Below, piece by piece: positions 1-64,000 of a DNA stretch of 64,000 nucleotides. This DNA is from Gemmatimonadales bacterium. Its GTDB lineage: Bacteria; Gemmatimonadota; Gemmatimonadetes; Gemmatimonadales; GWC2-71-9. Position 1 is the stretch's first letter; each line of letters begins with the position of its first letter. Both the position numbers and the translations under genes were made by a program. The DNA is taken from NCBI GenBank assembly GCA_036004745.1, contig DASYRD010000129.1:41687-105686 (forward strand). The letters are read 5' to 3'. The notes under the pieces were generated by a model, which searched no databases, was not told the origin of the DNA, and worked only from the letters and a program-made list of their open reading frames with translations.

Positions 1-2820
1 CTCGACGCCGGAGACGTGACAATCGGGATCGCCGTCCGTGCCGTCCACACAGTGCTCGAGTGCCTGGAGCAGGACCGATCCCTTGACCGACAGGCGCAGC
101 ATGCGGTTCTGGAACGGCTGTACCATCTGCACATCGCCCCACGTCACGGCGCCTTCGGGAAGTCCTGCCCGTATCCCGCCGTTGTTGACGATCCCGACGT
201 CGGCCTTGCCGATGTTGCGCGCCGCATCGGCGATGAGGCGCCCCAACCCGTACTCGGCGCCCTCGCGCTTGAGCGGGACCTTAAGGCGTGCCACCGACCG
301 GCCCGTGATGGCCTTGATCGCGTCGAGTTGCGCCGCCAGCGCGCCGGTCAACTCGGGATCGGGTCGCACCGCGTCGGCATACGGCGTCACGAGCTGCGCG
401 CGCACAGCCCGGCGCGTTCCGCCGACGCGCACGAAGTCCACCACGGCGATGTCGCGCCCGCTCGATCCCGGCTCCACGATCGGAATGCCGTTGATCACCG
501 TGTCGATGCGCTGGTGCGTGTGGCCCGCCACGATCAAGTCGACGGATCCCGAATCGAGGCCCCGCGCCACATCGTAGATCGCACCTGGACCCTCGTGCGC
601 GACCACGATCACGAAGTCCGCGGCGGCGCGCGCCTCGGGCAGGTAGCGGCGGACCGCCTGCGCGCCGTTACCGAAGGCGAGGCCGCGCACGTTGCGCGGC
701 GCGGTCGTCGTGGGTGTGCTGGTCGTCGTGAGACCGATGACCGCGATCTTGACCCCGGTCTTCGTCACGAGCGTCCAGGGCAACGCCCAGTCGGGACGCG
801 CCTTTCCTGCGGAGTCGGTGATGTTGGCGGAGACGAACTTGTAGTGGGCGTCCTGCATGCGCGCCCGCAGCGTGTCGATCGACCAGTCGAATTCGTGGTT
901 TCCGATGGCGGCCGCGTCGATCCCCAAGGCGTTCATCGCGGCGATGGTGCCGCGCCCGAAGCTGAGATTCGACACGGGCGTGCCCTGCATTTCGTCGCCG
1001 GCGTCGAGTCGAATCGTGGTGCAACGGCATACCCTTTCCAGGCTATCGAGCCACGGCTTGAGCACCGCGGTGCCTCCGACGGCTCTGCCGTTCGACCAGT
1101 CCCACACGCGTGATTCGAGCTGGCCGTGCAGGTCGGTCAGTCCGAGCACGCGCAGCAGCGTGTTATCCGCGGTGCTCGCCACGACCGGGGCTGTGGGCGC
1201 GAACAACGCCCGCACGGCCGCGCGCGCCGAGTCGGGGATGATGCCCCAACTGGGCCGTAAGTACACGCGGGGCTCGAGCCGGTGCACGCGCCGGATCTCC
1301 TCGACCAGGAGGTCCCGGATGTCTTCGCCGCGATCGTAGGTGACCCGCGCGTTCGCGAGCATCCCGTACCCGCCGCCCCCGGCCGCGCGGTAGCTGTTCA
1401 GGGCGAGCGTGAAACTATCGGTCGGCTGGACCAGCTTGCCTTCGTACGCGAGCCCGCGGACGCGCTGACCCGCCGGGCGGGAGAGATCGATGTTGTAGAC
1501 GACGCCGCTCACGACATCGAAGTTGAAGCCGGGGACCGTATCGTCGATGACGCGCCGCGGCGCGGCCGGATCGAACGTGCGGAAGTACAGCGCCGAATGC
1601 TCGAGGAACTCGCGCAGCTGCTGGCCCGAGATCTTCACCGCGCGCAGCGTGTTCTCGTACGGGTACACGCCGGCGACATCGCGCAGGAGCACGTCGCCGT
1701 CCGGGAAACCCGCCTGCACGTCGAACGCCGCGGCCGCCGAGAGCTGCGTCCCCGCCTTGCGGCGCTGCACTTCATTAATGAAGTCGAGGAGCGCGCCGTC
1801 CTGGACGCGGGAGTAGCGCGCGTCGAAGCCGGGGGCCGCCGTTCCCAGCGGCGTGGCGGCCCAGAGTCGGGCAGCCTCGTGGGCGGCGTCGACGCGCCGC
1901 GTGAGCCGCGTCAGCTCGGGCGTCGTCGTCCTCAGGGGGACGAGCTCGGCGCGCACGTCGACCACCTTCCCCTGCACCACAAAGACGTGGACGACCGACA
2001 GGCTCTGCGCCCAGTTCCGCGGCTGGACGAAGTGCACGCCGTTGATCACGGTGTCGCGGATCTCGCGGTGGCTGTGGCCGACGATCACGACATCGGGCTT
2101 GGGCGTGACGGACGCGAGGACTGCCGCATCGTTCTCGGGCCCGACGCCCGTCGTGTCGTAGCTCGAGCCGCCGCCCAGTCCGGCATGAATCAAGACGATT
2201 TTGACATTCGCGCCCTCGCGCTCGAGTCGCGCCAGCGCCGCGGGGGCCGCCTCGGCGACGCGCCGCACGCGCACCTGACCGGCGAGCTGGGCGCGGTCCC
2301 ACACCATCACGCCGGGAGTCGTGAAGCCCGTGATGCCGACGCGCAGGCCGGCGCGCGGCAACACCACCGTTGCGGGGAAAAGCGGCCCACCGGTCGCCTG
2401 ATCGACGTTGGCGGTGACGTAGTGATAGGTCGCCTCGACGCCGGCGCGGCGCAGCAGCGGCAGCCCGAAATCGAAATCGTGGTTCCCGGGCGTTGCCGCG
2501 TCGTACTGGAGCGCATTCAGCGCATCGACGATCGGGTGGGGCTGCCGCTGATCCTGTTTCCCGAAGAACGTCGCGAACGGGTTCCCCTGGAGCAGGTCTC
2601 CGGCGTCGACGAGCACCACGCGGCCCGGGTACTGCGTCCGCAGGGTCTCGAGAATCGTGCCGGCGCGCGTCAACCCGCCCTGCGTTTCGACGTCGCGGAC
2701 GTAGTCCCACCCACGCACGCGGCCGTGCACGTCGGTGGTGGCGACGATGACGAGGTGGGTGGTGTCGGTGGATGCGGAGGGAGCTTGCGCCGCGAGAATC
2801 AGCGCGAACAGAACATGCAT
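1..2820 (-). CDS. Two-unit (tandem-fused) metallophosphatase/5'-nucleotidase family protein, partial; the C-terminus lies beyond the window start
   Basis: I translated the minus strand from the ATG at 2820. It reads MHVLFALILAAQAPSASTDTTHLVIVATTDVHGRVRGWDY..VDAGDLLQGN..TPGNHDFDFG..VVIVGHSHRE, which is the first calcineurin-like unit. In the stretches I translated, the same frame stays open through ~1320-1080 (..RVYLRPSWGII..LLRVLGLTDLHGQLE) into a second unit (DAGDEMQGTPVSN, IGNHEFDW, LIVAGHTHQRID near 540-480) and reads through to position 1. Its absence from the ORF track fits an ORF with no stop inside the window. Confidence 0.8.
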   Translation of the reverse strand, partial: MHVLFALILAAQAPSASTDTTHLVIVATTDVHGRVRGWDYVRDVETQGGLTRAGTILETLRTQYPGRVVLVDAGDLLQGNPFATFFGKQDQRQPHPIVDALNALQYDAATPGNHDFDFGLPLLRRAGVEATYHYVTANVDQATGGPLFPATVVLPRAGLRVGITGFTTPGVMVWDRAQLAGQVRVRRVAEAAPAALARLEREGANVKIVLIHAGLGGGSSYDTTGVGPENDAAVLASVTPKPDVVIVGHSHREIRDTVINGVHFVQPRNWAQSLSVVHVFVVQGKVVDVRAELVPLRTTTPELTRLTRRVDAAHEAARLWAATPLGTAAPGFDARYSRVQDGALLDFINEVQRRKAGTQLSAAAAFDVQAGFPDGDVLLRDVAGVYPYENTLRAVKISGQQLREFLEHSALYFRTFDPAAPRRVIDDTVPGFNFDVVSGVVYNIDLSRPAGQRVRGLAYEGKLVQPTDSFTLALNSYRAAGGGGYGMLANARVTYDRGEDIRDLLVEEIRRVHRLEPRVYLRPSWGIIPDSARAAVRALFAPTAPVVASTADNTLLRVLGLTDLHGQLESRVWDWSNGRAVGGTAVLKPWLDSLERVCRCTTIRLDAGDEMQGTPVSNLSFGRGTIAAMNALGIDAAAIGNHEFDWSIDTLRARMQDAHYKFVSANITDSAGKARPDWALPWTLVTKTGVKIAVIGLTTTSTPTTTAPRNVRGLAFGNGAQAVRRYLPEARAAADFVIVVAHEGPGAIYDVARGLDSGSVDLIVAGHTHQRIDTVINGIPIVEPGSSGRDIAVVDFVRVGGTRRAVRAQLVTPYADAVRPDPELTGALAAQLDAIKAITGRSVARLKVPLKREGAEYGLGRLIADAARNIGKADVGIVNNGGIRAGLPEGAVTWGDVQMVQPFQNRMLRLSVKGSVLLQALEHCVDGTDGDPDCHVSGVE

Positions 2821-2865
2821 AGTGCGCCGTAATCTGATGAAGGCCTGCGGTTTGCGCCACAGCAC

Positions 2866-2881
2866 GTCACAATCAGGTAAC
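2866..2881 (-). promoter_or_regulatory. Candidate Pho-box-like operator GTTACC-N5-GTGAC (read on the minus strand) in the divergent nucleotidase/phoB intergenic region
   Basis: The minus strand reads GTTACCTGATTGTGAC, 46 nt upstream of the nucleotidase ATG. The same architecture, with 11-bp-phased GTNAC half sites, recurs at 5579-5594. The neighbouring TTACCATCCCG (2909-2919) matches TTACCATTCCG at 5580-5590. Confidence 0.4.
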
Positions 2882-2924
2882 GGCGCTGGCGAGCCATCCG
2901 TGACCGGATTACCATCCCGCCTGC

Positions 2925-3638
2925 ATGCCGACCACCCACCGCGTCTTGGTAGTGGATGACGAGCCCGACATCACCGCGCTCGTCGCCTACCATCTGGCGA
3001 AAGAGGGCTATCGCGTCACGACGGCGGCGAACGGCACCGAGGCGCTGCGCTCGGCGCGCGAAGAACGGCCCGACCTCGTCGTGCTCGACCTGATGCTGCC
3101 CGGACTGTCCGGCTACGACATCCTCTCCGAGCTGCGGCGCCGCGAGGAGACGCGAGAAGTCGGCGTCATCCTCCTCACCGCGCGCAAAGAGGAACCCGAT
3201 CGCATCAAGGGTCTCTCGCTCGGTGCCGACGATTATCTCTCCAAGCCGTTTTCACCCAAGGAGCTCGTGCTACGGGTCGCGGCGATCCTGCGTCGCCTGT
3301 CTGCGCCCGCGGTCGCGTCGGGGGGCCGGATCGCCGCGGGTCCGATCGCGCTCGACCGTGGGGCCCATCGCGTCACCGTCGGTGGCAAGGAGATTGAGCT
3401 CACCGCGACCGAGTTCCGGCTCCTCGACAAACTGATCGAGCGCCGTGACCGCGTGCTGAGCCGCACACACCTGCTCGAGTCGGTGTGGCAGGCGCAGCCC
3501 GACATCCAGACGCGTACCGTCGACATGCACGTGCAGCGTCTGCGCGCCAAGCTGGGCGACGCCGGCGAGTGGGTGGAGACGGTGCGCGGCGTGGGCTATC
3601 GCTTCCGCGAGCCGACGCATCGCCGCGGACGGGGATGA
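2925..3638 (+). CDS. phoB: OmpR/PhoB-family response regulator (receiver plus winged-helix domain)
   Basis: [39 protein letters not shown] is a receiver domain. The C-terminus [35 protein letters not shown] is an OmpR-type winged helix. The stop overlaps the phoR start (ATGA), and the gene sits next to the pst operon. Confidence 0.9.
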
Positions 3639-5359
3639 AACTCGTCACACGGCTGTTCCTGAGTATGAGCCTGCTCGTCGCCGCGGCGGTGGCGGGCTCG
3701 ATCATCGCCGCCGACGCGGTGTTGCGCCGCGATCTCGAGGGCGAAACCGCGACCACGCTCGAGGCAGAGGCGCGGCTGCTCGCCAGCTCACTGCCCACCG
3801 ACTCCACGCGCTGGCCCGAGATCGCGCGCGCGGCGGGCCGGGACCTGGGCCGGAGAGTCACCCTGATCGATGCCAGCGGCCGCGTGCGCGGCGACGCTGA
3901 GTTCGATCGCACGGCGCTGCCCGGCCTCGAGAATCACCTTGGGCGTCCGGAGGTGCAGGCGGCGCTCGATGCAGGCGTCGGGCGCGCCGAGCGTCTGAGC
4001 GCGTCGACCAACGCGCGCCAGCTCTATGTCGCGGTGCGCGGGGGACCGCCGGGCATCGCCGTGGTGCGGGTTTCCGCATCGCTCGCGGGCATCGACAGAC
4101 GCCTCCACACGGTGCAACTGGCCGTTCTGGGGGCCGGCTTCCTCATGCTGCTCGCCGCGGGGCTCGTCGCCTGGTGGCTGGCCGGGGCGTTCGCCCGGCC
4201 CCTCGTCGAGATCTCGGCGGCCGCGCGCGACTTCGCCGCGGGACGCCCCGCCGTGTTGCCGGACTCCCACATCCCGGAGCTGGCACGCCACGTCGACTCG
4301 CTGCGCGCCATGCACGAGGAGCTCGATGACCGGTTCGCCGAGCTGCGCCGCGAACGCGAGGAATCGCGCACGCTGCTCGAGGCCCTGTCCGACGGCGTGA
4401 TCGCCGCGGATGCGCGGGGCGCGATCGTTTCCGCTAACTCGGCGGCGCGGCGCCTGCTCGACTTCCGTCCCGGGGATCCCCTGCCCCCGCTCACCGAGCT
4501 GTTCCACGATCAGGCGCACCGCGCCCTGATTCGCGAAGTGCTCGAGGGACGCGCCGTCCAACGGCGCGAGATCGACATGGGCGATCGCACCGTGCTCGTT
4601 TCCGGCCGGACCCTCCCCGACGGCGGCGCGCTCCTCGTGATGAGCGACGTGACAGACATGCGGCGCCTCGAGACGATGCGGCGCGATTTCGTCGCCAATG
4701 TCTCGCACGAGCTGAAGACGCCCCTCACCGCGATCACCGGATACGCGGAGACGCTCGCCGCCGAGGCGGAGCCTGCGTCCCAGACCGCGGGATTCGCCGC
4801 CACGATCGGGCAGAACGCCCACCGGATGCAGCTGCTCGTGGACGGCCTGCTCGATCTCTCACGCATCGAGTCGGGACACTGGCAACCGCACCGTAGCATC
4901 GTGGAGATCGACACCGCGGCGCGGGACGCCTGGGCGCCCTTCGCGGAGCGCGCCGCCGCCGCGCACATCCGCTTCGATTCGACGGTGCCGCGCGACCCCC
5001 ACGCGCTCTCGGCCGATCCCGACGCGCTGCGGCAGGTGTTCACGAACCTGTTCGACAATGCGCTGCGCCACACGCCGGCGGGGGGGACGATCCGGGTCGC
5101 CGCGGAGATGTCGAGCGACGGCGTCACCGTGTCGGTGACCGACAGCGGCCACGGCATCCCGGCGGAGCATCTGCCCCGGATCTTCGAGCGGTTCTATCGG
5201 GTGGACCAAGGGCGCGCCCGCCATCAGGGCGGGACGGGCCTCGGCCTCGCCATCGTGAAGCATCTCGTGGAAGCGCACGGGGGACGCGTCGAAGCCGAGA
5301 GCGTGCTGGCGCGCGGTACCACGATCCGTTTGACCTTCCCGAGCGTTACCAAGTCGTAG
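3635..5359 (+). CDS. phoR: PhoR-like sensor histidine kinase (TM-HAMP-PAS-HisKA-HATPase)
   Basis: I place the start at the ATG overlapping the phoB stop ([19 protein letters not shown], a TM segment). The 50 codons upstream in the track ORF are Arg-rich and overlap phoB. H-box [17 protein letters not shown]-box [11 protein letters not shown]-boxes DSGHGIP and [12 protein letters not shown]. Confidence 0.9.
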
Positions 5360-5531
5360 CGTCGGCGTCACCGGCGATTGACGAGCGATCGCCATCCTCC
5401 CCTTGTGAGAATCGTACTCCTGTCACGTGTTGCGCGAGTCCCTCACCGTGCTGCGTCCCGTTCCGACGTGCGTACTTCGCATCCCGGGCGACGCCCGGCG
5501 GCGGATGCACGGCCGACGTCCGGGTGCCAGG

Positions 5532-5571
5532 TAGCGGAGGCCAGAACGGCTCCGCTATCTGCTTTTTTTTT
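5532..5571 (+). terminator. Rho-independent terminator (8-bp stem plus T9 tract)
   Basis: TAGCGGAG-gccagaacgg-CTCCGCTA is followed by tctgc and then TTTTTTTTT (5563-5571). It lies 172 nt downstream of the phoR stop and just upstream of the porin promoter region. Confidence 0.75.
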
Positions 5572-5578
5572 GAGATTT

Positions 5579-5596
5579 GTTACCATTCCGTGACAG
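5579..5596 (+). promoter_or_regulatory. Candidate Pho-box-like operator GTTACC-N5-GTGAC upstream of the porin-pst operon
   Basis: GTTACCATTCCGTGACAG lies about 85 nt upstream of the porin GTG. A further GTGACC at 5612 keeps the 11-bp phase (5579, 5590, 5612). The same motif sits in the nucleotidase/phoB intergenic region. Confidence 0.45.
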
Positions 5597-5680
5597 GGTC
5601 GATTCTCCCCGGTGACCACGCCGGGCGAGCTTTTCCGCGTGGTCGATGGTACATCGCTCACTTTTCTTGAGGAGATCACC

Positions 5681-6703
5681 GTGCACGCAAGACTCGCCTT
5701 TCGAGCGCTCGCGGCCGTCGCGCTGAGCGCGCTCACTGCGTCAGTCGTACAGGCGCAGGCCTCCGCCCAGCAGGCACCGCAAGTGTCCGTCACGGGCGTG
5801 GTTTACACGCAGTACCAGTACTCCGACGCGCCGATTGCCGCGAAGAGCACCTTCGACATGACGCGCGCCTACGTGAACGTCCTTGGCCGGTTCGCCAACG
5901 GCATCACGACACGGCTCACCACCGACATTCTCCCCAACGCCGGCGGGAACCAGTTCATCCGCCTCAAGTTTGCCTACGCGGCGTGGACCCCCACCGGCAG
6001 CAGTCTCACCTACAAGCTGGGCATGATCCACACGCCCTACGTCGACTTCGAAGAAACCCTGTGGGACTACCGCATGCAGGGCACGATCGCGGTCGATCGT
6101 AACCCAGGAGGCCCGCCCCCATTCTTCACCATGTCGGCCGCGGACATCGGATTTGGGGTCGACGGCCATTGGAACGGGGAACAGGTCAACGCCCAGTTCG
6201 CGCTCGTCAACGGAGAAGGCTACGCGGGCGGCACCGGCGACTTCCGCAAGGACTTCGAGGCCCGCGTGTCCTACCGCATCCAACCCACCGACGACAACAG
6301 TCGCGTCGGCGGTTTCCGGCTCACGGGATATGCCGGGATCGGCAAGGCCACTGGAGGCGCCGATCGCAACCGGTACCTGGGCCTGGTGTCGTACCGGAAA
6401 CAACAGTTCACGCTCGCGGGCGAGTACGTCTCGGTGAAGAACGCAGCCATCACCGGGAGCATCATCAGCGCCTTCGGCGTCTATCACCTCTCTCCTCCCA
6501 GCAAGATCGCCGTCATCGGCCGGGTGGACATCGTCGATCCGGACAACAACGTCGCTAACGATGGCAACACCCGAATCATCGGCGGCGCGTCGTACCAACT
6601 CAGCCCGAACGTGCGGATGCTCGCCGACCTCGATCGCGTGAAGCCGCAAGGCGGTGGGACTGCCGTCAATCAGTTCCTGATTCAAGCGCAGTTCGTGTTC
6701 TAA
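5681..6703 (+). CDS. Outer-membrane beta-barrel porin, possibly phosphate/anion-selective given its operon context
   Basis: A GTG start is preceded by GAGGAG 7 nt upstream. The signal peptide is VHARLAFRALAAVALSALTASVVQAQA. The sequence has an alternating beta-strand pattern and a C-terminal ..LIQAQFVF typical of OMPs. It lies directly upstream of pstS. Confidence 0.7.
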   Translation: MHARLAFRALAAVALSALTASVVQAQASAQQAPQVSVTGVVYTQYQYSDAPIAAKSTFDMTRAYVNVLGRFANGITTRLTTDILPNAGGNQFIRLKFAYAAWTPTGSSLTYKLGMIHTPYVDFEETLWDYRMQGTIAVDRNPGGPPPFFTMSAADIGFGVDGHWNGEQVNAQFALVNGEGYAGGTGDFRKDFEARVSYRIQPTDDNSRVGGFRLTGYAGIGKATGGADRNRYLGLVSYRKQQFTLAGEYVSVKNAAITGSIISAFGVYHLSPPSKIAVIGRVDIVDPDNNVANDGNTRIIGGASYQLSPNVRMLADLDRVKPQGGGTAVNQFLIQAQFVF

Positions 6704-6728
6704 TCGCCTTCGACCCGAGGACGACCCT

Positions 6729-7775
6729 GTGAAGACGACCCGTACCATCGCCCTCGCCGCGCTGCTCTGCGCCGCCGCTCCCGCGGCGGCGCAGGTGCAG
6801 CTCAACGGCGCCGGCGCGACGTTCCCGAACATCATCTATCAGAAGTGGATTCTCACGTTCAATCAGGCCAACCCGACCGTCCAGCTAAACTACCAGTCGA
6901 TCGGCTCGGGCGGCGGCATCCGGCAGTTCTCCGACGGCACCGTCGATTTCGGCGGGACCGACGCCCCGATGACCGACTCGGCCATCGCGGCGATCCAGGG
7001 GAACGTGCTGCACATCCCGACGGTGTTGGGCGCCATCGTGGCGATCTACAACCTGCCGGGCGTCACCCAGCAGCTGAAGTTCACCCCCGACGTGCTCGCC
7101 GACATCTTCCTCGGCAAAATCACCAAGTGGAACGATGCGCGGATCGCGAGCGTCAATCAGGGCGTCACCCTGCCCGCGACCGATATCGTCGTCGTGCACC
7201 GCGCCGACGGCTCCGGCACGACATTCGGCTGGACCGACTACCTGACCAAGATCAGCCCCGAGTGGGCGTCGCAGGTGGGCAAAGGCGCGTCCGTCAACTG
7301 GCCCGTCGGGCTGGGCGGGCGTGGCAACGAGGGCGTGTCGGCGACCGTCAACCAAACCCCCGGCGCCATCGGGTATACCGAGCTTGGCTACGCCACGATC
7401 AACAAGATGACCTTCGGCCAGGTGCGGAACAGCGCGGGCAAGTTCGTGGCTCCGACCCTCGAGGCCGTCACGGCGGCCGCGGCGGGCGCGCTCGCGAAGA
7501 TGGGCGCGAACACCGATTTCCGGGTGTCGATCACCAATCCCGACGGGGCGTCGGCGTATCCGATTGCCACGATGACGTGGTTGCTGCTCCATAAGACCTA
7601 CACCGACGCCGCCAAAGCCAAGGCGCTGGTGCAGTACGTGTGGTGGGCGGAGACCGAAGGCCAGGCCATGGCGACCGATCTCGGATACGCCCCGCTCCCG
7701 CCGCAGCTGCGCCCCTGGATTCAGGCGCGCCTCAAGAGCATTACGGCGGGTGGCCGTCCCGTCACCCTGCAGTAG
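6729..7775 (+). CDS. pstS: Phosphate ABC transporter substrate-binding protein PstS
   Basis: Signal peptide, then LNGAGATFPNIIYQKW..YQSIGSGGGI..FGGTDAPM..VHRADGSGTT, the PstS family signature. Confidence 0.93.
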   Translation: MKTTRTIALAALLCAAAPAAAQVQLNGAGATFPNIIYQKWILTFNQANPTVQLNYQSIGSGGGIRQFSDGTVDFGGTDAPMTDSAIAAIQGNVLHIPTVLGAIVAIYNLPGVTQQLKFTPDVLADIFLGKITKWNDARIASVNQGVTLPATDIVVVHRADGSGTTFGWTDYLTKISPEWASQVGKGASVNWPVGLGGRGNEGVSATVNQTPGAIGYTELGYATINKMTFGQVRNSAGKFVAPTLEAVTAAAAGALAKMGANTDFRVSITNPDGASAYPIATMTWLLLHKTYTDAAKAKALVQYVWWAETEGQAMATDLGYAPLPPQLRPWIQARLKSITAGGRPVTLQ

Positions 7776-7856
7776 GGAGCCAGCCGTTTGTAGTGACAAT
7801 TCCGTTACACCGTCGTGACGGCAGACCGGCGGGGGGCCAGTAGGTTCCCCGCCGGC

Positions 7857-8870
7857 ATGACAACCCTCCCGATCGAGCCGGTCCCGGCCCCGCCGCCGAG
7901 TATCGAGACGCCGAGCGCCGACTCCCGGTGGTCGTCACTGCGTGGGGTCAACGCCAGCGACCGCATCTACAAGGGCGTCCTGACCGCGCTCGCGATGACC
8001 CTGCCCCTCCTGATCATCGCGCTGTTTGCCCAGCTCTTCTTCAGCGCCCTGCCGGCGATCAAGCGGTTCGGCTTCTCATTCTTGTGGACGTCGACGTGGG
8101 ATCCCGTCGCGGAAATCTACGGCGCGGCCCCGATGATCTTCGGGACGTTGGCGTCGTCGCTCATCGCGCTCCTCATCGCGGTGCCCCTCGCGCTCGGCGT
8201 CGCGATCTTCCTCACGGAGTTCGCGCCCCGCTGGATCAGACAACCGGTGGCGTTTCTAGTCGAGATGCTCGCCGCGATCCCCAGCGTCGTGTACGGACTG
8301 TGGGGCGTCTTCGTCCTGATTCCGTTCCTGCGCAACTACATCGTGCCGCCCCTCAAGGCCCTGCTCGGGTGGACGCCCTTCTTCCAGGGCGTGTTTTACG
8401 GCAACTCGCTCCTCGCGGGCGGGATCATTCTGGCCATCATGATCGTCCCCTACATCGCGGCCGTGTCGCGCGAAGTCTTGCTGGCAGTGCCGGCGAGCCA
8501 GCGCGAGGCGGCGCTGGGCATGGGCGCCACGCGGTGGGAGGCGGTGTGGACGGCGGTCCTCCCCTACGGCCGGGCCGGGCTGATCGGCGCGATCATCCTG
8601 GGCCTCGGCCGCGCGCTGGGCGAGACGATGGCCGTCACGATGGTGATCGGGAACCGGCACGACATCAGCCTCTCGGCCTTGCAGCCCGCGTACACGATGG
8701 CCGCGGCGATCGCGAACGAGTTCAGCGAAGCGACGACCTCGATGTACCAGTCGGCGCTCGCCGAAGTCGGCTTCATCCTGTTCGTGATTACGATTCTCGT
8801 GAACGCGTTCGCCCGCGTTCTGATCTGGCGCGTGGCGCGCGGTGCCGCCGTCGGGAGCAAGGCTCTATGA
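7857..8870 (+). CDS. pstC: Phosphate ABC transporter permease PstC
   Basis: FGFSFLWTSTWDPVAEIYGAAPMIFGTLASSLIAL..GRALGETMAV is the EAA-type permease motif. I chose the ATG at 7857; the track ORF starts at a GTG at 7815, which is an alternative. Confidence 0.88.
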   Translation: MTTLPIEPVPAPPPSIETPSADSRWSSLRGVNASDRIYKGVLTALAMTLPLLIIALFAQLFFSALPAIKRFGFSFLWTSTWDPVAEIYGAAPMIFGTLASSLIALLIAVPLALGVAIFLTEFAPRWIRQPVAFLVEMLAAIPSVVYGLWGVFVLIPFLRNYIVPPLKALLGWTPFFQGVFYGNSLLAGGIILAIMIVPYIAAVSREVLLAVPASQREAALGMGATRWEAVWTAVLPYGRAGLIGAIILGLGRALGETMAVTMVIGNRHDISLSALQPAYTMAAAIANEFSEATTSMYQSALAEVGFILFVITILVNAFARVLIWRVARGAAVGSKAL

Positions 8871-9697
8871 GGAAGCTCCTGAGCGGCGTCATGACGGCCG
8901 CTGTCGCCCTCATGGCGTTCACGGCCGTCCTCGCCCTCGTGCTCATTCTTGGCGACCTCATCGCCAAGGGCGCCTCCTCGATCGATTGGGCATTCTTCAC
9001 GAAGAGCCCGGTCCCGGCGGGAGAGAGCGGCGGCGGGGTCGCCAACGCCATCGTCGGCACCGGGATCGTGGTCGGCATGGCGGGGCTGATCGGCCTGCCA
9101 ATCGGCATCGGCGTCGGACTCTTCCTCGCCGAGTATGGCTCCGGTCGCGTGGGCTTCCTGGTGCGCTTCATCGCCGACGTGCTGAACGGCACGCCGTCGA
9201 TCGTCATCGGGATCTTCGCCTGGACCTGGATGGTGAAACCGGTAGGGCGGTTCTCGGCCATCGCGGGAAGCCTCGCCCTCGCCATCCTGATGATCCCGAT
9301 GATCTCGCGCACCACCGAAGAGATGGTGCGTCTCGTGCCTCACTCGCTGCGCGAAGCCGCGCTCGCCCTTGGCTACCCGCGCTGGCGGACGTCGCTGCGC
9401 GTCGTGGCGCGGACGGCGCTGGGCGGGATCGTCACCGGGTGCCTCGTGGGGATCGCCCGCGTCGCCGGCGAGACCGCGCCCCTGCTCTTTACCGCCTTGG
9501 GCAATCTCAACTTCACGACCAAGGTCACGCAGCCGATGCAGACGCTGTCGCTCCAGATCTACGTGTACGCGACGGGCCCCTTCGAGGAGTGGCACCGCAT
9601 CGCCTGGGCGGCGGCGCTCCTGCTGATGGCGTTCGTGCTGATTCTCGCGATGGTCGCCCGCTGGGTGACGAGGCAGCGCTATGGCCGCTCCCGATAA
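8867..9697 (+). CDS. pstA: Phosphate ABC transporter permease PstA
   Basis: The ATG overlaps the pstC stop (ATGA). The sequence reads [51 protein letters not shown]. The upstream 313 codons of the 589-aa track ORF are out-of-frame overlap with pstC. Confidence 0.9.
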
Positions 9698-10457
9698 CGT
9701 CCGGCTGCGCCTCGAGACGTTGCGCCTGACGGCGCTCTTCGGGCGGAAGGCCGCGGTGCGCGAGGTGTCGATTCTCTTCCCCGCGCACACCGTCACCGCG
9801 ATCATCGGCCCCTCCGGGTGCGGCAAGAGCACGTTCCTGCGTTGCCTGAACCGCATGCACGAGCTGTCGGAGGGCGGGTGGGTGACCGGGAAAGTGCTCC
9901 TCGACGAAGTCGACATCTACGCCAGCGACGTGAACCCGATCCAGCTGCGCCGCCGGATCGGCATGGTCTTCCAGCGGCCCACGCCGTTCCCGACGATGTC
10001 GATCTACGACAACGTGGCGGCCGGACTGCGCGTCAACGGCACGCGCCCGCGCAAGGAGATGGACGAGTCCGTGGAGCGTGCCCTGCGCCAGTCGGCGATC
10101 TGGGATGAAGTGAAGGACCGCCTCCACGCCAGCGCGCTCGAGCTGTCGGGCGGGCAGCAGCAACGGCTCTGCATCGCCCGGGCCATCGCCCCGGAGCCCG
10201 AGATTCTGCTGCTCGACGAGCCCACGGCGTCGCTCGACCCGACCGGCACGCAGCGCATCGAAGAGTTGTGTCATGAGCTGAAGAAGGTGTACACGATCGT
10301 CATCGTGACTCACAACCTGCAGCAGGCGGCGCGCGTCTCGGACTACACGGCCTTCTTTTACATGGGCGGCCTGGTCGAGGTGGGTCGCACGAGCGACATC
10401 TTCACCCAGCCCAAGGTGGAGCAGACGGAGGCGTATATCACCGGGAGGTTCGGATGA
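9681..10457 (+). CDS. pstB: Phosphate ABC transporter ATP-binding protein PstB (copy 1)
   Basis: Walker [10 protein letters not shown], signature [14 protein letters not shown], Walker [12 protein letters not shown], and the PstB-typical C-terminus [10 protein letters not shown]. Confidence 0.93.
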
Positions 10458-11221
10458 TTCGCCCGCCCAACCCGGTGCTCGACGCCCGCGGCTACAACTT
10501 CTGGTACGGGCCGACGCAGGCGTTGCACGACGTCACGTGCCTCATTCCCCGGCGCGCCGTGACGGCGCTCATCGGTCCCTCGGGGTGCGGGAAGACGACG
10601 TTCCTGCGCTCCGTCAACCGGCTCCACGACCTGACGCCCGGGACGCGCCACACCGGTGACCTTCTGCTGGAAGGCGCGTCGGTGTTCGCCCCGGGAACCG
10701 ATACGGTGGCGCTGCGGAGACGCGTGGGGATGGTGTTCCAGCGGCCCAATCCCTTCCCCAAGCCCGTGTACGACAACGTCGCGTACGGACCGCGCCTCAA
10801 CGCGCTGTGCGCGCCGCGCGAGCTCGGTGACCGCGTCGAGCGCGCGCTGCGCCAGGCGGCGCTCTGGGACGAGGTGAAGGAACGCCTGCGCGAGCCGGGG
10901 ACCGCCCTCTCCGGCGGCCAGCAGCAGCGGCTCTGCATCGCGCGCGCGCTCGCCAACGAGCCCGACGTGCTGCTGAGGGACGAGCCCTGCTCGGCGCTCG
11001 ATCCGATCGCGACGCAGCGCATCGAAGAGCTGATCGTCGAGCTGAAGCAGGCCTACTCTATCGTGATCGTTACGCATAACATGCAGCAGGCGGCCCGCGT
11101 GTCCGATTACGCGGGGTTCTTCTATCTCGGCAAACTCGTCGAGTTCGGGGAGACCGAGCAGATCTTCACCCGGCCCAAGGACGAGCGCACCGAAGCGTAC
11201 ATCACAGGGAGATTCGGATGA
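10454..11221 (+). CDS. pstB: Phosphate ABC transporter ATP-binding protein PstB (copy 2)
   Basis: Walker [24 protein letters not shown], and the same C-terminal [14 protein letters not shown] overlaps on both sides. Confidence 0.92.
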
Positions 11222-11898
11222 GCACGGAAGCGCACCGCCATTTCCACGATGAGCTCTCGGAGCTCAAGGTCACCCTGCTCAACATGTCGGGGGACGCGCA
11301 AGCCGCGCTCGCCGCCTCCGTGGAGGCGCTGCTGCAGCGGGACGGCCGCAAAGCCGAGGACGTCATCGCGCAGGATCGGGAGCTCGACCGCCAGGAAAAC
11401 GACATCGAAGAGAAGGTCATCCGCCTCCTGGCCACGCAGCAGCCGATGGCGCGCGACCTGCGCTTCCTCACGGCCTCGATGAGAATCGCGAACGACCTGG
11501 AACGCGTCGGCGACCACGCGGTGAACATCGCGCAATCGGCGGAGCGGCTGCTCGTGAACCGGCCGATCGTGCCCGAGCCCGAGCTGGTCGAGATGGTGCG
11601 CCAGGCGCGCACGATGCTCGCCGACGCGCTTGACGCGTTCGTGCGCGGCGACGCGCAGGCAGGACGCGCGATCTGCCGCCGCGACGACGGGGTCGACGCG
11701 CTGCATCAGTCGATGTTCCGGATCCTCCTCACGCACATGATGGAGGACCCGCACATCATCGGCGCCGCGATGGATCTGTTCCTCGTGAGCCGCAACCTCG
11801 AGCGCGTGGCCGACCTCGCCACGAACATCGCCGAGGACGTCGTGTTCCTGGTGGAAGGCAAGAGCATCAAGCATCACGCGGAAGACATCGGCACCTGA
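11218..11898 (+). CDS. phoU: Phosphate signalling complex protein PhoU
   Basis: Two PhoU repeats: ..[48 protein letters not shown] and ..[23 protein letters not shown]. Confidence 0.93.
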
Positions 11899-11906
11899 AG
11901 ACGATC

Positions 11907-12278
11907 TTGTTCCTGTGCGTCGCCAACGCGGGACGCAGTCAGGTCGCGGAAGGGCTGGCGCACGCGCTGGCGCCGGCGGACTTTCGATTCCTCAGTGCCG
12001 GGTCCCAGCCGCGGACACTGAACGCCCTTGCGGTGCGCGTGCTCGCCGAAGAAGGGATCGACATCGCGCATCACCACTCGAAGGGCTTGGACGCGATTCC
12101 CCTCGACCAGGTCGATGTCATCGTCACGCTGTGCGCCGAAGAGGTCTGTCCGTACGTCCCGGGCGTCGTGCAGCGCCTCCACTGGCCGCTCCCCGACCCC
12201 AACGACCTCGAGACCTTCCGTTTGGTGCGCGACGAGCTGCGGAGGCGACTACCGTCTCTGTGGACCGATCAGCCGTAG
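11907..12278 (+). CDS. LMW-PTP-fold arsenate reductase (thioredoxin-coupled ArsC type) or low-molecular-weight phosphatase
   Basis: P-loop CVANAGRS (C-X5-R-S) plus the downstream Cys pair in VTLCAEEVCP, as in Trx-coupled ArsC. The track start (TTG at 11907) leaves only 3 residues before the catalytic Cys. An in-frame CTG at 11895 overlapping the phoU TGA would give the canonical (M)KTILFLC.. N-terminus. Confidence 0.8.
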   Translation: MFLCVANAGRSQVAEGLAHALAPADFRFLSAGSQPRTLNALAVRVLAEEGIDIAHHHSKGLDAIPLDQVDVIVTLCAEEVCPYVPGVVQRLHWPLPDPNDLETFRLVRDELRRRLPSLWTDQP

Positions 12279-13030
12279 GTCCGATAGCGATAGTAACCCG
12301 ACGGGGGCTGCGGCCGGCGACGCAGGGCGTCTTCCGACGCGAAGAACCGGATCAAGAGCAGGCCCACGGCGAAACCGCCGATGTGCGCGAAGAACGCCGT
12401 CCCGCCGCGATCGATGCCGCTCAGACTCCCGAGGCCACCCAGCAGCTGAAGGAGCGCCCAGTAGCCCAGCATCATGTACGCGGGGAGCGCAATCGTGGTC
12501 GCATAGAAACCGAAGAACACCAGCGTGTGCACGCGCACGCGTGGATACAGCACCAGGTAGGCCCCCAGCACGCCGCTGATGGCGCCCGACGCGCCGACCA
12601 TCGGCACGACCGAGTTCGGTCCGACGAGCACCTGGGCGCCCGCGGCGGCGACTCCGCACAACAGATAGAAAAAGATGAAACGGCCGTGCCCCATCACGTC
12701 TTCGATGTTGTTTCCGAAGACCCAGAGAAACACCATGTTGCCGATGAGGTGGAACCATCCGCCGTGCATGAACATCGACGTGATGAGCGTCGAGTATTGC
12801 GGCTTGTCGACTACGCAGAAGAGGCCCTCGGCCAACTCCACGCCCGCCCCCGGCCTCGCGGTTCGGAGCAGCTCGCCGGGGACGAGGCCAAACTCGCAGA
12901 CGGAGCGGACCAGGGGCTCGGGGGACCCCATGCCCTGGACGAAGAGCCACGCGAGCACGTTCGCCGCGATAATCCCTACGGTGACGACGGGGGCTAGCTC
13001 GGTTGGATTGTCGTCCTTGTATGGAAACAT
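12269..13030 (-). CDS. Rhomboid-family intramembrane serine protease
   Basis: [20 protein letters not shown], catalytic [13 protein letters not shown] and AHIGGFAVG, with multiple TM segments. Confidence 0.88.
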
Positions 13031-13039
13031 GGGGACAAT

Positions 13040-13064
13040 CTAGACGCCGAGACGCCTAGACGCC
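13040..13064 (+). repeat. Three tandem octamers TAGACGCC-GAGACGCC-TAGACGCC in the rhomboid/dnaK divergent intergenic region
   Basis: Read directly: cTAGACGCCGAGACGCCTAGACGCCgggg. The same octamer family (CAGACGCC x3 on the other strand) recurs at 27925-27948 upstream of tig. Confidence 0.85.
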
Positions 13065-13090
13065 GGGGCTGTCATATTGGCATCTTTCTC

Positions 13091-13106
13091 GGGCACGCGG
13101 CTTGCT
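13091..13106 (+). promoter_or_regulatory. Sigma-54-type -24/-12 promoter-like element upstream of dnaK
   Basis: GGGCACGCGGCTTGCT against the consensus TGGCACG-N4-TTGCW. The GG and GC dinucleotides have the correct spacing. It lies about 55 nt upstream of the dnaK ATG. A chance match cannot be excluded. Confidence 0.3.
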
Positions 13107-13159
13107 CGATGCGACGTCCGTCTGCAGCTACGCATCCCAACTCTACAGGAGCCGTACAC

Positions 13160-15085
13160 ATGGCGGAGAAAATCATCGGGATCGACCTCGGGACGACCAA
13201 CTCGGTCGTGGCCGTCATGGAGGGCGGCGACCCGGTCGTCATTCCCAACGCCGAGGGTGGCCGCACGACGCCCTCCGTCGTCGCATTCACGAAGGACGGC
13301 GAACGGCTCGTGGGCCAGGTGGCGAAGCGGCAGGCGGTCACCAACCCGCAGAACACGGTGTTCTCGATCAAGCGGTTCATGGGACGCCGCATCAACGAAG
13401 TCACGGAAGAGGTCAAGCGGGTCCCCTACAAGGTGGTCCCCGGTCCCAACGAGCTCGTGGCGGTGGATATCCAGGGGAAGAAGTACACGCCCCCCGAGAT
13501 CTCCGCGATGATTCTCCAGAAGATGAAGCAGACGGCCGAAGACTACCTCGGCCACAAGGTCGAGAAGGCGGTGATCACGGTCCCCGCCTACTTCAACGAC
13601 TCGCAGCGCCAGGCGACGAAGGACGCCGGCAAGATCGCCGGCCTCGACGTCGTCCGCATCATCAACGAGCCGACGGCTTCGGCACTGGCGTACGGACTCG
13701 ACAAGAAGAAGGAAGAGAAGATCGCGGTGTACGATTTGGGCGGCGGCACCTACGACATTTCCGTGCTCGAGCTCGCCGAAGGCGTGTTCGAGGTGAAGAG
13801 CACGAACGGCGACACGCACCTGGGCGGTGACGACTTCGACGCGCGGGTGATGCAGTGGCTCGTCGACGAGTTCAAGCGCGATCAGGGGATCGACCTGTCG
13901 AAGGACCCGATGGCGCTGCAGCGGCTCAAGGAAGCTGCCGAGAAGGCCAAGATGGAGCTGTCGACCGTGATGCAGACGGAGATCAACCTCCCCTTCATCA
14001 CCGCCGATCAGTCGGGACCCAAGCACCTGAACCTGACGCTCACACGGGCCAAGCTCGAGCAGCTGGTCGACGACCTCGTGAAGCGCACGATGCCCCCGAT
14101 GGAGCAGGCGCTCAAGGACGCCGGCCTGAAGCCGTCGGACATCGATGAGGTGATCCTCGTCGGTGGCCAGACGCGGATGCCGAAGGTCCAGGAGATCGTG
14201 AAGAGCTTCTTCGGGAAGGACCCCCATAAGGGCGTGAATCCCGACGAGGTGGTCGCGATCGGCGCCGCGATTCAGGGTGGCGTGCTCGCGGGCGAAGTGA
14301 AGGACGTCCTGCTGCTCGACGTCACGCCGCTGTCGCTCGGCATCGAGACGCTGGGCGGCGTCACCACGGTCCTGATCCCGCGCAACACGACCATTCCGAC
14401 GAAGAAGTCGGAAGTGTTCTCGACGGCCGAGGACAATCAGACCACGGTCGAGATCCACGTGTTGCAGGGTGAACGCCAGATGGCGCTCGACAACCGCACG
14501 ATCGGTAAGTTCCAGCTCACCGGTCTGCCGCCGGCGCCGCGGGGGATTCCCCAGGTCGAGGTGACCTTCGACATCGACGCGAACGGCATCCTGCACGTGT
14601 CGGCCAAGGACAAGGCGACCGGCAAGGAGCAGAAGATCCGCATCGAGGCCTCCTCCGGGCTCGGTGACAAAGACATCGACAAGATGGTCAAGGAGGCTGA
14701 GGCGCACGCCGCCGAGGACCAGCGGCGTCGCGACGAGATCGAGCGGCGCAACCGGCTCGATACGACGGTGTACGACGTGGAGAAGAACTCCAAGGAATGG
14801 TCCGATAAGCTCGAGGCCGCGCTCAAGACGCGACTCGACGCCGCGGTGACGGGCGCGAAGGCGGCGCTGCGCAGTGGTAACCCGGACGAGATCAGCAAGG
14901 CGTTGGAGGAGCTGCAGCAGGCGTACTCAGCAGCGGGCGCCTCGATCTACGCGGCGTCTCGCGGCGCGCAGCCCGCCGGAGGCGACGGCCAGCCGGCCGC
15001 GGAACCCGCCGCCGGTGCCAAGCAGGAAAACGTGGTGGACGCCGACTACGAAATCGTGGACGACGACAAGAACAAGAAGCCATAA
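13160..15085 (+). CDS. dnaK: Molecular chaperone DnaK (Hsp70)
   Basis: [43 protein letters not shown]. The start is set at the ATG preceded by CAGGAG. The track ORF adds 17 non-conserved upstream codons. Confidence 0.97.
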
Positions 15086-15100
15086 ACGGAGGGGGAGCAG

Positions 15101-16678
15101 ATGTCTGTCAGGACGCGGGATTGGCTCAAGTTCGGCGCGCTGGTGACGATGGCGTTTGTGTTCGGGCTGGCCTTCGCCTCAGCGCTGGATCTGCCCACGC
15201 GGGGCAATGCCGCCGAGCGATCGGCGGAGATACTGCAAGGCGTCACTGCGCCGATGCAGGCGATTCCCGCGACACGGCCGGCAGCGGACCTCGGCGCCGC
15301 CTTCTCGGCGGTCGCCGAGCACGTGAAGCCGGCCGTGGTGTTCGTGAAGTCCGAGCGGCGTGAACGGCCCAATTCCCGGCGCCTGCCGCCCGGCTTCGAG
15401 GACTTCTTCCAGATCCCGCGCCGGCCGCAGGTCGAGCAAAACACGGGGTCGGGCTTCATCGTCTCCCCCGACGGCTACATCCTCACCAACAATCACGTGG
15501 TCCAGGGCGCTGATCGGGTGACCGTGCGACTGCTCGACAACCACGAGTACGTCGCGCGCATCGTCGGCACCGATCCCTCGACCGACGTTGCCGTCATCAA
15601 GATCCCGGCGACGGGCCTGACGACCGTCAACTTCGCCAACTCCGACTCGACGCGTATCGGCGAGTGGGTCCTGGCGATCGGCAATCCGCTCGGTGAGGCG
15701 TTCACGTTCACTGTGACCGCCGGCATCGTCAGCGCCAAGGGTCGCCTCCTGGCCGGGCTGCAGCAGTCCCGCTATTCGATTCAGGACTTCATCCAGACCG
15801 ACGCGGCGATCAACCCCGGCAACTCGGGGGGACCCCTCGTCAACGTCCGCGGACAAGTGATTGGCATCAATGCGGCGATCGCGAGCGAGACCGGTTACTA
15901 CGCCGGGTACGGGTTCGCCATCCCGATCAACCTCGCGCGCACGGTCATGACCCAACTGATTGCGACCGGTCACGTCGAGCGCGCGGTGATGGGCATCCAG
16001 ATCCGGCCGATCACACCGGAAGACGCCGAGGTGGCCAAGCTGTCGGACATCCGCGGCGTCGTGGTCAACGACTTCACGCCGGCTGACAATTCCCCCGCCC
16101 GGCGCGCCGGGATCCAGGAAGGTGACGTGATCCTCGCCGTCGACGGCGATCCGATCGAATCGGTGTCGCAGCTGCAGCAGAAAGTCGGCTTCCGGAAGGC
16201 GGGGGAAGCGGTCCAGGTCACGGTCGCGCGCGCGGGCGGTGAGCGGAAGACGCTGAGCGTGCGGCTCGCGGCGGCGCCGGGGCCCGAGGCCGACTCAGCG
16301 GACGTGGCGGCCGCGGACGACGCGACGCCGAAGCGGGGCCTCGCGCCCAAGGAAGAGACGTTGGGGATTTCCGTCGAGCCGTTGTCGCAAGAAGACGCGC
16401 GCGAGCCGAGCCTCAGGGCCGTGGCGCGCGCCGGAGGCGGCCTCGCGGTGACGTCCATCTCACCGGACGGGCCGGCGTATCAGAAGCTGGTCGACGCGAG
16501 CGGCGGCGGGTACCCCGACATCATTCTCAAGGTCAACGGGCAGCCGACGCGCACGCGCGCGGAGTTCCGCGCCGCGCTGGCGACCGTGAAGTCGAATGAC
16601 ATCGTCACGCTGACGGTGCTGACGTACGGGCCACCCGACGGCTGGGCGCAGCGGGTGGTGCGGCTCCGGTCCCGCTAG
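15101..16678 (+). CDS. htrA: HtrA/DegP/DegQ-family periplasmic serine endoprotease with two PDZ domains
   Basis: N-terminal TM anchor, catalytic triad context GSGFIVSPDGYILTNNHVV / DVAVIK / GNSGGPLVN, then two PDZ-like regions. It lies 15 nt downstream of dnaK. Confidence 0.92.
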   Translation: MSVRTRDWLKFGALVTMAFVFGLAFASALDLPTRGNAAERSAEILQGVTAPMQAIPATRPAADLGAAFSAVAEHVKPAVVFVKSERRERPNSRRLPPGFEDFFQIPRRPQVEQNTGSGFIVSPDGYILTNNHVVQGADRVTVRLLDNHEYVARIVGTDPSTDVAVIKIPATGLTTVNFANSDSTRIGEWVLAIGNPLGEAFTFTVTAGIVSAKGRLLAGLQQSRYSIQDFIQTDAAINPGNSGGPLVNVRGQVIGINAAIASETGYYAGYGFAIPINLARTVMTQLIATGHVERAVMGIQIRPITPEDAEVAKLSDIRGVVVNDFTPADNSPARRAGIQEGDVILAVDGDPIESVSQLQQKVGFRKAGEAVQVTVARAGGERKTLSVRLAAAPGPEADSADVAAADDATPKRGLAPKEETLGISVEPLSQEDAREPSLRAVARAGGGLAVTSISPDGPAYQKLVDASGGGYPDIILKVNGQPTRTRAEFRAALATVKSNDIVTLTVLTYGPPDGWAQRVVRLRSR

Positions 16679-17340
16679 ACGGGGCGCCGCTCCGAGAGCA
16701 TCACCGCGGCCGTCGCGACGAGCCAGGCGACAAAGAAGGCCTGGCCGTAGTAGAGGTTCTGCGAGAACTCGCTGAACCCTAGCGCGACGGCCGCGTTCGT
16801 TACGGCCACCGCGAACGCCCACCATCCGAGCCAGCGCGGGTAGACCTTGCCGTTCCAGATCGCCCACCCGAACAAGTAGGCCACGAGCCCCAACGCGAAC
16901 GTCGCCAGCCGCTCCGCGGCGAGGCCGGCGGGGTGCAGCATGTCGTAGACGAACACCGCGTGCGTCGACGTGAGCGCCTTGTCGGACGTCGCGTAGGCGT
17001 GCGCGAGATGCGCGCCGGCTCCCACCATGAAGAGCACATTCAGGGCCCACACCGCGAAGGCGAAGCCGCCGAGCAGCACGCCGGCTCGCCCGGGGGCCGA
17101 GCCGGGCGTCTCGCTGTGGCGCAACGCGACGCCGATCAACCCCATGTACATCAGCGGGAACGCGAACAGCAGCGCCCAGTGGATCGCGTACCAGTATTTG
17201 GTGGCGGCGACGGTCTCGAGCTGCGCGGCTCCATCACCTGGGAGGAACGGGTGCATGAGCCCCGCGGCGCTGGCGAGCAGCGCACCGGCCAACAGGCAGA
17301 GACCATAGAACAGGGGACGGCGGGCGAGGGTGGGGGGCAT
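16675..17340 (-). CDS. Hypothetical integral membrane protein (about 6 TM)
   Basis: Coherent hydrophobic segments (LFYGLCLLAGALLASAAGL, WYAIHWALLFAFPLMYMGLIGV, ..) and normal codon/amino-acid usage. I recognise no motif. Confidence 0.6.
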   Translation of the reverse strand: MPPTLARRPLFYGLCLLAGALLASAAGLMHPFLPGDGAAQLETVAATKYWYAIHWALLFAFPLMYMGLIGVALRHSETPGSAPGRAGVLLGGFAFAVWALNVLFMVGAGAHLAHAYATSDKALTSTHAVFVYDMLHPAGLAAERLATFALGLVAYLFGWAIWNGKVYPRWLGWWAFAVAVTNAAVALGFSEFSQNLYYGQAFFVAWLVATAAVMLSERRPV

Positions 17341-17384
17341 GTCCTAATCTAGCACGCGGTCGGGCTGGGCATATATTCTCGGGC

Positions 17385-17888
17385 ATGCAACTCAACCGCA
17401 TCCTGCGCGAAGGCTTCATCGCGGGCTGTATCGGCGCGGCGATCGTGGCGGTGTGGTTCCTCGTCATCGACGCGATCAACGGTCGCCCCTTCTTTACGCC
17501 GGCGATGCTCGGGAGCGCCGTCTTCTGGGGGGCGCACGATCCCTCCGGCGTCGTGATCGAGTACTCCCGCATCATCGGCTACACGATGATTCACGTGAGC
17601 GCCTTCGTGGTGGTGGGGTGCATCGCTGCCGCGCTCGCGGCGGAGGTCGAGGTCGCGCCGTCGACGCTGTTCCTGGTCGTGGTGGGTTTCTGCTTTTTCG
17701 AGGTGGGGTTCTACATTCTCGTCGCGCTGCTCGCCAAGCCCCTGCTGGGATACCTGGCGTGGTGGAACGTGGCGATCGGTAACTGCCTCGCCGCCCTCGC
17801 CATGGGCTATTACCTGTGGCGCGAGCATCCGCAAATCGGCGAAGAGCTGCGCCGCCACCCGCTGGGAGAGACGGCGGACGGGGAGTAG
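17385..17888 (+). CDS. Hypothetical integral membrane protein (about 4-5 TM)
   Basis: MQLNRILREGFIAGCIGAAIVAVWFLVIDAINGRPFF.. contains several TM helices. It is divergent from the previous gene, and I recognise no motif. Confidence 0.6.
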   Translation: MQLNRILREGFIAGCIGAAIVAVWFLVIDAINGRPFFTPAMLGSAVFWGAHDPSGVVIEYSRIIGYTMIHVSAFVVVGCIAAALAAEVEVAPSTLFLVVVGFCFFEVGFYILVALLAKPLLGYLAWWNVAIGNCLAALAMGYYLWREHPQIGEELRRHPLGETADGE

Positions 17889-17889
17889 C

Positions 17890-18699
17890 TCAGCGCCGGG
17901 TTAGCGCGTAGACATCCAAGGGGACGGCCCGCTCGGCGTCCCCTTTGCCTTCCTGCACCGCCCAGCGGAACCACACCACCGTCATCGCGCCCCACAACGC
18001 GAGCCCGCCCACCACCCACATGAGCAGCCCCCCGATTTGCTGGTCGGCAAGGGCATCGAGGCCGGCCGCAACGCGCGGCGCCTCGGCGTAGAACGGATAC
18101 AGGACGTTGTCAGACAGTGTGATCAGCGCCCCGGTGATCGACATCGGCAGCCCCAGGAGAAACAGGTACAGCATCTGACCGGGATACGGGATCCGGGGCA
18201 GCTCGGGGACGGGAGACAAGACGGGCCACCACATGATGACGGCCGTGGTGAGAAAGACGAGATGTTGGAGGATATGGAGGTTGTGATGGCGCAGCGCGGC
18301 CTCGTAAAAGCGGGGCACGTGCCACAGGACGATCGGCACCGTGAACACGGCCGCCGCGATTACGGGTCGGGTGAGAACGCGCGCCACCGGCATGACGCCG
18401 CGGGCGCCCAGGATTGGGCGAACGACCCAGGCCGGGCTGCCGTAGAGCAGCAGCGGCGGGAATAGCAGGGTGAGCTGCAGGTGCTGCGCCATGTGCGCGC
18501 TGAAGAGGTAACGGTCGGAGAGATTGTGCAGCGGCCCGTTTAGGGAGACGAACAGCACGAGCAGCGACGCGCCGAAGGCCACCACGCGGCGGCGATCGGT
18601 CCGTAGGCCTCCCCAAAACACAAAGAGCCCGCCCAAGAGGACGAGCCCGATCACGACGCTGGGATGGAGATCCCAGCCGTTCCACGGGGGCGGGGTCAC
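17890..18699 (-). CDS. ctaG: Cytochrome c oxidase caa3-type assembly factor CtaG-like membrane protein
   Basis: W(D/N)LHPSVVIGL..FSAHMAQHLQLTLLFPPLLL..WHVPRFYEAAL..HILQHLVFL is the CtaG_1 (caa3) family pattern. A GTGA overlap links it to the upstream subunit IV gene. Confidence 0.75.
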   Translation of the reverse strand: MTPPPWNGWDLHPSVVIGLVLLGGLFVFWGGLRTDRRRVVAFGASLLVLFVSLNGPLHNLSDRYLFSAHMAQHLQLTLLFPPLLLYGSPAWVVRPILGARGVMPVARVLTRPVIAAAVFTVPIVLWHVPRFYEAALRHHNLHILQHLVFLTTAVIMWWPVLSPVPELPRIPYPGQMLYLFLLGLPMSITGALITLSDNVLYPFYAEAPRVAAGLDALADQQIGGLLMWVVGGLALWGAMTVVWFRWAVQEGKGDAERAVPLDVYALTRR

Positions 18700-18998
18700 G
18701 TCCCGGTCCGCAGCCGCACCGCTCCGAAAAAGAGAAAGAGCAAGCCGATCATGACGCTGACGGCGAGGAGCAGCGGACCACTGAACAGAAACGCGAACAG
18801 GCGGCTGTCGAACCTCAAGTGCATGTAGAACAGCACGACCAGCACGAACTTGACCAACGAGAGCACCAGTAACACTGGCACGAGCACCGGCTGGAAGGCG
18901 GGTACATAGAACACGCCCACCTCGATCAACGTGATCATCACGAGGATCGCGGCGATGCGCAGATAGGTCCCGGTCGTCGCGTGCGCCTGCTCGCTCAT
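18696..18998 (-). CDS. Cytochrome c oxidase subunit IV (small prokaryotic subunit)
   Basis: A 100-aa protein with 3 TM segments. The region YLRIAAILVMITLIEVGVFY..VKFVLVVLFYMHLRFD is typical of the bacterial COX4 family. Its position after subunit III also fits. Confidence 0.75.
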   Translation of the reverse strand: MSEQAHATTGTYLRIAAILVMITLIEVGVFYVPAFQPVLVPVLLVLSLVKFVLVVLFYMHLRFDSRLFAFLFSGPLLLAVSVMIGLLFLFFGAVRLRTGT

Positions 18999-19008
18999 CT
19001 CGCCTCCA

Positions 19009-19617
19009 TCACTGAATCAGGTACACGAGGGTGAAGATCACGATCCACACGACGTCGACGAAATGCCAGTAGAGTCCGGTGATCTCGACGGTGATCGCCT
19101 GCTCCGGTCCGAGCTTCCCGCGCAACGCCTGCACCCACAGGGTCAGCAACCAGATCACCCCCACGGTCACGTGCGCGCCGTGCGTCCCCGTGAGCACGAA
19201 GAACGTCGAGCCGAAGAGGTTGGTCGTGAGCCCGAGGCCCTCGTGGACGAACGAAGTGAACTCGTAGACTTGGCCGCCCAGGAACACGAGCCCGAGGAAC
19301 GCTGTGGTGAAGAGCCAGATCTTCGCCTGCTTCAGGTCGCCGCGTTGGACCGCCGCCAGGGCCAGCACCATCGCGAGACTGGACATGAGCAGGTCGAAGG
19401 TGCTGAACGACGTGAACGGAATGTTGAGCACGTCGTGCGGGAAGGGGCCGACGAGGCTCTTCCCCTTGTAGATCAGGTACGTCGAGATGAGTGAGCCGAA
19501 GAGCAAGCATTCCGAGCCGATGAATGCCCAGAAGGCCATCTTGCGGCTGTCGACCCCCATGAAGGTGGCGTGCCCGTGTGCGACCGCGACGGCGTGGGTG
19601 TCGGTGTTGTATGCCAT
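19009..19617 (-). CDS. ctaE: Cytochrome c oxidase subunit III
   Basis: ..FWAFIGSECLLFGSLISTY..FFVLTGTHGAHVTVGVIWL..YWHFVDVVWIVIFTLVY. Confidence 0.92.
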   Translation of the reverse strand: MAYNTDTHAVAVAHGHATFMGVDSRKMAFWAFIGSECLLFGSLISTYLIYKGKSLVGPFPHDVLNIPFTSFSTFDLLMSSLAMVLALAAVQRGDLKQAKIWLFTTAFLGLVFLGGQVYEFTSFVHEGLGLTTNLFGSTFFVLTGTHGAHVTVGVIWLLTLWVQALRGKLGPEQAITVEITGLYWHFVDVVWIVIFTLVYLIQ

Positions 19618-21404
<1,787 letters not shown>

Positions 21405-21408
<4 letters not shown>

Positions 21409-22403
21409 TGCAGGCTCTGGAGGTACGCGATCAGCGCGGCCACCTGGTCGTCAGGCAACGGCATGGCGGGCATCAGCGACCCGGGCTTCAAGTACGGCGC
21501 GTTCGTGATCCAGCGGCGCAGCCATTCCTCGGTGTTGGGGAGTGTCGCGCCCGCCAGCGTGGTGCGGCCGCCCACGTGGGTGAGATTCGGTCCCACCGTG
21601 CCCCGGGCCTGGGGCACGCCCGTGATCGTGTGGCAGGCAATGCAGGCGCCGTGCGCGAACAGCTCCTGGCCGCGCTCGGCGAGGGATCCCCGCGCCGGCG
21701 TGGCCGCCGGGGCCAGCTGGCGGGCCGCCCACGCGGCGAACAGCGAGTCGGTCTGGACGAATACCCGCAGCCGCATGTTCGCGTGGGACGCGCCGCAGAA
21801 CTCCGCGCACTGTCCCGAGAACTCGAGCACCGAATCCGGCGTGAAGGTGATGCGGGTCGTCCGCCCTGGCGTGAGGTCGCGCTTCCCGCCGAGGCCCGGC
21901 GCCCAGAAGCTGTGAATCACGTCGGCCGAGGTCATTTCCAGCTGCACCGCTCTGCCCCGCACGACGTGCAGCTCGTTCGCGGTCACGATGCCGAGCTCGG
22001 GGTAGCGGAACTCCCACCACCACTGGTGCCCGATCACGTCGACCCGCAAGGCGCCGGCCGGCGCGGGAGCCGCCGTGGCGAAGATCGTGCGCATCGTGGG
22101 CACCGCGATGAACACGAGGATCAAAGCCGGCGCCAGCGTCCAGCCGATCTCGAGAACCGTATGGCCGTGCAGCCGTGACGGGGGGCCCGCGCCCTCGCGC
22201 GCCCGGTAGCGGATGATCACGAACAGGAGCAGCCCCTCGACGATCGCGAAGACCGCCACGGCCCACCAGAAAATGTCGGTGAAGAGCGTATCGACGACTG
22301 CGCCCAAGTCGGACCGCGGAGCCAACGTCGTTTGGGGGAAGGGTCCGCCGCAGCCGGCGACGGCGAGCAGAATGGCGGGGAGGAGCCTCGGTGTCGGGCG
22401 CAT
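21405..22403 (-). CDS. ctaC: Cytochrome c oxidase subunit II with a fused C-terminal cytochrome c domain (caa3 type)
   Basis: CuA site CAEFCGASHANM and heme-c site CIACHTITG..LMPAM. ATGA overlap with ctaD. Confidence 0.93.
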
Positions 22404-22441
22404 GAGCGAAGGCCAAGGAAACTAGGTTATCTTGGGCCGCT

Positions 22442-25366
22442 ATGGAAGAGTTGTCCGGCCGTCTGCAGACGGCCCTCGGAGCGGCCTATCGCGTCGAGCG
22501 GGAGCTCGGGGGCGGCGGCATGAGCCGCGTGTTCCTCGCCGAAGAAACGCGCCTCGCCCGTCGCGTGGTCGTCAAAGTCCTGCCGCCCGAGTTGGCGGCG
22601 GAGATCAGCGTCGACCGCTTCAACCGCGAGATTCAGCTCTCCGCGTCGCTGCAACATCCGCACATCGTGCCGTTGCTCGCCGCGGGCGGCGAAGCCGACG
22701 TCCTCTACTACACGATGCCGTTCGTCGAAGGCGAGGCGCTGCGCACGCGGCTCGCACGCGAGGGCGAGCTGCCCGTGCGCGACGCCGTGCGTATCCTCAA
22801 GGACGTCGCCGACGCGCTCGCTTACGCCCACGCGCGTGGCATCGTGCATCGCGACATCAAACCCGACAACGTCCTGCTCTCCGGAAACCACGCCGTCGTC
22901 GCCGACTTCGGCGTGGCGAAGGCCGTGAGCCAGGCGAAGGGCCAAAGCGGCTTGACGTCGGTGGGCGTCGCGCTCGGCACACCGGCGTACATGGCCCCCG
23001 AGCAGGCGGCGGGGGATCCCAACATCGATCATCGCGCGGACATCTACGCCTTCGGCGCGATGGCGTACGAGATGCTGGCGGGTCGGCCGCCATTCACCGG
23101 ACTCTCTCCGCATCAGATGCTCGCCGCGCACATCACGGAGCCGGTCCCGCCGCTCACGGACGCGCGTCCAAGCGTCCCGCCGGCGCTGGCCGAACTGGTG
23201 ATGCGCTGTCTCGAGAAGAATCCGCCCGACCGGCCGCAGACCGCCGCCGAGGTCTATCAGGTGCTCGAATCGCTCGCCACAACGAGCGGCTCGGCGACGG
23301 TGACATCGGCGCGGGCGACGCTGCGGCACGTGCTGCGGCGGCCGCGGAATCGCTTCGCGCTGGTGACCGGCGCCGTCGTGCTGGCCCTCGGGGCCTGGTG
23401 GGCCTTCCGGCCCGCGGGTGTAGCGGTGCTCGATCCGAACCGCATCGCGATCGCGCCCTTTGACGTCCTCGGCGGCAGCGACCTGTCGCTGTGGCGCGAA
23501 GGGCTCGTGGACGTGTTGTCGCGCAGCCTCGACGGCGCTGGTCCCCTGCGGACGGTGTCGCCCACGCTCATCGTGCGCCGCTGGAGTGGCCGGGCCGACG
23601 CCGCGTCGGCCCAGGCGCTGGGCAGGGCCACGGGCGCGAGGACGGTGGTGTTCGGGGGGCTCGTCGGCGCGGGGGCCGACTCGGTGCGTCTGACGGCAAC
23701 GGTGCTCGACGTGGCAGCGGGAGGGCCGGGCGCCGAAATCGAGCTGCGCGAAGCCTCGGCCCGGATGGATCGTCTCGCCGACTCGCTCACGGTGCGCGTG
23801 CTGCGGGAGCTGGGCCGGACTCGGGCGATCGGCCTGGTACGCAGCGCGTCGTTGGGCTCGAAATCGTTGCCGGCAATGAAAGCGTTTCTCCAGGGCGAGC
23901 AGTTCTTGCGGCGCTCCGAGTGGGACTCCGCGCTCGCCTACCACCAGCGGGCGATCGGCCTCGACAGCGGCTTCGCGTTGGCGTGGAGCCATGCGGGGAT
24001 GGCGGCGGGGTGGCAACACGCCGCCAACGATTCCCTGTCGCGCACCTACAAGCTGCGCGCGGGCGCCTTGAACCACGGGTTGGCGCCCCGCGAGAGCCTC
24101 GCCGTGCAGTCCGAGTCCCTCGCCGCCGTCGTCTACGCCGGCCCCGCGCAGATCGGGGGGCGGTGGTGGACGTATGGCCGCCGGTTCATCGCCACGCTGG
24201 ACGAGGCGGTGCGCCGCTACCCCGATGACCCCGAGCTGTGGTACATGCTGGGGGACGCCACCTTCCACGCCGGGGGGCTCGCCCAAAAGCCGTCGCGCAC
24301 CGCGCTCGATGCGTTCGATCGCTCCATCGCGCTCGACTCGGCGTTCACCCCGTCGTACGTACACGCCGTCCCACTCGGGCTCGACGTCGGTGGGACAGCG
24401 GCGGGCCGGCGGTACGCCAAGGCGTTCCTCGCCGCGGGGGCGATGGGCGCGTACGCCCAGAGCACCGATCTGATCGTGCGGCTGCTCGATCCGCCGACGC
24501 GCTCGAAGGCCATCGCGTACCTGGCCGACAGCGCGAACAGCCACCTTTTTCTGACGGTGTGGCTGGCGGTGGGGCGGTGGACCGACTCCGCCGAAACGGT
24601 CGTCGCCTTGGTGCGAGCCCGGGTCGCCGCGGAACAGCAGGCGACCAAGGTTTCGAACATCAGTACGTCTGCGGCGCCGGCCTCGCTGGCCACGCGCGGC
24701 CACGTTCGAGAGGCGGCCCAACACACGACGAGCCCGTCCCTGCTCGCACAGTTCGCAGTCGTCGGCGGGGTGGCGCCGGACAGCGCGCATCACCTCGCCC
24801 AATCCTGGGCCACGAGTCCAGGCGAAGGGGCGCTGTACGCCGCGCCGCTGCTCGCCGCCGCCCACGATACCGCGGCATTGGCCGCGCTGATTACGAGGAT
24901 GGAGACGGTGCGGCAGCACATGCCGCCGAACCTGCCCCCGATTGCGCGCGACGCCTTCGGCTATGTCGTCGCCGCGACTCGGGCGTTCCTGGCGCTCGCG
25001 CGCGGCGACAGCGTCGAGGCGCTGCGCCTGTTCGACGTGCGGCCCGACACGGCGTGCTTCGGCGCGTGCGTGATCGACGATCTGGTGCACGTGCAGCTGC
25101 TGGCGGCCCGGGGCCGGCTCGCGGATGCGGCGGCTCGCCTGGAGCGCCCATTGGTGGGATTCTCGCCCGCCATCCTGCCGGTAGAGGTGCTGCGCGGCTT
25201 GGAGCGCGGCCGAGTGAACGAGCGACTCGGAGATCGCGAACGCGCCATCGCGGGCTACAGCCTGGTGGTGGAGGCGTGGCGCAACGCGGATCCCGAGCTG
25301 AGGACCTACGTCGACGAGGCTCGCGCAGGCCTGGCGCGCCTCGGGGCCGAGAAGAAAGCGAGCTAG
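22442..25366 (+). CDS. Ser/Thr protein kinase with a TM segment and a long C-terminal helical-repeat (TPR-like) region
   Basis: The Hanks kinase motifs are GGGGMSRVFLA, VVVKV, HRDIKPDNVLL, DFGVAK and GTPAYMAPE. A TM segment (FALVTGAVVLALGAWWAF) and about 640 aa of Ala/Leu-rich repeat region follow. Confidence 0.9.
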   Translation: MEELSGRLQTALGAAYRVERELGGGGMSRVFLAEETRLARRVVVKVLPPELAAEISVDRFNREIQLSASLQHPHIVPLLAAGGEADVLYYTMPFVEGEALRTRLAREGELPVRDAVRILKDVADALAYAHARGIVHRDIKPDNVLLSGNHAVVADFGVAKAVSQAKGQSGLTSVGVALGTPAYMAPEQAAGDPNIDHRADIYAFGAMAYEMLAGRPPFTGLSPHQMLAAHITEPVPPLTDARPSVPPALAELVMRCLEKNPPDRPQTAAEVYQVLESLATTSGSATVTSARATLRHVLRRPRNRFALVTGAVVLALGAWWAFRPAGVAVLDPNRIAIAPFDVLGGSDLSLWREGLVDVLSRSLDGAGPLRTVSPTLIVRRWSGRADAASAQALGRATGARTVVFGGLVGAGADSVRLTATVLDVAAGGPGAEIELREASARMDRLADSLTVRVLRELGRTRAIGLVRSASLGSKSLPAMKAFLQGEQFLRRSEWDSALAYHQRAIGLDSGFALAWSHAGMAAGWQHAANDSLSRTYKLRAGALNHGLAPRESLAVQSESLAAVVYAGPAQIGGRWWTYGRRFIATLDEAVRRYPDDPELWYMLGDATFHAGGLAQKPSRTALDAFDRSIALDSAFTPSYVHAVPLGLDVGGTAAGRRYAKAFLAAGAMGAYAQSTDLIVRLLDPPTRSKAIAYLADSANSHLFLTVWLAVGRWTDSAETVVALVRARVAAEQQATKVSNISTSAAPASLATRGHVREAAQHTTSPSLLAQFAVVGGVAPDSAHHLAQSWATSPGEGALYAAPLLAAAHDTAALAALITRMETVRQHMPPNLPPIARDAFGYVVAATRAFLALARGDSVEALRLFDVRPDTACFGACVIDDLVHVQLLAARGRLADAAARLERPLVGFSPAILPVEVLRGLERGRVNERLGDRERAIAGYSLVVEAWRNADPELRTYVDEARAGLARLGAEKKAS

Positions 25367-25373
25367 CCGGAAA

Positions 25374-25410
25374 CGCGACGCCCCGGGCCGATAAGCACCC
25401 GGGGCGCGCG
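25374..25410. terminator. GC-rich hairpin between convergent genes (possible bidirectional terminator, no U tract)
   Basis: CGCG(A)CGCCCCGGG-ccgataagca-CCCGGGGCGCGCG forms a 13-bp stem with one bulge. It lies between the kinase stop (25366) and the PKD/TolB gene stop (25430). Confidence 0.5.
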
Positions 25411-25429
25411 TAAGGCCGCTACAGCCTGC

Positions 25430-27646
25430 TTAACGCCAGGCCGGACTGTTGTCGAAGGCGACGTTGTTCGTCAACCGCGTGACTGCCGATCCATCAGCCG
25501 CCATCGTGTACAACTCGGTGTTGCCGTCGCGGCGGCTCGAGAACACGATCTTCGTGCCGTCGGGCGACCACGCGGGCAGCTGATCGGCTCCCGCGATGTG
25601 CGTCAGGTTCGTCAGGCCTGTCCCATCCACGTTCACCGTGAAGATGTCGTCGTTCATGGTGCGGAAGCTCACGAACGCGATCTTGGTGCCGTTGGGCGAC
25701 CACACGAACGACCCGTCAGACTCGACGTTGTTCGTCAGGTTCTGCTGCCCCGAGCCGTCCGCATTCATGACATACACCTCCGCGTTGCCGTCGCGGCGGC
25801 TGATGAACGCGATCTTACTGCCGTCGGGCGACCACGCGGGCTTCGAGTCCGACGTCGAATTGCTCGTCAGCTGGGTGACGTTGGACCCATCGGCGTTCAT
25901 GACGCACACCTCGTCGTCTGAGCCGCCGTCCCGCGAACACGCGAAGGCGATCTTGCTGCCGTCGGGCGACCACGACGCGAACGTGTCCATAGCCGGATCG
26001 TTCGTCAGGCGGGTCAAGCCGCTGCCGTCCGCGTTCATGACGTAAATCTCGTAGTTGCCGTCGCGGAACGTCGTGAACACGATCTTGGAACCGTCCGGCG
26101 ACCAGGAGTACTGGCTGTCGAAGGACCCCGGATCGTTGGAGAGGTTGGTCGCGCCACTCCCGTCCGCGTTCATCACGTAAACTTCCTGGTTGCCGTCACG
26201 GTCGCTCGAGAACAGGATCTTCGAGCGGTCGGGCGACCAGGCCGCGCCGATATCGAACGCGGCGTTATTCGTGAGATTCGTCTGGCCCGTGCCATCCGGG
26301 TTCATGACGAAGATCTCCCAGTTGCCGGCGCGATCGCTACCGAACGCGATCCGATCGACGGGCACCGGCGGAGGCGGCGCGATGACCGTGACCGTCTGCG
26401 TCGTGTCATCCGAGCCATTGGCGTCGGTGACGATGAGGCGCACGTTGTAAGCCCCGGAGCCGCCGAACGTGTGATTGGCCGTCTGGCCGCTCCCGTCGGC
26501 ACTGCCGTCACCCCACTGCCAGCCGTACGTCGCGCCGGCCAACGAGGTCGACGCGCTGCCATCGAACGCGCAGCTCAGATCCGTGCAGCTGAACGTGAAG
26601 CGCGCCACAGGTGGCGGAGGCGGCGCCACGGTCACCATCTGGGTGTCCGCGTCGATCCCGCCGGCATCCGTGACCGAAAGAATGACCGGGAACGTGCCGC
26701 CGGCACCATACCCGTGCGTGGCAAGTTGGCCCGAGCCGGCAGCCGTGCCGTCACCCCAGGACCAGGCGTACGTCGCCGAAGCCTGGGCGGTGGAGCCACT
26801 ACCGTCGAAGCTGCACGCCAGGTACACACAGTTGAAGGTGAAGCTGGCCACCGGCGCCGGAGGCGGAGGCGGCGAGACCGTCACCATCTGCGTATCGGCG
26901 TCCATCCCACCCGCGTCCGTCACAGCAAGGATCACCTGGAAGGTGCCCGCGGCGTCGTACGTGTGCGTCGCAGGATTGCCGCTGCCGGCTGCGGTGCCGT
27001 CGCCCCAGCTCCAGCTGTACGTCGCCGAGGGTTGCGCGGTCGACGCGCTGCCATCGAAGCTGCACGCCAGATTCGAACACGCGTGCGAGAAGCTGGCCAC
27101 CGGCGCCGGAGGCGGCGGCGGCGCGTGCACCTCGAGGCGGAACTTGATCGGGATCGTGGGCAGGCTCGGGCCGACCCAGAGGTCGGCGTAACCGAGCAGG
27201 TTGCCCTCCGTGTAGACCCGAATCCGATAGGCGCGGGTCTTACTCGGCGAGTAGTTCGGGATCCGCCACGAGTGCCAGTTGACGAGATAGAGCTCGTTGT
27301 AAACGTCGAGCACGATCATCTCGTCGCCTGACGCAGGCGACATCGTCATGTGTGCGACTTCGATCCCGCAGCCGCTCCCCGAGACCTCACAGATGAACAC
27401 TTCGGGTTGCGCGGCCGGGTCGAAGACGCCGGACGAATGGACCGAATTGCCAACCGGTGGCAAGAAAAAGAAATATGGCGCGCCGGCTGCTGAGCCGTCG
27501 CGCAGACTCACGACGCGAAAGTCGAGTGTTGGTTCGGCTGGGGTACGCTCACAACCCAGGATACCGACCAAGAGCACGGCAGCGCGCCAAACGAGCTGGC
27601 TGCACGAGCGGGTGGCCATATGAAAACAACCTCCAAGCGGGCGCAA
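25430..27646 (-). CDS. Lipoprotein with an unknown N-terminal domain, three PKD domains and a TolB-like (WD40-like) beta-propeller repeat region
   Basis: Lipobox VGILGC. Three copies of the PKD-like module PPPP..F(S/T)..C..L.C.FDGS.ST....Y.W.WGDG....G....H.Y...G.....L.VTD..G. About 8 repeats of the form SWSPDGSKI.F.S.RDGN.E(V/I)YVMNADGSG..(N/R)LTN follow. Alternative start at ATG 27619. Confidence 0.85.
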   Translation of the reverse strand: MRPLGGCFHMATRSCSQLVWRAAVLLVGILGCERTPAEPTLDFRVVSLRDGSAAGAPYFFFLPPVGNSVHSSGVFDPAAQPEVFICEVSGSGCGIEVAHMTMSPASGDEMIVLDVYNELYLVNWHSWRIPNYSPSKTRAYRIRVYTEGNLLGYADLWVGPSLPTIPIKFRLEVHAPPPPPAPVASFSHACSNLACSFDGSASTAQPSATYSWSWGDGTAAGSGNPATHTYDAAGTFQVILAVTDAGGMDADTQMVTVSPPPPPAPVASFTFNCVYLACSFDGSGSTAQASATYAWSWGDGTAAGSGQLATHGYGAGGTFPVILSVTDAGGIDADTQMVTVAPPPPPVARFTFSCTDLSCAFDGSASTSLAGATYGWQWGDGSADGSGQTANHTFGGSGAYNVRLIVTDANGSDDTTQTVTVIAPPPPVPVDRIAFGSDRAGNWEIFVMNPDGTGQTNLTNNAAFDIGAAWSPDRSKILFSSDRDGNQEVYVMNADGSGATNLSNDPGSFDSQYSWSPDGSKIVFTTFRDGNYEIYVMNADGSGLTRLTNDPAMDTFASWSPDGSKIAFACSRDGGSDDEVCVMNADGSNVTQLTSNSTSDSKPAWSPDGSKIAFISRRDGNAEVYVMNADGSGQQNLTNNVESDGSFVWSPNGTKIAFVSFRTMNDDIFTVNVDGTGLTNLTHIAGADQLPAWSPDGTKIVFSSRRDGNTELYTMAADGSAVTRLTNNVAFDNSPAWR
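26350..27125 (-). repeat. Three tandem PKD-module coding repeats (about 250 bp each)
   Basis: Modules 1 and 2 are near-identical at the protein level (PPPPPAPVASF..LACSFDGS.STAQ.SATY.WSWGDGTAAGSG). Module 3 is more diverged. Each is bounded by a poly-Pro linker. Confidence 0.7.
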
Positions 27647-27789
27647 GGTGGTCTGACAGTGCGAACAACATTAAGTGGGGCCCAAATGGGACCCGTGATG
27701 ATCCTCACAGGGTTTTGGATCGCCTTGTGGAGCCGTGAGTTACCGGTGGTGAGGGCCATCACACTTCGTGTTAGATTCGGGGGGCTTTC

Positions 27790-27871
27790 GCGACCGTGGC
27801 GGAACTGGCAGACGCGCCAGCCTTAGGAGCTGGTGGGGCAACCCGTGGGGGTTCGAGTCCCTCCGGTCGCA
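27790..27871 (+). tRNA. tRNA-Leu (anticodon UAG)
   Basis: I folded the cloverleaf by hand. Acceptor stem GCGACCG/CGGTCGC, anticodon stem CCAGC/GCTGG with loop CTTAGGA, long variable arm, T-arm GGGGG-TTCGAGT-CCCTC, discriminator A. CCA is not encoded. Confidence 0.9.
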
Positions 27872-27875
27872 CGTA

Positions 27876-27950
27876 CGCCGAGACGCCGAGGGGCCCAGGC
27901 GCCTAGGTCTAGCCTCGGCGCCTCGGCGTCTGGGCGTCTGGGCGTCTGGG
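27876..27950. repeat. Composite GC-rich repeat element: a 16-bp-stem hairpin plus three tandem GGCGTCTG (= CAGACGCC) octamers
   Basis: CGCCGAGACGCCGAGG (27876-27891) pairs with CCTCGGCGCCTCGGCG (27913-27928) at 15 of 16 positions. The loop contains AGGCGCCTAG. GGCGTCTG x3 occupies 27925-27948. The element lies between tRNA-Leu and tig. Confidence 0.85.
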
Positions 27951-27980
27951 GTTGAACTCCCAGTTACATTAACGCCAGAT

Positions 27981-29228
27981 ATGCCAGACATTCTTGTAAA
28001 GAAGACGCGGGACGAGCCCGGGGAAGCGTCCCTGGAGGTCACGATCCCGCCCGACAACGTGAAGGCGGCCGAAGAGCGCGCCACGAGGGTCTACCAGCAG
28101 CGCGCCCGGCTCCCGGGGTTCCGCCAGGGGAAGGCTCCCGCCGCGGTGGTCCGTAAAAAGTTCGCCGAGGACATCCGGCAACAGGCGTTGCAGGAGCTGG
28201 TGCAGGAGAGCTGGCGCGCCGCCGTCGAGCAGGAGAAGCTCAAGCCGATCGCCGATCCCCACATCCATAACCTGAAATGGGAAGAGGGCTCCCCGGTCAC
28301 CTTCGAGCTGCACGTCGAAGTGAAGCCGGAGCTGAAGCTCGACCGCCTCGGCAACTTCAAGCTGACGCGGACGGTACCGGCGGTGACCGAAGCACAGGTC
28401 GACGGGCAACTGAACGAGCTGCGCGAGCAGCGCGCCCCGTGGACCCCGGTGACGAATGAGAAGCCGAAGCCCAAGGACCTGGTGCACGTCACGATCGCGA
28501 CGCGCGAGGGCGCCGAGATCAAGGACGCCCAGCCCTATCAGCTCGTGCTGGGCGAGGGGCGGGCGATTCCGGAGGTCGAGGAGCGCATCATGAGCCTCCT
28601 GCCGGGGGAGACGCTCGACGCCGTGGTTCGCTTCCCCGACGACTTCGCCGAAGAGGCGAAGCGGGGACAGACGCGCGACGTCCGGATCACCCTGCACGAG
28701 GTGAAGCGCCAGCAGCTCGCCGAGCTGGACGACGCGTTCGCGCGGGAAGTGGGCGACTTCGAGTCGGTCGCGGGGCTGCGCCAGGCCGTCACCGAGGACC
28801 TCCGCAAGGAGGGCGAACGCGAGGCCGATGCCAAGGTACGGGCCGATTTGATCGAGCAGATCGTGGCGGCGAATTCGATCACGGCGCCGCGACCCCTCGT
28901 CGAGCGCGCGCTGTACATGTACGCGCAGGCGTATGGGGTGCCCGAGGAGCGCTGGCCCAAGTTCGCGGAGGAGTTCAAGCCCGTGGCCGAGGCGCAGGTG
29001 CGCCGCGATCTGGTGCTCGATCACGTGATGGACGCGCAGCAGCTGCGGGCCACGGAGGCGGAGCTGGATCAGCGCATTCAGGAGTTGGCCGAGCGGCGCG
29101 GCATGCCGCCGGCGCAGCTGTATGCGTCGTTGGAAAAGGCCAAGCGGCTCCGCGACGTCGAGCGGAGCATCACCGAGGAGAAGGTGTTCGCCTATCTCCT
29201 GTCGCAGTCCACCGTGGAGCAGCCGTGA
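27981..29228 (+). CDS. tig: Trigger factor
   Basis: [42 protein letters not shown] is the trigger-factor ribosome-binding signature (GFRxGKxP). The track ORF extends upstream across the tRNA gene, which I consider spurious. Confidence 0.93.
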
Positions 29229-29848
29229 GCACAAGCCAGATCTATCCGCCCTACATCATCGAGCGCTCGAGCCGTGGCGAGCGCACGTACGACATCTTCA
29301 GCCGTCTCCTGATGGATCGCATCGTGTTCCTCGGCACGGCGATCAACGACGACGTCTCCAACATCATCATCGCGCAGCTGCTCTTCCTCGACGCCGACAA
29401 TCCCGAGCGCGACATCTACCTGTACGTGAATTCGCCGGGCGGGCTGGTCTCGTCGGGGATGGCGATCTACGACACGATGCAGTTCTTGCGCGCGCCGGTG
29501 AACACGATCTGCATGGGCATGGCGGCGTCGATGGGCTCGTTCCTGCTCACCGCCGGCCGCAAGGGGAAGCGTTCCGCGCTGCCGCACGCTCGTATCATGA
29601 TGCACCAGCCATCGGGCGGCACGCAGGGCACCGCGTCGGACATCGAGATTCAGGCGCGCGAGATTCTATACCTGCGGGGCAAGCTCAACGAATTGTACGC
29701 GAAGCATACCGGCAAGGCCGTGGAACAGATCGAAAAGGACATGGATCGCGACCGTTTCATGTCGGCCGAGGAAGCGAAGGAATACGGCCTGATCGACCAC
29801 GTAATCTCGAACTTCCAGGAGATGGGCGACGGCAAGAAGGCCAAGTGA
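29225..29848 (+). CDS. clpP: ATP-dependent Clp protease proteolytic subunit ClpP
   Basis: [51 protein letters not shown] overlap with tig. Confidence 0.97.
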
Positions 29849-29889
29849 TCCCTTGCGCCGTCTGGACCAGCTTCCCATGTTAGGAAGAC

Positions 29890-31140
<1,251 letters not shown>

Positions 31141-31148
31141 CCGACTCG

Positions 31149-31715
31149 TTGTTCCGCGGCTCGTTCCCCCGGGCCGACGTTGTCCTCGATCCCCCGCTCC
31201 CCGAAGTCGCGTTCATCGGCCGCGCCAACGCCGGCAAATCGAGCCTGCTCAACGCCCTCGTCGGGCATAAGATCGCGAAGACATCCGGAACGCCCGGGAA
31301 GACCCGTGCGCTCAACGTCTTTCAAATGGAACAGATGTTCTTTCTCGACCTCCCGGGGTACGGATACTCCCGGGCAGCCAAATCCGATCGCACAGCCTTC
31401 CGGCGCCTCGTGAACCACACGTTGAACCGGACGCGTCTCGCGGGCGTCGTCTGGCTGCTGGACATCCGGCACGAGCCGTCGGAGGAGGATCTCAAGATGC
31501 AGGATCTCCTCGCCGAACACGAAACGCGCGCGCTTGCGGCCCTGACCAAGGCCGACAAGCTTCCGCGTGACCCTCGGCGGCAGCGCGAGCAGGAGCTGCG
31601 CGCGACGCTGGGCCTGCCGGAGGATCAAGTGATCGTGACGAGCGCGAAGACCGGCGAAGGCATCGCGGATCTGCGCGAGGCGATTGCAGAATTGATCGGA
31701 GCACCGAATGCGTAG
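31149..31715 (+). CDS. engB: Ribosome-biogenesis GTPase EngB/YsxC/YihA
   Basis: G1 motif GRANAGKSSLLN, with G2-G4 downstream (PGKTR, DLPGYG, TKADK). The start is uncertain. I list the TTG at 31149. An in-frame CTG at 31137 overlaps the clpX TGA. The track start at 31074 lies 66 nt inside clpX. Confidence 0.85.
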   Translation: MFRGSFPRADVVLDPPLPEVAFIGRANAGKSSLLNALVGHKIAKTSGTPGKTRALNVFQMEQMFFLDLPGYGYSRAAKSDRTAFRRLVNHTLNRTRLAGVVWLLDIRHEPSEEDLKMQDLLAEHETRALAALTKADKLPRDPRRQREQELRATLGLPEDQVIVTSAKTGEGIADLREAIAELIGAPNA

Positions 31716-32301
31716 CAGTGCATTACTGCTGGTGGCAATGCTCGCGGCTCCGTTGGCGGCGCAGGACACCGTGCCTCCGGGCTTCGGCACCCTGAAGCGC
31801 GACGACATCGTCGTGCGGTTCGCCACCGGCAACCTCGAGATCCAATGCCTGCCGCTCGACGAGCAGGTGATTCGCCTGCTCGCCACCGATACGTACAAGT
31901 CGCTCACGCAGCTCATACAGAGCCGGCAGGACGACATCACCGCGGCCGCTGACCGCGCGGGCGTGGTGAAACCCACGCTCGTCTTGGTGACGTTTTTTGG
32001 ATTGGTGTCGCAGGCCCGCTTCAACCCGGAAGACCTGAACATCTCGAGCCGAGGGCGGCTGTTCAGGCCTGCCGGCATCGTGCCCCTGTCGCCAACGTGG
32101 GGGTCCTACCAGCTCGACGCCCGGCAACAGGCCGTCGCGATCTATCTCTTTGAAGACGGGATCACCTTCCGGGAGAGCATGTCGGTGAGCTACCAGGGGC
32201 TCACCAACGAGTCCTGGGGCCGCGCCCTGCGCCTGCTCGATCAGGAGCGATCGAGGGTGCGGGCGCGGGCCCAGGCCTCGCCGCCTACCGGTTCGCCCTG
32301 A
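31708..32301 (+). CDS. Hypothetical secreted protein (signal peptide, no recognised domain)
   Basis: MRSSALLLVAMLAAPLAAQD is a signal peptide. The ATG overlaps the engB stop (ATGCGTAG). Amino-acid composition is normal. Confidence 0.6.
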   Translation: MRSSALLLVAMLAAPLAAQDTVPPGFGTLKRDDIVVRFATGNLEIQCLPLDEQVIRLLATDTYKSLTQLIQSRQDDITAAADRAGVVKPTLVLVTFFGLVSQARFNPEDLNISSRGRLFRPAGIVPLSPTWGSYQLDARQQAVAIYLFEDGITFRESMSVSYQGLTNESWGRALRLLDQERSRVRARAQASPPTGSP

Positions 32302-33841
32302 GCAGCTCCGGCGACACCTTCGTCGCCGCGACGACCGGAGGCGTGTTGCGCTGACCACGCGGAATCATCCCGGTCAGATTCGCCAGCTCGAACGCCGACA
32401 CCGCCATCACCGTCGACGCCTGCCGCAGATCCCAGTCGATCGACTTGTCCCACGTGTCCGACTGGGAGTGGTGCGTGTGGTTGTAGCCACGGGTGATCTG
32501 ATTGAAGTTGAACCCGGGCACCCCGTAGGGCAGGAATGACAGGTGATCGGTACCGCCCTTGAAAGCGTCGTTCACCGTGTCGGCATTGAGCGAGCGGACC
32601 GGGAGCAGAATCGCGCGCCACAGGCCGTACAGCTCCGGCCGGCCCTGTAGCGCCTGCCCCGTCACGGCCCCCGCCCCGTTGTCGAGCACGATCACCGCCT
32701 GAATCGAGTCGGCCTCGCCGCCGTGCTGCTCGGCGTACTTGCGCGACCCGATGAGCCCCTGCTCTTCACCAGTGAAGAGAATGAAGCGGATCGTGCGCTT
32801 CGGCTTGAGGCCGGACTGCGCGATGATGCGCGCCGCCTCGAGCGTGGCCATCGAGCCCGTCGCGTTGTCGGTCGTGCCGGTGCCCAGATCCCAGGAATCG
32901 AGGTGCGCGCCGACGATCACGACCTGCCCCGGATGCTCTGTCCCGCGGATCTCGGCGACGGTGTTCCACTGCGGGACCGAGTCTTTCATGTTGAGCGTGT
33001 TCTGAATGCTCGCCTGCAGCTGCGGCGTGACCCCCAGGCCGATCAGGCGATCGAACATGGCGTATTCCTCATGCGCCACGACCACCTGCGGGAGCGGCAG
33101 CACGCGGTTTGGTGACCCGCTCATGTTGAGGAGGTCCTGCTCTTTGCCGGCGTCGAGCAGAATGCCCAGGGCCCCGGCGTTGCGCAGCAAGAACGGCTGA
33201 TCGTTGTTGAACTGCTGCTGCCGCGCCCGCGCTGCGGAGTCGCGCACGGGGGCCTGCTGGAACCCGGCGAACGCCGCGCGCTGGCGCTGCGAGTCGGCGG
33301 CGGTCATCGGCGGGCCGTCGTTATTGAACACGTTCGCCGGCCCCCGCAGCATTACCCACGCGCCTTTGATCTTCGCGCGATACGCGTCGAGGCTCTCGGG
33401 CGCGCTGGCATCGATGCGGACCACCGGGCCCGTCACCGGCTTGCCACCCGTGCCGGGCGCCCACGCCCAGCTCGCCGCGACCACTTCGTGCGAGCGCGGC
33501 GCCACCATGCGCATCCACATCGGGCCCCGCTCCCACGACCCGCCGAAGTTCCACTGCTCGAGGCGCGCCTCGAGGCCGTAGCTCTGGAACTGCTTCATCG
33601 TCCAATCGTTCGCGGCGCGAACGGCGGGCGACCCCGTCAGCCGCGGGCCGATCACGTCGGCGATGTACTGCAGGTTCTTCATGACCTGGGACTTGTTCAT
33701 CCCCTGATCGATGAGGGCGCCGACACCGGCCGTGTCCACGGTGACCCCGGGGACGCCGGTGCCGCGTTGCTGTCCGCCACCCCCGCCCTGGGCGGCGAGA
33801 GGTGAGGCGAGGAGCATGGCGGCGCAGAGGAAACGGTTCAC
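32285..33841 (-). CDS. M28-family aminopeptidase with a PA domain
   Basis: VIVGAHLDSWDLGTGTTDNATG..ILFTGEEQGLIGS..HHSQSD carries the M28 zinc ligands. The start is set at GTG 33841, which is preceded by AGGAG 9 nt upstream and gives the signal peptide VNRFLCAAMLLASPLAAQ. Confidence 0.85.
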   Translation of the reverse strand: MNRFLCAAMLLASPLAAQGGGGGQQRGTGVPGVTVDTAGVGALIDQGMNKSQVMKNLQYIADVIGPRLTGSPAVRAANDWTMKQFQSYGLEARLEQWNFGGSWERGPMWMRMVAPRSHEVVAASWAWAPGTGGKPVTGPVVRIDASAPESLDAYRAKIKGAWVMLRGPANVFNNDGPPMTAADSQRQRAAFAGFQQAPVRDSAARARQQQFNNDQPFLLRNAGALGILLDAGKEQDLLNMSGSPNRVLPLPQVVVAHEEYAMFDRLIGLGVTPQLQASIQNTLNMKDSVPQWNTVAEIRGTEHPGQVVIVGAHLDSWDLGTGTTDNATGSMATLEAARIIAQSGLKPKRTIRFILFTGEEQGLIGSRKYAEQHGGEADSIQAVIVLDNGAGAVTGQALQGRPELYGLWRAILLPVRSLNADTVNDAFKGGTDHLSFLPYGVPGFNFNQITRGYNHTHHSQSDTWDKSIDWDLRQASTVMAVSAFELANLTGMIPRGQRNTPPVVAATKVSPELLRANR

Positions 33842-33913
33842 GGTAGGCAACTCCTGTTTGATGAATACGGTATTGTGGGGACCCCTTAGGGTACGCGCGA
33901 TCGCGGGCATCCG

Positions 33914-34564
33914 TTAGGGCTTGGCGACGAACACCCGGCCTTCCAAGTCCGGCGTCCAGCGAACCCGAACCGAATCCGCACACACGACGCTCGCCGCAAG
34001 CGTCAACGCGCGCTCGCAGCCAAGCCCCAAGAGGGCCGTGGACCAGGCCTCGGCCACGAGGGCGGAGGGCGCGAGGACCGTCACGGACACTTTCTTGTCG
34101 GCGTCGGTCGTGGTGCTCACCGATCCGGAACGCATGTCCACGGTCGCCCAGGTCTCGAGGGAATTCGCGGGATCGGGGATCCCGACGGGGCGGCGCGTCT
34201 CCCGCGTCCCGACCCACATGAACTGCGACCCAAGGTTGAGGAGCGCGCTGTCGACCACTCCAGTGAGGATCCGGGCCGCGCGATCGAGGGCGTCGCCGTC
34301 GATCACGTCGTCCGTCGCGACGGTCACCCCGGTGCGCCGACGGATTTCACGGCGCAATGAATCGAGCGGGACCACATGGCCGGGCCGGTCGAGCGTGTCA
34401 CGCACGACACCCAGAGCCCCGGCGATGCGCGTCGTGTCAGCGCCCCAGGCGGCAGCCGACATCGTGGTGCCAACGGCAGGAAAGGCCCGGGAGACGGGCG
34501 GCGGCGGCGGCGCAGCCCCGCAGGCGGCGATGCCAATAAGGAGGACGACGCAGCGCGTTTTCAG
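33914..34564 (-). CDS. Truncated ApbE-like lipoprotein (degenerate paralog)
   Basis: ApbE-like C-terminal blocks: GDALDRAARIL, ALLNLGSQFMWVG, VGIPDP, VSVTVLAPSALVAEAWSTALLGLG. The only start giving the lipoprotein signal (M)KTRCVVLLIGIAAC is a CTG at 34564 that overlaps the apbE TGA. The longer track ORF upstream is an out-of-frame overlap with apbE. Confidence 0.65.
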   Translation of the reverse strand: MKTRCVVLLIGIAACGAAPPPPPVSRAFPAVGTTMSAAAWGADTTRIAGALGVVRDTLDRPGHVVPLDSLRREIRRRTGVTVATDDVIDGDALDRAARILTGVVDSALLNLGSQFMWVGTRETRRPVGIPDPANSLETWATVDMRSGSVSTTTDADKKVSVTVLAPSALVAEAWSTALLGLGCERALTLAASVVCADSVRVRWTPDLEGRVFVAKP

Positions 34565-35445
34565 ACGGCGTAGGCCCGCAGCACGGCGTCTGGGCGCCGC
34601 CCGGAGACCAGCATCGCGGTGGAGAGCGCGTCGGCTGTGGTGGCGTCCGCCGTGACGACCGATGCCTGGCGCAGCGCATCGGCGGGCCGGCCCGTGGCGG
34701 GATTCAGGACGTGCAGGCGCGCCGTGTTGCCGGACGTCGCGAGCGCGGCGTCGCGCAGCCGTGTCGCCGCGATGGTCCCGCCCTCGCGCGCCGGATCTGC
34801 GATCTCCACGAGCCAACCCTGTTCTCCGGGCGGCGCGCCGATGGCGGCGCAGTCGCCGCTCACGTCGATGAAGGCCCTGGTGATGCCGCGCGCCCGGAGC
34901 ACGGCAAACGCCCGGTCGATCCCGTAACCGACGCCGATGCCGCCGAAGTCGAGCTGCGTGTGCGCGTTGGGCAGGCGCGCCGTGGCGCCCTCGAGCCGTA
35001 CTTCCGCCGTCGCCACCGCCTCCCGCGCTTCTGCGAGCTCGGCGGCAGTCGGGGACCCCTGACGCGTCGCGTCGAACCCCCAAGCCCGCATCAGGGGCTC
35101 GACCGCCACATCGAATGCCCCAGCAGTCAGCCGCCGGAAGTCAGCGGCGCACGCGAGGATCACCCGCAGGTCCTCATCGACGTGGATCGGGCCGCGCCCT
35201 GCATGGCGATTCAGCTCGCACAGGTCGCTGGCGTCCTCGAACGAGGAAAGACGGCTCTCGACGCGCCGCAGCTCCGCCAGCGCTGCCGCGCATGCGTCGA
35301 GCCCCTGCTGCTCCGAGCCGGCAAAGACCATGACGTGCACCGACTGTCCCATCGCCCACGACCAGCGCTCGACGAACTGCTCGCGTCGGGTCCAGGCCGG
35401 AGCGAGTCCGGCGGCGAGGAAGCCTACGAAATCACGGCGCCGCAC
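34561..35445 (-). CDS. apbE: FAD:protein FMN transferase ApbE with a Tat signal
   Basis: Tat motif MRRRDFVGFLAAGLAPAW. ApbE blocks AGAFDVAVEPLMRAWGF, FGGIGVGYGIDRA, TSGN..VLNPATGRP and ADATTADALSTAMLV. Confidence 0.88.
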   Translation of the reverse strand: MRRRDFVGFLAAGLAPAWTRREQFVERWSWAMGQSVHVMVFAGSEQQGLDACAAALAELRRVESRLSSFEDASDLCELNRHAGRGPIHVDEDLRVILACAADFRRLTAGAFDVAVEPLMRAWGFDATRQGSPTAAELAEAREAVATAEVRLEGATARLPNAHTQLDFGGIGVGYGIDRAFAVLRARGITRAFIDVSGDCAAIGAPPGEQGWLVEIADPAREGGTIAATRLRDAALATSGNTARLHVLNPATGRPADALRQASVVTADATTADALSTAMLVSGRRPDAVLRAYAV

Positions 35446-35923
35446 GCTCGACTCGGTGGAGGTCGCGGAGAATGAGATAGGAGTTCACGTAGAACGTCAC
35501 CGCCAGGAGCAGACTCGACGCCTCGAGTAACCAGCTGAACCCCGGGGCGACGTATCGCATCAGCCACATCGCCGAGAAAGAGACGAGCAGCGCGCAGAAC
35601 GGCTCGGCGATGAGGATTCGCTTCCAGCGCTCGGAGATGGAGGCGCACAGCGCCACACCCACGCCGGTGATCACGAAGATCACGGCCATACTCAACAGGT
35701 GGGTGTGGGTGATGTTGAGCATCTCGGCGAGCGACTTGGGGAACTGCATGGCCCCTTCGGTGACGTCGGGGTTGGCGCCGCGATAGCGCGCCGCGACGCC
35801 GGGGGGCACGAGCCGCGTCGTGTGCCACACGAATACGAGCGACGTGGTGTACCCGACGAGCTGCACGATCGTGACCCACCGTCCCAGAGTGCGAAACGGC
35901 GCGGGCACGTCCTTCCAGGTCAT
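35432..35923 (-). CDS. Hypothetical 4-TM membrane protein with conserved-looking His residues (H34, H73/H75)
   Basis: Four clear TM helices. The TM1-TM2 loop reads ..RYRGANPDVTEGAMQFPKSLAEMLNITHTHLL. ATGA overlap with the upstream FMN-binding gene and a 14-nt overlap with apbE. Confidence 0.7.
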   Translation of the reverse strand: MTWKDVPAPFRTLGRWVTIVQLVGYTTSLVFVWHTTRLVPPGVAARYRGANPDVTEGAMQFPKSLAEMLNITHTHLLSMAVIFVITGVGVALCASISERWKRILIAEPFCALLVSFSAMWLMRYVAPGFSWLLEASSLLLAVTFYVNSYLILRDLHRVERAAP

Positions 35924-36357
35924 CGAATCGCCCCAGTCTGGTGCCAGTGGGTCAGATCGGCGAGTGCGCGCTTTACCCCCAGCGTCACCGCATGGACACT
36001 GATCGTGGCGCCGGAGATAACACGGATTTCGCGGCCCACGCGGAGCGAGTCCGCAATGCTCTTTCCCCGAAATTGCCGTCGCCAGGCTTCGTACACCACC
36101 TCGCCTCCGTACGGCTCACGATAGACGAGCACATCCACATCCTTGAGCCGGTCGGCGGGATCGACCGCGACGAGAAAGGTGATCGGCTGATCCTTCCCGA
36201 TCACGTTGCGCACCGCGGCGAATCCGAGGAGGGAGTCGCCACGGGCGACGCGCAGCACCGTGTCCGCCGCCACGGTGAGCGGGCTGGCCTCGGCGCCAGG
36301 ACCGAAGATGCGGCGCACCGCAGCGGCGACTTTGGCGGAGGGCGCGCCCTGCATCAT
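35920..36357 (-). CDS. FMN-binding (FMN_bind-like) domain protein carrying an ApbE flavinylation motif
   Basis: ..GKDQPITFLVAVD..VLVYREPYGGEV..WRRQFRGKS..EIRVISGATISVHAVT contains [S/T]GA[S/T], with Thr as the usual FMN attachment site. The start is at the ATGATG 2 nt after the OMP stop. The 59 upstream codons of the track ORF are Arg-rich overlap with the OMP gene. Confidence 0.7.
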   Translation of the reverse strand: MMQGAPSAKVAAAVRRIFGPGAEASPLTVAADTVLRVARGDSLLGFAAVRNVIGKDQPITFLVAVDPADRLKDVDVLVYREPYGGEVVYEAWRRQFRGKSIADSLRVGREIRVISGATISVHAVTLGVKRALADLTHWHQTGAIR

Positions 36358-36358
36358 G

Positions 36359-37480
36359 TCAGAACTGGTAGCCCACGCCGAGACGCAGGGTCTCACCCTG
36401 CCCCGTGCCCGCCGCCGTGCGCAGCACCGTGTAGTCTCCCTTGAACGCCGTGTTCCACGTCGGTTTGAACGTGAGGCCGAGGGTGGTGACTCGCCGCGCG
36501 AATCCGCGGTCGCGCGTCGTGCCCGCCGGAACATCAGCCTGGGTGTCGTAACGCTCGTGACGCACGAAGGCGCTCAGGTGTGACACGAATTCGTACGCAC
36601 CCTCGAGGTAGCCGCCGGCGATGCGGCTGCCGACCGCCGAGCCGTAGAGGGCGTTGATCGTGTCGGCGTCGGCGACGCTCACCGTGGCCACCACGGCGCG
36701 CAGAGCCAGCGGCCCGCGCTGGTAGCGCGCGTCGGCAGAGAGCACGGCGATCGGTGCATCGACGCTCCCCCTGCCGAGCAACGTATCACCGCCGGTCGTG
36801 CCCCCGTACCAGAAGGAGCCGCCCACGCGCAGGCCTCCCGCCGGTCGCGCCCACTCGATCCGCCCGGTGAGCGAGGGGTTGGCAAACGACGCCTCCCGGC
36901 CTTCCTGGCGACCCTCGCGAATCCCCTCGGCGTCGGAGAAGCCGTCGGCTCGGAGTCCGTTCACGAGATAGAGCCGGTAGTTCCACCCGTCGGCCACGGG
37001 CAAGCGCCCCAGGATACCCACGCCGATTTCGCGCCATGTCGTCGGGATGACATCGTGGTCGAACGCAGGTCGGTCCACACTATTGAAGGTGGGAGGCTCG
37101 TGAGTCTCGTTGATGATGCCGACGGGGATGAGGACGAGCCCCGTGCGGAGCGTGAAGCGATCGGAGAAACGGTAGTCGAGGAATGCCTGCTCCAAGGCGA
37201 CCTCGCCCCCAGCGCCAGGTGGTTCGACCTTGGCGTCCTCGATCTCCAGCTCCGATCGAAACGTCACGCGATCATTGAAGGTGTGCGCCAGATAGACCAC
37301 GAAGCGCCTCAGGTTCACCTCGGCCGGCGTGTTCGGACCACGCGGATTGGTGTAATGGACCTCCCCGTATCCGCCGATGGTGGTGGACTCCCTGGTCTCA
37401 TTCGCCTGTTGGGCGTCAGCGGGACCAGCCACGGCGAGGACAACGCTAGCCAGGGCCAGACATTCGACGACTCTCGACAT
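36359..37480 (-). CDS. Porin-like outer-membrane beta-barrel protein
   Basis: The start at ATG 37480 (GGAG upstream) gives the signal peptide MSRVVECLALASVVLAVAGPADAQ. The sequence has amphipathic beta-strand periodicity, starts GGYGEVHY, and ends ..LRLGVGYQF (terminal Phe). Confidence 0.78.
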   Translation of the reverse strand: MSRVVECLALASVVLAVAGPADAQQANETRESTTIGGYGEVHYTNPRGPNTPAEVNLRRFVVYLAHTFNDRVTFRSELEIEDAKVEPPGAGGEVALEQAFLDYRFSDRFTLRTGLVLIPVGIINETHEPPTFNSVDRPAFDHDVIPTTWREIGVGILGRLPVADGWNYRLYLVNGLRADGFSDAEGIREGRQEGREASFANPSLTGRIEWARPAGGLRVGGSFWYGGTTGGDTLLGRGSVDAPIAVLSADARYQRGPLALRAVVATVSVADADTINALYGSAVGSRIAGGYLEGAYEFVSHLSAFVRHERYDTQADVPAGTTRDRGFARRVTTLGLTFKPTWNTAFKGDYTVLRTAAGTGQGETLRLGVGYQF

Positions 37481-37508
37481 CAGGGGGACGCTCCTGAAGT
37501 GCTTAAGT

Positions 37509-37527
37509 GAGAATGAGTTGAGAATGA
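37509..37527. promoter_or_regulatory. Direct repeat GAGAATGA-N3-GAGAATGA (11-bp phasing) in the divergent OMP / hybrid-kinase promoter region
   Basis: Read directly: GAGAATGA at 37509-37516 and 37520-37527, within a locally AT-rich stretch of the 116-nt intergenic region. Confidence 0.4.
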
Positions 37528-37596
37528 TGATTATCAACTGGGATACGCGAATCTATTTGTCGGGTATCTGCCGGTCAAGCGCCGGCTCCTTAACTT

Positions 37597-39726
37597 GTGG
37601 CGACCGTGGATTTCCTCCTCCAGCACCCAATCCTGTCTGCGGCCGTCGGCGTCGTCACCCTCACGCTCGCGGCGGCGCTGTGGCGTCTGTGGGTGCGCCT
37701 GGTGCGATCGGAGCGCGAGCGGCGCAAGGCCGCCGAAGAGTTGAATCGCCGCCTCTCGGAGTTGTTCTCCCTCCAAGAGCTGTCGTACGTCCTCTCCGAT
37801 TCGCTGGAGCTCGACCGAATCGTGGAGCAGGTGGTGCGCTACGCCGTGCGCTTCCTCGACGCCCAGGGCGCGCTGCTGGCACTCGCGGGCGAGCCCCCGA
37901 TCGACGTGCTACGTGTCGCCGCGAGCGAAGGAACCCTCGCGCACCTCCGTGGCCGAACGATTCCCGCCGACGACCCGGGGCTCGTCGCCCGTTCGATCAG
38001 TCGCGAGCATTTGGAACTGGTCCGGAACTCGGGCGGCGAGCCGATGCGCATCGTGAAGGACGTGGAGGCGGCGGCCGCGGCCGCGGTACCGCTGCGCGCC
38101 CACGGCGTCGTCATCGGCACGCTTGTGATCGCCGACCCGCGCGAGGGCGTCTTCGTCTCCGACGACCTGCGCCTCCTCTCCACGCTCGCGACGCACGCCG
38201 CGGTCGTCATCGCCAACGCGCGATTCTTCGAGATGGTGCGCCGGGCCAAGGAGCAGTGGGAGACGGCCTTCGACGCGCTGAGCGAGGGCATCGCCGTCGT
38301 GGATGTCGACGGGAAAGTCCGCCGCGCGAATCGCGCCCTCGCCGCGCTGCTCGGCGCCCCGCTCCCGGCGGTGATCGGCACCCATCTCTGCGAAGCGCTG
38401 CTCGGTAAGTCGCACGCATTGATGGAGTTGCTGGACGCCGCCCGGCGCGGCGAGCACCCCCCCGCCCTCGTGGCCCGCTCGGAGCGCCTGGGCAGCACGA
38501 TGCGCGTGAACGCGGCCCGTATCCCGACCGCGACCGAGGACCAGAGCGTCGTCGTGCTCGTCGAGGACGTCACCGATCAGCAAGTCATGGAGACGCAGCT
38601 CATTCAGAGCGAGAAGCTGGCCGCCGTCGGACAGCTCGTCTCCGGCGTGGCGCACGAGCTGAACAACCCGCTCACGTCGATCGCGGGCCTCTCGGAATTC
38701 CTGCTCGAGCAGAAAGAGATTTCGAAAAAGGACCGCGGCCACCTCAAAGTGATCCACGAGCAGGCGGAGCGGGCCGGCCGCATCGTGCGCAACCTCCTGA
38801 CCTTCGCGCGCAAGGAGCCGGCGGAGCGCTCCCCCGTGGACCTGAACGACGTGGTCCAGCGGACCTTGCAGCTGATGGAGTACGATCTGAAGATCGCAGA
38901 CGTCGACGTCCAGCGTGACTTGCGGGCCGCACTCCCCCACGTCGTCGGCGACCGCCACAGCTTGCAGCAAGTGGTGCTGAACCTGCTCACGAACGCGGCC
39001 CAGGCGGTGGCGGAGAACCGGCCCGGCCAGCCGCGCGCGATCACGGTCTCGACGTGGTCCGACGACCTGGTGCATTTGCGCGTCGCGGACACCGGTCCCG
39101 GAATCAACGACGTCGTGGCGCAGAACGTGTTCACACCGTTCTTCACGACCAAGGAGCCCGGCAAAGGGACGGGCCTCGGCCTCTCGATCACCTACACCAT
39201 CGTCGAGAACCACGGCGGCCGGATCACTCTGGAGCGGCCCACGAGCGGCGGCGCGGCATTCCGCGTGGATTTGCCTCCCGTCCCTGCCGACGCGAGTGCC
39301 CCGGCGCCGCGAATTCGACCGCCAGCCCCCCCGACGCTCGGCCACGCCAAGCGCACGGTGCTCCTGGTGGACGAAGACCTGGCGGTGCGGCGGATGGTCA
39401 AGGCGTTGTTCGGACGAGATGGACACGAGGTGGAGATCGCGCACAATGCGCAGCACGCGCTGGAGCTCGCGCAAGGCGGGGGGTTCGACCTCATCATCGT
39501 GGATGCGCGCGCCGCGATGCGCGGTGGCGGCAAGCTGTTCGTGGAGGAGTTGGTGGCGCGACTACCGGCGTTGCGGGATCGGACGATCGTGGCGACGGGA
39601 GACGTCGGGGTGGCGACGGAGGAAACGTTGACGCGGCTCGGCCTGCGCTACGTGCGCAAGCCTTTCAACCTCCGCGACCTGCGGGACGAAGCCGCGCGTT
39701 TGTGGGCCGCGACGGCGGTGTCGTAA
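37597..39726 (+). CDS. Hybrid sensor histidine kinase (TM-GAF-PAS-HisKA-HATPase-receiver)
   Basis: GTG start. GAF-like region [28 protein letters not shown] region [18 protein letters not shown]-box [14 protein letters not shown] boxes [16 protein letters not shown] and GTGLGLSI. C-terminal receiver [18 protein letters not shown]. Confidence 0.9.
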
Positions 39727-40037
39727 GCTTCAGCGGGCCAACCGTAGGTACTGAGATTCACCGCGCCGCCCGGCGCAAACCTCACGCCTTCACGCAGCAA
39801 GAGCGCGCGTTGGAGCACGGCGCTGTGATCGTGACTCGAGAGCGAGATGCGGCCGGCCGCGTTGATGACGCGCCACCAGGGTACGTCGTTCTCCTCGGGG
39901 AGCGCGGAGAGGGCCCATCCCACGGTGCGCGCTGCGCCGGGCCTGCCGGCGAGCCGCGCGACGATACCGTATGTAGCCACCCGCCCCTTCGGGACGTGCC
40001 GCACGACGCGATAGATGCGGTGATAGAAGGGGTTCAT
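39648..40037 (-). CDS. Alkyltransferase-like (ATL) protein: an MGMT DNA-binding fold lacking the acceptor Cys
   Basis: The sequence reads IYRVVRHVPKGRVATYGIVARLAGRPGAARTVGWAL..VPWWRVINAAGRIS. The PCHRV active site is replaced by PWWRV, as in ATL proteins. The last ~79 nt overlap the convergent kinase gene. Confidence 0.75.
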   Translation of the reverse strand: MNPFYHRIYRVVRHVPKGRVATYGIVARLAGRPGAARTVGWALSALPEENDVPWWRVINAAGRISLSSHDHSAVLQRALLLREGVRFAPGGAVNLSTYGWPAEAYDTAVAAHKRAASSRRSRRLKGLRT

Positions 40038-40045
40038 ACGAGGGG

Positions 40046-40447
40046 TTAGGATACCCTCAACACGTCTTCCAGCAAGCCCGCGTTTCCACGCCCCAGTATT
40101 GACAAAATGTCATCCAGTGCTCTGCGCTCGCGGGGCCAGGCGAAGCGCCGCGCGGCGTCGGCGGGCGCGAGCCACTCCGCGCGATCGTGTTCCGACGAGA
40201 GCCGCGGCGTGGCATTCGGCGCGACGAACGCCGCGAACACGGGAATGAGGGCCATTTCGTCGGTCTTGTGCTGGTAGAATCCTTCGGTGCGGCTCACGTT
40301 GTAGAATCGCTCGGGCACGAAGCCGGTTTCCTCGCGCAGCTCGCGCAGCGAGGCCTGCACCGGCGTCTCACCTGGCTCGATCGTGCCGTGCACCGTCTCC
40401 CACGATCCGGGGCAACGGCCGTGCGGGCCGCGCCGCAGGACCAACAC
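40046..40447 (-). CDS. NUDIX hydrolase
   Basis: Nudix box GTIEPGETPVQASLRELREETGF. The in-frame sequence upstream of the GTG track start (IRVCFVDTYALRGAGGGGGQLEV) still looks like the Nudix N-terminal strand, so the true start is probably upstream and non-canonical. Confidence 0.8.
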   Translation of the reverse strand: MLVLRRGPHGRCPGSWETVHGTIEPGETPVQASLRELREETGFVPERFYNVSRTEGFYQHKTDEMALIPVFAAFVAPNATPRLSSEHDRAEWLAPADAARRFAWPRERRALDDILSILGRGNAGLLEDVLRVS

Positions 40448-40520
40448 TTCCAGCTGTCCGCCCCCGCCCCCCGCTCCACGCAGGGCGTACGTGTCGACGA
40501 AGCAGACGCGGATCGAAGGA

Positions 40521-42776
40521 CTAACGGCGGCGCCCGAGCACCGCTTCGAGGCGCGCCGACAGGGCGCGCGCGCGGAACGGCTTGGTGAGGAAATCGTCGG
40601 CGCCGAGCTCGAACACGCGGACTTCGTTGTCCTCGTCGCCCTTCGCCGTGAGGACGATGACGGGAATCGAGGCGGTGGCGGGACGCGACCGCAAATGCGA
40701 CAAGACGCCGTACCCGTCGAGCCCGGGCAGATTCAGGTCGAGCACGATGATGTCGGGCCCGACGCGGTCTACCTGATCGAGCGCCTGCACGCCGTCGCGC
40801 GCCTCCGTGACGAGGTATCCATCCCGCTCGAGCAGATCCTTCATCACTTTGCGGAGGCTGTCCTCGTCGTCCACCAGCAGCACCTTGCAGGCCGGCTGCC
40901 CATGGGCGCCGGAGCTGCGGGCTTTCTTGTCCGCGACCTCCTCCAGCAAGTCGAAATGCGTCGAGACCGGCTCCGGCGGCACGGTGACGGTGCCCGGCGC
41001 CGGGGTGAGGCGCAACGCGTCGGCGGTGCTGGAGCGGCGTCCCCCGCCCGGCGCAGACGCAGCCGCGGGCGCGCCGGGGCCATCGTCCTCTACGGGCACA
41101 TCCACCACCCGCATCAGCTCGTCGATCGTCGACTCGCCGCGCGTCACGTGCGCGAGCCCCGAATCCCACAACCCCTTCATCCCCGCAATCCGCGCCGCCT
41201 CGGCGATACGGGACGCCGGCTCGCCCGCGGCAATGCGGCGCTCGACCTCGGGCGACACCGTCAGCACTTCGATGATGGAGAACCGGCCGCGGTATCCCGT
41301 CATCGCGCAGTCGGGGCATCCCGCCGCGCGATACATCGGCGTGCCCTTCGCGATCCATTTCCGGAGCTTCTCGGGGGGCGCCTCCATCCACACTTCTTTG
41401 CAGGTGGGACAGAGCTTCCGCATCAGCCGCTGGGCGATCACGCCGCGCAGGGCCGCCGCGATCTTGTACGCTTCGACGCCGATATCGACGAGTCGTGTGA
41501 CCGCGTTGGCGGCGTCGTTCGTATGCAGCGTCGAGAGTACGAGGTGGCCCGTGAGGGACGCCTGGACGGCGATCTGCGCCGTCTCCTTGTCGCGGATTTC
41601 GCCGACGAGGATGACGTTCGGGTCCTGACGCAGGATCGAGCGCAGCGCTGAGCCGAAGGTCAGTCCCGCTTTCTCCTGGACCTGCACCTGGACGATGCCC
41701 TGCATCCGATATTCCACCGGGTCTTCGACCGTCACGATGTTCACGCCTTCGGTCTGGATCTGGCGGATCATCGAGTAGAGCGTGGTCGTCTTGCCGGACC
41801 CCGTGGGGCCCGTCACGAGGATCACGCCTTCCTTGTTCTGCAGGAGCTGCGTGATCGCCTCGGTCTCGCCCGGGTTGAAGCCCAGCGACTCGAGCGACTT
41901 GACGGTGGCCCGGGAGTCGAGGATGCGGATGACGACCTTCTCGCCCTGCGCCGCGGGGAGCGTCGACACGCGGAGGTCGATCGGCTGGCCGTTCACCGCC
42001 ACGCGGGCGCGGCCGTCCTGTGGCCGCATCCGGTCGGCGATGTCGAGCGACGACATGATCTTGATGCGCGAGATGAGCGGCAACCCGGCATTGCGCGGGA
42101 TCTTCATGACCTGGCGCAACACACCGTCAATGCGGTAGCGGACCGCCACACCCCCTTCTTCGGGCTCGATGTGGATGTCGCTCGAGCGGGAAAGAATGCC
42201 CTCGGAGATGATCAGATCGACGAGCCGCACCACGGGGCGCTGGCTGGCTTCTTCCTCGGAGATGTTCAACTCTTCCGGAGGGGCATCTTTGAGCGTCGTC
42301 ATCACCTCGGCATCGCCCATGCCCTCGAGCAGCTTGTCGAGCGCCTTCTCGGGGCGGTACATCTCGTCCAGCTTCTCCGAGATCTTCGACGGCGCCAGCA
42401 GCAGCATCCGAATCTCCCGCGCCGTGGCGAAAGCCAACGCCTTCTCCGCGTCCAGATCGAACGGGTTCGCGGTGGCGAGCTCGAGGAACGAATCGGTCAG
42501 GCGGATCGGCAGGATACGATAGCGGCGCGCGAGCTGCTCGGGGACGCCTTCCTTCACGTTGGCGTCGATGTGGGCGACATCGGCGATCTTGAGACGGAAC
42601 CGCGTGGAGAGCTTCCCGAGGATCTGCTCGTCGGTCGCCACTTTCTGCGCGACGAGCATTTCCCACATCGTGCGGCCCGCCTCCGCCTTCGTCCGGAGGT
42701 CGGCCAGGAGCTCGGGCGTGACGAGGCCCTCCAAGGACTGGGCTAGCCACTCGTCTGGGAACGCGGTTACAGGCAT
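40521..42776 (-). CDS. GspE/PilB-family secretion ATPase (T2SSE_N domain, ATPase core, tetracysteine) fused to a C-terminal response-regulator receiver domain
   Basis: Walker A GPTGSGKTTT, Walker B ILVGEIRD, His box GHLVLSTLHTNDA, and the Cys motifs CPTC..CPDC. After an Ala/Pro-rich linker comes KVLLVDDEDSLRKVM..IIVLDLNLPGLDG..LTAKGDE..FLTKPF, a receiver domain. The start is taken at ATG 42776; the track uses TTG 42788. Confidence 0.88.
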   Translation of the reverse strand: MPVTAFPDEWLAQSLEGLVTPELLADLRTKAEAGRTMWEMLVAQKVATDEQILGKLSTRFRLKIADVAHIDANVKEGVPEQLARRYRILPIRLTDSFLELATANPFDLDAEKALAFATAREIRMLLLAPSKISEKLDEMYRPEKALDKLLEGMGDAEVMTTLKDAPPEELNISEEEASQRPVVRLVDLIISEGILSRSSDIHIEPEEGGVAVRYRIDGVLRQVMKIPRNAGLPLISRIKIMSSLDIADRMRPQDGRARVAVNGQPIDLRVSTLPAAQGEKVVIRILDSRATVKSLESLGFNPGETEAITQLLQNKEGVILVTGPTGSGKTTTLYSMIRQIQTEGVNIVTVEDPVEYRMQGIVQVQVQEKAGLTFGSALRSILRQDPNVILVGEIRDKETAQIAVQASLTGHLVLSTLHTNDAANAVTRLVDIGVEAYKIAAALRGVIAQRLMRKLCPTCKEVWMEAPPEKLRKWIAKGTPMYRAAGCPDCAMTGYRGRFSIIEVLTVSPEVERRIAAGEPASRIAEAARIAGMKGLWDSGLAHVTRGESTIDELMRVVDVPVEDDGPGAPAAASAPGGGRRSSTADALRLTPAPGTVTVPPEPVSTHFDLLEEVADKKARSSGAHGQPACKVLLVDDEDSLRKVMKDLLERDGYLVTEARDGVQALDQVDRVGPDIIVLDLNLPGLDGYGVLSHLRSRPATASIPVIVLTAKGDEDNEVRVFELGADDFLTKPFRARALSARLEAVLGRRR

Positions 42777-42814
42777 GTGGTTGGTCAAACCTAACGTCCG
42801 AGTCCAGTATACGC

Positions 42815-42847
42815 CCAGACGTCTAGGCGCCTAGGCGCCTAGTTTTT
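42815..42847. repeat. Perfect 20-nt palindrome CTAGGCGC-CTAG-GCGCCTAG flanked by CAGACGTC and T5
   Basis: The palindrome occupies 42823-42842 and is followed by TTTTT, which abuts the stop of the Omp85-like gene. It shares the AGGCGCCTAG core with the 27876-27950 element. Confidence 0.8.
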
Positions 42848-44898
42848 CACAGGATGTCCCAAAAATCGCGCGTGACGTCGAATGCGAGACGCGCGCGGTG
42901 GCTCTGCACTCCGTAACCCGCGTCGAGCCGGAACACGCCGAGCCATTCGAGCCCCAGGCCGAGCGTCACCCGCGGCCCGCTCCCCGGTGTCGCTTGCCAC
43001 GGCGTCCCGGCGATGGGCTGATCGATCCAACCCGCCGCGGCGTACGGCGCGAGCGTGATCGTCCCCGGCGTGCGCGCGTAGGGCCCGGCGGCCATGCGCA
43101 CGAATGGCACCGGGGCGCGCCATTCGAGGTGGACCAGCGCCGCGCGGCGTCCACCCCACTCGCGAAAGTCGTCGCCCAGCAGCGTGCCGCGCCCGCCCAA
43201 CACGAACGCGCGGTGCGGCGGGAGGTTGTGGTCCGCAGCACCGCCCTGCAGCCGCACCAGCACGCGACTGCCGCCGGCGGGCACGAGCACGTGCCCAGAC
43301 GCCGCGACGCGGACGTACTGCGACCCGCCGTCGCGGCGGCCCGTTTCGACGGAGACTTCCGCCGCGAGATCGCGGCGCACCGCAAACCCCTCGCTGCGAC
43401 GCCGCAACGTGATCGATGCGATCGAGAAGTCGCCGTCCTGCACCGCGGGATTGGGACGGAAGGTGCCGGTCGCGGGGACCGCGCGGACGGGCAGCGAGGC
43501 GACGCGCTCCCGCGTGCCCGTGGCGCGCCACTCGCCGCGCGGGCCGAGGCCGCCGTGCAGCGTTGCACGCACTCCAGTCGCGAGATAGTAGTCGCCGTAG
43601 TCGTCCGCGAATTCCTGCGACGCGATGGAGTTCAACAGCGGCGCGATGACGGGCACGTCGGCGATGTCGCGCACCTGGCGGTAGCCGGCCAGCTCCATCG
43701 CCGTTCCTCCACCCACGGCGAGGGCGAGACCGCCGGTGACGCGCTGGTCGGCAAATCCATACGCGGCGTGCAGCCGCGCCTCGAGTTGATCGCCGGGGAC
43801 GCGCCACACGACACCGGCGCCGGCCGCCAGGCCCTGCACGCGATTTGCCCGCAGCACGTCGCTGAAGCCCCGCACGCCGAGGCGCTGGGCGCGCAGCCCC
43901 GAGAGGGCGCGCCGGCCGGCGATGCGCGAGACTTCAGACCGCACGGCCTCGAGATCTCCCTGGCGCACCGGCTCGGCGATGTCTTGAATCGCCGCGGCGA
44001 GCGGCCCGGTCCAGGGGAAGGAGTCGCGCTGCGGCTTCGGCACTGCCACGATCTCCTCGCCGGCGAACCAGCTGTCGACGAGCCCATTGTTGAACACGTA
44101 GCTGTCGATCTCCCAGCGCCCGCGGATGATCCCGCGCGCCGGGATATCGAGCCACGTGGCGCGGCGCCGGATCTCGACCTCCTGGCGGTAGGGCAACCAG
44201 AACCGGCCCTCCCATAGCGCGTTGTCGAGCACGATGCTCACGTCCTCGATCTGGGGATCGAGGTAGGCGTGGGGTGTAAAGTTGAAGGCGAGGCGCACGA
44301 GATCGGCGGTCTCGGCATCGACGAACAGCGTGCCGACGAGGCGCGGCTGGCTGAAGTCCTTTGGGCGGACGCGCAGCGCCACGACGCGCACCGAGCGCTG
44401 CGGCAACACCAGCGTCACCGTGTCGCCCAGCGCGAAGTCGTACAGGTCGGTGCCGCCGGGCGCGAGGGGGTGCGGCACGTCCCGCACCTCGTCGCCCTCG
44501 CCCAACCGGACCGCGCGCCCGAAATTGTTCTGGACGATGCCGAGGTGGTCGCGGTGATAGTTGATATCGGTGGGCAGCTCGGCGCGGTCGCGCCAGCCGA
44601 CGATGCGCTGCTTGCTGAGCTGCGGCGCCTTCCAGTACACTTCCAGCTCGAGCTGGTCGGCCTTCACCAGGCGGGGCGGCTCGGTGAGCCCTTCCCCGAA
44701 CTGCCCGAGGAAGAAGAGAAACCCGTGAGCCAGGGCCTTGTAGTCGCGCAGCGCCGTGTCGCTCGCCGTGCGGTCCCGCCGCTCGATGGCCTGGCGCGCC
44801 AGCGCCAGGGCGGCGTTGCTATTCCACTCCTGGGCGCCCAGCGAGAGCGGGGCGGCCAGCGTGGTGAGCGCGAGAGCGACAAGGGTCACCGTACGCAT
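42847..44898 (-). CDS. Outer-membrane protein with an Omp85/surface-antigen-like C-terminal barrel and an uncharacterised N-terminal half
   Basis: The start at ATG 44898 gives the signal peptide MRTVTLVALALTTLAAPLSLGAQE. The C-terminal region ..AFVLGGRGTLLGDDF..LHLEWRAP..APYAAAGW..VTLGLGLEW..FRLDAGYG resembles a bacterial surface-antigen barrel. The 92 upstream codons of the track ORF are Arg-rich and overlap trpE. Confidence 0.7.
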   Translation of the reverse strand: MRTVTLVALALTTLAAPLSLGAQEWNSNAALALARQAIERRDRTASDTALRDYKALAHGFLFFLGQFGEGLTEPPRLVKADQLELEVYWKAPQLSKQRIVGWRDRAELPTDINYHRDHLGIVQNNFGRAVRLGEGDEVRDVPHPLAPGGTDLYDFALGDTVTLVLPQRSVRVVALRVRPKDFSQPRLVGTLFVDAETADLVRLAFNFTPHAYLDPQIEDVSIVLDNALWEGRFWLPYRQEVEIRRRATWLDIPARGIIRGRWEIDSYVFNNGLVDSWFAGEEIVAVPKPQRDSFPWTGPLAAAIQDIAEPVRQGDLEAVRSEVSRIAGRRALSGLRAQRLGVRGFSDVLRANRVQGLAAGAGVVWRVPGDQLEARLHAAYGFADQRVTGGLALAVGGGTAMELAGYRQVRDIADVPVIAPLLNSIASQEFADDYGDYYLATGVRATLHGGLGPRGEWRATGTRERVASLPVRAVPATGTFRPNPAVQDGDFSIASITLRRRSEGFAVRRDLAAEVSVETGRRDGGSQYVRVAASGHVLVPAGGSRVLVRLQGGAADHNLPPHRAFVLGGRGTLLGDDFREWGGRRAALVHLEWRAPVPFVRMAAGPYARTPGTITLAPYAAAGWIDQPIAGTPWQATPGSGPRVTLGLGLEWLGVFRLDAGYGVQSHRARLAFDVTRDFWDIL

Positions 44899-44912
44899 CG
44901 ACCCGAAATCTA

Positions 44913-46424
44913 ATGGGCGTCCCCCCCCCCTCCTCCGACCGACGGACCGAGTTCCTCTCCCGTGCCGAGCGGGGCGGCATGGTGCCCGTGGTGCGCGAGG
45001 TGGTGCTCGACGCCGACACCCCCGTGGCGGCGTTCGCGAAGATCGCGCGCCCGCCCTTTGCGTTCCTGCTTGAATCGCTGGTCGGTGGCGAACGGTGGGC
45101 ACGTTACACGTTCCTGGGCACCGAGCCGCGCGAGGTGTGGCGCTATCGCGGCACGCAGGTCGAGCGCTGGACACCGGAGACCGGATGGGCCGGCGCCGGC
45201 GAGTCGACTGACCCCGTGGGACACCTCGCCACGCGCCTGCGCGCGTTGCCGACGATACAGATCCCGGGACTCCCGCGGTTCACGGGCGGGGCCGTGGGCT
45301 ATTGGGGCTACGATCTGGTCCGCTCGATCGAGCGCCTCCCCTCGCCGCCCCCCGATACGCTCGGCGTGCCCGACGCGGTGCTGATGATCGCCGACTCGCT
45401 CGTCATTCTCGACAACCTGTTCGGCCGCGCGATCGTGATCGCCAACGTCGAGGTGCCGGCGAACACGACAGCCGCGCTGCGTGTGCGCCTCTACGACGCG
45501 GCCGAGGAGCGCCTCGACACGCTCGTCGAGCGGCTCGCGGCGACGCACACGCTCGCGCCCCTGAGCCTCGACGGCGGCGCGGCACCGCTGCGCACGGAGT
45601 CTCGTTACCCGCGCGCGGACTTCGAGCGAGACGTGAGGCGGATCGGTAAGTACATCGCCGCCGGCGACACGTTTCAGACGGTGCTGTCGCGCAGACAGGA
45701 AGTGCCCGGTGCCGTCGATCCGCTGCGTCTGTACCGCTACCTGCGCGCCCTGAATCCGGCTCCCTACCTCTTCTATCTGGCGCTCGACGACGTGACGGTG
45801 GTTGGCAGCTCGCCCGAGGTGCTGGTGCGTGTCGAGGGAGACGAGGTGACGGTCCGCCCCATCGCGGGCACGCGCCCACGCGGCGCGACGCCCGAGGAGG
45901 ACGAGGCGCTCGCGGCCGCGCTGCGGGCCGACACCAAGGAGCTGGCTGAGCATCGCATGCTCGTCGACTTGGGACGCAACGACGTCGGCCGGATCGCGCA
46001 GTACGGAACGGTGCGCGTGACCGACGAGCTCACGATCGAGCGGTATTCGCACGTGCAGCATCTGGTCAGCGAGGTGCGCGGGCGACTGCGCCCCGGGTAC
46101 GACGCGCTCGACGTGTTCCGCGCCTGTTTCCCGGCGGGCACGGTGACCGGCGCGCCCAAGGTCCGCGCGATGGAGATCATCGACGAGCTCGAGCCGGAAC
46201 GGCGCGGGCCCTACGCGGGGGCCGTGGGCTACGTGGGCTGGGGCGCTACGAGTCTCGACACGGCGATCACGATCCGCACGGCGCTGGTCCTGAAGGATCG
46301 CGTCGTGGTACAGGCGGGTGCGGGAATCGTGGCCGACTCCGATCCACGGCGGGAGTTCGAGGAGTCGGAAGCGAAGGCGCAGGCGGTCTTGAAGGCGCTC
46401 GCTCTCGCCAAGGCGGGTGATTGA
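44913..46424 (+). CDS. trpE: Anthranilate synthase component I
   Basis: ..EFLSRAERGGMVPVVREVVLDADTPVAAF..GTRPRG..LVDLGRNDVGR..HVQHLVSEV..FPAGTVTGAPKVRAMEIIDELE..RGPYAGAVGY. Alternative start at ATG 44979. Confidence 0.9.
   Translation: MGVPPPSSDRRTEFLSRAERGGMVPVVREVVLDADTPVAAFAKIARPPFAFLLESLVGGERWARYTFLGTEPREVWRYRGTQVERWTPETGWAGAGESTDPVGHLATRLRALPTIQIPGLPRFTGGAVGYWGYDLVRSIERLPSPPPDTLGVPDAVLMIADSLVILDNLFGRAIVIANVEVPANTTAALRVRLYDAAEERLDTLVERLAATHTLAPLSLDGGAAPLRTESRYPRADFERDVRRIGKYIAAGDTFQTVLSRRQEVPGAVDPLRLYRYLRALNPAPYLFYLALDDVTVVGSSPEVLVRVEGDEVTVRPIAGTRPRGATPEEDEALAAALRADTKELAEHRMLVDLGRNDVGRIAQYGTVRVTDELTIERYSHVQHLVSEVRGRLRPGYDALDVFRACFPAGTVTGAPKVRAMEIIDELEPERRGPYAGAVGYVGWGATSLDTAITIRTALVLKDRVVVQAGAGIVADSDPRREFEESEAKAQAVLKALALAKAGD
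44921..44930. repeat. C10 homopolymer tract
   Basis: The sequence reads atgggcgtCCCCCCCCCCtcc. It lies 23 nt from the OMP start codon (44898) and within codons 3-6 of the longest trpE ORF. Confidence 0.9.
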
Positions 46425-46440
46425 AGTATATTCTGCGCCG

Positions 46441-48060
46441 ATGTTTAAGCTGATCAGTACCGCCGGCGATCAGTCGATCGACCTCCAGCTCGGGCGCACT
46501 GTGGTTGTCGGGCGCGCGGTCACGAGCGACATCCCCATCTACGATCCCACGATTTCCCGGCGCCATGCCGAGGTCTCCCTCGGCGAGAATGGCGTCCTGG
46601 TGAAGGACCTCGGCTCGTCGAACGGCACGTTCTTGAACGGCGCCAAGATCGCCGAGGCCGAAGCGGGCCCCAACGACGTCGTCACGTTCGGGAAAGTCGC
46701 CTTCCGCGTGAAGGAAGTGACGGCCCCCGCCCCGCGGCCCCAGGTCGTCCCCACCCCGGCGGACTTCACGAACCCCAGGGCGCCGGTCCCCGGCGGCACC
46801 ATTGTCCGCCAGCTGCCCGTGAGCGGGGGCGTTCCGGCGATCGTCATCGATCAGCCGCAGGCCGGCGGCGCCTCGCACCTCAAGGTCAAGGCGCAGACCC
46901 AGGAGGAGCGGCGCGAGAAGAAGCTGTCGCTGCTGCTCGAGGTCTCGAAGGAGCTGTCGAAGCAGCAGGAGCTCGATCGGCTGCTCGACAAGGTGGTCGA
47001 CTTCACGTTCCAGATCATGAACGTCGACCGGGTGTCGATCCTGCTGCTCGACGGGAAGTCGAACGAGCTGGTGCCGCGCATCTCGAAGAGCCGTTCGGGC
47101 GACGCGAGCGCCGCGAAGCACGTCCCGCAGTCGATCGCCCGCAAGGCCGTGGAGGAGCGTGTCGCGATCCTCTCCGACAACGCCGCCGCGGACGAGCGCT
47201 TCAAAGGGAAATCGATCCTCATCCAGAGCGTGCGCAGCGCGATGTGCACGCCGCTGATGGGGTCGGACCAGAAGGTCCTCGGCATCCTCTACGTCGACAA
47301 CCTCACGGCCACGCACTCGTTCGCCGACGAAGACCTCGAGTTCCTGATCGCCTTCGGTGGGTTGACGGCCGTCGCCATCGAGAACTCGCAGCTCTCCGAG
47401 CGCATCCGCCGTGAGGCGCTCGTGCTGTCGAACTTCCAGCGCTACTTCGCGCCGAACCTGGCGTCGCAGATCGCGCAGCAGGAAGGCGCCGTCCAGCTCG
47501 GCGGCACGAAACGGCCCGTCGTCATTTTCTTCTCGGACATCCGCGGCTTCACGCCGATGTCGGAGGACATGAGCCCCGACGACATCGCGACGCTCCTCAC
47601 TGAGTACTTCACGGAGATGGTCGAGATCGTGTTCGAGCACTCGGGCACGCTCGACAAATTCATGGGCGATGCGATCATGGCGCTGTGGGGCGCGCCGATC
47701 GCTCACGCCGACGACGCGGACCGCGCGATGCAATGCGCGCTCGACCAGCTCGCCATCCTCGAGAAGATGAACGCGAAGTGGAAGGAACAGGGCCGCCCGC
47801 CCGTCGCGATCGGCATCGGCATCAATTTCGGTGAGGTGTTCGCGGGGAACATCGGGTCCGACCGGCGGCTCGAGTACACGGTGATCGGCGACGCGGTGAA
47901 CACGGCGAGCCGGCTCTGCTCGTCGGCGGGACCGAACGAGATCCTGATCTCAGAGCCGTTCTACAAAGAGTTGAAGAAGCCCCCCAAGGTCGAGGCGCTC
48001 GAGCCGATTCAGGTCAAAGGGCGGGCGAAGAAGGTCCCGGTCTATCGCGTGAAGCGGTAG
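46441..48060 (+). CDS. FHA-GAF-class III nucleotidyl cyclase (adenylate/guanylate cyclase) multidomain protein
   Basis: FHA domain GRTVVVGRA..ISRRHAEV..VKDLGSSNGTFLNG. GAF region LLDKVVDFTFQIMNVDRVSILLLD. Cyclase core VVIFFSDIRGFTPMSE..LDKFMGDAIMALWGAP..GEVFAGNIG..EYTVIGDAVNTASRL. Confidence 0.88.
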   Translation: MFKLISTAGDQSIDLQLGRTVVVGRAVTSDIPIYDPTISRRHAEVSLGENGVLVKDLGSSNGTFLNGAKIAEAEAGPNDVVTFGKVAFRVKEVTAPAPRPQVVPTPADFTNPRAPVPGGTIVRQLPVSGGVPAIVIDQPQAGGASHLKVKAQTQEERREKKLSLLLEVSKELSKQQELDRLLDKVVDFTFQIMNVDRVSILLLDGKSNELVPRISKSRSGDASAAKHVPQSIARKAVEERVAILSDNAAADERFKGKSILIQSVRSAMCTPLMGSDQKVLGILYVDNLTATHSFADEDLEFLIAFGGLTAVAIENSQLSERIRREALVLSNFQRYFAPNLASQIAQQEGAVQLGGTKRPVVIFFSDIRGFTPMSEDMSPDDIATLLTEYFTEMVEIVFEHSGTLDKFMGDAIMALWGAPIAHADDADRAMQCALDQLAILEKMNAKWKEQGRPPVAIGIGINFGEVFAGNIGSDRRLEYTVIGDAVNTASRLCSSAGPNEILISEPFYKELKKPPKVEALEPIQVKGRAKKVPVYRVKR

Positions 48061-48619
48061 GGCCGGCCGAACCGCGCCAGGAGATCGAGCGCGAGCCGCA
48101 ACGGCAGTCCCATCACTCCGAAAAAGTCTCCCTCCACGCGGTCGATCAGCGGCGCGCCCAGTCCCTGGATCGCGTACGCGCCGGCCTTGTCCATCGGCTC
48201 CCCCGTCGCGACGTAGGCCTCGAGCGTGGCGCGGTCGGCGGGACGGAACGTCACGCGCGAGACGTCGAGCGCCTGGGCGACGTCCTTGTCACGCGCCACC
48301 GCGACGGCCGTCATCACTTCGTGCGTGCGCCCCTGTAATCGCGTGAGCATCTCGACGGCGTTGGCAGGCGAGGTCGGCTTCTCGAAGATCACGCCATCGA
48401 GCACGACCGTCGTATCGGCCGCGAGAATGACGTCCCCGGGCGCGCTGCGCGGCACCACCGCCTCGGCCTTCGCCCGCGAGAGCCGTGTGACGTAATGCCC
48501 CGGCTCCTCCCCGGGCTGCACGTGCTCGTCGACGTCGGGGGGGATCACCCGGAAGGGGATGTGGAGCATCTCGAGGAGCTGTTTGCGGCGGGGAGAGCCG
48601 GACGCGAGGACGATGGGGT

Positions 48620-48623
<4 letters not shown>
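48042..48623 (-). CDS. maf: Maf-like nucleoside triphosphate pyrophosphatase
   Basis: VLASGSPRRKQLLEML..ADTTVVLDG.I.EKP..KAGAYAIQG. GTGA overlap with dtd. Confidence 0.9.
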
Positions 48624-49065
<442 letters not shown>

Positions 49066-49069
<4 letters not shown>

Positions 49070-50898
49070 TCGACCGTGACGCTCTTCGCCAGGTTTCTGG
49101 GCTGGTCCACGTTGCATCCCCGGCGCACCGCGATGTAGTACGCGAGGAGCTGAAGCGGCAGCACGCTGAGCACCGGCGTGAGCAGATCCAGAGTCTCGGG
49201 AATCTCGATGCGATGATCGGCGAGCCTCGCGAGCGCGGCGTCGCCTTCGGTGGCGACCGCGATCACGCGCCCCCCGCGCGCCTTCACCTCTTCGACGTTG
49301 CTCACGACCTTCTGGTGCACGGCATCCATGGGCGCAACGAAGACGACGGGCATCAGATCGTCGATCAGCGCGATCGGGCCATGTTTCATCTCGGCCGCCG
49401 GATACCCCTCGGCGTGGATGTAGGAGATCTCCTTGAGCTTGAGGGCCCCTTCGAGCGCCACGGGGAAGTTGTAGCCGCGGCCGAGGTAGAGGACGTTCGT
49501 CGCCCGCTGCAGGCGCTCGGCGATCTGTTCGATCTGCGGCGCCTTGGCCAGCACCTGCGCGACGAGCTCTGGGAGTTTGGCGAGCGACCGCACGACGTCG
49601 CGGCCCTGCAGGATCGAGAGGGCGCGGAGGCGGCCCATCTTGAGCGTCAGCAGCGCGAGGGCCGCGATCTGGCTGGTGAAGGCCTTGGTACTGGCGACGC
49701 CGATCTCCGGCCCCGCGTGCAGGTAAATCCCGCCGTCCACCTCGCGCGCGATGGTGCTCCCCACCACGTTGACGAGGCCGAGCGTACGGGCGCCGCGGCG
49801 CTTCGCCTCGCGCAGCGCCGCGAGCGTGTCCGCCGTTTCGCCCGACTGCGAAATCCCCACCACCAGCGTCCGCTCGTCGACGATCGGGTTGCGATAGCGG
49901 AACTCCGATGCGTACTCAACTTCCGTCGGGATGCGGGCCAGCTCCTCCATCATGTACTCGCCGATGAGCCCCGAATGCCACGAGGTGCCGCACGCCGTGA
50001 TCACGATGCGCTGGACCTTGAGCAGGTCTTCATCGGTGATGTTGAGCCCGCCCAGCTTGACGGTGCCTTCCTCTTCGAGGAGCCGGCCGCGCAGCGTGTT
50101 CCGGATGCTCTCCGGCTGCTCCATGATCTCCTTGAGCATGAAGTGCGCAAAGCCGCCGCGCTCGATCGTGGCGAGATCCCAGTCCAACTGGGTGACCGTC
50201 TTTTCCTTCTCCACCGCCGCGAGGTCCATGATGCGGTAGTCGCCGGGACGCACCTCGGCGATCTCGCCCTCGTCCAAGTACACGACCGAGCGCGTGTGGG
50301 CCAGCACTGCCGAGGCGTCGGAGGCGACGAAGTTCTCCCCGTTCCCGATCGCGACGAGGAGCGGCGAGCCGCGGCGGGCGGCCACGATGGTGTCGGGTTC
50401 GCGGCTCGAGACGACGGCGATGCCGTACGTGCCCTCGACCTGGCGCAACGCGCCGGCAACGGCGTCTACTAATGGACGGCCCTGCGTGTGCAGCTCCTCC
50501 ACCAGGTGTACGAGGACTTCGGTGTCGGTCTCGGAGCGGAACACGTGCCCGCGCTTCGTCAGCGCGGTGCGCAGCACTCCGGCGTTCTCGATGATCCCGT
50601 TATGAACGAGCGCGAGCGTGCCGCCGCAATCGGAATGCGGGTGTGCGTTCGCCGTGGTGGGCGCGCCGTGGGTCGCCCACCGTGTGTGCGCGATCGCCGT
50701 ATGGCCCGGCGGCGGATTCGCGCCGAGCTCGCGCTCCAGCATTGCGATCTTCCCGGCCGCTTTGAAGATGTCGATGCGGCCGTCATGGACGACCGCGACG
50801 CCCGCCGAATCGTAGCCGCGATACTCGAGCCGCTTCAGCCCGTCGAGCACCAGCCCGGCGGCCGCGCGTGTGCCGGTGTACCCTACGATCCCGCACAT
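49066..50898 (-). CDS. glmS: Glutamine--fructose-6-phosphate aminotransferase
   Basis: N-terminal MCGIVGY (catalytic Cys), two SIS domains, and C-terminal ..NLAKSVTVE. Confidence 0.97.
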
Positions 50899-52238
50899 AG
50901 GCGTCGTCCTTCATCGATCAGCCGCTGCGCGTCGGCCACGGTCGGCGCCTCGGCGATCAACCGGATAATCGGCTCCGTATTCGATGGCCGGACGTGCAGC
51001 CACCGATGGGGCCAGGCGAGCCGCAGGCCGTCCTGGGTATCGAAGCTGGCAGCCGCGAATGCGCGCCGCAGTCCGGCGTACACCGCGTCGAGCTGCGCGC
51101 CGCGCGGCACCTTGTCCTTGACGATCGCATAGCGCGGCGCGCTCGCGACCAGGTCGCTCACGCTGCGCCGCTCGCGGGTCAGCAGCGCCAAGACGAACGC
51201 CGCCGCGAGGGGCGCGTCCCGTCCCACGTGCAGGGGCGGGTACATCACGCCGCCGTTGCCTTCGCCGCCGATGGCGGCCTTGTGCGCGATGATCGTGCGC
51301 GCCACATGCGCCTCGCCAACGGGAGAGCGAACGACCGTAGCGCCGCAGTCGCGGGCCGCATCCTCCACGACCAAGGAAGTCGAGAGATTGCACACGACGG
51401 TCTTTCCCTTCCCCCTCTGCCCGAGCACCGCGCGAACTGCGAAGGCCAGCGTATAGTCCTCGCCGATCGCCTTGCCTCGCTCGTCGACGAGGGCCAGGCG
51501 ATCCACATCGGGATCCACGGCGATCCCCACGTCGGCCTTGTGGCGGCGCGCGAGGGCGCCGAGCTGCTTCAGGTGCTCGGGGAGGGGCTCGGGGGCCCTA
51601 GGGAAGTGGCCGTCGGGCTCGAGGTTGATGGCGGCGACGCGGCATCCCAGCCGCTCGAGCAGCTCGGGCATCACGACGCCCCCCGCCCCGCGAACGGTAT
51701 CGAGCGCAACGCGGAAGCGGCGCCGCCGGATCGCCTTCACGTCGAGCGCACGCAGCTTGAGCAACTTATCCAAGTGCCGCGCGATGCTCTCCGGGTCGGC
51801 GGTGACGTCACCGACGCCATCGTAGCCCGCGCGAGGCATGTCACCATTCTTCGCGAGCGCGGCGACTCGGCCGCCGTCGTCGACGCCCAGGTAGATGCCA
51901 TCGGGGCCGACGAACTTGAGCGCGTTCCACTCGATGGGATTGTGGCTCGCGGTGAGGATGATGCCGCCCGCGGCGCGGTGGTGCTCGACGGCGAGCTGCA
52001 CCGTGGGCGTCGTGACGAGTCCGACGTCGATCACGTCGCAGCCGACCGACATCAGGCCTGCCGTGGCCGCGCGCGCGAACATCGGGCCCGACGTGCGCGC
52101 GTCGCGGCCGAGCACGACCGTGCCGGCCTTTGCCCAGGTCCCGAAGGCTGCGGCCCAGCGCGCGACCACCTCGGGGGTCAGGTCGGTACCCACGAGTCCC
52201 CGCACCCCGGCCACACCCACCATCAGCGTATCAGACAT
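50883..52238 (-). CDS. glmM: Phosphoglucosamine mutase / phosphohexomutase family protein
   Basis: GVRG.., active-site loop ILTASHNPIEWNALKF, and metal site IAVDPDVDR. The gene overlaps glmS by 16 nt. TASHNP rather than SASHNP leaves substrate specificity open. Confidence 0.8.
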   Translation of the reverse strand: MSDTLMVGVAGVRGLVGTDLTPEVVARWAAAFGTWAKAGTVVLGRDARTSGPMFARAATAGLMSVGCDVIDVGLVTTPTVQLAVEHHRAAGGIILTASHNPIEWNALKFVGPDGIYLGVDDGGRVAALAKNGDMPRAGYDGVGDVTADPESIARHLDKLLKLRALDVKAIRRRRFRVALDTVRGAGGVVMPELLERLGCRVAAINLEPDGHFPRAPEPLPEHLKQLGALARRHKADVGIAVDPDVDRLALVDERGKAIGEDYTLAFAVRAVLGQRGKGKTVVCNLSTSLVVEDAARDCGATVVRSPVGEAHVARTIIAHKAAIGGEGNGGVMYPPLHVGRDAPLAAAFVLALLTRERRSVSDLVASAPRYAIVKDKVPRGAQLDAVYAGLRRAFAAASFDTQDGLRLAWPHRWLHVRPSNTEPIIRLIAEAPTVADAQRLIDEGRRLCAGS

Positions 52239-53323
52239 CAGATGCGACGAGCGTCCATCGCGCGCACCGGCAGGCGCAGGGGCTGAAGCTGCGGGGTGGG
52301 AATGGGGAGCTCCCTCAGCTCGGGGAAGGCCCGTTTGAAAGCGTCCACGATCCCAGAATCAAACTGAACGTTCTTGCCGTCTTCCAGCTCTTTCATCGCC
52401 ACGGGCACGGGGAGCGAGGGACGGTAGGGACGCACGCTGGTCATCGCGTCGAATGCGTCGGCGACGGCGACGATGCGGGCCTCCCAGGGGATCGCTTCGC
52501 CGGCCAGACCGTCGGGAGCGCCCTTGCCATCCCACCGCTCGTGGTGGGAGCGCACGATCGACAGCGCGCCGGGCGCGTCGCGCATCAGCGGCCCCAGGAT
52601 GCGAAACCCGATGACGGTGTGCTCCATGATGTGGCGGTATTCGTCGGGCGTCAGCTTCCCCGCCTTGTGGAGCACGGCCTCGCTCACGCCGATTTTACCC
52701 ACGTCGTGCAGCTCCGCCCCCAACGCGATGGTATCCACCGTGTCCTTGTCCAGCTCCATGGCGTGCGCGATGCTCACGGCATAGTTGGAGACGCGCATCG
52801 AGTGACCGCGCGTGTACCCGTCCTTGGCCTCGAGCGCGTGGACCAGGGCGTGTACGCCTTCGAGAAAGAGCTCCTCGATGCGCCGGGCCTGGGCCTCGAC
52901 GCGCTCCTCGAGATGGTGCTGGTAGCTCTTGTTCTCCTGGATGAGGCGGCGCTTGTCGAGCGCCTGCGTCACCCGCGCGCGCACCTCGTCCAGGTGAAAC
53001 GGTTTGGCGACGTAGTCGAGCGCGCCCATCTGGAGACAAGCGACGGCACTCTCGACCTCCGCGACGGCCGTCACGACGATCACGGCCGTCTCCGGCCAGC
53101 GCGTCGTCACCTCGCGCAGCAGGGTGACCCCGTCCATCTCCGGCATCCGCAGGTCGGAAATCATCAGCGGCACCGGCTCTTTTTCGAGCTCGGCGAGGGC
53201 CTCGACGCCCGACCCCGCCTCCCGGCACCGAAACCCCTCTCCTTCGAGGAGACGGATCAGCACACGGCGCAGGCGCGGCTCGTCGTCGACGACGAGACAA
53301 CGCATTCCGCTGAACGGCGACAT
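52238..53323 (-). CDS. Response regulator with an HD-GYP-family phosphodiesterase output domain (GYP degenerated to GAP)
   Basis: Receiver domain MRCLVVDDEPRLRRVL..LMISDLRMPEMDG..VAKPF. HD domain GHSMRVSNYA..AELHDVGKIG..HHERWDGKGAPDGL..VADAFDAMTSVRPYR. The stop overlaps the glmM ATG (TGATG). The part of the track ORF upstream of 53323 is antisense to the PLP-enzyme gene. Confidence 0.85.
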   Translation of the reverse strand: MSPFSGMRCLVVDDEPRLRRVLIRLLEGEGFRCREAGSGVEALAELEKEPVPLMISDLRMPEMDGVTLLREVTTRWPETAVIVVTAVAEVESAVACLQMGALDYVAKPFHLDEVRARVTQALDKRRLIQENKSYQHHLEERVEAQARRIEELFLEGVHALVHALEAKDGYTRGHSMRVSNYAVSIAHAMELDKDTVDTIALGAELHDVGKIGVSEAVLHKAGKLTPDEYRHIMEHTVIGFRILGPLMRDAPGALSIVRSHHERWDGKGAPDGLAGEAIPWEARIVAVADAFDAMTSVRPYRPSLPVPVAMKELEDGKNVQFDSGIVDAFKRAFPELRELPIPTPQLQPLRLPVRAMDARRI

Positions 53324-53380
53324 GGTCGCTAACAGTATGCGTCGCTTGCCCCTGGCGGAAGGCGCCCTTACGTTCCGAGC

Positions 53381-54550
53381 ATGACGCGGATTGTCGACAC
53401 CGACCTCACGCTGCGCTTCGCCACCCGCACCGTACACGCCGGACAGGTACCCGAACCGCTCGCGGGCGCCGTGATGACGCCGATTTATCAGACCTCCACG
53501 TACGTCCAGCAGGGGCTCGGCAAGCACAAGGGGTACGAATACGCGCGCACCAGCAACCCGACGCGCGAAGCGCTCGAGCGCAACGTCGCCGCGCTCGAAG
53601 GGGCGCGCTACGGCTTCGCGTTCAGCTCGGGACTCGCCGCGCTCGACTCCGTGATGAAGCTGTTGTCGGCGGGCGATCACGTCGTGAGCGGCGAGAACGT
53701 GTACGGCGGCTCGCATCGCCAGATGACGCATATCTGGTCGCGCCTCGGCCTGACGTTCACGTTCGTCGACGGCGGCGACAGCGCGGCGGTCGCGGCGGCC
53801 GTGACGCCCAAGACGAAGATCGTCTACGCCGAGACGCCGACGAACCCGATGATGCGACTGTGCGACCTCGCCGCGACCGGCGAGATCGCGAAACAGGCCG
53901 GCGCGCTGTTCGTCGTCGACAACACGTTCGCGACTCCGTTCTTCCAGCAGCCCCTCCAGTACGGCGCCGACATCGTCCTCCACTCGACGACCAAATACCT
54001 GAACGGCCACTCCGACATGATCGGCGGCCTGCTGGTCACGAGCCGCGACGATCTCGCCGAGCGCCTCGGGTTCCTGCAAAACAGCTCGGGCGCCGTGCCG
54101 GGACCGTTCGACTGTTGGCTCGCGCTGCGCGGCACGAAGACCCTGGCGCTGCGCATGCGGCAGCACGACGCGAGCGGCCGCCGCATCGCCGAATGGCTCG
54201 GCACGCAGCGCAAGGTCAAGCGGATCTACTATCCGGGGCTGCCGTCTCATCCGCAGCACGAGCTGGCCCGCCGTCAAATGAAGGGCTTCGGCGGGATGAT
54301 CAGTATCGAGCTGGGAGACGTGGCGTTCGCCCGCCGCTTCGTGGAGCGCACCAAGATCTTCGCCCTGGCGGAATCGCTGGGTGGCGTGGAGAGTCTCATT
54401 GGGCATCCCGCGTCGATGACCCATGCCAGCGTGCCGCGCGAGATGCGCGAGCGGATGGGGCTGACCGACAGCCTGGTCCGGTTGTCCGTGGGCATCGAGG
54501 ATGTGGACGACCTGATCGGCGATTTGGAGCAGGCGTTAGGGGACGATTGA
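53381..54550 (+). CDS. Cys/Met-metabolism PLP-dependent enzyme (cystathionine gamma-synthase / beta- or gamma-lyase family)
   Basis: ..TRTVHAGQ..MTPIYQTSTY..YARTSNPT..STTKYLNGHSDMIGG (PLP Lys)..ESLGGVESL..HPASMTHA. Confidence 0.9.
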   Translation: MTRIVDTDLTLRFATRTVHAGQVPEPLAGAVMTPIYQTSTYVQQGLGKHKGYEYARTSNPTREALERNVAALEGARYGFAFSSGLAALDSVMKLLSAGDHVVSGENVYGGSHRQMTHIWSRLGLTFTFVDGGDSAAVAAAVTPKTKIVYAETPTNPMMRLCDLAATGEIAKQAGALFVVDNTFATPFFQQPLQYGADIVLHSTTKYLNGHSDMIGGLLVTSRDDLAERLGFLQNSSGAVPGPFDCWLALRGTKTLALRMRQHDASGRRIAEWLGTQRKVKRIYYPGLPSHPQHELARRQMKGFGGMISIELGDVAFARRFVERTKIFALAESLGGVESLIGHPASMTHASVPREMRERMGLTDSLVRLSVGIEDVDDLIGDLEQALGDD

Positions 54551-54611
54551 GGACCCGAAACACGACCCATGGGAATCCGTACGTGATGGCATCCCATTGT
54601 AGGAGACAGAT

Positions 54612-55610
54612 ATGACCGACGCGACCGGCCTTCCTGCCGCGCGCCCGCGCAAGATTCTGACGCAGATCGCCCCCGTGACGTGGGAGCACCCTGCCGATCG
54701 CGCCGCGCTCCAAACCCTGCGTTCCGTCCCGGGCTTCGATGAGGTGGTAAAGAAGATCGTCGGGTTCTTCGGCGAGCGCGGCTTCCGTCTGCTGTTCACG
54801 GCCGATGCCGTGCGCGTGGGGCCGACGCAGTTTCCCAAGCTCAACGCGCTCTACACCGATGTCCTCACCTCCATGGACTGGCCGGTGCGCCCCGATTTGT
54901 TCGTGTCGCAAACCCCCTTCGTCAACGCCGGGGCGTACGGCATGGATCGCCCGTTCATCGTCATCAACTCGGGCGCCTTGAAGCTGCTCGACGACGACGA
55001 GATGCGCGTGCTGCTGGGGCACGAGCTCGGCCACGTGATGAGCGGCCACGCGCTGTACCACACGATCCTGATTCTCATCCTGTTCGTGGGGCTGAACTTC
55101 CTGCCGTTCCTCACGAGCCTGGTGCTCGCGCCGATCCGGCTCGCGCTGCTCGAGTGGTCGCGCAAGAGCGAACTGTCGGCCGACCGCGCCGGATTGCTCT
55201 CGTCCCAAGACCCGCGCGCCTCCATGCGGATGTTCCTCAAGATGGCGGGCGGCGGTGACATGAAGGAGATGGACCTCGACGCCTTCCTGCAGCAAGCCAA
55301 GGAGTACGAGGAGACCGGCGGCGCGATCGACCGCATCTTCAAGATCTTGAACACGCTGGAGCAGTCGCATCCGTTCAACACGCTCCGCGCCGCCGAGCTG
55401 GAGCGCTGGGTCATGGCCGGCGAGTATGAGAAGATCTTGGGTGGGGCGTACACGCGGCGCGGCCCCGAGGCCGAGCAGCGCCCGATCGATAAGGACATCG
55501 ACGACGCACGCGACCACTACATGAATGAAGCGAAGGCGGTCGTGAACGACGTCGTCGACACCGCCAAGCGAGCCGCACAAGCCTTCTCGGACGCCTTCAA
55601 GAAGAAGTGA
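54612..55610 (+). CDS. M48-family zinc metalloprotease
   Basis: Zinc motif HELGHVMSGHALYHT, a hydrophobic hairpin, and ..ELSADRAGLL. A strong AGGAG lies upstream of the ATG. Confidence 0.85.
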   Translation: MTDATGLPAARPRKILTQIAPVTWEHPADRAALQTLRSVPGFDEVVKKIVGFFGERGFRLLFTADAVRVGPTQFPKLNALYTDVLTSMDWPVRPDLFVSQTPFVNAGAYGMDRPFIVINSGALKLLDDDEMRVLLGHELGHVMSGHALYHTILILILFVGLNFLPFLTSLVLAPIRLALLEWSRKSELSADRAGLLSSQDPRASMRMFLKMAGGGDMKEMDLDAFLQQAKEYEETGGAIDRIFKILNTLEQSHPFNTLRAAELERWVMAGEYEKILGGAYTRRGPEAEQRPIDKDIDDARDHYMNEAKAVVNDVVDTAKRAAQAFSDAFKKK

Positions 55611-56893
55611 GCGTTCTCGTCGTCGGCGGGGGTGGCCGCGAGCATGCGCTGTGTTGGGCGCTGCACCGCGACACCCCCGACGCGACTCTCTTCGCCGCTC
55701 CCGGCAACCCAGGCACCGCCACCCTCGGCACCAACCTCCCCATCTCGGCGACAGACGTGGATGCGCTCGTCGCCGCGGTCCTGCAACACGACATCGAAGT
55801 CACGATCATCGGTCCTGAGGCGCCGCTCGCCGCGGGCCTGGCCGACAAGCTCCACGACGCCGGCCGCGCCGTCTTCGGACCGAGCCAGGCCGCCGCGCGG
55901 CTCGAGTCGTCGAAGGCGTACGCGAAGGAAGTGATGCGCCGTGCCGGCGTCCCCACCGGCGCGAGCGAGACGTTCACCGATCTCGCGGTGGCACTCGCCT
56001 ACATCGAGACGCATGCCGAGCCGCTCGTCGTGAAAGCGTCGGGACTCGCTGCGGGCAAAGGCGTCGTGGTGTGCGCCGCGCGTGCCGAGGCCGCCGACGT
56101 CGCCCGCGCCATGCTGGGGGGCAGCGCGCTCGGCGAGGCCGGCCGGGAGATCGTCGTCGAAGCGTTCCTGGAGGGAGAGGAGCTGTCGGTCCTGGCGCTC
56201 ACCGACGGCGAGCGCATCGTGATCCTGCCACCGGCGCAGGACCACAAGCGCCTGGGCGAAGGCGATACGGGGCCCAACACCGGCGGGATGGGCGCCTATT
56301 GCCCCGTGGCGCTGACGACGGACGAGCTGCTCGCGCGCGTGCGCCGCGACGTGCTCGAGCCGGTGTTGCGCGAGATGGCGGCACAGGGTGCCCCGTACGA
56401 AGGTGTCTTGTACGCCGGCCTGATGCTCGCGCCCGACGGCACGCCCAACGTCCTCGAGTTCAATTGCCGCTTCGGCGATCCCGAGGCGCAGGCGATTCTT
56501 CCGGTCCTGCCCAAAGGCGCGACCAAGCACCTGATCGATATCGCACGCCGCCGCTGGCGCACCAAGCGACAGGTCATCGCGCCGTCGCGCGCGGCCGTCA
56601 CCACGGTGCTCGCAGCCCGCGGCTATCCCGACAAGCCTGAAAAGGGCGCCGCGATTCGCTTACCGCACGATCTGGGGGCCAATGTGGTCGTCTTTCACGC
56701 GGGGACCGCGCGGGATGGCGACGGCACGCTCCGGACCGCCGGGGGCCGCGTGCTGAGTGTCACGGGCCTCGGCAGCGGCGTGGCCGCGGCGGCCCGGGTG
56801 AGTGCGGCGGCGTGCGACAAGATCGCGTTCGAAGGGAAGACTTGGCGGCGCGATATCGCCTGGCGCGAGCTGCAGCGTGCCGGAGCTGCCTGA
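55607..56893 (+). CDS. purD: Phosphoribosylamine--glycine ligase
   Basis: VLVVGGGGREHALCWAL..GPE.PL..VVKASGLAAGKGV..HKRLGEGDTGPNTGGMGAY..EFNCRFGDPE. GTGA overlap with the M48 gene. Confidence 0.95.
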   Translation: MSVLVVGGGGREHALCWALHRDTPDATLFAAPGNPGTATLGTNLPISATDVDALVAAVLQHDIEVTIIGPEAPLAAGLADKLHDAGRAVFGPSQAAARLESSKAYAKEVMRRAGVPTGASETFTDLAVALAYIETHAEPLVVKASGLAAGKGVVVCAARAEAADVARAMLGGSALGEAGREIVVEAFLEGEELSVLALTDGERIVILPPAQDHKRLGEGDTGPNTGGMGAYCPVALTTDELLARVRRDVLEPVLREMAAQGAPYEGVLYAGLMLAPDGTPNVLEFNCRFGDPEAQAILPVLPKGATKHLIDIARRRWRTKRQVIAPSRAAVTTVLAARGYPDKPEKGAAIRLPHDLGANVVVFHAGTARDGDGTLRTAGGRVLSVTGLGSGVAAAARVSAAACDKIAFEGKTWRRDIAWRELQRAGAA

Positions 56894-57704
56894 AGTCGAG
56901 ACGATCGTGCGCGACCTGGCCCCCCGTCTCGAGGGGTGCCGCATCGCGCACGTGCAGCTCCGGAAGACCGATGTCCTGCGGCAGGTCAGCAAGTCCAGCC
57001 TCATCAAGGCGCTGACGGGTAACACGATCGAGCAGGTCTCCCGCCGCGCCAAGCACGCGGTGTTTCGGCTCTCGAGCAGTAACCGGATGATCATCCAGCC
57101 GCGCATGACGGGATCGTTTCTGGTGCACGACAAGCCCTTGACGCGCGCCGAGCGGAAGTACGCGGTGCTCCTGTGCACGCTGAGCGACGACCGCGTTTTC
57201 GTCTACCGCGACGTGCGGCGACTCGGCACGATCTGGTTGCTCGATGAGGAAGGGTGGATGGCGTACACGGGACGGATCGGCCCTGAGCCGCTGGACGAAA
57301 CGTTCACGCCCTTTGCTTTCGCCCACCGGCTCCAGGGCACGCGCACGGCGGTCAAAAAAGCCATCATGGATCAGCGGCGCGTGGCGGGCGTCGGCAACAT
57401 CTACGCGAACGAAGCGCTGTTCGACGCGCGGCTCAATCCGGCGAAGCCCACCAACAAACTGTCGCTCGAGGAGTTCGCCCGCCTGCACGCCGCGATCGTC
57501 GACGTCCTGCAGCGCGCGCTCGCGTCATCCGGCACGACACTGCGTAACTACCGCACCGGCACCGGCGAACCCGGCCGCTTTCAGTTCGAGCTGCGCGTCT
57601 ACGGCCGGGGGGGAGAAAAATGTGTGCGTTGCGGCAAGCGGCTCACCGCAACGCACAAGATCGATCTGCGGGCGACCACGTTCTGTCCCCGCTGTCAGCG
57701 CTAG
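56877..57704 (+). CDS. mutM: Formamidopyrimidine-DNA glycosylase (Fpg/MutM)
   Basis: The start is set at the GTG giving (M)PELPEVETIVRDL. H2TH region GVGNIYANEALF, and zinc finger CVRCG..FCPRCQ at the C-terminus. Confidence 0.92.
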   Translation: MPELPEVETIVRDLAPRLEGCRIAHVQLRKTDVLRQVSKSSLIKALTGNTIEQVSRRAKHAVFRLSSSNRMIIQPRMTGSFLVHDKPLTRAERKYAVLLCTLSDDRVFVYRDVRRLGTIWLLDEEGWMAYTGRIGPEPLDETFTPFAFAHRLQGTRTAVKKAIMDQRRVAGVGNIYANEALFDARLNPAKPTNKLSLEEFARLHAAIVDVLQRALASSGTTLRNYRTGTGEPGRFQFELRVYGRGGEKCVRCGKRLTATHKIDLRATTFCPRCQR

Positions 57705-57710
57705 CGCGCC

Positions 57711-60341
57711 CTATTGCTCTTTCACCGCCGCAGGCACTGATCGGTTGGTCCTCGTCCCGTCGCCAAGCTGTCCTACAGCGTTACTCCCCCAGCAATACAC
57801 CTTGCTTCCTGACAGCCCGGCGACCGTAGCGCAGGTGTGCGTCGCGCCGGCCCCGACGAAGAAGGACGCCGCCCCGCCCGGCGTGGATACTTGCAGGGGG
57901 TGATCGCCGTCGGTCGGCGCCAGCCCATTGCCGAGCTCGCCGGCCGCGTTGCTGCCCCAGCAGAACAGCGTGCTGGTGCTGTTGATGGCGCAGGTGTGGT
58001 CTCCACCGGCCACCAGCTGGCCACCGAGCGCTCCGCCACTCGTCGCCGCCACAGGCTTGTCGCTGTTGACGCCGAGGTTCGTGTTACCCAGTTGCCCGTG
58101 ATTGTTGCGGCCCCAACAGAACGCGCCCGCCGCCGTATTGGCACAGCTATGGGACGCGCCCGCCGCGATGCGGCGCGCGTGGAGGCCGCCGCGGACCACG
58201 ACGGCCGTATCGCTCCCGCTCGTCGTCAGCGCGCTGTCGCCCAGCTGGCCGAACGCATCATCACCCCAGCAACGCGGCGTGCTGTCCGCGGCGATGGCGC
58301 ACGTGTGGTTCAACCCAGCGGCGACGGCGCGGTACGTGAGCGCGCCGTAGACGGCCGTGGGAGTGGGCGTGAATGTCGCGACCTTGCCGCTGTCGCCGAG
58401 CTGGCCGGACGCGTTGTTGCCCCAGCAATAGGCGACGCCGCCGGTCGTCACGCCGCAGGTGTGCGTCCCTCCCGCGGAGAGACTCGCGAACTGCAGGCCG
58501 CCATCGACCAAGACCGGGACGACGCTCTTCGCACCGGTGGCGGCGTTGCCGAGTTGGCCGAGGAGATTCTCTCCCCAGCACCACGCCGCACCACCGGCCT
58601 CGAGCCCACAGGTGTGTCGGTCGCCGGCGGTGAGCTGGGTGAAGGCCCGCCGGCCCGTGACGAGCCTCGGGATGGAGTCGAATCCACCACTGGGCCTTCC
58701 TACCTGCCCGAGGGAATTGTCGCCCCAGCACGCCGGGTAGCCGCCGCTCACCAACACACAGCTGTGGCTCACGCCCGCCGCCTCGCCCGTCGACGTAATG
58801 GGCACGATGACGGTGAACGCGTTCGTCGTGTCGGGCGTGAGGCCCGCCGCCGTCGCGATGATGGTGTAGCCGACGCCCGGCTTGTCGAGCCGCAGCGAGT
58901 CGAACGTGAGCGCGCCGCTGCCGACCTTCGTGCCGGTGCCGATGAGTGCGCCACCCCACGGATTCACGCCCACCGTCAGCGTGATTGTCGTCGCCGTCCC
59001 TGTGGAGTTCCCGAACTGGTCCTGCGGGCGCACGAGCGACGGCAGCAGGTTATCACCGAGGAAGGTGAACCCGGGCTGCTGCGTGAACGCGAGGATCGTG
59101 GGCGAGGCAGGATTGACGGTCAGGTCCCCCGAGAACGCTGAATCGAGCCCGGCGACACCGCCCGACCCCGTCGCCACGAATCGATACCCGAATCCCGATT
59201 TCTGGATCGACAATAACGAGAGGTCGGCGATGCCGTTGGTGACGACAAACGAGAAGTTGCCGTTGATCAGTGCCGCGCCCGTCGGATTGGTGGAGATCCG
59301 GACGAACACCGCGCCGACCGCGCCGGGCGTCACGTTGCCGAACCGGTCCGTCACGTGCACCTCGAAGGGCAGCGACTGGCCCGCCGTGTCTGTGACACTG
59401 AATTGCACGAATCGCAAGCGTGCCGACGCCGCGGGAAGAATGAAGAACGACGGACTCGTGGCCGAAGGCGTGCCCGAGGCGCTCGCGCTGAGCGTGTATC
59501 CGGAATCGGCGGTTTCGATCGTGATGCCACTGAACGTCGCGATCCCGCCCACGGCATTGACGGTGGTCGAGCCGTGCAGGAGGGCGCTCCCCGGGTTTGC
59601 CCCGAAGGCCAGCGTGATCGCCCGCCGGTCTCCCGCCAGGAGGTGTCCAGACCCGTCGCGCACTTCGACCTGAATCGCGGGATTCACCGCTTCACCGGCG
59701 ATGGCGTTCGTCGGAGGCACGCTGAAGACCAAAGCCGCCGCCGCCTGCGTGACGGTGAGCGTCGCATTGCCCGGTGTCCCCCGCCCCGTCGCGGTGATCG
59801 TGGTCTGGCCAGGACCTTTCGAGAGCGCCAGGCCCGTCGTGTCTACGATCGCCACCGATGGGTCGGACGACTGCCAGACGAAACGCACGCCCGCCACCGT
59901 CGCGTTCGAAGAATCCTTGGCCACCGCGCCGTATTGCTGTGTCACCCCAACGGTCGCGAGGCCGGCCGTTCCGGGGGTCACCAGGACGTTGGCTACGAAT
60001 TGAGCGACCGCGAGTGTCGCCTGCCCCATGACGCCGCCCGCGTCTGCGCGGATGATCGAGAGCCCGTTGCCTACCGCCGTGACGATCCCCGTCGACGCGT
60101 CAACGGTCGCCACCGCGGGATTGGACGAGCTCCACACGAGCGTCACGCCGTTGACGGGATTGCCGCTCGCATCGCGTGCGACGGCCGTGAACTGTCGCGT
60201 GCGGCCGAGCGTCAGCAGCGTATCGGCCCCGGGGGTCACGACGACCGTCGCCACGGTGGGCGGGCCGGCCGGGTTGTCTTTGCCGCAGGCAACGACAATG
60301 AGTGCGACCACGAGCGTGGACAGACGGGCGATGCGAGCCAT
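57711..60341 (-). CDS. Lipoprotein with N-terminal Big_2-type Ig-like domains, further Ig-like repeats and a C-terminal RCC1-repeat beta-propeller
   Basis: The start at ATG 60341 (GGAG upstream) gives the lipobox LIVVAC. Big_2-like regions V.V.P....L..G.T.QF.A.A.D..GN.V......W.SS....A.V. About seven RCC1-like repeats follow (H(S/T)C..T..G..(Y/W)CWG.N..GQLG). Confidence 0.85.
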   Translation of the reverse strand: MARIARLSTLVVALIVVACGKDNPAGPPTVATVVVTPGADTLLTLGRTRQFTAVARDASGNPVNGVTLVWSSSNPAVATVDASTGIVTAVGNGLSIIRADAGGVMGQATLAVAQFVANVLVTPGTAGLATVGVTQQYGAVAKDSSNATVAGVRFVWQSSDPSVAIVDTTGLALSKGPGQTTITATGRGTPGNATLTVTQAAAALVFSVPPTNAIAGEAVNPAIQVEVRDGSGHLLAGDRRAITLAFGANPGSALLHGSTTVNAVGGIATFSGITIETADSGYTLSASASGTPSATSPSFFILPAASARLRFVQFSVTDTAGQSLPFEVHVTDRFGNVTPGAVGAVFVRISTNPTGAALINGNFSFVVTNGIADLSLLSIQKSGFGYRFVATGSGGVAGLDSAFSGDLTVNPASPTILAFTQQPGFTFLGDNLLPSLVRPQDQFGNSTGTATTITLTVGVNPWGGALIGTGTKVGSGALTFDSLRLDKPGVGYTIIATAAGLTPDTTNAFTVIVPITSTGEAAGVSHSCVLVSGGYPACWGDNSLGQVGRPSGGFDSIPRLVTGRRAFTQLTAGDRHTCGLEAGGAAWCWGENLLGQLGNAATGAKSVVPVLVDGGLQFASLSAGGTHTCGVTTGGVAYCWGNNASGQLGDSGKVATFTPTPTAVYGALTYRAVAAGLNHTCAIAADSTPRCWGDDAFGQLGDSALTTSGSDTAVVVRGGLHARRIAAGASHSCANTAAGAFCWGRNNHGQLGNTNLGVNSDKPVAATSGGALGGQLVAGGDHTCAINSTSTLFCWGSNAAGELGNGLAPTDGDHPLQVSTPGGAASFFVGAGATHTCATVAGLSGSKVYCWGSNAVGQLGDGTRTNRSVPAAVKEQ

Positions 60342-60409
60342 CGAACGACTCCAGAAGGGACTGATGGCCAAGGTATGGATGGGGTCTTGCGTCCACGATT
60401 CACATACTT

Positions 60410-63247
60410 GTGCGACACGCCCCAGGCGCCACAACTTGCCGCGTGCACCGTTTCGCCGCGTTGACGCTCAGTGTGATTCTCGTCACGCCCGCGCTCCAGG
60501 CGCAGGAGCGCCTGGTACGCCGCTTCGGCCCCGAGCAGGGCCTCCTCGCCCCGACCGTCGTGGCGCTCGCTCAGGACCGCGCCGGCTTCCTCTGGGTGGC
60601 CACCGCCGGGGGCGTGTTCCGCTACGACGGCGTCGAGATGCGGCGCTGGGCCCCGCAGGTGCTCATCCACGCCAACTTCCTCGCGACGGCCGCCGACGGC
60701 CGCGTCCTCGCCGCCGACGACTACGGCCATCTGTTCCGGCTCGACGCCGCGGGCGCGACGCTCGTGCGGGGACCTGAAGGCGCTGTTCTCGACAGCATCG
60801 GCGCCATCACGTTTGTCGGGGACACGCTGTGGGCCGCGCGCGGCGCGAGGTTGCTCGTGCAACTGCCCGAGGGGCGCTGGCTCCCGCCCGTCGCCGGGTT
60901 GGACGGGCCTCCGCGGCGCCTGCGCCCCGCACCGACGGGTGGCATCGACGCGGCAACGCGCGGCGGCGTATGGACCGCGACGGTCGGCGGCGGCGCGCAG
61001 CGCCTGTTCTCCCTCGCCGGTGCCTGGGATGTCGTCGCCCTCCCCGACGGACGGCGCATCGCGATCAGCGGCGCCGGTCCGGTCGTCGAGTGGTCGCGGG
61101 GCCGGCTGACGACGCGCCTCGCCACGGACAAGGCGGGGCGAGCCCTCGCGATCCGCGGCGATGTCATTTGGGCCGGATATAGCGCGTCCATCGTCGCGCT
61201 GCATCCCGACGGGTCGACGGACACACTTGGCCCGCGCGAAGGTGTGGACGGGGGCGGCCCGTTGCTCGTCGACCGCGAAGGCAGCTTGTGGGTGGGCACC
61301 TACGCCGCGCTACTCCAGCTGCCCGAGCCCGAGACGACGTGGTGGGCCGAGCGCGACGGACTCCCCTCGACATTGACCCGCTATGTCGGCGTATCACGCG
61401 GGACGGTCTGGGTCACGACATGGGGCGGGCTGGGCCGCCTCACACATGACGCGCGCGGGTGGCATGGCAGCACCCCGGCGGTCACCGGCGGCTACGATCG
61501 TGTATGGGCCGATGCCAGCCGGGACCGGCTCCTCGTCGGCACGGCGCGCGGCACGGTATCGCTGCGCGGCGCGAGTTTCACGCTCTCGCGCGCGCCCCAG
61601 CCCCCACCAGCGGCCGCATACGCACCCGCGCCGGACAGCGGCCTGTGGGTGGGAACAAGCGAGGGACTGTACCGCACTGACGACGTGGGTGGCAGAGCGG
61701 TCGCTGTCTCCGCCACGCCTTTCGGGCGCGGCCCCGTGGTGGTTCTGGCCGAGGACTCGGCGGGCACGCTGTGGGCGGCCGCCGAGGAGCGCGTGTGTGC
61801 GCTTCGCGGCAGCTGGACCTGTGACACGCTGGCCGGTGCGCTCGATATAGGCGCGCTGGTCGCGTTCCCGAGCGGTGACCTGTGGGCCGCGACGCGCGGG
61901 CGCGGCGTGCTCCGCCGGCACGGCGGCACCTGGGCACCTCTCCCCGGCGCGCGCGTGCTACCGACGAGCAATGTCCTCAACTTGATCCCATCGCGCGGCG
62001 CCGTTTGGGTCGCCGCGTTCGGCGCGGTGCTGCGCGTGGCAGAGCGCCCCGACTCCGCCGACGGCTGGCAGGTCCTCGAGCACCTCACCGGTTGGCATGG
62101 CCTGCCGGGCCGCGGCGCCAACGACGTCTTCGAGGAGCCGGACGGCACGGTGTGGCTCACGACGGCGCGCGGCGTGATGCGCGTCCCGGCCGCTGCCCGG
62201 CAGACCCCGCGCCCGCCGCCCTCCGTGACCCTGGTCGACGCCCGCGTGGACACGGAAGCGGTGGCCCTCACGAGCGCGCTGGTCCTGCCGCACGAGCGCA
62301 ACCGCCTCGAGCTCCGCTTTGCTTCGCTGTCGCTCCGCGACCCGTCGGCGATCATCTACCAAGTGCGACTCTCACCACACGACCCGTGGCGCGACACGCG
62401 CGGCCTGCCGTCCTTCCGCTGGGTCAATCTCCCGGGGGGACGTTACCGCGCCGAAGTGCGCGCCTCAGCCGACGGCAAGCACTGGTCGAGCGAACCCGCG
62501 GCGTTCGCGTTCGTCGTGCGGCCCGCGTGGTACCGCGAGCCCTGGGCCTTGGCCCTGTTCGCTTTCGCGGTGGTGGCAGGACTCGTCGCCGCCTACCGCG
62601 CCCGCGTCGCCGTGCTTGTCGGCCTCGAGCGGCAGCGCGCCCGCATCGCGATGGACCTCCACGACGAGATCGGCTCGGCGCTCGGCAGCATCGGCATCCT
62701 GTCCGGCGTGCTGGCCCAGGACAACGGCAGCGATGAGCGCGAGCGGCAGAACATCGCCCACGAGATCGCGCGCACCGCCGGAGAGGTCGGGGGCGCCCTC
62801 TCCGACATCGTGTGGGCCCTCGATCCGCGCCCCGGCACGCTGCGCGACCTCGCCGCGCGCCTCGCCGACCACGGCGGCCGCCTCTTTGTGGGAGAAGGGC
62901 CCGAGTTCCGTACGCACTTCCCCTCCGCCTGGCCCGACGGACCGCTCCCCCTCGGTTTGCGCCGCAATTTGGCCGCGATCGGTCTCGAGGCGTTGCACAA
63001 CGCCGCGCGACATGCGCGTGCGCGCAACGTGTCTCTCGCGCTCACACCTCCAGCCAACGGCGGCCGTGTGTGGGAACTGACCGTAACCGACGACGGCAGC
63101 GGCATGCCCGCGCCGGCGCCAGACACAGGTCTCGGCGTCACCAGCACGCGGCGCCGCGCCGCGGAGATCGGCGCGGAGGTGGCGTGGGAAGCGACCTCGG
63201 GCGGCGGAACGACGGTGCGCCTGCGTTTCCCTCTGGACGTCACATAG
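60410..63247 (+). CDS. Sensor histidine kinase with a large periplasmic two-component-regulator propeller / Y_Y_Y-type region, TM, HisKA_3 and HATPase domains
   Basis: Repeated G(L/G).W(V/A)(A/G)T..G(L/V) blades, then a Y_Y_Y-like block (LELRFASLSL..YQVRL..W....F..LPGGRYR..VRA). TM segment ALALFAFAVVAGLVAAY, H-box IAMDLHDEIGSAL, and ..DDGSGMP. Alternative start at GTG 60443. Confidence 0.88.
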   Translation: MRHAPGATTCRVHRFAALTLSVILVTPALQAQERLVRRFGPEQGLLAPTVVALAQDRAGFLWVATAGGVFRYDGVEMRRWAPQVLIHANFLATAADGRVLAADDYGHLFRLDAAGATLVRGPEGAVLDSIGAITFVGDTLWAARGARLLVQLPEGRWLPPVAGLDGPPRRLRPAPTGGIDAATRGGVWTATVGGGAQRLFSLAGAWDVVALPDGRRIAISGAGPVVEWSRGRLTTRLATDKAGRALAIRGDVIWAGYSASIVALHPDGSTDTLGPREGVDGGGPLLVDREGSLWVGTYAALLQLPEPETTWWAERDGLPSTLTRYVGVSRGTVWVTTWGGLGRLTHDARGWHGSTPAVTGGYDRVWADASRDRLLVGTARGTVSLRGASFTLSRAPQPPPAAAYAPAPDSGLWVGTSEGLYRTDDVGGRAVAVSATPFGRGPVVVLAEDSAGTLWAAAEERVCALRGSWTCDTLAGALDIGALVAFPSGDLWAATRGRGVLRRHGGTWAPLPGARVLPTSNVLNLIPSRGAVWVAAFGAVLRVAERPDSADGWQVLEHLTGWHGLPGRGANDVFEEPDGTVWLTTARGVMRVPAAARQTPRPPPSVTLVDARVDTEAVALTSALVLPHERNRLELRFASLSLRDPSAIIYQVRLSPHDPWRDTRGLPSFRWVNLPGGRYRAEVRASADGKHWSSEPAAFAFVVRPAWYREPWALALFAFAVVAGLVAAYRARVAVLVGLERQRARIAMDLHDEIGSALGSIGILSGVLAQDNGSDERERQNIAHEIARTAGEVGGALSDIVWALDPRPGTLRDLAARLADHGGRLFVGEGPEFRTHFPSAWPDGPLPLGLRRNLAAIGLEALHNAARHARARNVSLALTPPANGGRVWELTVTDDGSGMPAPAPDTGLGVTSTRRRAAEIGAEVAWEATSGGGTTVRLRFPLDVT

Positions 63248-63249
63248 AT

Positions 63250-63945
63250 ATGCGAGGCCCGCACGCGCCGTTGTCGCCTAGGTTGCACGACGTGCCCCTC
63301 CGCGTCGCCGCCGTCGAAGACAACGGGCGCTATCGCGCAAGCCTGGAGACGCTGCTCTCGCACGCGTCCGGTTTTCAACTCATCGGGACGTTCGATGCGG
63401 CGCCGCCGGCCCTCGCGGCCCTCGCCGGCGCGGCTCTGCCCTGGGATCTGATCGTGATGGACCTGGAGCTGCCGGGGATGAGCGGCGTCGAGGCGATTCG
63501 TCGTGTGAAGGAGATCTCGCCACGGACCGCGATCGTGGTGCTGACGGTCTTCGAGGATCCGGCGACGGTGCTCGAGGCGATCTGCTCCGGCGCCGACGGT
63601 TATCTCCTCAAGCGCACGCCCGCCGAGCAGCTGCTCGCCGAGCTACGATCGATCGTCGACGGGCATTCGCCCTTGTCGAGCGCGGTCGCGCGGACGGTGC
63701 TGGAGTTTGTGCGGCAGGCAGGTCCGACGACGACAGCGCCCCAGCCCTCGCGCCTCGATCTCAGCGACCGGGAGCAAGAGGTGCTGCGCTGCCTCGTGGA
63801 CGGACTCGGTTACAAACAAACGGCGGAGCGGCTCGAAGTGAGTCTCGACACGGTGCGCACCTACATCCGCCGGATCTACGGCAAGCTGCAGGTGCACAGC
63901 GTGGCCGAGGCTGTCAGTCGAGCGGTCCGCGAACGGCTGGTCTAG
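63250..63945 (+). CDS. NarL/FixJ-family response regulator (receiver plus LuxR-type HTH)
   Basis: Receiver LRVAAVEDN..LIVMDLELPGMSG..VVLTVFED..GYLLK. HTH LSDREQEVLRCLVDGLGYKQTAERLEVSLDTVRTYIRRIYGKLQV. It starts 3 nt after the kinase stop. Confidence 0.9.
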   Translation: MRGPHAPLSPRLHDVPLRVAAVEDNGRYRASLETLLSHASGFQLIGTFDAAPPALAALAGAALPWDLIVMDLELPGMSGVEAIRRVKEISPRTAIVVLTVFEDPATVLEAICSGADGYLLKRTPAEQLLAELRSIVDGHSPLSSAVARTVLEFVRQAGPTTTAPQPSRLDLSDREQEVLRCLVDGLGYKQTAERLEVSLDTVRTYIRRIYGKLQVHSVAEAVSRAVRERLV

Positions 63946-64000
63946 GGTTCAGTCAACAAACGCCCAGAGCAACGCCCGGCTGTGCCGATCGAGGGCCGCC

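Follow-up and report, generated by a model that had tools for sequence, protein, structure and literature searches.

The window, which is the whole stretch of 64,000 nucleotides that was analysed, contained all five open reading frames of the predicted minus-strand set at the positions listed below. This confirmed the set as a porin, an FMN_bind protein with an SGAT motif, a 4-TM protein, an ApbE and a short ApbE-like lipoprotein. The five genes and their two neighbours were:

36359–37480, minus strand: outer-membrane porin (OMP), 373 aa, first gene of the operon (signal peptide, C-terminal GVGYQF, Foldseek)
35920–36357, minus strand: FMN_bind protein, 145 aa, predicted ApbE substrate (PF04205)
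35432–35923, minus strand: 4-TM inner-membrane protein of the Aq_1264_TM family (PF27139), 163 aa (family match, AF2)
34561–35445, minus strand: ApbE FAD:protein FMN transferase, 294 aa, twin-arginine N-terminus (PF02424)
33914–34564, minus strand: truncated ApbE-like lipoprotein, 216 aa if the CTG at 34564 is the start (partial ApbE match, lipobox)
32285–33910, minus strand: M28 peptidase, 3 nt downstream of the five genes (Pfam)
37597–39726, plus strand: divergent GAF-PAS-HisKA-HATPase-receiver hybrid kinase (Pfam domains)

The coupling by overlaps that had been proposed held for three junctions (ATGA, 14 nt and CTGA), whereas the OMP and FMN_bind genes were separated by a gap of 1 nt. Comparison with the relative L001 indicated purifying selection on all five genes, with dN/dS values of 0.08–0.27 at a dS of about 1. 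The M28 peptidase, present in L001 and absent from L129 and L130, is possibly a lineage-specific passenger co-transcribed with the operon. The hybrid kinase adjoined the operon in L001, L129, L130 and 5–6 Gemmatimonadota loci, and the related loci compared showed no link to the operon outside this phylum. Its suggested role as a regulator was thus not supported, since adjacency within the Gemmatimonadota was its only tie to the operon.

The second gene product scored as FMN_bind, as expected (PF04205, 36.5 bits, above the cut-off of 22), and carried the predicted modification site:

36004–36015, minus strand: SGAT flavinylation motif, S115–T118 (motif search)

T118 is the predicted FMN-phosphoester residue, and the flavoprotein has a single FMN site. 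The pattern [ST]G[AS][ST] was found in 85 of 92 homologues; six of the seven motif-less proteins retained the Thr and the seventh (L124) ends before the motif, which means that the Thr is retained in all complete homologues, across phyla, as had been anticipated. RnfG models were the best NCBIfam matches of the protein, far under the family cut-offs (33 bits against 102 for RnfG; 18.6 against 1000 for NosR). It shares the PF04205 domain and the flavinylation motif with the N-terminal FMN_bind domains of RnfG, NqrC and NosR, but those are membrane-anchored subunits, while the window protein is stand-alone and soluble and its locus lacks further subunits of Rnf, Nqr or Nos. The gene is under purifying selection (dN/dS of 0.086 against L001). 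No signal peptide was found on the window protein, which, like that of L001, starts at the mature N-terminus. Homologues of other loci have Sec signal peptides, retained also by relatives at 78–81% identity and by other Gemmatimonadota; the signal peptide has been lost in the window lineage. Access of the flavoprotein to a periplasmic ApbE is hence puzzling, which counts against the iron-reductase reading given below.

The ApbE (PF02424, 203 bits) has an RRRDF twin-arginine motif at its N-terminus, and its orthologues in Gemmatimonadota carry RRxF(L/V) signals. The short ApbE-like protein matched the C-terminal half of the ApbE model only (E = 1.2e-10). Its gene has no ATG, GTG or TTG at 34564; because the lipobox LLIGIAAC, conserved in L001, precedes the first ATG, the sequence implies a putative CTG start at this position. 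When L129 and L130 were also examined, this gene was found in the window and L001 only, and its dN/dS of 0.27 was the highest of the five.

The OMP has a Sec signal peptide (MSRVVECLALASVVLAVAGPADA/QQ) and ends in an aromatic C-terminal beta-signal (GVGYQF). Porin_O_P was its sole Pfam match and, at 16.4 bits, fell short of the cut-off of 20.9. Its AF2 model resembled 16-strand porins of the OmpC/OmpF type, with Foldseek matches to OmpC, OmpF and Omp-Pst2 at E = 2e-15 to 1e-11 and TM of about 0.6. An alignment of 61 sequences from many phyla revealed an invariant loop:

37034–37120, minus strand: porin loop GIINETHEPPTFNSVDRPAFDHDVIPTTW, residues 121–149, at the position of constriction loop L3 (61-sequence alignment)

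Invariant residues were N124, E125, H127, E128, P129, P130, F132 and R137. In the model the loop lies between strands 109–117 and 150–159, a region of low pLDDT. The protein thus resembles the general diffusion porins OmpF, OmpC and OmpU in its predicted 16 strands, its long loop at the L3 position, its signal peptide and its beta-signal. It differs from them in an identity of only 10–17%, in the failure of any Pfam porin model to reach threshold, in the family-specific NExHEPPxF...R of the loop and in the tie of its gene to an FMN_bind gene. No [ST]GA[ST] motif was present in its sequence.

The 4-TM protein was assigned to Aq_1264_TM, and its AF2 model (pLDDT 94.9) had four TM helices and a short periplasmic helix; the charge distribution indicates an N-in/C-in topology. 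The key feature of the family was:

35699–35707, minus strand: invariant H73-T-H75 in the first third of TM2 (helix 65–91), nearer the periplasmic side (family alignment)

Across 50 diverse members only G49, H73 and H75 were invariant, and E107-P108 in TM3 was 82% conserved. The importance given earlier to a TM1 His has to be dropped, since that residue (H34) varies. Aquificota have duplicated 8-TM versions whose N-terminal half reads H-x-D, so that each protein totals three His and one Asp, and Aq_1264_TM-TM5-ApbE fusion proteins also exist. No sequence homology to PepSY_TM or the four-His family and no structural relative in the PDB were detected. These negative results speak against the iron-reductase reading, as do the two invariant His, adjacent on one helix, as opposed to a four-His transmembrane di-haem pattern.

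Orthologues were searched with the porin family motif, and 118 of the 120 matched genome sites proved to be true orthologues. Carriers belonged to the Gamma-, Alpha- and Betaproteobacteria, Acidobacteriota, Bacteroidota, Ignavibacteria, Aquificota, KSB1, Verrucomicrobia, Desulfobacterales and Gemmatimonadota. The conserved unit, found in 118 genomes of about nine phyla, is a porin, an FMN_bind protein and one inner-membrane protein, often with ApbE, which bore out the synteny expected for the operon. FMN_bind directly followed the porin on the same strand in 79 of the 89 loci with room downstream (about 89%). ApbE lay inside the 8-kb locus in 33 loci. The third gene encoded PepSY_TM at 39 loci (its usual form in most other phyla), Aq_1264_TM at 18 and a four-His cytochrome-b-like TM protein at 7. 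Because PepSY_TM and four-His cytochrome-b-like proteins take turns in this gene slot, the most likely role of Aq_1264_TM is to supply the periplasmic flavoprotein with electrons from the membrane. Nqr, Rnf, Nos and fumarate-reductase partners were absent from the window and the 118 related loci, in line with what had been noted for the window. The view of the genes as an envelope redox module built around ApbE, complete with an outer-membrane barrel and a small membrane protein of its own, was supported.

Among known systems, the module comes closest to PepSY_TM metal reductases such as FoxB, VciB and CrpH (PMC13038864) and to the PepSY-like electron-transfer systems linked to flavinylation that Meheust et al. 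(2021) described (PMC8238504). Members of the PepSY_TM family depend on haem and reduce ferrisiderophores or copper in the periplasm (PMC8238504, PMC13038864). PepSY-like systems likewise combine ApbE, a periplasmic protein flavinylated by it, a small inner-membrane partner and an association with iron (Fur), and PepSY_TM itself is the inner-membrane partner in the 39 sister loci. Unlike them, the window has as partner Aq_1264_TM, which shows no detectable PepSY_TM homology and does not have the His pattern of that family; an FMN_bind protein takes the place of the usual DUF2271 as the protein to be flavinylated; and the operon is headed by a dedicated OmpF-like porin, which is absent from the main text of PMC8238504. 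One such cluster stands in the supplementary table of that paper, binned as 'OrganohalideReductase'. The operon is uncharacterised, but the module has some precedent, as the PepSY_TM variants of most other phyla align it with the published PepSY-like flavinylation systems (PMC8238504). The DUF4405, MsrQ and FezC-type transmembrane cytochromes (Huang et al., 2024; PMC11334425) are also small helical inner-membrane proteins co-localised with apbE and a flavinylated protein. Haem b binding was proposed for them and shown for DUF4405 and FezC (PMC11334425), and a four-His protein of similar general kind replaces Aq_1264_TM in the 7 sister loci. They have four central His, whereas Aq_1264_TM has four helices with two invariant His (HxH) in the periplasmic third of TM2, and it matches them neither in sequence nor through any PDB structure.

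Upstream of the OMP gene, two candidate regulatory elements were located:

37517–37538, strand-neutral: Fur-box-like palindrome GTTGATAATCATCATTCTCAAC (minus-strand reading) in the OMP promoter region (Fur consensus scan)
37550–37578, minus strand: weak sigma-70-like promoter, TTGACC, 17 nt, TAGATT (consensus scan, 9 of 12 positions)

Read on either strand, the palindrome fits GATAATGATAATCATTATC, the Fur consensus, in 14 of 19 positions and was the top match in the 64 kb; this consensus is that of E. coli and AT-rich, and intergenic composition inflates matches, with control starts reaching 21%. It has the Fur 7-1-7 form (TGAnAAT-n-ATTnTCA), and related Gemmatimonadota loci have the same TTGAnAAtCATTCTCA element, similarly spaced from the OMP gene. 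Matches to 13 or more of the 19 Fur positions occurred at 51% of 108 OMP gene starts, compared to 21% of 396 other gene starts within these loci (p = 4e-9). The Fur-like box was missing from some loci (L130, for example), and Zur, PerR and Mur, other regulators of the Fur family, bind similar sites; both points, like the AT-rich consensus, weigh against the iron-reductase reading. A TonB-dependent receptor lay within the same operon in L129, with the box in front; L004 had a DtxR/FeoA-type repressor in the operon and ExbBD adjoining; and P19 adjoined the module in L002. FeoB and imelysin were also among the iron-type neighbours. No inner-membrane Fe(II) transporter was conserved beside the module in related loci, which likewise tells against iron reduction. 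The substrate had originally been left unspecified, but the Fur-like boxes and the iron-uptake neighbours point to iron.

The best explanation, to which we assign a probability of roughly 0.55, is an operon for iron starvation, headed by a Fur-type box, whose products form a self-contained metal reductase system that works with flavin in the periplasm. The analysis showed the gene content, the motifs, the cross-phylum synteny, the exchangeable third gene, the porin fold and the enriched Fur-like boxes; flavinylation, the way in which electrons flow, any cofactor in Aq_1264_TM and the choice of iron are inferred. The OmpF-like 16-strand porin, with its invariant acidic/His L3-type loop, would let small iron species into the periplasm, and the co-encoded Tat-type ApbE would covalently flavinylate the FMN_bind protein at Thr118 of SGAT. 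Aq_1264_TM, with its predicted N-in/C-in topology and HxH in the periplasmic third of TM2, would pass membrane or cytoplasmic electrons to the flavin, filling the role of the PepSY_TM or four-His cytochrome b proteins of sister operons. The reduced flavoprotein would then turn Fe(III) into Fe(II), to be imported by an unlinked inner-membrane transporter.

The same architecture might serve another metal or oxidant (Cu(II) reduction or, under a PerR/Zur/Mur-type regulator, Mn or oxidised periplasmic compounds). The boxes of the Fur family resemble each other and the invariant His/Glu porin loop is compatible with several cations; in addition, PepSY_TM proteins are not iron-restricted, CrpH having been proposed to reduce Cu(II) for cuproenzyme assembly (PMC13038864). 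This is nevertheless rather improbable given the iron-type neighbours, the fit of the box to the Fur 7-1-7 form and the lack of recurrent copper chaperone or oxidase-assembly genes beside the module in related loci. A similarly doubtful alternative makes Aq_1264_TM an inner-membrane metal permease or metal-binding receiver for the Fe(II) that the flavoprotein generates, with HxH and the membrane Glu107 forming an ion path and flavin electrons arriving by another route. It would account for H73 and H75 as the sole invariant His, for the conserved E107-P108, for the resemblance of the 8-TM Aquificota proteins to a metal site and for the missing Fe(II) transporter. The slot otherwise holds redox proteins and not permeases, however, the two side chains of an HxH point to opposite faces of an alpha-helix, no electron source for the flavoprotein would be encoded alongside it, and direct fusions to ApbE suggest a role in the flavin branch.

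Trans-envelope electron shuttling, as proposed in the original prediction, would have the porin sheathing or docking the flavoprotein and passing electrons on to extracellular acceptors, in the manner of porin-cytochrome complexes. MtrB-type sheaths have 26 strands, far above the 16 of the OmpF-like model, and a porin-sheathed conduit across the outer membrane appears quite unlikely because the modelled barrel is too small for the flavoprotein, which has one FMN site. Moreover, the OMP lacks a flavinylation motif, and Fur-type control suits assimilation over respiration. These points outweigh the FMN_bind gene directly following the OMP gene, the Fe-cycling genera Geothrix and Sideroxydans among the carriers, and the precedent for outer-membrane flavins in the flavinylated outer-membrane protein DUF3570 (PMC8238504). 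It is very unlikely, too, that the module is decaying or re-purposed in the window lineage, with a cytoplasmic, unflavinylated flavoprotein and the half-ApbE as a gene remnant. The signal peptide missing in the window and L001 would fit such decay, as would a short ApbE that lacks the N-terminal half of its domain and has the top dN/dS, but the constrained FMN_bind gene with its retained SGAT, the purifying selection on all five genes and the conserved lipobox of the short protein argue otherwise.

With iron reduction as the preferred reading, the operon is genuine, widely conserved and uncharacterised, and the module probably serves flavinylation-linked reductive metal uptake, with iron as the metal.

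All five minus-strand open reading frames of the original prediction were present at the positions it had assigned to them, and they are listed here with the other features of the window that bear on the analysis.

36359-37480, minus strand: outer-membrane protein (OMP), porin
35920-36357, minus strand: FMN_bind flavoprotein
36270-36357, minus strand: N-terminus of the FMN_bind protein, compared with L066, L091, L129 and L130 (related loci in other genomes); Sec signal peptide lost in the window and in L001
35432-35923, minus strand: four-helix membrane protein (4-TM), Aq_1264_TM
34561-35445, minus strand: ApbE
33914-34564, minus strand: half-ApbE
34462-34564, minus strand: 5' end of the half-ApbE gene, with no ATG, GTG or TTG before a conserved lipoprotein signal (RRLKTRCxVLL..AAC, also in L001)
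32285-33910, minus strand: M28 peptidase, 3 nt 3' of the operon, there in the window and L001 only
37597-39726, plus strand: hybrid kinase (GAF-PAS-HisKA-HATPase-receiver)
40521-42788, minus strand: type II/IV secretion ATPase with C-terminal response-regulator receiver domain (MshEN and T2SSE in the L001 orthologue)
29890-31715 and 27790-27872: housekeeping flanks (clpX, EngB-like GTPase, tRNA-Leu)

Comparison of the window with L001, a relative in which the first three proteins were 86–88% identical, gave dN/dS values of 0.08–0.27 at dS of ~0.7–1.1 for all five genes, indicating that these are real genes under selection. The overlaps predicted between the genes were found at three junctions (ATGA, 14 nt, and CTGA); a 1-nt gap separates the OMP gene from the FMN_bind gene instead. 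The divergent hybrid kinase, proposed originally as a candidate regulator, was not adopted as such because its adjacency to the operon is confined to Gemmatimonadota. The secretion ATPase lies near this kinase, and the neighbourhood is kept in L001 and in a second relative, L130. In an Rfam scan of the window the tRNA alone scored above threshold, with no riboswitch and in particular no FMN riboswitch.

To find orthologues, a species-level genome collection was scanned for a degenerate DNA version of NExHEPPTF, a motif of the porin. At least 120 sites were obtained, and true porin orthologues were present at 118 of the 120 sites listed. The listed matches came from Gamma-, Alpha- and Betaproteobacteria, Acidobacteriota (including Geothrix), Bacteroidota, Ignavibacteria, Aquificota, KSB1, Verrucomicrobia, Desulfobacterales, and Gemmatimonadota. 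Among them, an FMN_bind gene followed 3' of the porin on the same strand at 79 of the 89 loci with room downstream, so the expected conservation of the gene neighbourhood was borne out in many phyla. The third position was occupied by different proteins, as follows.

Third gene of the module at the 72 scorable loci among the matches listed
PepSY_TM: 39 of 72
Aq_1264_TM: 18 of 72
Four-His 4-TM protein (cytochrome b561 / DUF4405-like): 7 of 72
Other or none: 8 of 72

Taken together, the FMN_bind adjacency and the third-gene counts show that the conserved unit comprises a porin, a flavoprotein, and a single inner-membrane protein drawn from three unrelated families; ApbE may or may not accompany it. 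The ApbE gene was found inside the 8-kb locus in 33 loci among the matches listed, on either side of the module. Two loci with distant Aq_1264_TM members (22–25% identity) are arranged alike: L003 contains porin, FMN_bind, Aq_1264_TM, and ApbE, and L008 contains an OMP homologue, FMN_bind, and Aq_1264_TM, the OMP having no recorded Pfam match and being recognised by the OMP profile. Pfam counts on 252 flanking genes (142 upstream, 110 downstream) revealed no further conserved partner, and neither a redox enzyme nor an Fe(II) permease recurred among them; the original prediction of a self-contained flavinylation module lacking a classical respiratory partner was right. We consider both this architecture and the equivalence of the third-gene families likely. 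In two Aquificota loci (L018 and L058), porin and FMN_bind are separated by an extra gene whose product of 513–547 aa matches no Pfam family. The four-His family (L025, L045, L053, L097, L104, L110, and L118) is unrelated to the other two and has four invariant His; in a Pfam scan of this gene set one member matched cytochrome b561 and one matched DUF4405.

The second gene had been predicted to encode an FMN_bind protein, and its product matched PF04205 above the Pfam gathering threshold (36.5 bits vs. a cut-off of 22, E = 7.8e-9, model positions 1–76 of 77). The flavinylation motif SGAT, residues 115–118 of this protein, also stood up to comparison: the motif was kept in 85 of 92 FMN_bind homologues, and the Thr in six of the remaining seven, the seventh (L124) being a sequence that ends before the motif position. 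The protein is a predicted ApbE substrate, which would bear covalent FMN on SGAT. The full-length ApbE encoded in the same cluster (PF02424, 203 bits, model positions 1–248 of 266) provides the pairing of ApbE with a flavinylation substrate, one of the features by which PepSY-like flavinylation systems are recognised. Its N-terminus, VRRRDFVGFLAAGLAPAW, is twin-arginine-like (RRRDF), canonical RRxFL signals occur in its orthologues, and a related ApbE was predicted to be Tat-exported (PMC8238504); the window ApbE is predicted to carry a signal for export out of the cytoplasm.

Neither a hydrophobic leader nor a membrane anchor was found as an extracytosolic signal on the FMN_bind proteins of the window and L001. 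Both begin with MMQGAPSAKV, which aligns to the mature end of homologues, and at other loci, other Gemmatimonadota included, the homologues carry a Sec signal peptide whose end reads ...AAQ(S)APPxK. Despite the missing signal, the gene was strongly constrained (dN/dS 0.086 vs. L001). The signal-less flavoprotein of this lineage might be exported together with the Tat-type ApbE, carried into the periplasm by this partner. The half-ApbE, found in the window and L001 only, aligned to positions 118–257 of the ApbE model (C-terminal half, 41.8 bits), and because of this partial PF02424 match it was not counted as a full member of the ApbE family. Its lipobox is conserved (LLIGIAAC in the window, LLLAAAC in L001) and lies 5' of the first ATG, so that translation probably begins at a CTG overlapping the ApbE stop codon (CTGA).

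The 4-TM protein belongs to a small family. All 120 listed homologues, at 75–95% identity, had a precomputed assignment to PF27139 (Aq_1264_TM), as had distant members at 22–25% identity found with phmmer; the third-gene product itself matched nothing in our local Pfam copy, which holds no PF27139 model. A search of 1.84 billion representatives (E ≤ 0.001) yielded 295 clusters of the family at 50% identity. The AlphaFold2 model (pLDDT 94.9) shows four transmembrane helices, with a further short helix within the first loop, and the charge distribution across the family indicates cytoplasmic N- and C-termini and a periplasmic acidic first loop. Among 50 diverse members, G49, H73, and H75 were the sole invariant positions; the TM1 His (H34) noted in the original prediction was variable. 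By the charge-based topology, the HxH motif is placed in the first third of TM2, towards the periplasmic side. In two metagenomic proteins (P0209 and P0262, 531–535 aa), Aq_1264_TM is naturally fused to a fifth hydrophobic segment, which in P0262 includes a lipobox, and then to a full ApbE domain. These fusions tie the family to flavinylation, and they agree with the predicted topology because the ApbE domain comes to lie outside.

What kind of protein Aq_1264_TM may be was weighed against the two other families found in its position. Membership of or homology to PepSY_TM was rejected since no window protein matched PepSY_TM (PF03929/PF16357) and hhalign against PepSY_TM proteins of sister loci gave a probability of 0.7%. 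A di-haem cytochrome b of the DUF4405, MsrQ, or cytochrome b561 type requires four conserved transmembrane His that form two bis-His sites; here the invariant His are two in number, H73 and H75 of TM2, the protein had no Pfam match to such cytochromes, and hhalign against the four-His family gave 0.5% probability. The 4-TM profile had no match among PDB sequences, and in Foldseek the model aligned with nothing but generic four-helix bundles, MAPEG among them (E ≥ 0.9), which was uninformative. As Aq_1264_TM occupies the slot of the PepSY_TM and four-His proteins, the most economical reading, drawn from gene position and not from homology, is that it has an equivalent role, connecting the periplasmic flavin with a reductant in the membrane or cytoplasm. 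It may be an unrecognised class of inner-membrane redox protein standing in for PepSY_TM reductases. Since the two His of HxH lie on opposite helix faces, any bis-His site would require a dimer, and a haem or quinone might be held through HxH at the dimer interface. A duplicated, 8-TM form of 306–315 aa is found in Aquificota (L018 6772-7719; L058 4520-5440), with H-x-D in its first half and H-x-H in its second; this fits a dimeric unit and equally a metal site.

The OMP has an N-terminal Sec signal peptide and GVGYQF at its C-terminus. The sole Pfam match of this protein, to phosphate-selective porin O/P (PF07396), was rejected because it scored 16.4 bits vs. a cut-off of 20.9 and aligned residues 53–125 alone. 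The AlphaFold2 model is a beta-barrel of moderate mean pLDDT (71), a value due to the shallow, Gemmatimonadota-level alignment used. Foldseek matched it to OmpC, OmpF, Omp-Pst2, and OmpU (E = 2e-15 to 1e-11, probability 1.00), with TMq of 0.52–0.64 (about 0.6) in almost every one of the 50 best matches, and the OMP is accordingly modelled as a general 16-strand porin of the OmpF/OmpC type. The invariant residues N124, E125, H127, E128, P129, P130, F132, and R137 fall within a long loop between strands 109–117 and 150–159, in the place of the constriction loop L3 of classical porins.

The trans-envelope redox system proposed originally would make this barrel part of an electron conduit. A flavinylated outer-membrane protein of the DUF3570 type (PF12094), which has two [S/T]GA[S/T] motifs, is not represented here: the OMP had neither a DUF3570 match nor any [ST]G[AS][ST] sequence. 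MtrB-type sheaths, the barrels of porin-cytochrome conduits, have 26 strands; the OMP models with 16 and its partner has one FMN site, so that an MtrAB-like arrangement was also rejected. A 16-strand porin cannot hold a folded 15-kDa flavoprotein, and this, together with the missing flavinylation motif, makes it more likely on the structural model that the porin is an entry channel rather than an electron-conduit component; the conduit idea was abandoned.

What enters may be iron. Of all sequences in the window, GTTGATAATCATCATTCTCAAC at 37517-37538 comes closest to the Fur consensus (14/19 on both strands), and it has a promoter-like site on one side and the start codon of the OMP on the other; other Fur-like matches, at 8780 and 55064, are inside long open reading frames and were dismissed as chance. 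Matches of at least 13/19 were present at 51% of 108 OMP starts (searched from −250 to +150) vs. 21% of 396 other gene starts at the same loci (Fisher p = 4e-9) and 12% of random windows, and many loci reached 15–16/19. High-GC Gemmatimonadota have TTGAnAAtCATTCTCA in common, at a constant distance from the OMP gene. In the 78%-identical relative L129, a TonB-dependent receptor gene (1053-3371) on the strand of the porin lies between kinase and porin, and the Fur-like box, GCTGTTGAAAATCATTCTC, is 5' of this receptor gene, which precedes the porin. In L004 (259-3005), a DtxR-type repressor (Fe_dep_repr_C and FeoA) is followed by FMN_bind and Aq_1264_TM in an operon with no porin, with ExbB and ExbD as convergent neighbours. 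A P19 iron-transport gene adjoins the module in L002, and FeoB and imelysin are occasional neighbours of related loci. Boxes and neighbours support iron-responsive control and do not prove it; control by another Fur-family regulator is possible.

PepSY_TM proteins are haem-containing inner-membrane reductases of periplasmic ferrisiderophores (PMC8238504; PMC13038864), the substrate of the PepSY_TM protein CrpH is probably copper (PMC13038864), and the DUF4405/MsrQ kind of four-His transmembrane protein is a cytochrome associated with flavinylation (PMC11334425). The membrane partners in the flavinylation surveys are NapH-like, MsrQ-like, PepSY-like, DsbD, Nqr/Rnf-like, and DUF4405 proteins, and the main texts of these two surveys mention neither porins nor Gemmatimonadota (PMC8238504, PMC11334425). 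In supplementary file 1 of PMC8238504, an Emcibacter_A cluster (NVVY01000001.1_100-104) brings together ApbE, a porin, FMN_bind, and a protein assigned to K09939, and the FMN_bind protein is binned as 'OrganohalideReductase'; such clusters are thus already in published data, unrecognised as a system. In full-text literature searches, neither the family name (Aq_1264, PF27139) nor porin combined with FMN binding and PepSY led to any account of the module.

The module is probably a variant of flavinylation-linked reductive metal uptake, with iron as the metal, and is best filed as one that brings a new membrane-partner family (Aq_1264_TM) and a dedicated porin. For the full iron-reduction mechanism we would put the probability at about 0.55. 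The joint reading, in which Aq_1264_TM is a new redox class replacing PepSY_TM, the porin-flavoprotein iron route, its dedicated porin bearing the invariant NExHEPPxF loop, is Fur-controlled, and the flavoprotein of this lineage is piggybacked through Tat, is tentative and, taken as a whole, rather doubtful.

Electron transfer based on envelope flavinylation is a recently recognised theme. If confirmed, the module would add to it a partner family unrelated in sequence to those in the surveys, a dedicated porin as a fixed component, a topic absent from the published surveys, and a case of three unrelated membrane proteins being interchangeable in one conserved operon frame. Having lost its signal peptide, the flavoprotein of this lineage provides a natural test of the way in which ApbE substrates get to the periplasm. 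The module would constitute an unstudied route of iron acquisition in marine Gammaproteobacteria, Fe-cycling bacteria, Aquificota, and soil Gemmatimonadota, and the joint reading, if true, would define a widespread 'porin-flavoprotein' reductive iron uptake in at least nine phyla.
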